Below are positions 1 to 45,791 of a stretch of 45,791 bases of DNA, piece by piece (within the stretch, counting starts at the first letter, position 1; each line of letters opens with the position of its first letter). The position numbers and the translations under genes were made by a program. Below the pieces are notes generated by a model. That model was not told the origin of the DNA. It searched no databases and was given only the letters and a program-made list of their open reading frames with translations. The DNA is from Beijerinckiaceae bacterium (GTDB taxonomy: Bacteria > Pseudomonadota > Alphaproteobacteria > Rhizobiales > Beijerinckiaceae). The DNA is taken from NCBI GenBank assembly GCA_964658355.1, contig CAZZZJ010000001.1:1-45791 (forward strand), read 5' to 3'.

Positions 1-284
1 AAACCGCCGGACGACGCTCATACTCAACCTCCGCTCAAGGGCATTCCGGCGGTGCTGCGACCACCGGACGTCTGCCCGTTCTGCTCCGTGCGACGAAGAC
101 CGCAGGGGTGGCTCCGTGATGCGCAATAAGCGCTGCCGTCCTACGAGTCGATCTTTGCGGCGCGCACTCATGCCCGCCTCAGTCACGGCCTCACAGGCTC
201 GTCAGTCATCAGGGACTAAGCAAAAACACGCCGAAATCAAGACCTGCGCAGTTCAAGACCTTGGACAGCGCCTACTGTTTCGCG

Positions 285-716
285 TCAAACCGATTCCGGT
301 CCCGGCTCCTTCGGCGTGAATGCAAGGGATGCTCCGTTCATGCAGTATCGCAGGCCGGTGGGCGCAGGGCCGTCATCGAAGACATGCCCGAGATGGCCCT
401 TGCAGCGCGCGCAATGCGCCTCGGTTCGGACCATCCAGTGGCTGCGGTCGGTCTGCGTCTCCACCGCCCCGGGCAATGGCGCGAAGAAGCTTGGCCAGCC
501 GGTGCCGGACTCGAACTTGGTCTCGTTCACGAAGAGCGGCGTGCCGCAGCCGGCGCAGGTGAAGGTGCCCGCCCGCTTCTCGGCCAGCAGACAGCTTGTT
601 CCGGCGCGCTCCGTGCCGTGCTCACGCAGGACACGATACTGCTCGGGCGTAAGCACCGCCTTCCACTCGGCTTCGCTCCGGGTCTCGGGAACCGACATCG
701 TCTCCGATCCGCTCAT
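285..716 (-). CDS. msrB: Peptide-methionine (R)-S-oxide reductase MsrB
   Basis: Motifs [57 protein letters not shown]. Confidence 0.97.
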
Positions 717-794
717 CGTACTCTCCGCTGTTCGGGTCCACGCGATATGGGGCGGGACGTTCGAATCTTCGAGGCAGGGATGCCTTCGAGGCAG

Positions 795-1976
795 TCACGC
801 CGCCGCGCCGACGGTGTCCGCCATGCGCGCCTCGCGCTCGCCGAGCGGCCGCGCCGTGCCCGTGGTGGTGTCCTGCCCGGTCTGATGCTCGATCTCGGCG
901 TTGATCTCGCCGCCGAGCAACACGATGGTCGAGGAGATCCAGATCCAAGTCATGAAGCCGATCACTGCACCGAGGGACCCGTAGGTCTCGTTGTAGTTGC
1001 CGAAGCTCGCGACGTACCAAGAGAACAGCAGAGAGGCCACGAGCCAGAGCAGGCCGGCGACGACGCTGCCGACACCGACCCAGCGCCAGCGAGCCCGTTC
1101 GCGGCTCGGGCCATAGCGGTAGAGCAGCGACAGGCCGCCCAGCAGGACCAGGACCAGCGCCGGCCAGCGCAAAGCGGCGACGTACCAGGCGCCGGCGCTG
1201 ATGCCGATAAAATTGAAGACGACCGGCAGCACGACGATCGCCACCAGAGCGAGGATCACGAACACCAGCGCGCCGACCGTGAAGGTCAGCGAACGCACGT
1301 TCAACATGATGAAACTGCGCTTCTCCTCCTCCTCGTAGACGACGTTCAGCGCATCGAACATCGCCTTCATCGCGGCGTTGGCGCTCCACAGCGACAGGAC
1401 CAGGCTGCTGAAGAACGTCAGGCCGAGGGTGCCCCCGCCCTTCGCCGCGATGCGCTTGACCTGATCGCCGATGATCTCGATGGCGCCGGAGGGCAGCACG
1501 CCCTGCAGGCTGGCCAAGTGATCGTTGATGACGTTCACGTCGGCGAACAATCCGTAGCAGGTGACCAAAGCGGCCACCGCGGGGAACAGCGAGAGCAGGG
1601 TGTAGAAGGTCACCCCAGCCGCGACGGACAGGACGCGGTCCTTGTTGAACTCCAGGAAGGTCCGCACCGCGACGTCTTTCCAGCCGGCGCGTGTGATCTG
1701 TGCGGGACTGGTCGCGGCGCGGCCGCGCTCGGGCTGGGTGTCGGCGACGCGTTGCGCCGACCGACCGGAATAGGAACCGGCTCCCTGCCCGCTCGTCGCT
1801 ACGCGATGCGACGGCCTCGCCTCGACCGTGGCCCGTGGTAAGGGTCGCGCTTCCGGTGCGCCCCTTCGCACCTGAGCCGCGACGATGGCGATCAGCGCCG
1901 AGCCCAGCATGAGGATCCAAACGACGGACCCATCCTCCGACGATGGACTCCTCGAACCGGGCGGAGGCGTAGACAT
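795..1976 (-). CDS. YihY/virulence factor BrkB family inner-membrane protein
   Basis: AAGVTFYTLLSLFP, LYRYGP, YNETYGSLGAVIGFMTWIWISSTIVLLGGEINAE motifs; start placed at ATG 1976 (the ORF runs to 2162). Confidence 0.9.
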   Translation of the reverse strand: MSTPPPGSRSPSSEDGSVVWILMLGSALIAIVAAQVRRGAPEARPLPRATVEARPSHRVATSGQGAGSYSGRSAQRVADTQPERGRAATSPAQITRAGWKDVAVRTFLEFNKDRVLSVAAGVTFYTLLSLFPAVAALVTCYGLFADVNVINDHLASLQGVLPSGAIEIIGDQVKRIAAKGGGTLGLTFFSSLVLSLWSANAAMKAMFDALNVVYEEEEKRSFIMLNVRSLTFTVGALVFVILALVAIVVLPVVFNFIGISAGAWYVAALRWPALVLVLLGGLSLLYRYGPSRERARWRWVGVGSVVAGLLWLVASLLFSWYVASFGNYNETYGSLGAVIGFMTWIWISSTIVLLGGEINAEIEHQTGQDTTTGTARPLGEREARMADTVGAAA

Positions 1977-2172
1977 TCTAAGGGACCCGGGCGCGAACAG
2001 CCGCGCTTCCCCGCTAGAACGTCGCGCGCGCGCCGAGCGTTCCCCGGGGATCGCCGCACCGTCTGCCGAACCGCGAAGCCAACCGGCTATGGATCGTTTG
2101 AAGTGATCCGTCCGACCGAAGCCCATGCGCCATAGACGGCTATGAAGGAGTCGGATCGACACTGACGACCGT

Positions 2173-2190
2173 GTGGCGACCCCGCCTGGG
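2173..2190 (+). repeat. att site: 18-bp direct repeat GTGGCGACCCCGCCTGGG (copy of the tRNA-Arg 3' end)
   Basis: Identical to 21949-21966, which covers the last 17 nt of the tRNA plus one flanking base. Confidence 0.93.
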
Positions 2191-2472
2191 AGGCTCGACC
2201 GACTCTAATTCTGCAATGAAAACAGCGCTGTAGACGGGCCTCTCGCGCCGGCGTTGTATGACCTTATGGCCCAACATACAACGAGAGAGGCCCGGCCTCG
2301 TTAGCAACTGTGTAGCTGCGGCAACAACCTTTTGTGGGTCACTGGCTCGACCCCTGATGCCTGGGCTGCGGACTGGGCTTTCCCCCCGCACCCGGGGCTT
2401 CGAACGGACCTCAGGTCGACCATGAGGCCGGTCCCGCATCCCCAGTCTCACGTCTTGAACTCGCTTGGCGCC

Positions 2473-2748
2473 TCAGCGCGTGGGTGCGCTGGTGCCCTTG
2501 CCCGATGCACCGGGCGTAGTCCCCGCGCCCGCGTCATTGGCGCCCGTGCTGTTCGACGTACCGGAGCGGCTCTTGTCGCCCGATGTCGGGCCGCTACCCG
2601 CCGCACCCGGGGACGACCCAGACCCGGCATCGTTCGGGCCCGTGCTGTTCATGGTGCCGGACTTGGTGGTGCCCGAGGCCCCCTCAGCGGCGATGGCGGC
2701 CGATCCGAGGATCAGTGTTCCGGCGAGGGCTAGCGTGATGGCTTTCAT
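2473..2748 (-). CDS. Small secreted Gly/Ser/Thr-rich protein
   Basis: Signal peptide MKAITLALAGTLILGSAAIA; GGGAGA RBS; internal repeat SGTMNSTGPNDAG / SGTSNSTGANDAG. Confidence 0.75.
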   Translation of the reverse strand: MKAITLALAGTLILGSAAIAAEGASGTTKSGTMNSTGPNDAGSGSSPGAAGSGPTSGDKSRSGTSNSTGANDAGAGTTPGASGKGTSAPTR

Positions 2749-3048
2749 GGCGTTTCTCCCTGGTGTTGGCGTTAAGCACGCGATGACTAACCCAGGGTAG
2801 AAGTGCGACGTTCCGGCACAGCGAATGAAATCCAGGGGTCACCCGCGCGACACCCCATACCTGACAGGCAGCGGCAGGTTTTCCCCCCGTACCCCTCCGC
2901 CCGGCCTCCCTCGGGCGCGAGCGCGATGGCCCCCTCCCCCCGGCCTTATGTTACCCTCGCGCATCCGACACCCAGGCCCTCCGCCACTTCCGAGGCTCTG
3001 GCGCGTTACCCAGCCAAGAAGGCCACGGCGGCCCGCATGAGGTTAGCC

Positions 3049-3231
3049 ATGAAGAACCCAGCATTGAGCCTTTGGCTGTCCGGCGCCAATCGTGCGGCCG
3101 GCTGGTGGATGGGAACAGCTACGTCCATCGTTCGGCGCCAGCAGCAGTTGGCCCTTGCCGAGATGACGAAGGCCGCCATCGGCAAGAAGCCCGCGCGGAA
3201 GCGCAAGGTCAAGCCCAAGGGGCGGGTGTGA
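3049..3231 (+). CDS. Small basic hypothetical protein
   Basis: GAGG RBS before ATG 3049; MKNPALSLWLSGANRAAGWW... with a Lys/Arg-rich tail. Confidence 0.6.
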   Translation: MKNPALSLWLSGANRAAGWWMGTATSIVRRQQQLALAEMTKAAIGKKPARKRKVKPKGRV

Positions 3232-3282
3232 TCCAACGCTGATTTTGGCAGTCCAACTCTAATCACTCTCCGGGGAAAATTT

Positions 3283-3714
3283 ATGCAAGATGACCGTCTC
3301 CGCGTGCCAGTCGATAAAGATTATCTCGAAGCGCTTGGACTCGCAGCATACGCGTTTAGCGGGTTGGAATGGACGGTGGTCCACTCCTGCGAAGTGATTA
3401 ACCCAGGCTGCATCCATGCCCTAATTCCGAAGACGGCGGGAGCCATAGCGAAAGAATTCCAGAGGCTGGTTCGTGGTTACCCAGACCCGGTCGCCCAACC
3501 AAGCTTAATAAGCGCCGCGGAAGAATTTGGCCGCCTTGTTAAGCTGCGGAATGCCATATTACACGCTAATCCAGGAACAACTCCAGAAGGTCACCAACGC
3601 CTCTTCCGCAATGGGGTCGCACTTGAAATAGCTGATTTGAACTCAGCGGCCGATGATTTTGCAGCCGCCGGCGTCATTTGCAGTGAGCTATACCATCATG
3701 TTTTAAAGAAGTGA
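3283..3714 (+). CDS. HEPN-like protein (putative RNase)
   Basis: Helical protein with ALG..AYAFSGLE and the Rx4H motif RNAILH; more AT-rich than its neighbours. Confidence 0.6.
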   Translation: MQDDRLRVPVDKDYLEALGLAAYAFSGLEWTVVHSCEVINPGCIHALIPKTAGAIAKEFQRLVRGYPDPVAQPSLISAAEEFGRLVKLRNAILHANPGTTPEGHQRLFRNGVALEIADLNSAADDFAAAGVICSELYHHVLKK

Positions 3715-3732
3715 TCCGGGCCGGAACACCAT

Positions 3733-3845
3733 TGTCCGAATGGGTATACCGTAGCGGACAGCACCGTGACTGTCCGAAAGGCCGTCCGTAAGGGTTGACA
3801 TGGCCCTACGGACAGTCAATCTTGCGGACAGTTCCCTTTCGGACA
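3733..3845. promoter_or_regulatory. res site of the serine resolvase
   Basis: TGTCCG/CGGACA half-sites at 3733, 3755, 3771, 3809, 3825 and 3840 (plus CGTCCG at 3783); the first pair is centred on palindrome GGTATACC (3743-3750); directly upstream of the resolvase. Confidence 0.75.
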
Positions 3846-3857
3846 GGCGCCGCTTCC

Positions 3858-4490
3858 ATGCAGACCATCCTCTACGCCCGGGTCTCGACCACCGATCAGA
3901 CTATCGCCCATCAGTGCACCCAGGCCGAGGCCGCCGGCTTCAAGGTAGACGAGGTGGTAGCGGATGAAGGGGTGTCAGGCCTCACCACCAGCCTCAAGGA
4001 TCGCCCACAGGGCCGCCGCTTGTTCGACATGCTCCGCCGCGGAGATACCCTCGTGGTCCGTTGGGTGGACCGCCTGGGCCGGAACTACGCGGACGTGTGC
4101 GACACCATCCGAGAGCTGATGCGGAGGGGCGTCATCGTCCGCACCGTGATCAACAACCTCACCTTCGACGGGGCCACCAAGGACCCGATGCAGCAAGCCG
4201 TGCGGGATGCGCTCATCGGCTTCATGGCCGCCACGGCGCAAGCCCAGGCGGAGGCGACCAAGGAAGCGCAGAGGGCCGGCATAGACCACGCCAGGGGTCG
4301 CGAGGACGCCTACCGGGGCCGCAAGCCCAGCTTCACCCGGGAACAGTTCGACGCCGTGAGCGGGGCTCTGGGCCAGGGCCAGGGGGTGAGCAGCATCGCG
4401 GCGACCACCGGGCTCACACGGCAGACCATCTATCGCATCAGGGAGAACCCGGCGGAGGCGGAGGCGGCCTTGGCGCGGTGGTCGGCCTGA
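3858..4490 (+). CDS. Serine recombinase (resolvase/invertase family) with C-terminal HTH
   Basis: YARVSTTDQ, DEGVSG, RPQG, GDTLVVRWVDRLGRN, YRGRKP, GLTRQTIYRI. Confidence 0.95.
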   Translation: MQTILYARVSTTDQTIAHQCTQAEAAGFKVDEVVADEGVSGLTTSLKDRPQGRRLFDMLRRGDTLVVRWVDRLGRNYADVCDTIRELMRRGVIVRTVINNLTFDGATKDPMQQAVRDALIGFMAATAQAQAEATKEAQRAGIDHARGREDAYRGRKPSFTREQFDAVSGALGQGQGVSSIAATTGLTRQTIYRIRENPAEAEAALARWSA

Positions 4491-4603
4491 GGCAGGGTGC
4501 CGCAAGACGAGTTCAAACACCAACCCGCAACAATTCGGCCGTACCAAGCAACCAGCCCCTACGTAGTACGCAGCGTAGCAGTTGTCCCGCTCCTGGGTCC
4601 TGG

Positions 4604-4846
4604 ATGCCCTTCTTTTACATTGACCTTCACGATGGCACGAACTTTGTGCGCGACACCATAGGCTTCAACCTCCCCGACATAGAGGCCGCGCGGGCGAGGT
4701 TGGTACAGATCATGAGGCGCATGTCTCAACTGCTCGACGCCACCTCAGACCGCCAGGACTACCTCGCCATCGTCCGTGACCAGGAGGGGAACGTCATCAT
4801 GCGAGCCACTCTCACCCTCGAAATGGAAGAGGTGGACGCGGTGTAA
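4604..4846 (+). CDS. DUF6894-like small protein
   Basis: MPFFYIDLHDG..VRDTIGFNLPDIEAAR...VRDQEGNVI pattern, common in Methylobacterium/rhizobia. Confidence 0.75.
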   Translation: MPFFYIDLHDGTNFVRDTIGFNLPDIEAARARLVQIMRRMSQLLDATSDRQDYLAIVRDQEGNVIMRATLTLEMEEVDAV

Positions 4847-4861
4847 TGGCGGCAGCAATCC

Positions 4862-5140
4862 TCAGTGCGGTGCCCGGAACAGGTAGTAGCCTGCCGAGAG
4901 CATCGCCTCGTGAGCCTCTCCGGCTTGGAAGCCCGCCGGGGGCTTCTCACCCACCACCGTCCCACTGAACTCCCATATTGCGCCGTCGATGAAGCGCGGC
5001 ACCGGGCGGTCCTGACGGACGGCACAGCGCAGCTCGGGGCTCTGACGGCGGCGGAAGACGTTGAAGTCGGCGTAGGCGGCAGGCCAGTGCATCGGGGTCT
5101 CTGAGGCGGCGGGCGGGTCTCTAAGCACCTCACGGGCCAT
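4862..5140 (-). CDS. Hypothetical protein
   Basis: Protein-like ORF (FNVFRRR..PELRCAVRQDRPVPRFI..GYYLF) converging on the DUF6894-like gene. Confidence 0.65.
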   Translation of the reverse strand: MAREVLRDPPAASETPMHWPAAYADFNVFRRRQSPELRCAVRQDRPVPRFIDGAIWEFSGTVVGEKPPAGFQAGEAHEAMLSAGYYLFRAPH

Positions 5141-5464
5141 CGGGCTAGCCGCGTGGTGAGTCGCCTTGCGCCCAAGCCCAGTGCTAGCCGTGGTGCTATG
5201 CCGAGAGCGAGCTTGACCGGCTACGGCGACCTCCGGGCTCAGTCCTCCCTGCCTACCTCCCCCCCTTCACCGCCGCATCATACCCAGCGACCCACTGCGC
5301 GTGCGCCTGGGTGCCTTCCGCATAAGGACAGGCGTCCCGACTGATCCCTTTGGCCGGGGCGTAGTAGCCCAGGGCGTGGTGGTCGAGGTCTTCGTCTGGC
5401 GGCTCTCTCATGGCGAGGAACGTAGGGTGCCGCGGGGATGCTCCAAGCTGTGGCCCAGGGCGCC

Positions 5465-5698
5465 CTACTTGGTGGGCGGCTTGAGGGTGTCTTCGGGCTT
5501 GTCCGGCGCAGCAGTTTCCCGGCGCTCCAGCTCTGCCACGGTGGCCTCGCGGATGAACTCGGCGCGGCGATGCTTGCCGGCGACCACATCGATACGCTCG
5601 GGGACGCCCTCGGGGAGCCGCACGAGCGTGGGCTTCACTCCGAGCAGGGGTCGGCCGCCACGCCGGGGCTTCGGGGTCTCACCACCGCCATCAGTCAT
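5465..5698 (-). CDS. Ribbon-helix-helix (CopG/Arc-like) repressor
   Basis: GRP followed by strand TLVRLP, helix VPERIDVVA and helix RRAEFIREATVAELERRE; divergent from the early operon. Confidence 0.8.
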   Translation of the reverse strand: MTDGGGETPKPRRGGRPLLGVKPTLVRLPEGVPERIDVVAGKHRRAEFIREATVAELERRETAAPDKPEDTLKPPTK

Positions 5699-5713
5699 TG
5701 CGCAGTTCCCAAA

Positions 5714-5748
5714 CCGTTATCGGTATTGACCATCAATCCGTTATCGGT
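5714..5748. promoter_or_regulatory. Tandem operator repeats CCGTTATCGGT flanking a TTGACC -35-like hexamer
   Basis: Exact 11-bp repeat at 5714-5724 and 5738-5748 in the divergent intergenic region; TTGACC at 5726-5731. Confidence 0.65.
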
Positions 5749-5827
5749 TTACCCCTGTCCTCGTTAAGGAGCCGTCACCAACCCAGCCCTTCACACCAGA
5801 CCCCCAGCCTTCCCCGGAGCCATCCCC

Positions 5828-6616
5828 ATGCTACGCGAAGCCACCTCGGCGTCGAGCGATGACGCACGCCTGGACCTCACCGACATCGAGTCCGTGCCCG
5901 ATGACGCGAACCTCGGGGCAGAACTCCGCGGTGCCCCGCCCGAGGTCCGCTTGGCTGCCGTGAGGCGGTCGCGGCGCATCCCCGAGCCCAGCACCATGCG
6001 GGCGGCTTGGGCAAGCCTGCCGCTGGACGTACGGGACCGGATCGGGGTCATGGCGCTCACCGAGTCGTTCTATTCGTTCACCGCGGACAGAGACCCGCAG
6101 GCCGTAACGCTGGAGGCCGCGCGGCGCTGTGGGCAGTGGCATTGCGAGGCCCTCAACGGCATCACCACGGCAGCAAGTGCGGCTCTGCCGGAGCTGTACG
6201 GCACCCATGAGGCCGAGCCCCTGTGGGCCCAGCGAGACGGCGTGGCGGTGGTCTTCTCAGCCAAGCCAGCCCCGGCCGACCCGACGCCCATGCGCCTCGC
6301 CATCGAGGCCCACCGCCGTGCGCTCGATAAGCTTCGGGCCAACAGCCCCTACAAGGGCGGCAACCCGGACGATGCGTGGCTCGCATTGGATGACGCAGAG
6401 AGCCAGACGTTCGATGCGCTGCTTGCGGCTCCCTGTGCCAACCCGGCGGACGCGGAGGCCCTCATCGCCCACCTGCGGCCCCTGGTCGGGGAGGAGCAGC
6501 GCCACCCGATCCTCAACGACATGGGCGATGTGGCGTGCGGGGTTCTTGCGCAAGTGCTGGACGTGTTCTCTGCGGTGCTTACGGGTGATGCCGTGGCCGC
6601 CGGGCGCCTCGCGTGA
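5828..6616 (+). CDS. Hypothetical early protein of the element
   Basis: GGAG RBS, normal composition, GTGA overlap with the next gene. Confidence 0.75.
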   Translation: MLREATSASSDDARLDLTDIESVPDDANLGAELRGAPPEVRLAAVRRSRRIPEPSTMRAAWASLPLDVRDRIGVMALTESFYSFTADRDPQAVTLEAARRCGQWHCEALNGITTAASAALPELYGTHEAEPLWAQRDGVAVVFSAKPAPADPTPMRLAIEAHRRALDKLRANSPYKGGNPDDAWLALDDAESQTFDALLAAPCANPADAEALIAHLRPLVGEEQRHPILNDMGDVACGVLAQVLDVFSAVLTGDAVAAGRLA

Positions 6617-7233
6617 GCCCGCACCCGGCCACCGAGAGTACCGCCACCCTCATCCGCGAGTGGGTCGCCATGGTGGACCGTGCGGCCGGCCCGAAGCCTA
6701 TGGCGCTGCCCTACCTCGCCGCTGGCGACCCGGAGGTCCTGGCCCGCATCACCCTACGCACGCTCCACGAGGGCATCCTCGCGGACAGCATGGGACTGGC
6801 CCGGCTGGCCCTCATCGTCGGGGCCACCGCGGAGCACGAGGCGGGCGACAGTGACCGTGGGCAGGGTTGGGGGACGGAGGCCCAGGTGCGGGTGGGTCTC
6901 GCCCTCATCGGCTGTGCCATGCGGGCCACCGGGTGGTTCTCCCTCGCGCACGCTCCCGACGGCGACGCACGGGTGGCCATGGCCTTGAGCCCGCGACTGG
7001 CCCTGTCTGTGCCGCCGGGCGCCATGGATGCGGCCTGTCACTGCCTCGGGACCGAGGCGCCTAATGCGGAGAGCTGGCGGCCGACCGTGCGGGCCCTCGC
7101 GCCGCCGTTCGGGGTCATCAGGACGTTCATGGGCGGGCGGAGCGTGACGGTGGCGCTGGCGGAGGCGGTCGATGCGGATTTGCCTGGGGGCGGCATCGAG
7201 CTGGGCCGTGCGGCGGCGCTGTGGCGGGCCTAG
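6613..7233 (+). CDS. Stand-alone N-terminal domain of a T7-type single-subunit RNA polymerase (RPOL_N-like)
   Basis: Colinear similarity to the T7 RNAP N-domain as recalled: IREW..VDRAAGPKPMALPYL..DPEVLARITLRT, LALIVGATAEHEA, WGTEAQVRVGLALIGCAMRATGWFSL; no polymerase core follows. Confidence 0.7.
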   Translation: MSPHPATESTATLIREWVAMVDRAAGPKPMALPYLAAGDPEVLARITLRTLHEGILADSMGLARLALIVGATAEHEAGDSDRGQGWGTEAQVRVGLALIGCAMRATGWFSLAHAPDGDARVAMALSPRLALSVPPGAMDAACHCLGTEAPNAESWRPTVRALAPPFGVIRTFMGGRSVTVALAEAVDADLPGGGIELGRAAALWRA

Positions 7234-7270
7234 GCTGCCTTCCGAGCAATCGACCAAGAAAGATGCGCGT

Positions 7271-7633
7271 ATGACTCCGCAGGCCCCTGCGGCCCTCCTG
7301 GCGGCTTTCGGTGACCGCCTCACCATCTCCGCCCCCGAGCTGTGCCGGCTCTTGCCTCTCGATGACGACACGCTCCGAGGGCACATCAAGCGCGGCCACA
7401 TCGAGTACGTCCAGACGGGGCTCGGGGAGAGGTCTCCGCGCAAGGCGTTCACTCTCGCGGCGGTCCTGCGGTTCCTCGAAGAGCGGAGCGTGCGCGAATG
7501 CCCGCCAGAGCCACGGCTTAGAGCGAGTTCTCCGCGGCGAGCCTCAGATTATGAATGCGGCGGCATCCTGGCTCGCTGTGCACGGCGGCAAGCAGATAAG
7601 CAACGGCTGAGAGATCAGGCGCGGAAAGGCTGA
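7271..7633 (+). CDS. Excisionase/MerR-like helix-turn-helix DNA-binding protein
   Basis: ISAPELCRLLPLDDDTLRGHIKRGHIEYV..G....RKAFT..AVLRFLE winged-HTH pattern. Confidence 0.75.
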   Translation: MTPQAPAALLAAFGDRLTISAPELCRLLPLDDDTLRGHIKRGHIEYVQTGLGERSPRKAFTLAAVLRFLEERSVRECPPEPRLRASSPRRASDYECGGILARCARRQADKQRLRDQARKG

Positions 7634-7777
7634 GCGGAAGCCTGCTTTGGGGCAGCGCCCGAATTGGGCAGCGATATGAGAGGGGCAGCCGGCCTCCAGG
7701 TGTTGAGGGCTTCTGTACGGGCTGCCGACCGGCGGCTCCGGGGACAAGCGGGCGGCTGGCCTGCGGGTGACCAAGCG

Positions 7778-8039
7778 GTGACCGACGCTCACGCGCTCAG
7801 TGCCCTCGCGCAGGACTGGCGGCAGGTCTCGGTGATCCTATTCTGCGTGCTTACCGTGGTGCTCTTCATCGAGGGCTGGTGACCTGAGCCTCGCGCAGCT
7901 CGTGGTCCTGTGGCTGGCCCTCATGGTGCTCGCGGCGGTGGCCTTCGCTCCGGGAGACCCCCTCATCGTCCTGCAACACCGTGTGCCGGCCGAGATGCAC
8001 CCGGAGTGGCCGCAAGGGGCTAAAAGCCGGGCTCAATGA
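7778..8039 (+). pseudogene. Small two-TM membrane protein split by a 1-nt frameshift near 7871-7876
   Basis: GTG 7778 frame gives TM1 (VSVILFCVLTVVLFI) and stops at 7882; the +1 frame continues AGDLSLAQLVVLWLALMVLAAVAFA to TGA 8039 with no start codon upstream of that hydrophobic segment. Confidence 0.4.
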
Positions 8040-8059
8040 AATCAATGGGTTAGCTAGGG

Positions 8060-8081
8060 TAATAGGCAGCGTATATGAGGG
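8060..8081 (+). promoter_or_regulatory. Putative phage single-subunit RNAP promoter (copy 1) TAATAGGCAGCGTATATGAGGG
   Basis: 16/22 identical to 8511-8532; layout resembles T7/SP6 promoters (TAATA...TATA..purine-rich start). Confidence 0.45.
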
Positions 8082-8510
8082 ACCCCCAAGCCTGCCATTA
8101 GGCATGCCTTGGTGTGGTTACCCTTCACCCCTCCCACACCCAAGGGGACTTCCCCAGCCCGCCCGGAGGGTATGGGTAGAGGAGTGGTCTACCCCTCACT
8201 CCCACCTTCTCATGGCCCCTGCCTCTACCCTCAATGTCTGTAGGATCAGGTTCCTTTCCGGGGCACCCCAAGTCCCCTGATGCCCACCCCAAGACCAGCG
8301 GCGGCGGTAGTAGGCAATAGGAGACCACGAGCCGACCCAAGGCCCACCCCTGGGTCGCCATCAGGTCAGCCTAACGGCAACTGGTAGGGCTGCCTCGCTT
8401 TCAAGAGGCGCCGTTACGGATGCTGCGCTAGGCGAGAATGGCGCTTAGAATTCACTAGTCGAATCAGCAGTTTAAGGATTACGCGACATTCTGTCACCCC
8501 GGAAACGGCT

Positions 8511-8533
8511 TAGTACCCACCGTATATGAAGAG
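8511..8533 (+). promoter_or_regulatory. Putative phage single-subunit RNAP promoter (copy 2) TAGTACCCACCGTATATGAAGAG
   Basis: Shares the CGTATATGA core with copy 1; lies just upstream of the late-type gene run. Confidence 0.5.
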
Positions 8534-8567
8534 AGGTAGCTCCCTCCGGCCCTCCCTGTAGTGACCA

Positions 8568-9446
8568 TTGTGCCTACTGAGGCCCGCGCGAGAGATCACA
8601 TCGGTTGGGGGCAACTTGAACACGACCATTCCGAAGACACCCACCGAAGTCCGCAGCGAGCGGTCCAAGGCTGCCCTGGCGAAGAGCGAGCGGATGAAGG
8701 CCGGGGCGGCCCGCCGCGCCGAGGACCGTACCAAGGCCGCCGAGATGCGACGGCGCCAAGTCAGCAGGAGGTTTGACCCGCCGACCCCCGAAGCCATCCT
8801 TGGGTGTGCTGGCTTCTACGATGCGTGGGTCTCTCACCTATCCCAGGGCACGGAGCTGCCTATCGGGACCTTGCTGCTTCTTGTCGGGCGCTGTTCTCAC
8901 GGTCCGGTCTTCGACGCCCATAGCGTTCCGCCGCCGGTTCCAACATGGTCGGGCAGCTATGCCATCAGCTTTCAGATGGTCGGCCGGGAGGAGCAGGGGC
9001 GCTACATCGACCCATTCGGCTTCCTAGTCCTCCGCGTCCTGACACTGTTCGTAGACGAGATGCCCGCCCTCTCGGGGAAGACTGTCGCGGGCCGCCCCGA
9101 GCACCTGCCGATCCTAGCCGAAGGGTTCACGCTCGGCCGCCTCTTGGTCAACGCCGATGCTGACGAGGATGTACGGCTTCACCCCTCCAGCGGCCGGCTA
9201 GACCTCGGGCCCTGGGCACTGGAGCGCGTCCCGGGCCGCCCTTGGGCCAACCGGGAGCGACATCACGCCATCGAGCGGGCCTTGAAGTTCTACACGAAGA
9301 ACGCCCGCCGCTGGAGCCTGGAAAGCACCATCACCGCTCGACAGTACGAAGACCTCATCAAGGGTGTCTTCCGTCTCTACGATGCGGTGAACGCCAAGCA
9401 CCTAATGCGGCCCATCGGGCTGGTTGGCGAAGCTGCCGAGGACTAA
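8568..9446 (+). CDS. Hypothetical protein, degenerate HNH-like; paralog of 9699-10394
   Basis: Shared blocks TLGRL..NA, AIERAL.F, IT...L....FRL.DA; true start may be TTG 8616. Confidence 0.75.
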   Translation: MCLLRPAREITSVGGNLNTTIPKTPTEVRSERSKAALAKSERMKAGAARRAEDRTKAAEMRRRQVSRRFDPPTPEAILGCAGFYDAWVSHLSQGTELPIGTLLLLVGRCSHGPVFDAHSVPPPVPTWSGSYAISFQMVGREEQGRYIDPFGFLVLRVLTLFVDEMPALSGKTVAGRPEHLPILAEGFTLGRLLVNADADEDVRLHPSSGRLDLGPWALERVPGRPWANRERHHAIERALKFYTKNARRWSLESTITARQYEDLIKGVFRLYDAVNAKHLMRPIGLVGEAAED

Positions 9447-9698
9447 CCAGAGTTCCTAGAGCGTCGGCCGTTTTCGGCTGAGCAGCCCTCCAAGCGCACC
9501 TACCCCATTCGGCTGCCCCACCTCCGCGGCGGCCATCACCCATCACAGCCCGACACCAACCCCCGCCATCACTCGGGGGAACGCTGCCCGATGCCCGCTT
9601 CAAGTCGGCCTCTCGGGTGGCGGGGCGGAGCTGTGCCCGCCGTGCCGGACCATCATCACCGGCTCACCTCCCGCACCCCACAAGGATGAAGCCACCCC

Positions 9699-10394
9699 AT
9701 GGCCGATACCTCCGCCACGACTCGCCAGCATCGCCCCCGCTACCTCCCGATGAGCCCCGAGGCCTGGGAGGCCCGCACCACCTACTTGAGGCTTGCCCTC
9801 GCCCAGCTCAAAGACCCCTCCGCCCCCTATCCAGACATCAAACTCCTCACGGTCGGACCTCATGGCCCCTTCACGGCCACCTGGGCGGCCCCGGCCTCGG
9901 ACGGTGGGGGTCTCTCTGTCCACTTCACGGTGAAGAACCCGGAGCGGGGCCCGCGGTGGTGCCCGCCCGAGGTCTTCCTGATGCTCGACCTCCTGCTTGC
10001 TTTCGGAGGTGGGGCCTCGGTGAACGACAACGGCCGGGGCTGGGCCTACGTCCGCCCTTGGAGCGGGAACTACCGGCACACCCTCGGGCGGCTCGTCGCT
10101 AACGCAGGGCTCGGTGACGTGGTGAGGCAGGACAAGCGGGCCGACCATCACGCCCAGCACCCGCAGCATTTCCGGGTGACATCGGGCTCCCCCAGGGCAG
10201 AGCATTCCCAGGGCACCCCGAGGCGGAGCCGCCAGGACGCCATCGAGCGGGCCTTGCACTTCTGGGACTGCAACCACCCCCGATCCGCCATCGCGATCAC
10301 CCGGGATGAGTTCGCCACTCTCCTCCGGGACAGCTTCCGCTTGGTGGACGCCTACTATGCCGAGGACCCAGCCACCGCCGACAAGGCGGCCTGA
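9699..10394 (+). CDS. Hypothetical protein, degenerate HNH-like; paralog of 8568-9446
   Basis: NGRGWAYVR...HTLGRLVANAGLGDVVRQ resembles the phage HNH N-half but lacks the D-H catalytic pair; AAGGA RBS. Confidence 0.78.
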   Translation: MADTSATTRQHRPRYLPMSPEAWEARTTYLRLALAQLKDPSAPYPDIKLLTVGPHGPFTATWAAPASDGGGLSVHFTVKNPERGPRWCPPEVFLMLDLLLAFGGGASVNDNGRGWAYVRPWSGNYRHTLGRLVANAGLGDVVRQDKRADHHAQHPQHFRVTSGSPRAEHSQGTPRRSRQDAIERALHFWDCNHPRSAIAITRDEFATLLRDSFRLVDAYYAEDPATADKAA

Positions 10395-10672
10395 GGTCTT
10401 CCACCAAGTTCCCCGCGCCGCCTGATGGGGCCGGCCACATGCGGGGGAAAGGGCCGGGGGTGGTTCCTCTGGGGTGGCTTCCGCCCCCGGCCCGACCACA
10501 ACACCGGCACTAGAACCTGAGGCTCCCCCGAGCCCGTCCCCCTGCCGATACACCAACCACCACCGTCACCATCAGCACCACCGCTCCGAGGCCCCCGCCG
10601 CGGAAGCCACCCCATGCCCATCAGCACGGGGTCTCGGAGCACGTCCCCACGTCCAGACCCAAGGTCACCCCC

Positions 10673-13600
10673 ATGCCAAGAGCACCCTACAGACCCGTCG
10701 AGGAAACCGAGGCCCTCCGCCCGGTAGCCTCACCCGTTGACACGTTCGTCACCCCCCAGGCCCCTTCCCGCGGCACCTCCCTCCAGGACCTAGCCCGCTC
10801 CCTCTCCTGTCTCGGAGGCAACCTCGGGTCCTTCGTTGAGAAGCGGGACAAGGACGCGGAGGAGGCCGACCGTCTCCGGGGCAAGGCCGCCTTCTGGCAG
10901 TCCAACGGTACGGGCGCGGCCGAGGGGGTCTCCAAGGGTCTCATCCCTGCCCAGGCCTCCCCCCAGTTCATGAAGGGCTACAAGGAGACCGAAGGTGAGG
11001 TCGCCGGGGGGCAGCTCGAACAGAAGTTCGCGGCGGCCTACGACACCTGGGAAGGCAAGACCTCGACGGACCCCAAGGCCTACGACCAGTTCATCAGCGG
11101 GTTCCTCAAAGACAACATCCAGACCAAGGACCCGGATGTGCTTCGAGGTCTTATCCCCAAGGTCCACCAGATAGCTTCGAACTACCTCCAGAGGCACATC
11201 GGGGATGCCTCGAAGGCCACCATGCAGGGCTACACCACCGTCCTCTCGGCCCGGGGTGACCAAGCCATCCAGGATGCCAACACCACCGGCCTCGCCACCC
11301 GGAAGGGCACCGACTACGTGGGGGTCTTCGGCAGGCTCGATGCCATCCGCGAGGAAGGCCTCAAGACCGGGGCCACCCGGGAGCAGCTCGATGAAAAGCT
11401 CATCGACACCATCACCAGCAATGCGGTGACCCAGAGGGACCCTAAGCTCCTCGACTTCCTGGACCGCAAGGTCCCCGGGCAGGACTACACTTGGGGCAAC
11501 ACCCCCTATGGCCGGGACGCCCGCCAGAAGACCATCGACACCCTGGAGACCATGGGCCGGAAGTCCATTGCGGACGACGAGAAGAAGCGGCGGGAGGAAA
11601 AGACCGAGGCGAAGGATACCGTCACTCGGGAGACCATCCAGGCGATCACCAAGGCCCCCAACGAGCCGATCCCCGAGGACCTTCTGGCCAGGGGGGAGAA
11701 GGTGGACCCCGACTTCCGGGTCAACGCCATTCGGTGGCGCGACACCATCGGCAAGGGCACCCAGACCTCCGACAACGGGGAGATGCTCGCGGTCACCACC
11801 GACATCCTCAACGGGGGTGGTCTCCGGCGCGTGCAACGGGCCATCTCGGACGGGGTTTTCAAGAACCCCGAAGACCTCACCCGGGCGTACAAGCTCGCGG
11901 AGAGCATGAAGGAACACGGGCCGGCAATCACCGCCGTCTTCTCCTCAGACCAGTCCAAGGCCATCGAGCGGACCATTCGGGAGCGGACCCTTACCCAGAA
12001 CAACTTGGAAGCCGTCATGGACCCGGACGGCATGTCGGATACCGGGTTGGCGGCCAAGCGGGACTACAGGCTGGCCCTGCTGACGTGGCGGCAGGCCAAC
12101 CCCGATGCCGACTTCATCGCCCAAGAGAAGGCCATCGGGGAGATTGGTGCGTCCATTCTCAAGCGCATCACCCTCAGCGACACGGGTGGCGGCACCTACA
12201 GCCGGGAGGGGCTACCCGAAGACAACCCCTTCGTCCGGGCGCCCACCCCCGAGGCGCCCACGGTGGCGGGCTCGAAGGTCACCCCTAAGCCCAACCCCTT
12301 CGGCGGTCGCGATGCACCCCAGGCGCCAGGTGCGCCCCAGGCCGGCACGGTCTCGCCCCCGGGACCCCAGGCGCCGGCTCCGGCAGTCCCCGCTGCTCCC
12401 CGGACGCAGGCCACCCCGGAGCAGGCGGGCGCATGGTTCAACGGCCTCCCGGCGGAGACCCGAGGGGCCATCGAGATGAAGGCGGCCCAGGAGAAGAAGC
12501 CCCTCACCCTCAAGATGCAGGAGCTTTACGCGAGGGGTGTCGAGCGGGGCATCATCGCGCCGCCCGCCGCTCCGGCACCCACGGGAGCCACCGGCAAGCG
12601 GTCCGACCTCAGGGCCCCGGACGGAACGCCCATCGAGACCGCCAGCGCCACGGTGGGCCCGACCGAGGCCGTCGATTTCCAGAAGGCGTTTGCCGGGGCC
12701 TTCGCCGGCAAGGCCACCTTCGACGGCACCACAGCCACGCTCAACAACCGGACCTTCTCCCAGCCCACGAGTGCCGAGGCGGTCGCTCGCCAATTCACCG
12801 GGCTGGACGAGAACGACCCCCAGGGCCGGGCGGTGCTCACGGCGTTCCTCTCGAAGTCCGCCGGCAAGACCATCGACCCCGCCAAGATACCCTGGTGCGC
12901 CGCCTTCGTGGACAGCGTGCTCGATGCCTCGGGCCACGCCACCCGGGGGTCCCTCATGGCGAAGGACTTCCTCGACTACGGCACGGCGGTGGACAACCCA
13001 ACCCGGGGCGACGTGGTGGTCTTCAAGTCCCTGGCCCGCGGGTCCTCGGGGCATGTTGGCTTCGTGGTCGGCATCGAGGGCGACCACGTCCGGTACTTTG
13101 CGGGCAACGACAACGGCAAGGCCCAAGAGAGCACCCTCCCGCTGGACAAGGTGGCGGGCTTCCGCAGGCCGCCCGAAGCCGGCGGGGCGACGCTCGGGGG
13201 GCAGACCGCACAGAACATCCAGGAGGCCTTCAAGGAGGCCCTGGCCAACGCGGGGGCACCTCAGGGGAACTACGCGTCAGCGGACCTGAAAGCCGACCCC
13301 CGGGCCGCCCGCATCCTCGACTTCGTGGCGGGGCCGGAAAGCAAGGGGAACTACAATGCCTTCTTCGGTAACGCGGATAGCACCAAGGACCTTTCCGGCA
13401 TGACGCTGGACCAAGTGATGGCATGGTCCGGGGACCGGGGAACCAAGTCCTCCGCAACCGGTCGATACCAGTTCATGAGGGAGACCCTCGCAGGCTTAAA
13501 GACCGAGCTGGGTCTCACCGGCACGGAGCGGTTCACACCCGCTTTGCAAGATCGCCTCGCCCTCTCTCTTCTGGAGCGCCGGGGCTACCGAGACTTCGCG

Positions 13601-14248
13601 GCTGGCAAGATTACTCCCGACCAGTTCGCCAACAACCTCGCCAAGGAATGGGCCGCCCTGCCGAACATGCAGACGGGCCGGAGCCAATACGCCGGGGACG
13701 GTCTCAACAAGTCCCTCGTGACTCCCGACGCGGTCCGCAATGCCCTCACGGGGAGCGGAGCGTTCCCCGGGGCCGCTCTCAAGGAAGCCGCCAAGACCGT
13801 CACCGCGGCCACCATCTCGAAGGCAGGCGGCCTCACGGATCGGCTTCGAGGCATGTTCGGGGGTGGCAGCCCGAAGCCGGCACCGGACGCCTACGCCAAT
13901 GCGCCCGATGCCCCGACCCAAGCCCGGCTTCGCGCATCCAACCCGGACCCGGTGGGCAACAGTGAGCAAGTCCTCGGCACCCTCGCGCCGGTGCTCGCGG
14001 CTGCCATCAGGAAGGCCCAGGCGGACAACCCCAAGCTCCGCATCGTGGTCGCGTCCAGAAGCGGAGAGGGGGCGGAGGTCTGGCCCGTGGACGCCAACGG
14101 ACGGGTCTCCTTCGAGCCGGGGCATCAGGATGCCGTGGCCGCTGCCATCCGCCGTTCCGCGGTTCAACTCGGCGCTGGGGTGAACGTGGGCGGCGGCACG
14201 GGAGGAGGCCGCACGCACTTCGAGCTGGCGGCGACCACCCCAGTCTGA
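10673..14248 (+). CDS. Internal virion (ejection) protein, T7 gp15-like N-region, with NlpC/P60, lysozyme-like and degenerate M15 peptidase domains
   Basis: N-terminus LRPVASPVDTFV.P...LQDLARSL; PWCAAFV...GDVVVF...GHVGF (TIGR02594/NlpC-P60); PESKGNYN...SSATGRYQF...FTPALQD...LAKEWAALP (lambda-R/COG4678-type muramidase); C-terminal HFEL. Confidence 0.8.
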   Translation: MPRAPYRPVEETEALRPVASPVDTFVTPQAPSRGTSLQDLARSLSCLGGNLGSFVEKRDKDAEEADRLRGKAAFWQSNGTGAAEGVSKGLIPAQASPQFMKGYKETEGEVAGGQLEQKFAAAYDTWEGKTSTDPKAYDQFISGFLKDNIQTKDPDVLRGLIPKVHQIASNYLQRHIGDASKATMQGYTTVLSARGDQAIQDANTTGLATRKGTDYVGVFGRLDAIREEGLKTGATREQLDEKLIDTITSNAVTQRDPKLLDFLDRKVPGQDYTWGNTPYGRDARQKTIDTLETMGRKSIADDEKKRREEKTEAKDTVTRETIQAITKAPNEPIPEDLLARGEKVDPDFRVNAIRWRDTIGKGTQTSDNGEMLAVTTDILNGGGLRRVQRAISDGVFKNPEDLTRAYKLAESMKEHGPAITAVFSSDQSKAIERTIRERTLTQNNLEAVMDPDGMSDTGLAAKRDYRLALLTWRQANPDADFIAQEKAIGEIGASILKRITLSDTGGGTYSREGLPEDNPFVRAPTPEAPTVAGSKVTPKPNPFGGRDAPQAPGAPQAGTVSPPGPQAPAPAVPAAPRTQATPEQAGAWFNGLPAETRGAIEMKAAQEKKPLTLKMQELYARGVERGIIAPPAAPAPTGATGKRSDLRAPDGTPIETASATVGPTEAVDFQKAFAGAFAGKATFDGTTATLNNRTFSQPTSAEAVARQFTGLDENDPQGRAVLTAFLSKSAGKTIDPAKIPWCAAFVDSVLDASGHATRGSLMAKDFLDYGTAVDNPTRGDVVVFKSLARGSSGHVGFVVGIEGDHVRYFAGNDNGKAQESTLPLDKVAGFRRPPEAGGATLGGQTAQNIQEAFKEALANAGAPQGNYASADLKADPRAARILDFVAGPESKGNYNAFFGNADSTKDLSGMTLDQVMAWSGDRGTKSSATGRYQFMRETLAGLKTELGLTGTERFTPALQDRLALSLLERRGYRDFAAGKITPDQFANNLAKEWAALPNMQTGRSQYAGDGLNKSLVTPDAVRNALTGSGAFPGAALKEAAKTVTAATISKAGGLTDRLRGMFGGGSPKPAPDAYANAPDAPTQARLRASNPDPVGNSEQVLGTLAPVLAAAIRKAQADNPKLRIVVASRSGEGAEVWPVDANGRVSFEPGHQDAVAAAIRRSAVQLGAGVNVGGGTGGGRTHFELAATTPV

Positions 14249-14268
14249 GCCGAAAGGAGTGTAGCACC

Positions 14269-14544
14269 ATGTCGAGCAAGACCCCCGGCACCACCTCTCC
14301 CGAGGACCACGACGCCCCGGGGCCTCAGGAGGACGTGGCGGCCGACATCCGGCACCTCTTCGAGGAAGCCCACGCGGCTGGTCTGGGGTCCGACCCCGAG
14401 GCCCTACCGGAGCTGCCCCCGGAGGCCAGCGTGTCGCCCCCCGCGGACCCGCCGGCCTGCATGATGGTGGACGCGGTCGAACGGTACGTGGACGCCTTGG
14501 AGGAATGGGCGGAGCACCTCCGGCAAGGCAACCGGACCCATTAG
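14269..14544 (+). CDS. Small acidic hypothetical protein
   Basis: Strong AAGGAG RBS; sits between the two large virion-protein genes. Confidence 0.6.
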   Translation: MSSKTPGTTSPEDHDAPGPQEDVAADIRHLFEEAHAAGLGSDPEALPELPPEASVSPPADPPACMMVDAVERYVDALEEWAEHLRQGNRTH

Positions 14545-14653
14545 GGCCCCAGCCGCACCACGCCATCCGCGCCACCACCCGACCTGAGACCAACCCCGCA
14601 GTGCCATCGAGGCCGGCCCGACGCCGCGCCCTGGGTGGGCTGCCCGCCCCCCT

Positions 14654-17600
14654 ATGCCTGGAGCCACCCCCACGATGACCTTGGACGAACTCGAAGCCCT
14701 CGACACGCCCACCCCGCCGACCCAGGCGCCGGCCCAACCCCGCGCTCTCTCGCCGGCTGACATCGAGGCCCTGGACGCCTCGCCCCCGCCCGGGGCCGCC
14801 ACGGCACCCCCGAGCGGCGGCACCGGCATGACACCGGACCAGTTCCGAGACCTGATGGGGGAGGGAGCGTCCGCCGAGCCCACCCCCGAGACCATCGGAC
14901 CGCATGGCCTGGACGCCCCGGCCGACACCGCGGCCCGCTATGACGCCTCCGGGCAGATCGGCGGGGCCATCGTGACGGGTGCCGCCAAGTCGATCTATCA
15001 GACCTCGGACTTTTTGTTCGGCAAGCCGGAGGAGGCGAACAAGACCGAGACCCGGCGCAGCGTCGAGGCGCTGGACAAGTCCCTCGGGGAAAGCAGCATC
15101 GCCAACTCCTTCGTCTCCGGCCTCTCCCAGTTCGCGGTGGGTATGCTCGGAGCCGGCAAGGTGGTCTCGGCCGCGAAGCTCCTCCCGGTGGCCGGTGCCG
15201 CCATCACCGGAGCGGAGGCGACCCGGCGCGGCGCCATGTTGCTGTCCACCGGCAAGGCGGCGGCGGTGGGCGCGGTGGCGTTCGATCCCAACGGCCCCCG
15301 GCTGTCGGACCTCGTGCTGCTCAAGGGCCCCTCGTGGCTCCAGACTCCTGTCACCGCCTACCTCGCCCACACCGGCAACGAGGACGACACCCCGGCCCTC
15401 GGGCGCATGAAGAACGCCCTGGAGTCCATCGGCGTGGACGCGGCCATGGCGGGGGTCTTCGCCCTCAGCGTGAAGGGCTACGCCAAGGTCCAGGCCTACC
15501 GCGCCAGCAACGCCACGGCGGAGGAGGTGCATGCCGCCACCGAGGAACTTGCCCAGGCGGTGGCGCATAAGGACGCCAAGCTGGCGGCCAGCAAGGGCGA
15601 CACCGAGACCCTGGCTGCCCTCCGCGAGACCCACCCCGAGGCGACCGCCCAGGCCGAGGCCAGCCTCCTTCCGGCCCGTCCCGAGGCGGCGGGCACCGAG
15701 GTGACCACGAGGGCGGACGGCACGGCGGAGGTGACGCTGCCCGAGCTGCGCACCGAGACCCCTGCGGCCGAGACCACCGGCATGGCCACGCGGCCAGCTC
15801 CGCTCTTGGAGGTCTCCGATGAGCAGGTCTCCCGCCTGATCCAGCACGGAGAGGCCGACACCGCGGCGCTGATGGGCCCCGGCGGTTGGGAGGGTGCCCT
15901 GGAGCGGGGCTACACGTTCGGGGACGGTGGCCGCATCCCCTGGCAGAAGTTCGCGCTGGAGGCGGAGCACGCCCCCGGCACCTCGCCCCTGGATCAGGTC
16001 ATCCGCCGGGTCTCCGATGAGTTCGCCGGGGAGATTGCCGCCGGGAAGGTAGGCGACGGGCCGACAGGCGTGCGGTCGGACGCGATGCAGGACCGGATGA
16101 TCGCCCAGCGCGTCGCGCTCTACGGGGACGACCCGGCGGAGCTGATGGGCGCCCTCCAGCTCGCCGGCCGGAACGCCGATGGCATGGTGGCGGACGTGGC
16201 GGCGGCCGACCTCATTACCCTCCGGGCGGCCACCGACGCGGCCAACCTCGCGGACCGCATCAAGCTCGGGACGCTGGAGGAGTACGGCGGGGACCTCTCG
16301 GCCGCCATGACGGCCCTCCGGGGCCACTATCAGGTGGCGGCCACGGCGCGGGCTCAAGGCGCGGCCATCGTGGCCAACGCGGCGCGGACCCTGCGGCGGC
16401 AGCGGGCGGACTTCGCGTACAGCCTGGAGGACGTGGCCGCGATGGGCCGGCTGTCCGATGCCAAGATGCTCAACCTCATCGAGGCGGCCGGGCGGGACCC
16501 GAGGGTGGCGGACAGGCTCCTCCGGCGGGGCTTCTGGTCGAGGCTCCAGGACGACGCGAGCTACCTCTACGTCAACAACCTCCTCTGGGGATTGCGGACC
16601 CACTTCGTGAACTTCACCACCAACTCCTACATGCTCGCGGGGCGGCCCCTGGAGCGGATGATTGGAGGGGCGTTGCAGGGTGACCGGGCGCTGGTAGCGG
16701 AGAACGCCCGCCAATACGCCTACTTCGCCACCTCCCTTCACGAGTCCTGGCGCGATGCTGTCCGCACCTGGACTACAGGGGAGAGCATCCTCGCCCCGCA
16801 CACTGCCGAGCTAAACGCGGCCACCGCCGGCCGGTCCACCAACTGGGTGGCGGAAGGGTTCAAGCCGGCGGACGCGGTGCCGAGCATCCTGAGCAACGCC
16901 TACACCGGCTTCATGAAGGCCGCCGGGTTGCCCACCCGGGCACTCGGTGCCGTCGATGAGCTGGTCAAGCAAGTGGTCTACCGCTCGAAGGTCCAGGCGG
17001 CGGCCCATGCGGATGGCATCGTGCAAGGCCTGGAGGGACCGGCGCTCACCGAGCACGTCCGCCGGACGCTGGACAAGGCGTTCGATGATGCGGGCCGCGC
17101 GGTGGACTTGAAGGCCCTGGAGGAGGCGAACGTCGCCACCTTCCAGCAAGACCTCCTTCCGGGGACGGTAGGCTCATGGGTCCAGGGCGGGACCAACACC
17201 ATCGGGGCGCTGCGCTTCGTGGTCCCGTTCGTGAAGACCCCGACCAACGTCTTGCGGATGGGCTGGAAGCTGACTCCGGGCCTCAACCTGTTGCAGGGCG
17301 AGTACCGCAGGATGCTCCGGGGCGAGATGGGCGCGGAGAAGCAGGCCCAGGCGGTGGGACAGTTCGCAATGGGCTCGCTCTTCATGGGCACTGCGGCCGT
17401 CTTAACCCATGCCGGTCACGTTACCGGCGGCGGCCCGATGAACTCGGAGCTGCGCAAGAACCTGATGGCCACCGGGTGGCAGCCGTACTCCTTCGTGATC
17501 CCCGGCGAGGACGGAGCGCCGACCTACGTGAACTTCGGGCGCTACGATCCCATCGCCATGCCCTTCGGGATCATCGCGGATGTGGTCGATATCCTGGAGC

Positions 17601-18460
17601 GGGACCAGGACGGCGATGGGCCGGGGGAAAAGGCGGTGGCGGCCTTGGGCGGGGTCTTCCTCTCCCTGGTCAAGCAGCTCGGCCAGAAGACCTACCTCTC
17701 GTCCCTCAACGACACCCTCTCGGCCATCACCAGCCCGGAGAAGGGTGGTCTGTCGAAGATGGCCGGGGGCATGGCGTCGAACTTCGTGCCCTTCGCCTCG
17801 GGCCTGCGCTTCGTGAACCCGGACCCGAACATGCGGGAGACCCGGAGCATCGTGGACAAGATCATGGCCACCGTGCCGGGCCTGAGCGAGACGCTGCCAG
17901 CGAAGCGCGACCTCTTCGGAGACCCGATGACGGTCCACAAGGGGCTCTGGGTCCACGGCAAGGATGGGCTGGTGGATGCCGAGGTGCGCCGCATGGTGGA
18001 CGAGGCGGAGGTGGGACCGTTCGGGGCGCCCAGCTCGACGTTCCGCGGGGTGGACCTCCGGGACGTGACGACGAAGGACGGGCGAAATGCCTTCGAGGTC
18101 TACCAGGAGCTAGCCGGCCACCCGCCCCGCAGCCCGAGCTTGAAGGAGATGGTGGGCCGGCTGATCGCCACGGGGGCGTACCAGAGAGCGCCGGACAGGG
18201 ACCCCGAGGTGGACAACCAGAAGGGCACCAAGCAGGCGATGCTTACGGGGACGGTCCACAAGTACCGGGACGCGGCGGGCAAGCGACTGATGGCGGACCC
18301 GGTGGTGCGCGAGGCGGTCTTTAGGCAAGCCGTGAGGGGCCGTGCGGTGGGGGTGGCTAAGGCGGCACCGAAGACGGACCAGCAGGCGGGCGCCGGGACC
18401 ATCGCGCAGGTGGGCCGTGCGTTCGGGGTGGACTTGAGCGGGATGGTGCCGGAACAGTAG
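14654..18460 (+). CDS. Large internal virion (ejection) protein, T7 gp16-like, with LPD38-like C-terminal region
   Basis: 1268 aa, helical, Gly/Ala-rich hydrophobic segments near the N-terminus; VPFVKTPTN and GWQPYSF...YVNFGRYDPIAMPFGIIAD motifs typical of podovirus internal proteins. Confidence 0.78.
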   Translation: MPGATPTMTLDELEALDTPTPPTQAPAQPRALSPADIEALDASPPPGAATAPPSGGTGMTPDQFRDLMGEGASAEPTPETIGPHGLDAPADTAARYDASGQIGGAIVTGAAKSIYQTSDFLFGKPEEANKTETRRSVEALDKSLGESSIANSFVSGLSQFAVGMLGAGKVVSAAKLLPVAGAAITGAEATRRGAMLLSTGKAAAVGAVAFDPNGPRLSDLVLLKGPSWLQTPVTAYLAHTGNEDDTPALGRMKNALESIGVDAAMAGVFALSVKGYAKVQAYRASNATAEEVHAATEELAQAVAHKDAKLAASKGDTETLAALRETHPEATAQAEASLLPARPEAAGTEVTTRADGTAEVTLPELRTETPAAETTGMATRPAPLLEVSDEQVSRLIQHGEADTAALMGPGGWEGALERGYTFGDGGRIPWQKFALEAEHAPGTSPLDQVIRRVSDEFAGEIAAGKVGDGPTGVRSDAMQDRMIAQRVALYGDDPAELMGALQLAGRNADGMVADVAAADLITLRAATDAANLADRIKLGTLEEYGGDLSAAMTALRGHYQVAATARAQGAAIVANAARTLRRQRADFAYSLEDVAAMGRLSDAKMLNLIEAAGRDPRVADRLLRRGFWSRLQDDASYLYVNNLLWGLRTHFVNFTTNSYMLAGRPLERMIGGALQGDRALVAENARQYAYFATSLHESWRDAVRTWTTGESILAPHTAELNAATAGRSTNWVAEGFKPADAVPSILSNAYTGFMKAAGLPTRALGAVDELVKQVVYRSKVQAAAHADGIVQGLEGPALTEHVRRTLDKAFDDAGRAVDLKALEEANVATFQQDLLPGTVGSWVQGGTNTIGALRFVVPFVKTPTNVLRMGWKLTPGLNLLQGEYRRMLRGEMGAEKQAQAVGQFAMGSLFMGTAAVLTHAGHVTGGGPMNSELRKNLMATGWQPYSFVIPGEDGAPTYVNFGRYDPIAMPFGIIADVVDILERDQDGDGPGEKAVAALGGVFLSLVKQLGQKTYLSSLNDTLSAITSPEKGGLSKMAGGMASNFVPFASGLRFVNPDPNMRETRSIVDKIMATVPGLSETLPAKRDLFGDPMTVHKGLWVHGKDGLVDAEVRRMVDEAEVGPFGAPSSTFRGVDLRDVTTKDGRNAFEVYQELAGHPPRSPSLKEMVGRLIATGAYQRAPDRDPEVDNQKGTKQAMLTGTVHKYRDAAGKRLMADPVVREAVFRQAVRGRAVGVAKAAPKTDQQAGAGTIAQVGRAFGVDLSGMVPEQ

Positions 18461-18476
18461 GCGGACAAGATGGTGG

Positions 18477-18509
18477 CCGGGGGTGGGTGCTTCGTGTGCC
18501 TGCCCCCGG
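18477..18509 (+). terminator. GC-rich hairpin between convergent genes (possible terminator)
   Basis: CCGGGGGTGGGTGC-TTCGT-GTGCCTGCCCCCGG, 14-bp stem with G-U pairs; no U-tract. Confidence 0.45.
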
Positions 18510-18526
18510 GGCTTCGCCCATAAGTT

Positions 18527-19039
18527 CTAGTCGGCTTCCGGCGGCACGCACGACTCTGGAAAATCAGGGGCACGGAAGCCCTCGGATCGGACCTCCTCCA
18601 GTTGCTTGTCCATCTCGTCCATCTCCCGAACGTCGATGTAGTCCAAGGCATGAGGGCTTGCCTGCCTCCGTCTTCGCGACATTTCGCGTTCTATCACAAG
18701 CTCATCCGCGGCTCTGTTGGCGAGCGCCCACTCGCGCTCCAGGTCGAAATTGTGTGCGGTACTATGAATTTCCAAAGCCTTGAGGAAAGCCTCAAGAAAT
18801 AGACGCGGGTCAGTCCAACCCTTGTCTTCAATCTGTGCCGGCCACTCGGCTCGGTCTCCGCGTGCTCTGCCTAAGTCTGACGCCGGGATCGCGTACCACG
18901 ACCCATGACAGAGGCTTTCCATTCCAAATTCGTTTACCGCCCACTCGGCGTTGAGCCAATATATTGGAAGCGAAGTCTCTTCACGAATTAGGGGCGTTAC
19001 CGTGCGATGCACCTCGGCATCCTTTGGCACTTTCGGCAT
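18527..19039 (-). CDS. Hypothetical cargo protein
   Basis: GGGAGAG RBS before ATG 19039; aromatic-rich globular sequence (WLNAEWAV..GMES..WYAIP..EWPAQIEDKGW); more AT-rich. Confidence 0.65.
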   Translation of the reverse strand: MPKVPKDAEVHRTVTPLIREETSLPIYWLNAEWAVNEFGMESLCHGSWYAIPASDLGRARGDRAEWPAQIEDKGWTDPRLFLEAFLKALEIHSTAHNFDLEREWALANRAADELVIEREMSRRRRQASPHALDYIDVREMDEMDKQLEEVRSEGFRAPDFPESCVPPEAD

Positions 19040-19101
19040 AGGCGTCTCTCCCGCTGATCGCGTTCCCACCTAGCGCTTCGCGCCGCCCAAGCGCCAGCGT
19101 T

Positions 19102-19296
19102 TTACCCCCGCCAGCCTGCCCACCGAGCCATCGCGAAGACCGCCACGGCCACCACGGGGAACAGCGCGAGGAAGGCCGCCGCGCCTTGGAGGTCCTGCCC
19201 CGCGGTGCCGTCCTCTACGATCACCCGCCGGGCCATCGCGAGGGTGGGCGTGAAGGTGGCCGCTAAGAGCACCACCGTGGCCGCTGCTTTTTGCAT
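19102..19296 (-). CDS. Small signal-peptide/membrane protein
   Basis: Signal-like N-terminus and a C-terminal hydrophobic helix (AAFLALFPVVAVAVFAMA). Confidence 0.5.
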   Translation of the reverse strand: MQKAAATVVLLAATFTPTLAMARRVIVEDGTAGQDLQGAAAFLALFPVVAVAVFAMARWAGWRG

Positions 19297-19353
19297 CCCG
19301 GTGGGTCTCCTAAGACCGCGAAACGGCAGGGCATGGCGAGCGGCCAGCGAGCG

Positions 19354-20082
19354 CTACAATGGGCGAAGCCCGCTCTCATCAGCACGCCCACTCCGAGGGG
19401 ACGTGCTTTGCACCATCATCCTGGCCGAGACGATGGCGTCATTCAATATCGACGCCAATTCCTGGAATGTCAGGCTGTAGGCTCGCGTGTTCTTCCGGCT
19501 CATCAGCCCGGTGTTCGTAATCCAGATTGGGGCAAGGGGTAGCGGCCTGGACTCGTTCTTAGAGAACCCCATGATGTCATCGTGATAGTGACGGATGCGG
19601 TTGCCGAGCTTGTTGAGGCGATCATAGGGTGAATCGTCGTTCTCGACGTAAATGGTAGGCGCGTCAGAGATTGTTCGTGTGATTGCAACGAGACAGGCTT
19701 GAGCGGCACTTGCTTGTAATAGGCAGCCTTCAAAGCGGGCTACAGCAATTGCGTGGATGCTGGTCGCCGTCGAGTCCGGGAGTAGCGCGAGGTACTCACG
19801 TATTGCGTGGCATCCATCTCGATACTCGGCATTCGCAATGACCGAGCGTCGTAGAAAGTTTGAGACTAAAACTCGGATACGGCCGTAGCCGTCGAAATAG
19901 TCAGGGTGATGCAGCGCGTTCATGCTTGTGAAGGCGACATAGTAATCCGGCATGGCCGGCACGTTGGGCGCCAGACACTCACTTAGCTCGGACAGGTGCG
20001 GCGCGAAAAAAGTATCGAGCGCATCGGGTGACCAGCGCTCGCACATCCCGTTAGTCCACGCCACGTCCGTCTCATTCGCCAT
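19354..20082 (-). CDS. Hypothetical protein, HEPN-like
   Basis: AVARFEGCL ... RLNKLGNRIRHYHDDI; start overlaps the integrase 3' end by 11 nt; more AT-rich. Confidence 0.65.
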   Translation of the reverse strand: MANETDVAWTNGMCERWSPDALDTFFAPHLSELSECLAPNVPAMPDYYVAFTSMNALHHPDYFDGYGRIRVLVSNFLRRSVIANAEYRDGCHAIREYLALLPDSTATSIHAIAVARFEGCLLQASAAQACLVAITRTISDAPTIYVENDDSPYDRLNKLGNRIRHYHDDIMGFSKNESRPLPLAPIWITNTGLMSRKNTRAYSLTFQELASILNDAIVSARMMVQSTSPRSGRADESGLRPL

Positions 20083-21859
20083 GACGGCTCATCTCCCACC
20101 TCAGACCCCTCACCGCCTCGGGCACCTCGATCCTGGCCAGCTCCTCCGCCATCGCCGGCAGCGCGAAGCCACTCCCGTAGGTCCGCCCGACTCCGCCGCC
20201 CCCGGAGTGCCCGGTGAGGGCATCGTGCATCTCTTCCATGATGCGGGCACTCCGAGCCAACCGCTTGAAGGTATGCCGGAAGCTGTGGAAGACCTTCGTG
20301 CTGTCCTTGATGCCTGCCTTTACGCGGAGGTGGCGGTTGAACCACTTGGACCACGCGGCGACCGGCTGGGCCGCCTTATCGTTCTGGAGGCCCGGCCACA
20401 GCGGATCATTCGGCTTGGCCCCGGCATCCACGAGGCTCTGGCGGTAGCGGAGGAGACCGATGCTCTCCAGCGCCGGATGCAGCGGGACCTTACGGCGGGA
20501 CGACGCCGTCTTGATGGACCTCCCCTCGCCCGGCTTGATGTCGAGGTGCCAGACGCCCGAGTCGTCGTCTCGCACGAGGTCGGCCACGCGGAGCTGCGCG
20601 AGTTCGCCTTGGCGGCCCCCCGTGAGCAGTGCGAGGACCGGGAGCCAGAACGCCGCCTCCCCTCCCCCGCCTCCGGGCCTGTCGCCCGAAGTGAAGACCC
20701 CCGTGCCGAAGATGCTGGTGAGGTCGGCCGTGGTGAAGCCCTGCCTCGCCTCCTCCGCTCTGTCGTCCAGGTCCAGCCGCGTGCCCTTACCGAAGGGGTT
20801 GCGGAAGCCCGGCACGGCGTCGAGCTTCCCGGCTGCCTCGGTGTGGCTGACGATGGCGGCGAGGATGTTGCGGTGCTTGTTGATCGTTGAGGCGTGCGGC
20901 AGCGCGTAGCCCTTGAGGTCCCGCTTGAGCAGCTCCCGCAGCGACAGGGCCCGAAGCTTCTCCGGGAGATGAGTCGGCATGCTCGCGAGCGCGTCCCGGA
21001 ACTCCCGCGCCATCTCCCGCGTGAGGTCCCCGATGCGGATGTCACCGTGCCACTCCGTCAACCGGCGCACCGCACGGTCGGCTTCGAGAACCGTCTTGGC
21101 CGCCGGCTTCTTAGACCCCCTCGCCCCGCTCCCCGCCTTCCACGCCGCGTAGGCCTCGGAGAACTTCGGCCCCCGGTTGGCGCTCGGTGCTGGCGTGCGC
21201 ACGATGTCACCGCGCTGCCTGTCGAGCATGAGGGCGTACCCGCGGACGTGGGCACGGAGGACCGCCATGCCGGCCTCGTGGTAGGCCTCGGAGGTCGGAT
21301 CGATCGGTGCATTCTTCCGCCGGAGGTAATCACGGGTCTCCCGGTCCACTGCGTTTGGGTCGGACCGGGCCAAGGCAGCTCGGTACTCCGCATGCTGCTC
21401 TTCCAGCTCCAACCCGAGGGCGTACGCGTAGTCCTCTCCGATCCCGCGGCGGCCTTGAGGCACACCTAAGAGGTCCGGCAGTTGCGCACGCTCCTCCGCC
21501 GACTGGAGGTGCCGGCGCGAGTCGCCATCAGTGCGTTGGGCCTCATCGTCTTTGAGCAGCCCGATGAGCACGTCGCGCTCAATTTCCTCGACGCTTGGCA
21601 GGGTGTGAGCTCGCGGTACTGCCGCCGGAGGTTCGCCCCGCTGGGCACGCTCGGCTGCCTCGAAGTCCGCCATACAATCCCGGAGCTTTCGGGCGCCCGC
21701 TCTCTTCGCTTCGGCGGGGAGCTTGGTCCTGAGGCTGACCTTCCAGTTCGTCTTTCCGGTCCACGGGGCGGGCATGAAGGGCCTGAGGCCAGCCGGGATG
21801 GCGCGGCGAAAGTAGTAGGTGCCGTGCGGGTCCCGGAGGAGATAAGACATCAGCGCCAT
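20072..21859 (-). CDS. Tyrosine integrase with DUF6538-like N-terminus
   Basis: GTYYFRRAIP..LR N-domain; catalytic TGGRQGE, IKT, FHSFRH, LTGH, RTY; next to the tRNA 3' end. Confidence 0.95.
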   Translation of the reverse strand: MALMSYLLRDPHGTYYFRRAIPAGLRPFMPAPWTGKTNWKVSLRTKLPAEAKRAGARKLRDCMADFEAAERAQRGEPPAAVPRAHTLPSVEEIERDVLIGLLKDDEAQRTDGDSRRHLQSAEERAQLPDLLGVPQGRRGIGEDYAYALGLELEEQHAEYRAALARSDPNAVDRETRDYLRRKNAPIDPTSEAYHEAGMAVLRAHVRGYALMLDRQRGDIVRTPAPSANRGPKFSEAYAAWKAGSGARGSKKPAAKTVLEADRAVRRLTEWHGDIRIGDLTREMAREFRDALASMPTHLPEKLRALSLRELLKRDLKGYALPHASTINKHRNILAAIVSHTEAAGKLDAVPGFRNPFGKGTRLDLDDRAEEARQGFTTADLTSIFGTGVFTSGDRPGGGGGEAAFWLPVLALLTGGRQGELAQLRVADLVRDDDSGVWHLDIKPGEGRSIKTASSRRKVPLHPALESIGLLRYRQSLVDAGAKPNDPLWPGLQNDKAAQPVAAWSKWFNRHLRVKAGIKDSTKVFHSFRHTFKRLARSARIMEEMHDALTGHSGGGGVGRTYGSGFALPAMAEELARIEVPEAVRGLRWEMSRHGE

Positions 21860-21948
21860 GGCCCGTTGCACTACCGGATTGTATGACCGGAGGCTGCTAA
21901 GGCACTGATATCGGCAGAGTTTTAGGCTTTTCAAGGCCTTAAGAGAAG

Positions 21949-21966
21949 GTGGCGACCCCGCCTGGG
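21949..21966 (+). repeat. att site (tRNA-proximal copy of the 18-bp repeat)
   Basis: Identical to 2173-2190. Confidence 0.93.
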
Positions 21967-22026
21967 CTCGAACCAGGGACCTGCCGCTTAGAAGGCGGCT
22001 GCTCTATCCAGCTGAGCTACGGAGTC
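21950..22026 (-). tRNA. tRNA-Arg(TCT)
   Basis: GACTCCGTAGCTCAGCTGGATAGAGCAGCCGCCTTCTAAGCGGCAGGTCCCTGGTTCGAGCCCAGGCGGGGTCGCCA: 77-nt cloverleaf, anticodon TCT, encoded CCA. Confidence 0.98.
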
Positions 22027-22256
22027 TGGGGGTGCCAGAGCCGCAAAAACCACGGGTCCGGGCCTGGGTCAAGCCTTTCCGCCACCACGCGCTTTTCACC
22101 TTCACAGAAGGCCGAAACGCCCAACCCTTTGATGGGCAAACAGCATTTCCGGTGGATCGTGAGGGGTTAACCACGTCCAAGCGAGCGAAACCGATGGCCG
22201 TCCGAATACCGTCCGAGCTATGAGGTCTCACGAACGGATAACTCGGACGGTTTTCG

Positions 22257-23924
22257 ATGGGCGGCAAGCGCAAGGAAGGACCCCGGCTGCCGGGGGTGAC
22301 CTACTCGAACGTCGCCTGGCAGCTCGACGTCCCGCCGCCCGTGGTGCCGAAGGACCGTAAGCAGGAACTTACGGTCGCCTTCATCGAGAGCCTGTCCGGC
22401 TTGATCCGGGACGTGAAGATCAAGTTCAGCACCGAGTTTTCCGATACGATCCAGCGGGGGTTGCGCGTCAGGATACAGCCGCGTGGGGCGACCTATTTCG
22501 CGCGGGTCCAATACCAGGGGCGTGAATTTCGGCTCCGGATCGGGCGTATCGATGCCTGGACCCTCGCTCATGCCCGGACGGTCTGCGCCTCCATCGTGCG
22601 CCATGTCTCGACCGGCAACGGCCCCCCGACGGACGAGTGGATCGAGCTTCACCGACAGGCGCTCCTTGCCGCCGACGCACGCAAGAAGGGGCACGGCGAT
22701 GCGACGGTCCCCTACGTGCCGGAGGTCATGGCGAGGCAGCCCGCCGCGACGACCTGGACCTACGGCGAGGCCCGGGTCGCTTACGTCGAATGGCTCAAGT
22801 CAGAGGAGGCGGTGGGGAATCTGGCTCCCGCGACCATCCGAAACTACAGCAAGGTGCTGACATGCCCGGCGCTCCTGCCATTCGATGAGCGCCACGTGGC
22901 GCGACTGGAGGCGGCCGACCTCGCCATGGCCGTCGAAGGGCTCGTCAAGGAAGGCAAGCGCAGTCAGGCGAACGACGTCTCGCGGAACATGAAGCGCTTT
23001 TTCCGCTGGCTCGCCGAGCCCGCCCAGGAGCGACGCTCCGGGGTCCGCGAGGGCATCATGGACCGCGTCCGCGCCCCCAAGCTCTCGGGCGTGAAGGGGC
23101 GGCAGCACTTCCCCTCCCTGGCGGAGGCGGGCCTGATCCTCGCGACTTCCAGGGCATCCGGCGTCCTCAATCCGGCGGTTGCGGCGACCGTGCACCTGGC
23201 GGTGTGGACCGGGCAGCGGCGCCTTTCGATCGTCACCGCCGAGGTCGAGCATTTCGAGCCCTGGGACGGTGAGCCGGGATGGGGCCTTTGGCGTTGCTAC
23301 CACCGGAAGGTCCGACGCACGAACCAGACCGGCAAGCCGCATGTCATCCCGCTTCCCCCGGCATGCTGGAGGGTCGTGACGGCCTACCTGACGTGGCACC
23401 GGCTCGAATACGACGGGGCGACGCCCTGGGCATTCCCCAAGCAACGACCTGCAAAGGCCGGGCGGCCCGCGAGGGTGGGCCATCTCGTGGCGGACACGCT
23501 CACGCACACCATGACGGCGATCCCGGGCTCGTTGAGTTCGCCGCACGACATGCGTCGCGTGATCTCGTCCTCTGTCCAGGACGTGGCCGGGATCCACATC
23601 GCCCTCGTCGGCCACGTCCTGGATCATGCCGACGACGAGGTCGGCGTGAGGAAGACCAACGGCACGACGCGGCGCTATACGGAGGCGGAGATGCTGGCCT
23701 TCAAGCGTCCCGTGATGGAAGCGTGGGAGCGACTGCTGGAGCCGGCCGCCGCGGCGGCGGTTTTGCTCCCGCGCGAGGAGCTGAAAGCCGAACTCGTCCG
23801 TCGTCGGGCGGAGCAGCGCGGCGTCAATCGTGATGCCAAGCGAGTCCGGTCGAAGGTGGTGAACAGGAAGCCGCAGGAAGGGACGAACAAACGGCGCGCA
23901 GGGGTGGCAGGGGCTCCAGGCTGA
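22257..23924 (+). CDS. Tyrosine integrase with arm-type DNA-binding N-domain
   Basis: DTIQRGLRVRI...TYF......RLRIG..DAWTLAHAR arm domain; catalytic TGQRR, K, PHDMRR, VLDH, RRY. Confidence 0.92.
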   Translation: MGGKRKEGPRLPGVTYSNVAWQLDVPPPVVPKDRKQELTVAFIESLSGLIRDVKIKFSTEFSDTIQRGLRVRIQPRGATYFARVQYQGREFRLRIGRIDAWTLAHARTVCASIVRHVSTGNGPPTDEWIELHRQALLAADARKKGHGDATVPYVPEVMARQPAATTWTYGEARVAYVEWLKSEEAVGNLAPATIRNYSKVLTCPALLPFDERHVARLEAADLAMAVEGLVKEGKRSQANDVSRNMKRFFRWLAEPAQERRSGVREGIMDRVRAPKLSGVKGRQHFPSLAEAGLILATSRASGVLNPAVAATVHLAVWTGQRRLSIVTAEVEHFEPWDGEPGWGLWRCYHRKVRRTNQTGKPHVIPLPPACWRVVTAYLTWHRLEYDGATPWAFPKQRPAKAGRPARVGHLVADTLTHTMTAIPGSLSSPHDMRRVISSSVQDVAGIHIALVGHVLDHADDEVGVRKTNGTTRRYTEAEMLAFKRPVMEAWERLLEPAAAAAVLLPREELKAELVRRRAEQRGVNRDAKRVRSKVVNRKPQEGTNKRRAGVAGAPG

Positions 23925-24077
23925 GGCTGTCCCGACGGACGGCGTGGAGACACGTGGATCTCCTCTCCTCACGAAGGGCACGATGTTGATCCGACGGGTC
24001 GATCCGCCGTGCGACGGCCGTGTGCGCGGAACGGTTTGCGTCATGGGGCGGTCGAGGGACCCGTGCCGGCGGCGACC

Positions 24078-25616
24078 TCACATCGGGCATGGCGACGCCG
24101 TGTATTTCGCCTCATAGGCCCGGATGAAGTCGGGGTCGCTGCAGATGCAGCGGCCGGGAGCGGCCTTCGCCTTAGGGTCGGCGTGGTGGCCTCGAAGCGG
24201 CCGGAGGAGGTTGACGCGGGTGCTCGTGGTGGACGCCTCGGGTACCCCCGCCGCATGCTTCACGAGCTCCGCTGCCAGCATGATCCCGGCCAACGCGGAT
24301 TGGAACGCCATGGGCACCGTCGCCCGTACCGGGCGCGCGCCACCGGTGAGGTTGAAGACCACGCCGCCGCAGATCGCCCCCTGGTAGAAATTGCGAAGGG
24401 GCCTGCCCACGAAGGGCATCAGTTCCGCGACGGGCACCCCCAGGCGTTCGGCGACCCTCGTCACGAAAGCCGTGTCCACCGGACCGTTGGTCGCCAGCAG
24501 GCCTCGGACTTCCAATACTGCGTCGGGAAGGCCGATCTCCTCGGCGACCTTCTGATCCTCGGCCTTCACCTGACCGTCCGGAAGGTAGAGGCAGGCAAGG
24601 CACGCCTTGTCCGATCCAAAGCGGTGGCGCGAGACGCCGAGGTCGATGTCGCGGGTCCAGGCATTCACGATCCATCTCGGCAACGAGGCTTGGACGGCGA
24701 TGCGATCCTCCGCGGTATCGAGGCCGACAGCCACGCGCTCGAAGGACCAGTCCCCCCGCTCCCCGGCATAGTCGCCCCAACGCTTCCGATGGGGAAAGAT
24801 CGTGAGGCGGGTGTCCGCCAGCAGCCTCTCCGCGGCCGTGACCTTCGCCACATCGACCGTCGCCTGGTCGGCGATCACGTACCGCTGCAGATTCGACAGG
24901 TCCACGGCCTCATGGTCGACCAAGTGCAAAGATCCGGCGAGCCCGGGCATGCGCGACAACGCCCAGACCGCCCCGTTACCGATCGCGCCCAGGCCGACGA
25001 GGTGGGCCTCGCCGAGATCGACGGTGTCCGGGTTGAATTCCCGGCCGTGGGGCCCGTTCCCGTAGTCCAACAGGGAAAGCGTGACCTCCGTATCGGGATC
25101 CCCGCCGGGCAGCCGATCGGCGAATACCGTTCGGAAGACGTTCGCGGCCGCGATGCACGCCGCCGCGCCCGCACCGAAGGGATTGCGCGACGGGCCCGAT
25201 CCTTGGGGGCCGGACCGCGAGAGCGTCGCCGTCCAGCCATTCGAGCCTGCGAAGACCATCGTGGCTTCGATGCGCGGGCGGCTCCGGCCGACGACGACGC
25301 ATTCCGTCACCTCGCCGGAATGGCGTGACAGGTCGATGTCAGGGTTGATGGACAGCGCCAGCTGCATGAGGCTGTCACGGGCCGACTCGGCATGGTGGTC
25401 GAGAGCGATCAGGCACACCGAGGGATGCAGGCGAGAGACCAGCCTCACGAGAAGGTCGAGGGTCGCTGCCGCCTCCGTCGACCGGATGGCCTCGACGTCG
25501 AACGCGATCCCGATGACATGTCCGTCCAGGGTCCCGCGGAAGGCCGGAAGGTCGAAGCCGCTGAGGACCTGGGAGGCAGCGGTGGCGGCGCGGTTAAAGA
25601 AATTGGCGAAGGCCAT
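24078..25616 (-). CDS. bilD: E1 ubiquitin-like activating enzyme (N-terminal domain plus ThiF domain), type II Bil BilD-like
   Basis: GLGAIGNG, VDHEAVDLSNLQRY, GLDT, Zn sites CLACLY and CIC, candidate catalytic Cys in GAICGG (C416 from ATG 25616). Confidence 0.85.
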   Translation of the reverse strand: MAFANFFNRAATAASQVLSGFDLPAFRGTLDGHVIGIAFDVEAIRSTEAAATLDLLVRLVSRLHPSVCLIALDHHAESARDSLMQLALSINPDIDLSRHSGEVTECVVVGRSRPRIEATMVFAGSNGWTATLSRSGPQGSGPSRNPFGAGAAACIAAANVFRTVFADRLPGGDPDTEVTLSLLDYGNGPHGREFNPDTVDLGEAHLVGLGAIGNGAVWALSRMPGLAGSLHLVDHEAVDLSNLQRYVIADQATVDVAKVTAAERLLADTRLTIFPHRKRWGDYAGERGDWSFERVAVGLDTAEDRIAVQASLPRWIVNAWTRDIDLGVSRHRFGSDKACLACLYLPDGQVKAEDQKVAEEIGLPDAVLEVRGLLATNGPVDTAFVTRVAERLGVPVAELMPFVGRPLRNFYQGAICGGVVFNLTGGARPVRATVPMAFQSALAGIMLAAELVKHAAGVPEASTTSTRVNLLRPLRGHHADPKAKAAPGRCICSDPDFIRAYEAKYTASPCPM

Positions 25617-25618
25617 GG

Positions 25619-26104
25619 TCACTCCACGATCTCGATGAGGCGGCGCACTTCGGGCGTCCGGATCCCGCGCCAGCGCCCGCTCGCATCGAGCCGGAAGGTC
25701 GCGGTGGTCGCGAGTTCGAAACGTCCCGTGGCGTAGTCCGGCACCACCAGCGACAGACATCCGACCCGGGTGGCGACGGCGAAGTCGTCGTCCGTGCCTG
25801 AGTGGTAGGCCCTTCCGGGGTGGCTATGGATCTGCGCGACGAGCGTCAGCCTGTGCTCGAAGAGCCATTTGTTGATGCGGTGCAGTTCATCCGGGCCCAC
25901 CACGACGCAGACGCCGTCGGCGGTCCGGACGTGGCGTTGCGCAGGAATGATCGCCTCAAGCACCGTGAAGCGGGCCCCGTCCTGCTTCCCGACCCAGAGG
26001 CCGAGGCCCTCGTGTCCGTCTTGGCCGACGGCACGCATGTGCAGCTGGACCTGTTCGATGCAGGTCCGGGGCACGACGACGCGTGCGACGTCGGAAAGCG
26101 TCAT
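25619..26104 (-). CDS. bilC: JAB/MPN+ deubiquitinase, BilC-like
   Basis: HEGLGLW..., QIHSHPGRAYHSGTDD JAMM motif; ATGA overlap with the E2 gene. Confidence 0.88.
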   Translation of the reverse strand: MTLSDVARVVVPRTCIEQVQLHMRAVGQDGHEGLGLWVGKQDGARFTVLEAIIPAQRHVRTADGVCVVVGPDELHRINKWLFEHRLTLVAQIHSHPGRAYHSGTDDDFAVATRVGCLSLVVPDYATGRFELATTATFRLDASGRWRGIRTPEVRRLIEIVE

Positions 26105-26721
26105 TCGGGTATCGCGTCGAACGACGCCCCCAGCCCTCCCAACGTCACCTTCACGTCCTGGATCTGGATCTGGTCGAACGGGTCCACGCCGTACTTCCAG
26201 ATCTGGTTCAGGATGAAGTCCAAGGAGCCTTCGCCAGAACCCCGGTGCAGAAGCCATGAGTCACCTGTGTGCGCCGGATGATCGTGGTACTCGCGGACCC
26301 CCGGCAGGCAGAGGAACGGCGGCTCCTCGGGACCGTGAAACTGGATGATGTTCGAGAGCACGACCTGGCCGCTCTGAAGCATGGCCTGCAGCATCTCCGG
26401 AGGCATCGACGGCATCGGCGGCCGCCGCAGCATCGAGATGGTGAGGTCCTTGGCGAGTAGGGGCGCCCGGGTGAACGGGTCGACGAACGTCACGGACGGC
26501 GGGCGCAGGTCGTAGTTGGAGAAGTCGAGCACTGCGCCCGCCACGAGCACCGTGGGCTTGACCTTCCTGGAGGCGAAGAGGACCAGCGCCTTCGGAAAGG
26601 ACGCGTCGACCAGGAAGCAGCCCCGCCCGTGATGGTGGGCTTCCCGGTCGCGATACCTCGCGATCTCGCGATCGAACTTCGTGCGTGAGACCGTCGGATC
26701 GACGGACTGTATCTCAGGCAC
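26101..26721 (-). CDS. bilB: E2-like conjugating enzyme (CEHH family), BilB-like
   Basis: DFSNYDLRPPSVTFVDP E2-like segment; FLCLPGVREYHDHPAH (C138, E, H, H). Confidence 0.82.
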   Translation of the reverse strand: MPEIQSVDPTVSRTKFDREIARYRDREAHHHGRGCFLVDASFPKALVLFASRKVKPTVLVAGAVLDFSNYDLRPPSVTFVDPFTRAPLLAKDLTISMLRRPPMPSMPPEMLQAMLQSGQVVLSNIIQFHGPEEPPFLCLPGVREYHDHPAHTGDSWLLHRGSGEGSLDFILNQIWKYGVDPFDQIQIQDVKVTLGGLGASFDAIPE

Positions 26722-27442
26722 CGGCCACCCCCGCCTTCAGGCTCAGGTAGAGCGTGACATCCCGGCCGAAGCCGAACGAGCCGACGGTCGCGGCGAGGTC
26801 GAGGCTGACACCCGCATCGTCCTTCAGCTCCCAGTTCTCCGGCGGCTGCCCGACGTTCTCGGTCTGCGTCAGCGCCTTTTCCCGGACCGTCGCCAAGAGA
26901 TCCCCCGCCTTCGCGGCGACCACCGTGGGTTCCCCGTTGACGACGACGGTGATCGATACCGATCCGTCGTGGCCTTCGGCCCTGGGTGCCGTCGCGAACC
27001 GCTCCACGCCTGGCTTGTCCAGGTCGAAGAGTTCGTTGTCGCGGATGAGGATGTCGCTGCCACCGCGGACGTCGAGAAAGACGTCGTGCGCGGCGGGATC
27101 GACTTTTGCCAGTCCCTTGAGCACGCGACCGCTGATCATCGGGACGCCCCATTCCTCGTCCTGGTCGTTGATCAGGAAACGGAAGAAGCGGTCGGTCCGG
27201 AACACCAGGACCTGTTCGACGCCGTGCCCGCGAAGGTCGAAGGTCTCGTCCAGGCGGAGCGTCTCCAACGCCCCGTCGGGCATGAACGCGACGGCGGCAT
27301 GATCCTCGACCGGCAGGGCCCCTGCCGCCTTGAGGATCTGGCGCCCCGTGGGAACCGGATCAGGGAGCGTGATGGTGCGGAAGTCCAGGTCGGGGCCGCC
27401 GACCTGGATCTGGAAACGGTCGGGGTCGTGGTGGTCGTTCAT
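26714..27442 (-). CDS. bilA: Multi-ubiquitin-like protein (three beta-grasp domains), BilA-like
   Basis: Two multi-ubiquitin repeats (TGRQILKAAG..DETFDL..GVE; SGRVLKGLA..NELFDL..PGVERF) plus a DUF2604-like Ubl ending LSLKAGVAGA. Confidence 0.85.
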   Translation of the reverse strand: MNDHHDPDRFQIQVGGPDLDFRTITLPDPVPTGRQILKAAGALPVEDHAAVAFMPDGALETLRLDETFDLRGHGVEQVLVFRTDRFFRFLINDQDEEWGVPMISGRVLKGLAKVDPAAHDVFLDVRGGSDILIRDNELFDLDKPGVERFATAPRAEGHDGSVSITVVVNGEPTVVAAKAGDLLATVREKALTQTENVGQPPENWELKDDAGVSLDLAATVGSFGFGRDVTLYLSLKAGVAGA

Positions 27443-27536
27443 CGTGGAGCCTCGCTGGTCGATCAGGGGCCGCCTCGGAACGGGCCTGCCCTTCTGCCTT
27501 CTCAGCGAAGCTCCACCACCCGATCCGGTAATCGCG

Positions 27537-30500
27537 TCAGAGAAAATCCTGCGAGGTGCAGATGAAGTAGAACTGGCAATCGGGGCATTCCCTGGCCGGG
27601 ATCGGCTTGAACTCGCCCGCCTCGATACCCTCCAGGGCGCGGACGAACCTGTCCAACCCCTTCCCGTCCCCTTTCGGGGCGATGACCTCACGCTCGCCTG
27701 CGGCGGGATAGAACGCCTCAAGGCGGACATCCCGGCCCGAGAAACCCTGGCGGCCGGCTGCCTGCAGGAGTTCCCACACGGGCTTCTCCGCTTCGGCCTT
27801 CGTTTTCCTACCTGTCTTGAAGCGTTGGGCGACGATGGTACCCGACGGCGTCTGCAGCACCCTGTCCGGTCGAAGCGCGATCCGTCTTCCGGCCAACGTG
27901 ACCGTCCAAGCGTTGTCGAGGGTCACCTCCCGGGCGTCGATGGCCGTTGCGGACCGTTCGACCATCCGCGTCGCCTCCGTGCGATAGATCGCCTCGAACG
28001 GATGATCGGTCGGGCCCCGCTTCGGCCAGATCTCCGTCAGATGCGCGACCGCGGCCTCGGGGGTGACGACGTCACCCTTCGCGACGCCCTCGCAGATCCA
28101 GGCGACGGTCTGGCGAACGCATCCATGGAAGCGGAGATACCCGCTCCTCTCAGCCAGGTGGCCCAGCCCGTCGACATGCTCGTAACGATACCTGGCCGGG
28201 CATTTCATGTAGGTTTCGAGATGCCGGAACTCGTATTCCGCCCTGGGTTCCGGCGGTGCCAGGGTCGCAACACCCACCGACGGCGAACGGGCGGGGGCGA
28301 GCCGCGCCGGCGGCAGGACGCCACCGATCGTCCCGAGGTAGCGCGACGGATTACAGGTCTGCTTCTCCGTGTAGCGCTTCGCGTTGCTCACGGTCATGAC
28401 GTCGCGCGCGCGGGACAGCGCGACGAAGAACAGGCATTCCTCCTCCGCCGCATGATCCTCCGGCGGCGTCTGGAGGCGTTCGAGCGACGCCGGGGCGGGG
28501 CACGTCGTCGGTCGTCGTTGCCCCGGGACGTATCGGGTGGCGACCTGCGGCAGGTGCACGGCCCGGAACTCCAGTCCCTTGGACCCGTGGATGGTCATCA
28601 CGCGCACCGCCGATATCCCGTCGGCTTCGGGGGGCACGACCCTGAACTGCCTGTCGTCGTCCAGGCGTTCGAGGCGGCGGATCTCGTTCAACAAGACCCT
28701 GCGGCCGCCGCGCCCGTCGTTCGCGTCATGGTGCTCCCGGCAGAACTTCAGGAGCTGATAGATCGCGATGAGGGATTGCCGCGAACGGACGTCGTTCGCT
28801 TCCAGCAGGGGCCTCAGATAGTCGCTGGCGTCGAAGAGATAGCTGGACAGGAGCTTCCAGGCGGTCGTCTTCCACGCCGTGCCCGCCAGGTGTTCGGCGA
28901 GAAGGCCGAGGCCCCGTCGGCCGCGCTCCGAGAGACCCGGCAGGTCCGCGGCACGGCCGCAGGTCGTGATGACATCCTCCTCGGCCGCATGCGCCGCCGC
29001 GATGACCAGGAGCGCGTCGTCGCGGGTCGCCCCGTATTCGGGGAATCGGGCGACCCGGATCAGGCCCGCACCGGCGGGGTCCGCGCCGAGGGAGACAAGG
29101 GCGAGCAGGTCCCGGATCTCGGGTCGCTCGAACACATCGCCCAGATAGAGGACGGGCACGCCTAGTTCCTGCAGGATGCGCGAGAACCGCGCGAGGCAGA
29201 GATGGGTGCGGCTCAGGATCGCCTGCTCGTCATAGGGGATGCCCTGCTCGCGCAGGCGCTCGATCTGGTCCCTCACGGCATGGGCCTCGGAGTAGAGGTC
29301 GGGAGCCGTGACATGGTCGACGAACCCGACTTTGCCCCGATGGGCCTTCCAGCTGACAGCCGGCAGGGGGGCCGCCGCGATGCCGGCCCCGTAGGTCTCG
29401 AAGACGCGCACCACCGTCTCGCATGACCGATAGTTGGTCTTGAGCTGACGACGTTCCGCGTCGGGGTAGCGCTCCGTGAACTCAGCTGCGTTCGCCGGCG
29501 CGGCGCCGCGGAAGCGGTAGATGGATTGCCTCGGATCGGCGACGACCCAGACCCGGAGCCCGCCATCGCTGATCTGTTCGAGGAGCGCGGTGCTGGCGTT
29601 GTTCACGTCCTGGTACTCGTCGACCAGGACGAAGCGGTGCTTCTCGCGCACCGCTTCGCGGACCTTCGGGTTCTCGGCCAGCAACCGGGCGGCCGTCCAG
29701 ACCAGGTCCCCGAAGTCCACGGCGTGGCTGCGCTCAAGCTCGGCCTGGTAGGCCCGATAGACCCGCGCGACCTCCATCGCCTTCTCGGCGCGTTCGCGTT
29801 CCTCCGGCGTGGAAGCGGCGTCGAGGGAAGCGGCCGCCGCTAGCCCGTATGCCTCGGCCGTCACCATCTCGTCCTTCGCGCGCGAGATCGCGCGCAGGAT
29901 CGGCCGCAGCTCCAGGGTCGGATCCCAAAGATTCTGGAAGTGACGGAGCCCGAGCGTCGGCAACAGCCGCTCAAGCATGGCGAGGGCGCCGATCTCGTCG
30001 AGAACCTCGAACGCCTGCGGCAGCCCGGCCTCGCGATGATAGAGGTGCAGGAGTTCGAGGCCGAAGGCATGGAAGGTGCCCACCCAGATGATCGGGGCGG
30101 CGACCGGATCCAGCATCTCGATGCGCTCGATCATCTCGGCCGCCGCCTTGTTCGAAAAGGTGAGCGCGAGGATGGCCGACGGCGGTACGTCCGTGGCGAG
30201 CAGGAACTCGATCCGGGCGATCAGCGTCCGCGTCTTTCCGGTGCCGGGCCCGGCGTCGAGGATGAGGGGCCGTTCGTCCCAGCGCGCCGCCTCAAGCTGT
30301 TGCGGATCCGGTGGAAGCGTCGCCCTCGGGCCGGGGGACCGCTCCGGCGGCGGCGCCAAGGGTGGCAGCAGCAGCGCCCGGATCGCCTGCATCCTTACGA
30401 AGTCGACGGGAAGCCCCAACTCCGCGGCGATGTCCTCGGGGCGCTTCCGCTGGGCGACCATCATCTCGTGGAGAAGCTCGGAGGGCAGCAAGAACTCCTG

Positions 30501-30902
30501 GGCGAAGATGTCGGCCTGCACCTCCATCCGTTGCCGGGGCGAGTAGGCCACGACCCGGTCGGCGCCGGTCTCGACAGGGCGGCCGCCGAAACCCGAGACG
30601 GTCGACCGCACCATGAAGGCCGTCTCGTCGTGCAGCCAGAAATGCCCGATCTCGTGGGCGGACACGATCACCCTTTGGTGGGCGTCGAGGTTCGACGCCA
30701 GCCGGACGAAGCCGCCGCTGCGGTCCAACGCACCGAGCACGCCGACGGCATATCGGGTCCCGGGTGCGAACCGACTGACCTGCAGCTTGGCGATCTTCAG
30801 CGCCGCCTTGACGAGGGCTTCGGCTGTCCGGGCCGTCGCGACCTCGCAAGCCTCGGCATGGCGTCGGCGCGCCTTCAGGCGGATATCACGCCAGGGATCC
30901 AC
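27537..30902 (-). CDS. ImmA/IrrE Zn-peptidase / UvrD-type SF1 helicase / PD-(D/E)XK-like Fe-S nuclease fusion
   Basis: AHEIGH..EVQADIFAQEFLLP; AGPGTGKT, LTFSNKAA, TFHAF, VDEYQD, DPRQSIYRFRGA, NYRS, TIHGSKGLEF, FVALSRA; CPARY..CPDCQFYFIC. Confidence 0.9.
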   Translation of the reverse strand: MDPWRDIRLKARRRHAEACEVATARTAEALVKAALKIAKLQVSRFAPGTRYAVGVLGALDRSGGFVRLASNLDAHQRVIVSAHEIGHFWLHDETAFMVRSTVSGFGGRPVETGADRVVAYSPRQRMEVQADIFAQEFLLPSELLHEMMVAQRKRPEDIAAELGLPVDFVRMQAIRALLLPPLAPPPERSPGPRATLPPDPQQLEAARWDERPLILDAGPGTGKTRTLIARIEFLLATDVPPSAILALTFSNKAAAEMIERIEMLDPVAAPIIWVGTFHAFGLELLHLYHREAGLPQAFEVLDEIGALAMLERLLPTLGLRHFQNLWDPTLELRPILRAISRAKDEMVTAEAYGLAAAASLDAASTPEERERAEKAMEVARVYRAYQAELERSHAVDFGDLVWTAARLLAENPKVREAVREKHRFVLVDEYQDVNNASTALLEQISDGGLRVWVVADPRQSIYRFRGAAPANAAEFTERYPDAERRQLKTNYRSCETVVRVFETYGAGIAAAPLPAVSWKAHRGKVGFVDHVTAPDLYSEAHAVRDQIERLREQGIPYDEQAILSRTHLCLARFSRILQELGVPVLYLGDVFERPEIRDLLALVSLGADPAGAGLIRVARFPEYGATRDDALLVIAAAHAAEEDVITTCGRAADLPGLSERGRRGLGLLAEHLAGTAWKTTAWKLLSSYLFDASDYLRPLLEANDVRSRQSLIAIYQLLKFCREHHDANDGRGGRRVLLNEIRRLERLDDDRQFRVVPPEADGISAVRVMTIHGSKGLEFRAVHLPQVATRYVPGQRRPTTCPAPASLERLQTPPEDHAAEEECLFFVALSRARDVMTVSNAKRYTEKQTCNPSRYLGTIGGVLPPARLAPARSPSVGVATLAPPEPRAEYEFRHLETYMKCPARYRYEHVDGLGHLAERSGYLRFHGCVRQTVAWICEGVAKGDVVTPEAAVAHLTEIWPKRGPTDHPFEAIYRTEATRMVERSATAIDAREVTLDNAWTVTLAGRRIALRPDRVLQTPSGTIVAQRFKTGRKTKAEAEKPVWELLQAAGRQGFSGRDVRLEAFYPAAGEREVIAPKGDGKGLDRFVRALEGIEAGEFKPIPARECPDCQFYFICTSQDFL

Positions 30903-30905
30903 GGT

Positions 30906-31511
30906 TCAGCCCTCGTCCGAGAGCCAGAACGCGATCCGGTCCTCATCCATGTCCGTATCCCTGATGGCTTCCTCCCACGTGCGTTGTCGGCCCGGCAGGG
31001 GATCGCCCGTCGACTTGAAGGCCGGAAGCTCTCCCTTGTCGTTCGTCGTCATGACGACCGCCTTGAACCAATCCGTGGCGGTTCCCGCGCGAGCGGCTCC
31101 GATTCGCAGGAAGCGACGCGGAATGGTCTCCTTGACGATCTCGCCGTCGTTGACATCCGTGACGATCGAGCGGGCGATGTCGATGCCGTCGGCGAAATCG
31201 CGCAACGTCAGGCCCACGGTCCGGAGCGCCTCACGCAGCGTCGACGGTGCCGTCTCGGACGTCATCCCGGGGGTCGGCACCGTGACCGGCTCGATCCGTG
31301 CCGGAGATCGGCCGGCCGAGATAGCCGCCCCGTTCGCCGAAGCCCGGAAGCTCATGTCGAGGAGCTCCACGGCATGCTCTCGGATATCCTCGGCATAATG
31401 CGGATACGCAGCGGTCCACCTGGCGACGAGCGTGGGCGTCACCGCCTGTTCCGTCGCCTCGCAATGGAAGCGGAAGAGCATTTCGTCGAGCTCATGGTCG
31501 GTCACGGTCAT
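30906..31511 (-). CDS. XRE-type HTH-containing protein (possible anti-sigma/repressor)
   Basis: LREALRTVGLTLRDFADGIDIARSIVTDVNDGE XRE pattern in the middle; ATGA overlap with the sigma-like gene. Confidence 0.7.
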   Translation of the reverse strand: MTVTDHELDEMLFRFHCEATEQAVTPTLVARWTAAYPHYAEDIREHAVELLDMSFRASANGAAISAGRSPARIEPVTVPTPGMTSETAPSTLREALRTVGLTLRDFADGIDIARSIVTDVNDGEIVKETIPRRFLRIGAARAGTATDWFKAVVMTTNDKGELPAFKSTGDPLPGRQRTWEEAIRDTDMDEDRIAFWLSDEG

Positions 31512-32170
31512 CGTCTGATGCCCAGTTGTTGATGGATCAGGGCGTGGGCTTTCTCGACCCATGCCTTCGCCGTTTTCGGGGTCACGCCCAGCATGGCCGC
31601 AATGCTTTCGCTTCGGCTTGCCGCGTCGTAGGCGAAGCCCGCCCTCCTGAGCAGGAACGCCTTTCTGTAATTGTCGGGCAGACCCGCGACGATGTCTTGC
31701 GCCATCGCCTCATCCTCCGGGCTCAGACCGTATCCATCCGGCCTTTCGAGCGCATGCCCCGTTACCTCGTCCGATAATTGTGGCTCGATGACCACCGTCT
31801 CCCGTCGCCATCTGCGCACATGATCGATCAGCCGATGTTCCAGTTTGTTGATGAACGAGTGTTCGAAACCACGGCCGTCGGCCGCATCCGGGTCGATGAT
31901 CGAAGCGACCATGTTCCCGACGACTTCCCCGATGGCATCCCGCCCCTCGTTCGGCAGTCGCCGGTCGACCCGCATCGCCAAGTGATCGGTCGCGAGCTTG
32001 GCGAGATGGTCGAGCAACCTCCCGCGCAGCAAAACGTCCCGCTCGGGATTCAGACGGCGACAGGCCGCCGCGATGGCCTGAGGCTTCGCCGAACGGAGGT
32101 CGTTCCGATTGATGCGATCGAGCCAATCCTCCCTGTCCACGCCCTCCGAGCCGTGTTCCTGGTCCTGCAA
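31508..32170 (-). CDS. ECF-like sigma-70 family factor
   Basis: Region 2-like FINKLEHRLIDHVRR; region 4-like LPDNYRKAFLLR....SIAAMLGVTPKTAKAWVEKA. Confidence 0.75.
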   Translation of the reverse strand: MQDQEHGSEGVDREDWLDRINRNDLRSAKPQAIAAACRRLNPERDVLLRGRLLDHLAKLATDHLAMRVDRRLPNEGRDAIGEVVGNMVASIIDPDAADGRGFEHSFINKLEHRLIDHVRRWRRETVVIEPQLSDEVTGHALERPDGYGLSPEDEAMAQDIVAGLPDNYRKAFLLRRAGFAYDAASRSESIAAMLGVTPKTAKAWVEKAHALIHQQLGIRR

Positions 32171-32841
32171 TTGGCATTTCCTCGTAGGGCGTCTGCTTCT
32201 TCAGCGTATGAGCAGGCGTCGATCCGGTAATGGGGACGATATAAATCGGTGCGGGAGAAGCTCGCTCGCTCGTCACGGGGTACACTCGTCGAGGCCGATG
32301 CGGGTCCCTATCGTGGTTTCGCACCAACTTTAAGTTGGCATGATTTCGTGCGAGCTCCAAGGGACGGGAAGCATTCCGCGCACCTGAGGTGCCCTCGATC
32401 TTATACGAGCACAGCGGTAGATTTCGATCGAAGCGGTTGCCGGGAGGATCGTCACCGCAATAAGGTCGGTTCGTTGCAAAGATCATTGACCGATCTCGTT
32501 CGGCAGCGGCTCGACTTCATCCGTGCGAGAGCGCGGCGCGAAGTTCGCCAATACCGAACGGGATGCAATTTTCAGAGTACGACACCGCTTTTCACTATCG
32601 TTTGTAACTAGGACATCTGATCAAGCCGCACGAAGGATCCATTGGATAAGGTTCGAGCCTTCCGCCACGGTTTGTCGATAGCATCACGACGGTCCGTCCC
32701 ATCGGACCAAGCCCAGGGAATGGTTTACCACTTCCCACGACGAACCTCTAGTCACTAGAGAAGTCGCTTGGCCAATATACCCCTGTGGGGTATAATCCCA
32801 CCGTGTCGCAGAAGCACGGATCGACAAACGGGACCTTCGTC

Positions 32842-33657
32842 ATGAACATCGGGTTTTTTGCCGACGACATGTCGGCCAGCCAGGCGGCTCTCCTCGCGAG
32901 TGGGGGGTTGAGTGGTCATGATCCAGGAGCGCCGGGTGTCCTGGCCGGCAGCAACGCCCTCGCCGAGGCGATCCCGGATTACCTCGATGCGGCCACGGCG
33001 TCGGGACGGCACCTGATGGTTGCGTTGCCCCTGGCACAGCTGAGTAACCTCAGCATCCGGAGCCGCATCGACCTCGCGGTGATCGCGTTCGGCCCCAGCC
33101 TGGTCGCCCGCGATGGCGCCCTCCGGGCGATGACGGCGGGATGCACGTCTCGGACCGCAACCTTGGCACCGCCTTGGCTGCTCTCCGCGTCCGGTCGTTC
33201 GCGGCACGATCCACCCCATACGCTTCCGGTGCGGATGACGATGCTGCGGCCGTACGAGGCAGCCGAGATCCGGCGCGGCTGCAGATGCGGCGGCCTTCAT
33301 CGGCGCGCCGTCGGCCTTGCGGCCGCGTTGCGCATCGCGGCGGACGACCCCTACGCGCCGAGCCTCGATCCCGCCGAGGTCGCGAACCTGCTCGCGGCGG
33401 ACGGCGCGTCCACGACGCTGACCGACGCGGACATCGCGCTTCGGGAAGATCTGCTCGACCTCGCCGACGACCTCGACCGCGGACCCGGGCGGCGATCGGT
33501 ACCGAAGGAAAGCTGCCGCCGCCTGGCCGTTGCGGACCGTCGGCCCGGTCGACGGGGCTCGCTGAACCCGACCCAGTCGGTTGGGAACCGAGCGGTCCGA
33601 CCGGCGCCGGCGACGGTTCGTCACGCCGCCGACTGCCCTCGCTCCGCCATCGCCTAA
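32842..33657 (+). CDS. Hypothetical protein, degenerate ParA-like
   Basis: HLMVALP...IDLAVIAFGPSLVARDG echoes the ParA Walker B and following strand; no Walker A. Confidence 0.5.
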   Translation: MNIGFFADDMSASQAALLASGGLSGHDPGAPGVLAGSNALAEAIPDYLDAATASGRHLMVALPLAQLSNLSIRSRIDLAVIAFGPSLVARDGALRAMTAGCTSRTATLAPPWLLSASGRSRHDPPHTLPVRMTMLRPYEAAEIRRGCRCGGLHRRAVGLAAALRIAADDPYAPSLDPAEVANLLAADGASTTLTDADIALREDLLDLADDLDRGPGRRSVPKESCRRLAVADRRPGRRGSLNPTQSVGNRAVRPAPATVRHAADCPRSAIA

Positions 33658-33672
33658 GCCAAGGAGGTTCCC

Positions 33673-34005
33673 ATGAACGCCCGTACCAAGACCGACTTCG
33701 AGCAGGCCTCGCCCGGATCGACCGGCGGCGCAGCACGCCGTCCCGCCTGGCGGCGGAAGAACGAACGCGCCTCCCGTGCAAGCTCCCGGACGGACCGCGA
33801 CCGGACGAGGGGGGGCGTCCGGCCCTACACGGACGCGGATGTCCAGGGGTTCGATGTCTCGGGACCCGATCGGGAAAACCATTCAGACTCGACATTGCTC
33901 GATGTCGAGTTCGACCACGACGAACTGGGCGAGTTCATCCTGGGGCAGGTAGGTTCCGTGGCGCGCGCCATCTCCCACGAGGAGGACGAGGCCTTCTGGT
34001 TCTGA
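33673..34005 (+). CDS. Hypothetical protein
   Basis: AAGGAGG RBS; basic N-half and acidic C-half. Confidence 0.55.
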   Translation: MNARTKTDFEQASPGSTGGAARRPAWRRKNERASRASSRTDRDRTRGGVRPYTDADVQGFDVSGPDRENHSDSTLLDVEFDHDELGEFILGQVGSVARAISHEEDEAFWF

Positions 34006-34223
34006 GTGCCGTCCCGCGATGCGGGCGGAAGGTTGAGGGCGCCCAACGGACGGATGGCGCCGGCCGTGCCAAGGATGACGACGCGACCGCGCCGCCTGCC
34101 CCGGTACATCTCTCCCGACCGTACCGGGGCAGTGGCCGATCCCGGGCTCGTGAACGGAGCCTCGGCGCGGGTCTACAACGCCGCGCCAAGCCCGATGCGA
34201 AGGCGATGTTGCCAAGGCATTGA

Positions 34224-34652
34224 ATGGCGAACCCCTTCCAGGTTCGCCAGGATATGGGCGGCGTCCGCGCCGAGCTGGAACAGATTTCGCTGGAACGCGG
34301 CACGGGCCTGTTGGGAATCCGGAAGGTGTGTCGTGCCATGCCTTCCGGCGTCCATCCGGACTTCGTCGCGACGACCCTCGAATGTGCGCGTCGGGATCGC
34401 GGCCTGTCCCAGACCGGGCTGGCGCGCGTTCTGGGAACCAGCCAATCAACGGTTTCCAAGCTGCTTTCCGCCGGACAGAACCCCCGACCCGCCTTGAGGG
34501 CTGCCATCAGGCGTTTCGTCGACGACGCTCTTGGAGATGCCGGGTCCAAGCCGCCCGATCTGTTGGTCCTTGTCCAGGAGGCCTCCAATCACTCGGAGGT
34601 GTTCCGTAAACTGCTGTTCGCCGCCGTGAACCTGATGAATGAAAACGAATAA
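34224..34652 (+). CDS. XRE-family HTH protein
   Basis: RRDRGLSQTGLARVLGTSQSTVSKLLS. Confidence 0.75.
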   Translation: MANPFQVRQDMGGVRAELEQISLERGTGLLGIRKVCRAMPSGVHPDFVATTLECARRDRGLSQTGLARVLGTSQSTVSKLLSAGQNPRPALRAAIRRFVDDALGDAGSKPPDLLVLVQEASNHSEVFRKLLFAAVNLMNENE

Positions 34653-35140
34653 AATCTTCGCAGATTTATCGGGCTGCGGATCCTGACGCTCGCTCACGAA
34701 CCCCTCCTCGACTTTGCATCGTCGGGTCGTGGCTCAACGGTTCGCCCTTCGACGGTCGTTGGCAATCCCGGTAGCGCCCTGTCTGGCTACGCACCAGTGA
34801 ACGCATCCTCGGCCGCAGCAGGTATGCCCCCTCTCATTGCAATACGGGGCAACGTGAAGGACGAGGCGCCATCGTGTTGTAAGTTTCGGTGGAGAGCACT
34901 TGTCGACGGCCTTGACGACCGCACACCGCAGCAGCGCCGTCATCGACGCGGTTCGGTCCGACCATGAAGGACAACGAATTCCAATTCCATGGGGGGGGCG
35001 GCGAAGCAGAACGGGGCTATCCTGAACACGGGCATCGCGGACCCACGGATGGTCACAGTCGTATCGAATGCCGTGAGCTTCGCCGTGTACATTGCCAATT
35101 TTCCCGACACCATCGCGAATAAGCCGGTGCAGAGGGAATT

Positions 35141-35887
35141 TCAGGCCTTCGCGAACCCAATATCGGCCGCCACGGCGTCCAGCCGGTCGGACACGCGCTC
35201 CTTGCGCTCGGAATACCGGTCGACGAGGTAGACGGATCGCTCGCGGGTCAGCAGCGTGAACCTGCACAGCTCCTCGCAGACATCGACGACGCGGTCGTAC
35301 AGCGGTCCCGGCTTCATCCGGCCAGCCTCGTCGAACTCTTTGTAAGCCATCGGCACCGACGACTGGTTCGGGATGGTGATCATCCGCATCCAGCGCCCGA
35401 GGATGCGCAGGCCGTTCACGGCGTTGAACGATTGCGACCCGCCCGAGACCTGCATCACCGCCAGGGTCCGTCCCTGCGTCGGTCGTACCGACCCCTCGGA
35501 CAGCGGGAGCCAGTCGACTTGGCTCTTCATCACCCCGGTCATGGCGCCGTGACGCTCGGGACTGACCCAGACGTGCCCCTCCGACCAGATCGAGAGGTTT
35601 CGCAGCTCCTGCACCTTGGGGTGATCCGCGGTGGTGTCGTCGGGCAGCGGCAGGCCGTGCGCGTCGTAGATCCGGACCTCGCCGCCCATCGCCTCTAGCA
35701 GGCGCGCGGCCTCGTAGGCGAGAAACCGGCTGAACGAGCGCTCCCGGAGCGATCCGTACAGGATCAGGAAGCGCGGGGCATGGGTGAACAGCGTGGCCAC
35801 CTGCAAGTCTGCGGTGGTCGGAACGACGAAGTGCCCTTCGCTCAGGTTCGGCATTCCGTCGGCGAAGGGCTGTTTGGGCTTGTCCAA
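35141..35887 (-). CDS. arsH: Arsenical resistance flavoprotein ArsH
   Basis: [43 protein letters not shown]. Confidence 0.97.
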
Positions 35888-35908
35888 GGAGCTTCTATCC
35901 TCTACGTT

Positions 35909-35922
35909 TCAACGATGGTTGA
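35909..35922. promoter_or_regulatory. Probable ArsR operator (TCAAC-GATG-GTTGA)
   Basis: Inverted repeat in the short arsH/arsR divergent gap. Confidence 0.5.
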
Positions 35923-35934
35923 GATATTGACATT

Positions 35935-36297
35935 ATGATGGACGAACGGCAAGCCGTCGCTGCCTTCGCGGCCCTTGGGCAGGAACACAGGCTCCGCATC
36001 GTGCGCCAGCTCGTCACCGTCGGACCGGACGGCATGGCCGCCGGCATGCTGGCCGAGGCGGTCGGCGTGTCCGGCACCAATCTGTCGTTCCACCTGAAGG
36101 AACTGAGCCACGCCGGCCTCGTCGCCTCCCGTCGCGAGGGCCGGTCGATCATCTACAGCGCCGCCTACCCGGACCTGTCGGACCTGATCCAGTTCCTGAT
36201 GCGCGATTGCTGCCAGGGGCGTCCCGAGGTCTGCGCCCCCGCCGTCGCGGCGCTCGCCGCCTGTTGCACCCCCACCGGAGACACCGCCCATGCCTGA
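35935..36297 (+). CDS. arsR: ArsR/SmtB repressor
   Basis: FAALGQEHRLRIVRQL, NLSFHLKEL, RREGRSIIY, C-terminal CC..C metal site. Confidence 0.95.
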   Translation: MMDERQAVAAFAALGQEHRLRIVRQLVTVGPDGMAAGMLAEAVGVSGTNLSFHLKELSHAGLVASRREGRSIIYSAAYPDLSDLIQFLMRDCCQGRPEVCAPAVAALAACCTPTGDTAHA

Positions 36298-36817
36298 CCG
36301 CGTCTACAATGTCCTGTTCCTGTGCACCGGCAACTCGGCCCGCTCGATCCTCGCCGAGGCGATGCTGGCCAAGGAAGGCCAAGGCCGCTTCCGGGCATTC
36401 TCCGCCGGAAGCCAGCCCAAGCTCGACGTCAACCCGATGGCCGTCCAAGTCCTGCGCGAGTCCGAGTACCCCACCAAGGGCCTTCGCTCGAAGTCATGGG
36501 ACGCGTTCGCCGGCCCGGACGCACCGGTCATGGATTTCGTCTTCACCGTCTGTGACAACGCCGCCGGCGAGGCCTGCCCGTTCTGGCCCGGCCAGCCGGT
36601 GACCGCCCACTGGGGCATCGAGGATCCCGCCGCGGTCGAGGGCAGCGAGATCGAGCGGAAGACCGCCTTCGTCACCGCCCAGCGCTACCTCAAGAACCGG
36701 ATCTCGGCCTTCCTCGCCCTGCCGATGGCGAGCCTCGACGCGGTCGCCCTGACCGCCCGGGTCCGCGAGATCGGCCAGCAGGCCGGCAACACCTCGCCCC
36801 GTCCGGAGGTCGCGTGA
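36290..36817 (+). CDS. arsC: Arsenate reductase, LMW-PTP fold (thioredoxin type)
   Basis: FLCTGNSARS, TVCDNAAGEACP, HWGIEDP. Confidence 0.93.
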   Translation: MPDRVYNVLFLCTGNSARSILAEAMLAKEGQGRFRAFSAGSQPKLDVNPMAVQVLRESEYPTKGLRSKSWDAFAGPDAPVMDFVFTVCDNAAGEACPFWPGQPVTAHWGIEDPAAVEGSEIERKTAFVTAQRYLKNRISAFLALPMASLDAVALTARVREIGQQAGNTSPRPEVA

Positions 36818-37242
36818 TGGACGTCGTGATCTACCACAACCCGGATTGCGGCACGTCCCGCAACACCCTGGCCCTGATCCGCAACGCCGGCATCGAGCCC
36901 CACGTGATCGAGTATCTCAAGACGCCACCGAGCCGGACCCTGGTCCGCCAACTCGCGGAACGTGCCGGCCTCACCGTGCGCGGCCTCCTCCGCGAGAAGG
37001 GTACGCCCTACGCCGAGCTCGGCCTCGCCGACACGGCCCTGACGGACGACCGGCTTCTCGATGCGATCGAGACGCACCCGATCCTGCTGAACCGCCCGTT
37101 GGTGGTGAGCCCGAAGGGCGTCTCCCTGTGCCGCCCCTCCGAGGCGGTCCTCGACCTCCTGCCGGCCCAGCAGGGCGAGTTCGTCAAGGAGGACGGCGAG
37201 CGCGTCGTCGACGAGCACGGGCGCCGCGTCGCCACCGCCTGA
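36814..37242 (+). CDS. arsC: Arsenate reductase, glutaredoxin type
   Basis: IYHNPDCGTSRN, HPILLNRPLVV, CRPSE. Confidence 0.95.
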   Translation: MMDVVIYHNPDCGTSRNTLALIRNAGIEPHVIEYLKTPPSRTLVRQLAERAGLTVRGLLREKGTPYAELGLADTALTDDRLLDAIETHPILLNRPLVVSPKGVSLCRPSEAVLDLLPAQQGEFVKEDGERVVDEHGRRVATA

Positions 37243-37278
37243 ACCGTCCCAAGCCCCCAAGAACAAGAAACGGTCCCG

Positions 37279-38574
37279 ATGCTCGCGCTCGCCATCTTCG
37301 CGGTCACCCTCGTCTTCGTCATCTGGCAGCCGAAGGGCTTCGGGATCGGATGGAGCGCCCTGATCGGGGCCGCCGTGGCGCTGGCCACCGGGGTCATCAG
37401 CCCCGGTGACGTCCCGGTGGTCTGGCACATCGTCTGGGACGCCACCTTCACCTTCGTGGCGCTCATCATCATCTCGCTGCTGCTCGACGAGGCGGGCTTC
37501 TTCCATTGGGCCGCGCTCCACATCGCCCGCTGGGGCGGGGGTCGGGGGCGCCTGCTGTTCCCGCTGGTGATCCTGCTCGGGGCCGCCATCGCCGCGGTGT
37601 TCGCCAATGACGGCGCCGCGCTGCTGCTCACGCCCATCGTGCTGGCCATCCTGCTGCGCCTCGAATTCAAGCCGGCGGCGGCACTGGCCTTCATCGTCGC
37701 CTGCGGGTTCGTCGCGGATTCGACCAGCCTGCCGCTGGTGATCTCCAACCTCGTCAACATCGTCTCGGCGAACTTCTTCGACATCTCGTTCAGCCGCTAC
37801 GCCGCGGTGATGGTGCCGGTGAACCTCGTCTCGCTCGCGGCGACCCTTGTGGTGCTGTGGCTGTTCTACCGGCGCGACCTGCCGGCAACGTACCCTGTCG
37901 GAGAGTTGGAGGCGCCTCGAAACGCGATCCGCGACCCGCTCGTGTTCCGGGCGGCGTTCCCGCTCCTCGGACTGCTGCTGGTCGCCTACTTCGTGACGGC
38001 GCCGTTCGGCGTGCCGGTCTCGGTCGTCACCTTCGCCGGTGCCCTGATCCTGCTCGGTCTCGCGAACCGGAGCCGGGTGATCCCCATCCGCAAGGTGCTG
38101 GCGGGAGCCCCGTGGCAGATCGTGCTGTTCAGCCTCGGCATGTACCTCGTCGTCTACGGCCTCAAGAACGCCGGCCTGACCGATTACCTGGCGCAGGGCC
38201 TCGTCTGGCTCTCGGGCCACGGACCGTTCGTCGCCACCATCGGTACCGGGTTCGCCGCCGCGATCCTGTCCTCGGTGATGAACAACATGCCGAGCGTGCT
38301 GGTGGGCGCGCTCTCCATCCAACAGGCCCCGGACCTGTCGCCGCTGATGCGCGAGCTGATGGTGTACGCCAACGTCATCGGCTGCGATCTCGGCCCGAAA
38401 TTCACGCCCATCGGCAGCCTCGCTACTCTGCTCTGGCTCCACGTCCTCGACACCAAGGGCCAACGCATCACCTGGGGCCAGTACATGCGGGTCGGCCTGG
38501 TCATCACCCCGCCGGTCCTCCTCGTGACCCTAGCTGCGCTGGCGCTCTGGCTGCCGGTGCTCGGGGCCCGGTAG
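37279..38574 (+). CDS. arsB: Arsenite efflux pump ArsB
   Basis: [50 protein letters not shown]. Confidence 0.96.
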
Positions 38575-38581
38575 CGATCCG

Positions 38582-39745
38582 ATGGGTCCGGCGCGCCGCT
38601 GGCCGGTGATCTCGGCCCTTGGCGTCATCCAGATCCTGACCTGGGGCTCCTCGTTCTACCTGCCGGCGGTGCTCGCCGGCCCCATCGCCGACGGGACGGG
38701 TTGGCCGTTGGCCTGGGTGGTCGGCGGCCTGTCGGTCGGCCTTCTGGCGGCGGCCTTCGCATCGCCACGGGTCGGGCTCGCCATCCACCGGCACGGGGGC
38801 CGACCGGTCCTTGCGCTGGCGGCAGTGCTTCTCGCCGTGGGGCTCGCCATCCTCGGCGGCGCACCGAACCTGCCGGTCTACCTCGCGGGTTGGATCGTGA
38901 TCGGGCTCGGCATGGGCTGCGGCCTCTACGATCCGGCCTTCGCGACGCTCGGCCGCCTCTACGGGTCCGACGCGCGCCCCGCCATCACGACGCTGACCCT
39001 ATGGGGTGGGTTCGCCAGCACGGTCTGCTGGCCGCTCTCGGCCTTCCTCGTCGAGCGGATCGGATGGCGTGGGACCTGCCTCGCCTATGCCGGCCTGCAC
39101 ATCACGGTGACCCTGCCGCTGGCGCTCCTCATGATCCCGCCAATGCCGGCCAAGGTCGTCGGAAGCGTTCGGGAGCGCCGTGACGGAGGCACGCTCACCG
39201 CCCGCGAGCGACGGGCCTACCTGCTGATGGCGGCCGTCCTCGTGTTCGGGGGCACCGTGATGGCGATGGTCTCCGTGCACCTGATCGCGTTGCTCCAGGC
39301 GAGGGGCGTGGCCCTGGCCTCCGCCGTCACGTACGGCGCGCTGATCGGACCGGCACAGGTCGGTGCCCGTCTCGTCGAGATGGCGGGCAAGGGCCGCCAC
39401 CATCCGCTCTGGACGCTGGCCGCCGCCATGGCGCTGGTGTCCCTAGGCCTCGGCATCCTGGCTGCCGGCCTTCCCGCGGTCGGCGTCGCGCTGGTCCTGT
39501 ATGGGGCCGGCAACGGCATCTACTCCATCGCCCGTGGTGCGGTCCCGCTCGCCCTCTTCGGGCCGGTTCGCTACCCTGTGCTGATCGGGCGCCTCGCCCG
39601 GCCCGGGCTGATCGCCCAGGCGCTGGCGCCTGCGCTCGGAGCCCTAGCGCTGGCTTATGGCGGTCCGGACGTGGCCTACGGCCTGCTGCTGATACTCGCC
39701 CTGGCAAATCTCGGATTGGCGGTCACGCTCCTTCGCAACGGATAG
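38582..39745 (+). CDS. MFS transporter in the ars operon (ArsK-like)
   Basis: LGVIQILTWGSSFY, LYDPAFATL, GGFASTVCWP, LIGPAQVGAR; 7 bp after arsB. Confidence 0.85.
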   Translation: MGPARRWPVISALGVIQILTWGSSFYLPAVLAGPIADGTGWPLAWVVGGLSVGLLAAAFASPRVGLAIHRHGGRPVLALAAVLLAVGLAILGGAPNLPVYLAGWIVIGLGMGCGLYDPAFATLGRLYGSDARPAITTLTLWGGFASTVCWPLSAFLVERIGWRGTCLAYAGLHITVTLPLALLMIPPMPAKVVGSVRERRDGGTLTARERRAYLLMAAVLVFGGTVMAMVSVHLIALLQARGVALASAVTYGALIGPAQVGARLVEMAGKGRHHPLWTLAAAMALVSLGLGILAAGLPAVGVALVLYGAGNGIYSIARGAVPLALFGPVRYPVLIGRLARPGLIAQALAPALGALALAYGGPDVAYGLLLILALANLGLAVTLLRNG

Positions 39746-39912
39746 ATGCCGCGCGTCGAGGGCCATAGGCGACCGACGTAGGAGTCCCCGTGCGCTGACG
39801 GGATGGATACGACCGTGTGGCCTGTTACGTCACGCCGGGCAAGCTCCTCGGCTTGAAGAAATCGGTCATGCCTGAATGCCATCGAGGCGCGAGGTCGCGA
39901 GGACCGCCAGGT

Positions 39913-40110
39913 TCAGCTTTCCCCATCCACGAGCGTGCCTTCGCCGACCTGTGAAACGCGGCGAGGCAACTCGCGGACAAGCGCCGTTCGCCTGAAGGGG
40001 GTCAGCTTCCGCCAGGCACGGATTTCCGGAACGGTGCGGCCGCATCCCAAGCACCACCCGGTCCTGCCGTCGACGCGGCAGACCCCCGTGCACGGATCGT
40101 CCTTCCTCAT
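39913..40110 (-). CDS. DUF1289 family Cys-rich protein
   Basis: PCTGVCRVD..GWCLGCGRT..EI..W. Confidence 0.85.
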   Translation of the reverse strand: MRKDDPCTGVCRVDGRTGWCLGCGRTVPEIRAWRKLTPFRRTALVRELPRRVSQVGEGTLVDGES

Positions 40111-40156
40111 GAGAGCGCCCTTCCGAAAACGTGCGTCCAACGGCCACTCGACATGT

Positions 40157-40173
40157 ATAGGGTAGCCCCCTAT
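40157..40173. promoter_or_regulatory. RcnR/DmeR-type operator ATAGGG-TAGCC-CCCTAT
   Basis: Inverted repeat with G/C tracts just upstream of dmeR. Confidence 0.7.
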
Positions 40174-40202
40174 GTTACTAGAGGAACGAGGAAGCCGATG
40201 TC

Positions 40203-40481
40203 ATGGCCCACACCGTCAAGGACAAGACCAAGCTCTTGGCGCGCGTGCGCCGGATCAAGGGACAGGCGGAGGCCGTCGAGCGCGCCCTGGAGGCGGAGAT
40301 CGGCTGCTCCGACGTCCTTATGCTGGTCGCCTCGATGCGCGGGGCCATCAACGGACTGACCTCCGAACTGATGGAGGAGCACATCCGCCATCACGTCGTC
40401 GATCCCGCACACGAACCCGATCCGAACCGTGCCAGGGGTGCGTCCGAGCTGATCGAGGTCATCCGCACCTACCTGAAGTGA
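40203..40481 (+). CDS. dmeR: CsoR/RcnR-family metal-sensing repressor
   Basis: MAH....KLLARVRRIKGQ, GCSDVL, RGAINGL..ELMEEHIRHH. Confidence 0.88.
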   Translation: MAHTVKDKTKLLARVRRIKGQAEAVERALEAEIGCSDVLMLVASMRGAINGLTSELMEEHIRHHVVDPAHEPDPNRARGASELIEVIRTYLK

Positions 40482-40489
40482 GATCCCGC

Positions 40490-41776
40490 ATGGACATGAT
40501 GCACGCAAGCCCGGGGCACGCTCCCTCCGCCCCGGCCGAGGCCCACGGTCACTCACATATCTTTCTCGGCGAAGGTCATGACCGCAACGAGCGCCGGACC
40601 TGGGCCGTCATCGCGCTCTGCGGTGTCATGATGGCCGCCGAGATCGTCGGCGGCATGCTGTTCGGCTCCATCGCCCTCGTCGCCGACGGCCTGCATATGT
40701 CGACGCATGCGGGGGCCCTCCTGCTCGCCGCAATGGCCTATCGCTATGCACGCCGGCATGCCGACGATGACCGCTTCACCTTCGGGACGGGTAAGTTCGG
40801 AGACCTCGCCGGGTTCACCAGCGCCATCGTGCTCGCGATGATCGCCCTGCTGATCGCTTACGAGGCGGTGCTCCGGCTCATCGAGCCCGTGGCCATCGAC
40901 TACAACGAGACCATCGCCATCGCGGTGCTCGGCCTCGGCGTGAACCTCGCCAGCGTCTGGCTCCTGGGAAGCGACCACGACCACGGCCACGGACATCATC
41001 ACGGCCACGAGCATGGTCACGAAGACCATGACGACGCGGCGCGGACCATCGTGACACCGACGGAGACGTTCGGCCTGGAGATCCACGAGGACGGCGTGCC
41101 GCCACGCTTCCGATTGACAGCGCAGGGTGCGGAGTCCCTCGCCCCGGTCGAGGCCATGACAATCGAGACGGTACGCCCGGACGGAACGCGGCAGACTTTC
41201 GCGATGACCCGCAAGGGCGACGTCGTCGAGAGCATCGAGATGATCCCAGAGCCCCACGCCTTCGAGGCGACCCTGTGCTTCCCGGGATCGGAACGGGCCG
41301 GGTCCGTGACCTTCGAGGAGCATGCGCATGGGCATCACGGCGCCATGCACCGGGACAACAACATGCGAGCGGCCGTGGTGCACGTGGTGGCCGACGCCGC
41401 CGTCTCGGTGCTGGTGATCGGCGGCCTTTTGCTCGCCCGCTTCCTGGGTTGGACCTGGATGGATCCCTTGGCCGCCATCATCGGATCGGTCGTGATCGCG
41501 AGTTGGGCCTACACCTTGGTACGGGACACGGGTGGGGTCCTTCTCGACATGCAGCCCGATCAGGGTCTCGTCCGGAAGGTGCGGAGCGTCATCGAGGAAC
41601 AGGGCGACCGCGTCGCCGACCTGCACGTGTGGCGGTTGGGCCCCGGTCACCTCGGTGCCATCGTCTCGGTTGCCACGGCACAGGCGCGCGGGCCGGACTT
41701 CTATCGTCACCTTCTCGCGCCGTTCGGAAACCTGTCCCACCTCACGGTCGAGATCCGTATGGTGCCGCGCCGATAG
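40490..41776 (+). CDS. dmeF: CDF-family Co/Ni efflux transporter DmeF
   Basis: SIALVADGLHMSTH, FTFGTGKFGDLAGF, His-rich loop, DNNMRAAVVHVVADA, DLHVWRLGPGH. Confidence 0.92.
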   Translation: MDMMHASPGHAPSAPAEAHGHSHIFLGEGHDRNERRTWAVIALCGVMMAAEIVGGMLFGSIALVADGLHMSTHAGALLLAAMAYRYARRHADDDRFTFGTGKFGDLAGFTSAIVLAMIALLIAYEAVLRLIEPVAIDYNETIAIAVLGLGVNLASVWLLGSDHDHGHGHHHGHEHGHEDHDDAARTIVTPTETFGLEIHEDGVPPRFRLTAQGAESLAPVEAMTIETVRPDGTRQTFAMTRKGDVVESIEMIPEPHAFEATLCFPGSERAGSVTFEEHAHGHHGAMHRDNNMRAAVVHVVADAAVSVLVIGGLLLARFLGWTWMDPLAAIIGSVVIASWAYTLVRDTGGVLLDMQPDQGLVRKVRSVIEEQGDRVADLHVWRLGPGHLGAIVSVATAQARGPDFYRHLLAPFGNLSHLTVEIRMVPRR

Positions 41777-42075
41777 AGGCATTGCGCCTTCCGTCTCGCT
41801 GACACGTCTCGGACTTCTCGGAGGCCCCCGTGCTGCCCCGGCAGGGGCGACATTCGGTCCAACCGCCGAGACGGTCCCTCTCGGTCCGTTCGCAGCCTCG
41901 GTGCCCGGCAACGAGACCGCCTCCGATGAGTGGCCAAGTGCCGCCTTGAGAAAAATTGCGGTCGTCGGAATCGGCGACTCGCGAAATCACGCTTCGTCGC
42001 GAGGCTCGGAGCGCCTCTATCAAAGGGGACGACCGTGCCGAACGGGGTAAAGCCCCACCCGATTATAGCCCGGTC

Positions 42076-43407
42076 TCAACCCGCCCTGGCAGGCCATTGC
42101 CGGTGCAGGTCGTCGATGACGAAGGCATGCTCGTGCCGACCGTGTCCGATCCCCTGGACGTGGGGATGGGACGGGTCGAGATCCCCGTGGGCATGTTCGA
42201 CGACATCCGGGTCTGACGCGGGCCAGAGCAAGGCGGCCGCCACGACCCCCGCGACGGTCAGCGCGCCGAGGACCGCCAGGGTCGTCGGCATCCCGACGGT
42301 GGCGCCGAGCCATCCCGCCAGCGGGTAGGTCACGAGCCACGACGCGTGCGAGAGCGCGAACTGGGCGGCGAACACCGCCGGCCGGTCCTCGGGGCTCGCC
42401 GAGCGACGCAGCAGGCGTCCCGTAGGCGTCTGGGCGGCTGAGTAGCCGATCCCAAGGGCCAGCCACGTCCCGAGCAGCACCGGCCAGTCGATGGACCCGC
42501 CCCAGGTCAGCACCGCGACCCCGACGAGGACGACGCCAAGGAAGGCCGCGGACGGCAGCATGACGCCACGGTCTGACAAGCGGTCGAGCACCCGCGGCAG
42601 CACCAGGGCCGCGATCATCGAGCCGCCCCCGAAGAGCCCGAGCGCGATGGCGACGTCGTTCTGGGGGCGTCCGAGCAGGGCCTGGACGATCACCACGGTG
42701 TTGACGATGACCATCGCCCCTGCAGTGGCGACCGCGAGGTTGAGGGCGAGCAGGCCCCGAAGGCGCGGGGTCGCCAGGTAGATCCGCAGGCCTCGCGTGG
42801 TGCGGTCGTAGATCCCACCGGTGCGCTCCCTCCGCGTCGCCGCCGGCAACGTCACCGAGACGACCAGCGCCGCCGAGCACAGGAAGCCCACGACGGTGCC
42901 GCCGAACAACCAGTTGTAGCTGATGACCGTGAGCAGCAGGGCCGCCAGGGTCGGGCTGAGCAGGTTCTCCAGGTCGTAGGCGAGGCGCGAGAGCGACAGC
43001 GCCCGGGTGTAGTCGCGCTCGTCAGGCAGGATGTCCGGGATGGTGGCCTGGAAGGTCGGGGTAAACGCCGCCGAGGCCGACTGAAGCACGAAGATAAGGA
43101 CGTAGATCTGCCATACCTGATCGACGAAGGGCAGCATCAACGCGATGGCGGCCCGGACGAGGTCCGTAGCCACCAGGAAGGCACGGCGGGGAAGTTGCCC
43201 GGTGAACGCGCCGGCCACGGGAGCGACCACGACGTAGGCGACCATCTTGATCGCGAGGGCGGTGCCGAGAACCGCTCCGGCCCGGTCCCCGGCCAGCCGG
43301 TAGGCCAGCAGCCCCAGAGCGACCGTGAGCAAGCCTGTGCCGATTAGGGCGATGACCTGGGCGGCGAAGAGATGCCGGTAGGTCCGGTTCGCAAGGACGG
43401 CGAGCAT
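42076..43407 (-). CDS. nreB: MFS nickel-resistance transporter NreB-like
   Basis: YRHLFAAQVIALIGTGL, SRLAYDLE, FAAQFALSH, His-rich C-terminus (HEHAFVIDDLH). Confidence 0.85.
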   Translation of the reverse strand: MLAVLANRTYRHLFAAQVIALIGTGLLTVALGLLAYRLAGDRAGAVLGTALAIKMVAYVVVAPVAGAFTGQLPRRAFLVATDLVRAAIALMLPFVDQVWQIYVLIFVLQSASAAFTPTFQATIPDILPDERDYTRALSLSRLAYDLENLLSPTLAALLLTVISYNWLFGGTVVGFLCSAALVVSVTLPAATRRERTGGIYDRTTRGLRIYLATPRLRGLLALNLAVATAGAMVIVNTVVIVQALLGRPQNDVAIALGLFGGGSMIAALVLPRVLDRLSDRGVMLPSAAFLGVVLVGVAVLTWGGSIDWPVLLGTWLALGIGYSAAQTPTGRLLRRSASPEDRPAVFAAQFALSHASWLVTYPLAGWLGATVGMPTTLAVLGALTVAGVVAAALLWPASDPDVVEHAHGDLDPSHPHVQGIGHGRHEHAFVIDDLHRQWPARAG

Positions 43408-43418
43408 GACGGTGGGTC

Positions 43419-43685
43419 CTAGAGGTACTTCGCCATGGCCTTGAACTCGGATAGGGCGTCCTTGGCGGACTTGCCCCCGTGTTCGACGCCGTCCGCCAGG
43501 CAATGCTCCATGTGGTCCTCGATCAGCACGCGCTTCGCGTTTGTGATCGCGCTCTCGACCGCGTGGAGCTGCTGGGCGAGGTCCACGCAAGGTCGCCCCT
43601 CCTCGATCATGGCGATGACGCCGGCGAGATGGCCGTGGGCGCGCTTGAGGCGCTTGACGATGTCGGGGTGCGACGCGTGCTGCAT
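43419..43685 (-). CDS. nreA: CsoR-family repressor NreA-like
   Basis: HPDIVKRLKRAHGHL, PCVDLAQQLHAVE, DHMEHCL. Confidence 0.88.
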   Translation of the reverse strand: MQHASHPDIVKRLKRAHGHLAGVIAMIEEGRPCVDLAQQLHAVESAITNAKRVLIEDHMEHCLADGVEHGGKSAKDALSEFKAMAKYL

Positions 43686-43690
43686 GTTGA

Positions 43691-43714
43691 CATCCTATCC
43701 CCCCGGGTGGGATG
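43691..43714. promoter_or_regulatory. CsoR/RcnR-type operator CATCCTATCCCCCCGGGTGGGATG
   Basis: Imperfect inverted repeat with a C-tract just upstream of nreA. Confidence 0.55.
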
Positions 43715-43760
43715 TGGGAAGACGGATTTGCGGCCCAGTACGGCTGCATCGGGCGGAGGC

Positions 43761-44120
43761 GTGGCGTCGAGGGTGGGTCGGATCGGGCGGTTCCTATCGG
43801 TGCTCGTCGCAATCGTGCTGATGGCGACCTCGGTCATGCCGTTGGTCGCGGAAGCGCGCGGCGATAGCGCGGCCGCCCATGTCCACGCCTTCCACGGGAT
43901 CGATCACGGCGACGACCACGACGGCGATCATGGTCCCGACGGGTCCGGTCCGGGTGACCTTGCCCATCACGCGCATTCCCACGCGCAGACCCTGGCGACT
44001 GCCCACCCATCCGGCATGCCGATGTCCGCGAGAGGCACCGACGTCCGGTTCCAGCCCGTCCACCACCTCGCCCGAAGGAGCGGCGAAGGCAGGGCGCCGT
44101 TCGAGCCACCTAGGGGCTGA
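43761..44120 (+). CDS. His-rich exported protein preceding the RND metal efflux genes
   Basis: GGAGG RBS before GTG 43761; signal/TM segment, His-rich stretch, C-terminal PFEPPR. Confidence 0.65.
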   Translation: MASRVGRIGRFLSVLVAIVLMATSVMPLVAEARGDSAAAHVHAFHGIDHGDDHDGDHGPDGSGPGDLAHHAHSHAQTLATAHPSGMPMSARGTDVRFQPVHHLARRSGEGRAPFEPPRG

Positions 44121-44204
44121 GGCTGGGCCGCCCGGCACCGTCGGGCCCTTTCCTCCAACGCACCTGCGCTCCCCGGGCCTGCCATTCGGCGGCACCCGGC
44201 GGCG

Positions 44205-45464
44205 TTGGCTCATGGCATCGACATGTTCAGACGTACCCTCCTTGTCCTGGGGGCTGTCGGCGGCGGCTTCCTGATCGCGACCGTCTGGCCGGGCGCACCG
44301 GACGCGCTCCGGTCACGCCTTGCGCAAAGCGGGCTTCTCCCAACCACTCCCGCTGCCACCGGCAGCCCTGCATCGATGCCGGCGGCGGTACCGAAGCCCG
44401 AGGAGCCGGGCCTCGTCCGATTGACCCAGGACCAGATCGCCAAGGCCGGCATCCGCACCGACGCCGTCCAGGGCGGTCGGCTCGCCCGCCACCTCCACGT
44501 GCCGGGCACCATCGTCCCGAGCGCCAACAACACCGCCCGCATCGCGGTGAAGACCCAGGGGACGGTGGCTGAGCTGCGCAAGGGCCTCGGCGACCGGGTC
44601 GCCAAGGGCGAGGTCGTCGCCCTGCTCGACAGCCGCGAGATCGCCGACACCAAGAGCGAGTACCTCGCCGCCCGCCTGTCCGCCGGCCTGCAGAAGACCC
44701 TGTACGAGCGCGACCAGTCGCTGTGGGACAAGCGCATCTCGTCCGAGCAGCAGTACCTTCGTTCTCAGGCGAGCTACGAGGAGCTCAAGGTCAAGGTCGA
44801 TTCGGCCCGGCGCAAGCTCACTTTTCTTGGGTTGAGCCCCGCCGAGATCGAGGCCCTGCCGACCCTGCCGGCGGCGCAGTTCGAGCGACAGGAGATCCGG
44901 TCCCCCATCGCCGGAAAGATCGTCGAACGCAGGGTCGACCTCGGCGCCGCGGTAGGACGCGACAACCTGGAGACCGAGCTCTACAGTGTGGTCAACCTTG
45001 CCCAGGTCTGGGTCGACCTCGCGGTCTCTCCGGGCGACCTGCCGCTGGCGCGCGAGGGCCAGACGGTCACCGTGTGGACCCAGGCGACCGGCGAGCGCGC
45101 CGAGGGCAGGATCGTCTTCATCGGCCCGGTCCTCGACCAGAACACCCGCGCCGCCCGGGTCGTGGCCGAGTTGCCCAACCCCGAGGAGCGGTGGCGGCCC
45201 GGGTCCTTCGTATCGGCGGAGATCGCGGTCTCGGACAAGCCGGTGCGCACCCTCGTCCCCTCCGAGGCGATCCAGACCATCGCGGGCAAGCCGACCGTGT
45301 TCGTGAAGGTCGAGGGCGGCTTCGAGGCGAGACCCATCGGAGTCGGGCGCTCCGACGACGGGCACGTCGAGATCACCACGGGGCTGGAGCCCGGCGACGT
45401 CATCGTCATCGGCAACAGCTTCATCCTGAAGGCCGAGCTCGGCAAGGCCGCGGCGGAGGACTGA
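44205..45464 (+). CDS. RND efflux periplasmic adaptor (CzcB/CusB family)
   Basis: LGDRVAKGEVVALLDS, IRSPIAGKIVER, WRPGSFV, VPSEAIQ, SFILKAELGK. Confidence 0.93.
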   Translation: MAHGIDMFRRTLLVLGAVGGGFLIATVWPGAPDALRSRLAQSGLLPTTPAATGSPASMPAAVPKPEEPGLVRLTQDQIAKAGIRTDAVQGGRLARHLHVPGTIVPSANNTARIAVKTQGTVAELRKGLGDRVAKGEVVALLDSREIADTKSEYLAARLSAGLQKTLYERDQSLWDKRISSEQQYLRSQASYEELKVKVDSARRKLTFLGLSPAEIEALPTLPAAQFERQEIRSPIAGKIVERRVDLGAAVGRDNLETELYSVVNLAQVWVDLAVSPGDLPLAREGQTVTVWTQATGERAEGRIVFIGPVLDQNTRAARVVAELPNPEERWRPGSFVSAEIAVSDKPVRTLVPSEAIQTIAGKPTVFVKVEGGFEARPIGVGRSDDGHVEITTGLEPGDVIVIGNSFILKAELGKAAAED

Positions 45465-45467
45465 GCC

Positions 45468-45791
45468 ATGATCCGCCCGATCCTCGCCTTCTCCGTCACC
45501 AATCGCTACGCGGTCATCCTGGTGACCCTCATCGCCACCGCCCTCGGCGCGTGGTCGCTGTCCCGGCTACCCATCGACGCCGTGCCCGACGTCACCAACA
45601 ACCAGGTCCAGATCAACGCCGTCGCCACGTCGCTGACGCCGGTCGAGATCGAGAAGCAGGTCACGGTGCTGATCGAGCGGGCGCTCGCCGGGACCCCCGG
45701 CCTGGAGACCATGCGCTCGTTCTCGCGCAACGGCTTCGCCCAGCTCACCGCGGTGTTCAGCGACAAGGTCGACGTCTACTTCGCCCGCGCC
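45468..45791 (+). CDS. CzcA/CusA heavy-metal RND transporter (5' part, truncated by the window)
   Basis: MIRPILAFSV..RYAVIL, LPIDAVPDVTNNQVQIN, EIEKQVT, RSFSRNGFAQLTAVF. Confidence 0.92.
   Translation, partial: MIRPILAFSVTNRYAVILVTLIATALGAWSLSRLPIDAVPDVTNNQVQINAVATSLTPVEIEKQVTVLIERALAGTPGLETMRSFSRNGFAQLTAVFSDKVDVYFARA

Follow-up and report, generated by a model that had tools for sequence, protein, structure and literature searches.

The gene under study lies in a window of 45,791 nt, by which we mean the whole stretch of DNA that was analysed, and encodes a 206-residue protein that we call the mini-protein. It sits in a 19.8-kb island, integrated in tRNA-Arg and bounded by an 18-bp repeat, whose borders and genes are the following:

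2173..2190, no strand: left attachment repeat, 18 bp, a copy of the tRNA-Arg 3′ end (from the repeat and from contigs passing from 2190 straight into the tRNA)
3795..4490, + strand: serine resolvase/invertase (profile matches)
5465..5698, − strand: small gene with a weak match (E 0.062) to Arc-like ribbon-helix-helix proteins, oriented away from the mini-protein operon
5714..5747, no strand: 10-bp motif present twice between the divergent genes, a candidate operator common to the sister islands G109 and G135
5828..6616, + strand: 262-aa gene, family unassigned, coupled to the mini-protein gene
6613..7233, + strand: RNA polymerase-derived mini-protein, 206 aa, a promoter-binding domain without subdomain H plus a probable specificity loop, with no catalytic core
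7271..7633, + strand: excisionase-like HTH gene (xis), 63-66% identical over about 75 residues to the pre-integrase gene of prophages G003 and G038
8568..9446, + strand: gene without assigned family, with homologs in sister islands; paralog (28%) of the 9699..10394 gene
9699..10394, + strand: gene without assigned family, paralog of the 8568..9446 gene
10673..14248, + strand: gp15-position ejection (internal virion) protein with CHAP and lysozyme-like domains (profile matches)
14654..18460, + strand: gp16-position internal virion protein (profile match)
20072..21934, − strand: tyrosine integrase with DUF6538 (profile matches)
21949..21966, no strand: right attachment repeat, inside tRNA-Arg(TCT) 21950-22026

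The operon opposite the Arc-like gene consists of the 262-aa gene, the mini-protein gene and xis. Among 145 genomes of the genus the gp15-position gene was matched in 8, at nine places, namely the prophages G003 and G038 and seven islands; two of these seven islands belong to the source genome. G003 and G038 are complete temperate T7-like prophages, with RNA polymerase (RNAP), SSB, endonuclease, amidase, integrase, portal, capsid and terminase genes, and they are the closest source of the xis gene, the ejection genes (54-61% identity over the first 590-660 residues of the gp15-position gene) and the promoter region of the island. The host element is an integrated island related to these temperate T7-like prophages, and probably a phage satellite. 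A PHROG scan and the gene calls revealed no capsid, portal or terminase gene among its 19 ORFs, and no polymerase; the polymerase-like gene of the sister islands is also missing from it. PICI-type satellites have their own primase-replicase module, whereas no ORF of the island matched one. Read depth was flat, and neither a circle joint nor an attP joint was present in four contig sets. Contigs of the empty site, running from 2190 straight into the tRNA, were observed and may stem from related strains. The named records that match a sister-island gene are from Methylobacterium.

The frame at 6613-7233 on the + strand is open for 206 codons, and its GTG start overlaps the TGA of the upstream 262-aa gene (GTGA), so the coupling described in the initial annotation is borne out by the ORF coordinates; the 262-aa gene itself was matched in 36 of the 145 genomes. 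The GC3 of the mini-protein gene (0.89) is a coding signal equal to that of the neighbouring genes, and the codon score of its frame is 0.17, the remaining five frames scoring between −0.09 and −0.75. One contig from run X1 covers the whole gene and one from run X2 covers it up to position 7192, both with zero differences, the two runs possibly being the assembly's own source. Since both contigs agree across them, the internal gaps of the mini-protein are unlikely to be an assembly error.

The initial annotation had read the protein as a stand-alone N-terminal, promoter-binding domain of T7 RNAP and had named comparisons with the RPOL_N profile and with predicted structures as the way to check it. 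The mini-protein does derive from a T7-type RNAP. Using phmmer against 1.84 billion representatives we obtained 12 proteins at E < 0.001, that is, the mini-protein itself and 11 others (best E 2e-12); nine of the 11 were RNAPs of the T7 type, seven with lengths of 881-949 aa and the others partial at 525 and 479 aa, and two were short proteins, all 11 being RNAP or RNAP-derived. The Pfam RPOL_N profile (PF14700) matched at E 0.062 and 13.1 bits without reaching its gathering score of 30.1 bits. When four short proteins were compared with an RNAP alignment by HHalign, the probability was 99.6, residues 5-175 being paired with T7 73-285 and a 46-column gap falling at subdomain H. PHROG 414 matched at E 2e-4. 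T7 RNAP chains matched at E 0.5 over residues 13-77 (T7 84-149) and 84-115 (T7 202-233), in which the two N-domain stretches picked out earlier by eye were seen again. Single-sequence library scores for the mini-protein were weak, yet all pointed toward T7-type RNAP. An AlphaFold model (mean pLDDT 67.9, pTM 0.70) put T7 RNAP on top in both Foldseek and VIA searches; the VIA comparison with 3e2e gave Z 18.1 and an rmsd of 2.5 Å over 151 aligned residues, and the best structural match other than RNAP reached a Z of only 6.1. Neither NCBIfam nor PADLOC models matched the ORF, and ESM Atlas held no usable match for the mini-protein or its relative P0018.

The mini-protein is not an RNA polymerase. 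Thumb, fingers and the palm with its two catalytic aspartates gave no profile match in the ORF or in the window, and a profile of 19 full-length RNAPs, run over the six frames of the window, detected no further RNAP piece, in agreement with the earlier statement that the element encodes no catalytic core. We numbered T7 residues according to the GenBank record and took the domain limits from PMC11617373, which places the C-helix of T7 RNAP at 28-71, the promoter-binding domain (PBD) at 72-150 and 191-267 and the specificity loop at 739-770, and which lists as promoter contacts the AT-rich loop (93-101), the intercalating loop (232-242) and the specificity loop. On this basis the mini-protein is divided as follows:

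6625..6843, + strand: first PBD part, residues 5-77, corresponding to T7 about 73-149, with the AT-rich recognition loop at residues about 17-30
6844..6867, + strand: short linker replacing subdomain H (T7 about 150-200), from the sequence alignment
6868..7089, + strand: second PBD part, residues 86-159, corresponding to T7 about 201-272, with the intercalating hairpin and C-linker
7114..7164, + strand: predicted beta-hairpin, residues 168-184, matching the specificity loop at T7 746-763 (sequence and model)

The protein starts at the promoter-binding domain and lacks the C-helix. The deletion of subdomain H proposed at the outset is confirmed, there being 9 residues between E76 and W86 where T7 has 52; in T7 RNAP this subdomain serves the RNA exit channel during elongation (PMC11617373). 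Together with subdomain H the mini-protein has lost the thumb, palm and fingers.

The last folded element had been taken for more of the N-domain, and here our reading departs from the earlier one. The structural alignment of the model ends at residue 184, equivalent to T7 763 and thus within the specificity loop, and the register of the loop obtained from the structure is the same as that obtained from the sequence. We scanned the tail by glocal profile against 423 windows taken from 18 full-length RNAPs, and T7 747-764 came first (z 5.7), a maximum equalled by 3 of 300 shuffles; when the tails of the mini-protein, P0009 and P0018 were combined, z rose to 6.7 and none of 5000 shuffled triples scored as high. 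The mean local score of the tail against 19 RNAP loop segments gave z 5.0 (0 of 200 shuffles), as opposed to z 0.0-0.2 against the collinear segment T7 273-330. The model aligns through residues 181-184 (T7 760-763) in 1cez, 3e2e, 3e3j and 1aro, which are a promoter complex (1cez), two initiation intermediates and a lysozyme complex, whereas for each of the ten listed entries of T7 elongation complexes the alignment stops at residue 155-156; the mitochondrial RNAP structures show the same split between initiation and elongation. In elongation complexes the promoter-binding domain is rotated away from the specificity loop. The AlphaFold input alignment contained no specificity-loop sequence from any full-length enzyme, although AlphaFold has seen T7 RNAP, which bears on the modelled placement of the loop, and the hairpin has a pLDDT of only 49-57. 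Other comparisons were less favourable: the HMMER loop match of the tail was weak (4 of 200 shuffles), HHalign did not find the loop match and aligned the tail region collinearly, and the P0018 model shows a low-confidence helix in place of the hairpin, aligning only to T7 254 with no superposition of the loop. The collinear HHalign alignment is aided by a PP-x8-GG spacing that is common to both readings. The sequence and a model of low confidence together strongly indicate that residues 168-184 represent the specificity loop in the position that it takes up in promoter-bound polymerase. Therefore, the stand-alone N-domain of the initial annotation stands as far as a PBD without H is concerned, and has to be amended in that a probable specificity loop is fused to it; on balance, the mini-protein is a PBD minus H plus the specificity loop, keeping all the promoter-contacting parts and none of those needed for RNA synthesis. 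We had also considered a tail that runs collinearly to the end of the N-domain, with a fragment on contig C30 of the source genome as its complement, and dropped it with the collinear scores at chance level.

Four short relatives, P0009 (232 aa), P0011 (193 aa), P0018 (202 aa) and P0019 (161 aa), are open frames that all carry the H deletion. The first three are 23-27% identical to the mini-protein, and P0019 is apparently truncated or frameshifted; homologs without H thus do not occur only as frameshifted remnants of full polymerase genes, one of the four looking broken. The tails of the relatives lean to the specificity loop as well (1 of 200 shuffles for P0011, 3 of 200 for P0018 and 6 of 200 for P0009), and for the P0009 tail there is in addition a collinear match to one RNAP, at 7 of 13 residues. 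In a PBD tree the short proteins fall among alphaproteobacterial-type T7-like RNAPs, with a p-AU of 0.40 that is compatible with one or several origins, and the branch of the mini-protein is long (2.11, against a median of 0.76). All four relatives are single metagenomic records and the cluster of the mini-protein is a singleton. A word-index search returned the mini-protein alone at near length and nothing at longer lengths, and an alignment search gave five proteins, two of them new. No second copy of the mini-protein was found in overlapping samples from the genus (145 genomes), the family (301) and the order (401), surveyed by a lossy first look. Of the seven matches in the genus search, one was the window itself, two were full-length enzymes, one was a different fragment and three were marginal; the family search yielded four matches, and the order search seven, one of which is a stop-truncated stump. 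The marginal matches in the genus were in G143, G021 and G107, and the last showed no RNAP match on inspection. Searches for the gene context of the short relatives confirmed none of 340 candidates in a metagenome scan, 0 of 6 and 0 of 3 in viral sets, and gave no match in plasmids; GenBank phages gave seven weak matches, all annotated as RNA polymerases. No natural fusion of a PBD with the loop was listed in searches of a largely open-access literature.

The mini-protein is not the only trimmed polymerase in these islands. PHROG 414 was matched in 8 of the 145 genomes: two full enzymes, one short scrap and five stand-alone palm frames, counts that are lower bounds because this search missed the mini-protein gene. 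The five frames, one of which is on contig C30 of the source genome, span the same palm segment; they keep the palm-insertion region and two palm strands, and lack the thumb, the fingers, both catalytic aspartates and all promoter-reading parts. Two pairs gave dN/dS values of 0.34 and 0.27, indicating purifying selection, and one cluster has six members of 263 aa each. In G109 and on C30 the palm-only gene follows a homolog of the 262-aa gene, that is, it occupies the slot of the mini-protein. From the palm-only frames and the mini-protein we conclude that trimming of RNAP to compact dead modules recurs in the island family, the palm type being under selection.

Downstream of the mini-protein operon we located candidate phage-type promoters and a captured phage scrap:

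7661..7683, + strand: weaker candidate for a T7-like promoter, sharing its GGCAGCG box with the 8060 site (score 14.0, within the background range)
7717..7782, + strand: scrap like the terminase 3′ end of prophage G038 (73% over 66 nt, E 0.002)
8060..8082, + strand: candidate T7-like promoter (motif); 8010-8081 resembles the post-terminase region of G003 (73% over 74 nt) and island G135
8511..8533, + strand: second candidate T7-like promoter with a different specificity box (motif)

The motifs at 8060 and 8511 have the layout of T7 promoters, with an AT-rich five, a variable box, a conserved CGTATAT and a purine-rich start. The same motif occurs 31-41 bp after the terminase gene in both complete prophages, which upholds, at the level of sequence, the earlier proposal that they are T7-like promoters, and it is found in arrays in islands G094 and G135. 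A generic pattern detected 3 sites in the 4-Mb genome, two of them being 8060 and 8511, and a stricter one was found in 5 of the 145 genomes, with 5 of its 7 sites in such islands; the promoter matrix was built from seed sites and is partly circular. G003 and G038 have one strong site each, G003 also a weaker one after its RNAP gene, and a plain repeat scan of these prophages showed no repeated promoter. Searched exactly in viral contigs, the two boxes were matched four times each and never in island or T7-like loci, so the cognate helper was not found among those contigs. Since paused T7 polymerase recruits the terminase (PMC3276506), the post-terminase region of the island may, by analogy, be a packaging signal.

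Bases are read in T7 RNAP by positions 746, 748, 756 and 758 (PMC11880802). At 746, 748, 756, 758 and 760 the mini-protein has V, R, S, T and A, where full-length relatives have mostly long polar residues, and its AT-rich loop has 2 basic residues, compared with 2-6 among 19 full-length enzymes. Given the V, R, S and T in the loop, the two basic residues of the AT-rich loop and a pI of 5.7, the predicted binding is weak or broad; just one long base-reading side chain is left, with which the mini-protein would have low affinity or accept a wide range of these promoters. The initial annotation had left a choice between a promoter-binding regulator, a competitor of the helper RNAP and a sponge for proteins that bind it, and the fusion of the loop to the PBD favours the promoter-binding option over the sponge. 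We tentatively read the mini-protein, from its sequence and model, as a domesticated, enzyme-dead promoter binder that would throttle helper-phage transcription or packaging, an interpretation that we hold to be quite possible though just short of probable. Its gene would be transcribed by the host RNAP, as the operon lies upstream of the phage-type promoters. The protein would then sit on helper promoters where these are duplex, from −17 to −5, chiefly on the promoter behind the terminase gene, and compete with the helper polymerase for them; alternatively, it may set a threshold on the island's own promoters. The mini-protein is rare and fast-evolving, and the islands also carry plain scraps of phage genes, both of which speak against a promoter binder. 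The wider proposal, of a minimal natural reader of T7 promoters and of a hitherto undescribed class of satellites in Alphaproteobacteria that splits the helper polymerase into tools, a palm-only decoy included, to control temperate T7-like phages, is one that we put forward with more reserve, as conceivable but doubtful.

Other explanations have to be weighed against this promoter-binder reading. Three cuts in frame at domain borders, joining parts that touch in space and lie about 470 residues apart, are not expected of a functionless remnant, whether left in frame by chance when an RNAP gene was deleted or decaying after an earlier domestication; nor is the recurrence of the H deletion in proteins of 23-27% identity, the full codon bias together with a start coupled to the upstream stop, or a model that is a compact folded domain (pTM 0.70). 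We consider a remnant unlikely, although the cluster is a singleton on a long branch, the gene is absent from five other ivpA-bearing islands whose matching region was seen, and at 71% GC stops are rare. Scraps are also common: G135 retains 23 residues of an RNAP C-terminus, G137 a short piece from the C-terminal end, G640 an N-terminal stump cut off by a stop, and the mini-protein island itself the terminase scrap. Broken versions are on record too, namely P0019 and a split gene in G138. It seems improbable, too, that the protein is a folded decoy blind to DNA, which would show the promoter-binding surface of RNAP and titrate or trigger proteins acting on the helper polymerase. A protein sponge needs no distant specificity loop grafted beside the domain, a strongly basic pI is seen in P0009 (10.5) and P0011 (11.1), and no PADLOC defence model was matched. 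On the other hand, the few basic and base-reading residues and the acidic pI of the mini-protein would suit a decoy, T7 RNAP interacts with lysozyme and terminase at the concatemer junction (PMC3276506), and the palm-only derivative has no promoter-reading parts, so that at least one island RNAP derivative would have to work without promoter reading. The candidate partners of such a decoy are the terminase, the amidase, a host or phage inhibitor and a defence sensor.

Two further roles keep the DNA binding and add a partner. The mini-protein might be an adaptor for packaging or replication that binds the captured post-terminase promoter and recruits the helper terminase, or opens the duplex, as a paused polymerase would. 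The location of the 8060 promoter within a captured copy of the phage post-terminase region, the recruitment of terminase by paused T7 polymerase (PMC3276506) and the retained intercalating hairpin are in line with this; islands G135, G047 and G094, however, have the same promoter region without the mini-protein gene, and no transcript is possible with which to reach the pause site, which makes such an adaptor very unlikely. That the protein could be the sigma-like specificity subunit of a split polymerase whose catalytic core acts in trans is suggested by the fact that T7 RNAP works when split into up to four fragments (PMC4299498) and by the palm-only derivative in a sister island of the same genome. 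Yet that derivative is devoid of thumb, fingers and both catalytic aspartates, and no other RNAP piece was found in the assembly (72% complete), and we regard a split polymerase as extremely unlikely.

Chen and Schneider reportedly described, in 2006, enterobacterial islands of tandem T7-like promoters with an integrase, terminal direct repeats and no working RNAP. The mini-protein island likewise has an integrase, direct repeats, several candidate T7-like promoters and no working RNAP, and differs in being alphaproteobacterial, in its size of 19.8 kb, and in carrying two ejection-protein genes and trimmed RNAP derivatives. The prophages G003 and G038 are of the same kind as the temperate T7-like phages Pasto, HTVC019P and LUZ100, for which control of lysogeny by a MarR-like regulator has been proposed (PMC10134795); no RNAP piece figures in that proposal, and the island, unlike such phages, has no capsid, portal, tail, terminase or replicative phage genes. 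Compared with the promoter unit of T7 RNAP, the mini-protein has the same PBD fold and order, the AT-rich loop, the intercalating hairpin and the loop register T7 746-763, but lacks the C-helix, H, thumb, palm and fingers, has the loop joined directly to the domain, and cannot make RNA. In the engineered split T7 RNAP specificity likewise resides on a detachable fragment, and null fragments act as negative regulators (PMC4299498); there, the sigma fragment comprises the 285 residues at the C-terminus and binds only together with the core, whereas the mini-protein is a natural single chain in which the loop is grafted on the N-terminal domain. A tested parallel is CapR of the Vibrio cholerae satellite PLE, a DNA binder of homing-endonuclease origin that tunes helper transcription (PMC8096241). 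Both are satellite proteins from an enzyme family of the helper phage that have lost the catalytic part, and we claim no homology between them; CapR comes from a homing endonuclease, the mini-protein from the helper's own type of RNA polymerase, and the role of the latter is predicted.

In our view the architecture, as read from sequence and model, is real and surprising, and the strategy would be a variant of a known one in a probable satellite. Were promoter binding true, a PBD and a specificity loop would suffice for recognition without the polymerase body, and competition by a dead promoter-reading copy would be a new form of satellite control over an RNAP-carrying phage. It would also be a compact scaffold on which to build repressors of T7-type promoters, with positions 748, 756 and 758 available for setting their specificity (PMC11880802). 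Even if the mini-protein is decaying, the recurrent trimmed RNAP derivatives point to an unstudied family of islands; these derivatives are often annotated plainly as RNA polymerase.

The genome that carries the window (G000) holds a second island of this family on another contig, C30, where its integrase is 60% and its ejection gene 57% identical to those of the window island. The following features lie on C30:

L015:90-12853, second island of the family
L015:9694-10371, palm-only RNA polymerase (RNAP) derivative
L015:6231-7610, 430-460-aa gene of PHROG 4756 (unknown)

The palm-only derivative also occurs in sister islands at L054, L057, L056, L055, L096 and L098. It lacks thumb, fingers and catalytic aspartates, and its dN/dS is 0.27-0.34; some copies are labelled DNA-directed RNA polymerase in databases. 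L098 encodes a longer palm-type form of 442 aa, and the same form is split in genome G138. The PHROG 4756 gene is found in most sister islands (also L054, L096 and L101) and is missing from the window island; inspected by eye, its motifs resemble a family A polymerase palm.

The C30 island has a single ejection gene. The window island retains both large ejection-protein genes (window 10673-18460), with a dN/dS of 0.31 against sister islands. One idea is that the ejection proteins of this capsid-less island would swap into helper virions.

The T7-like promoter motif has no match in the C30 island (L015:90-12853). Elsewhere in the genus we located the following:

L101:8760-8924 (G094) and L058:12745-12960 (G135), each a tandem array with roughly five T7-like promoters
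L058:10928-12400 (G135), phage scraps lined up as a patchwork
L012, L014 and L108 (G038) and L010, L106 and L107 (G003), one complete temperate T7-like prophage in each genome

Specificity boxes differ among the promoters of both arrays, which look as if gathered from several helper phages. The patchwork comprises an integrase remnant, the final 23 residues of RNAP plus its downstream promoter, a terminase end and the post-terminase promoter. In each prophage only one strong phage-type promoter was found, and amidase and primase-helicase flank xis and integrase; that of G003 carries a transposon pair downstream of the capsid gene.

Two further genes lie in the window island:

window 5253-5411, gene for 52 aa in the ribosome modulation factor/CrpP family, scoring above the cut-off of NCBIfam NF041886 and shared with the G109 and G069 islands
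window 5828-6616, two-domain gene

The latter had no family match in Pfam, PHROG, NCBIfam or PADLOC, and matches to it, often tandem copies, occur in 36 of the 145 genomes. A short stretch (window 2834-2898) recurs in the C30 island at 87% over 77 nt. The contigs of three runs diverge there, and the resolvase may use it as a recombination site.
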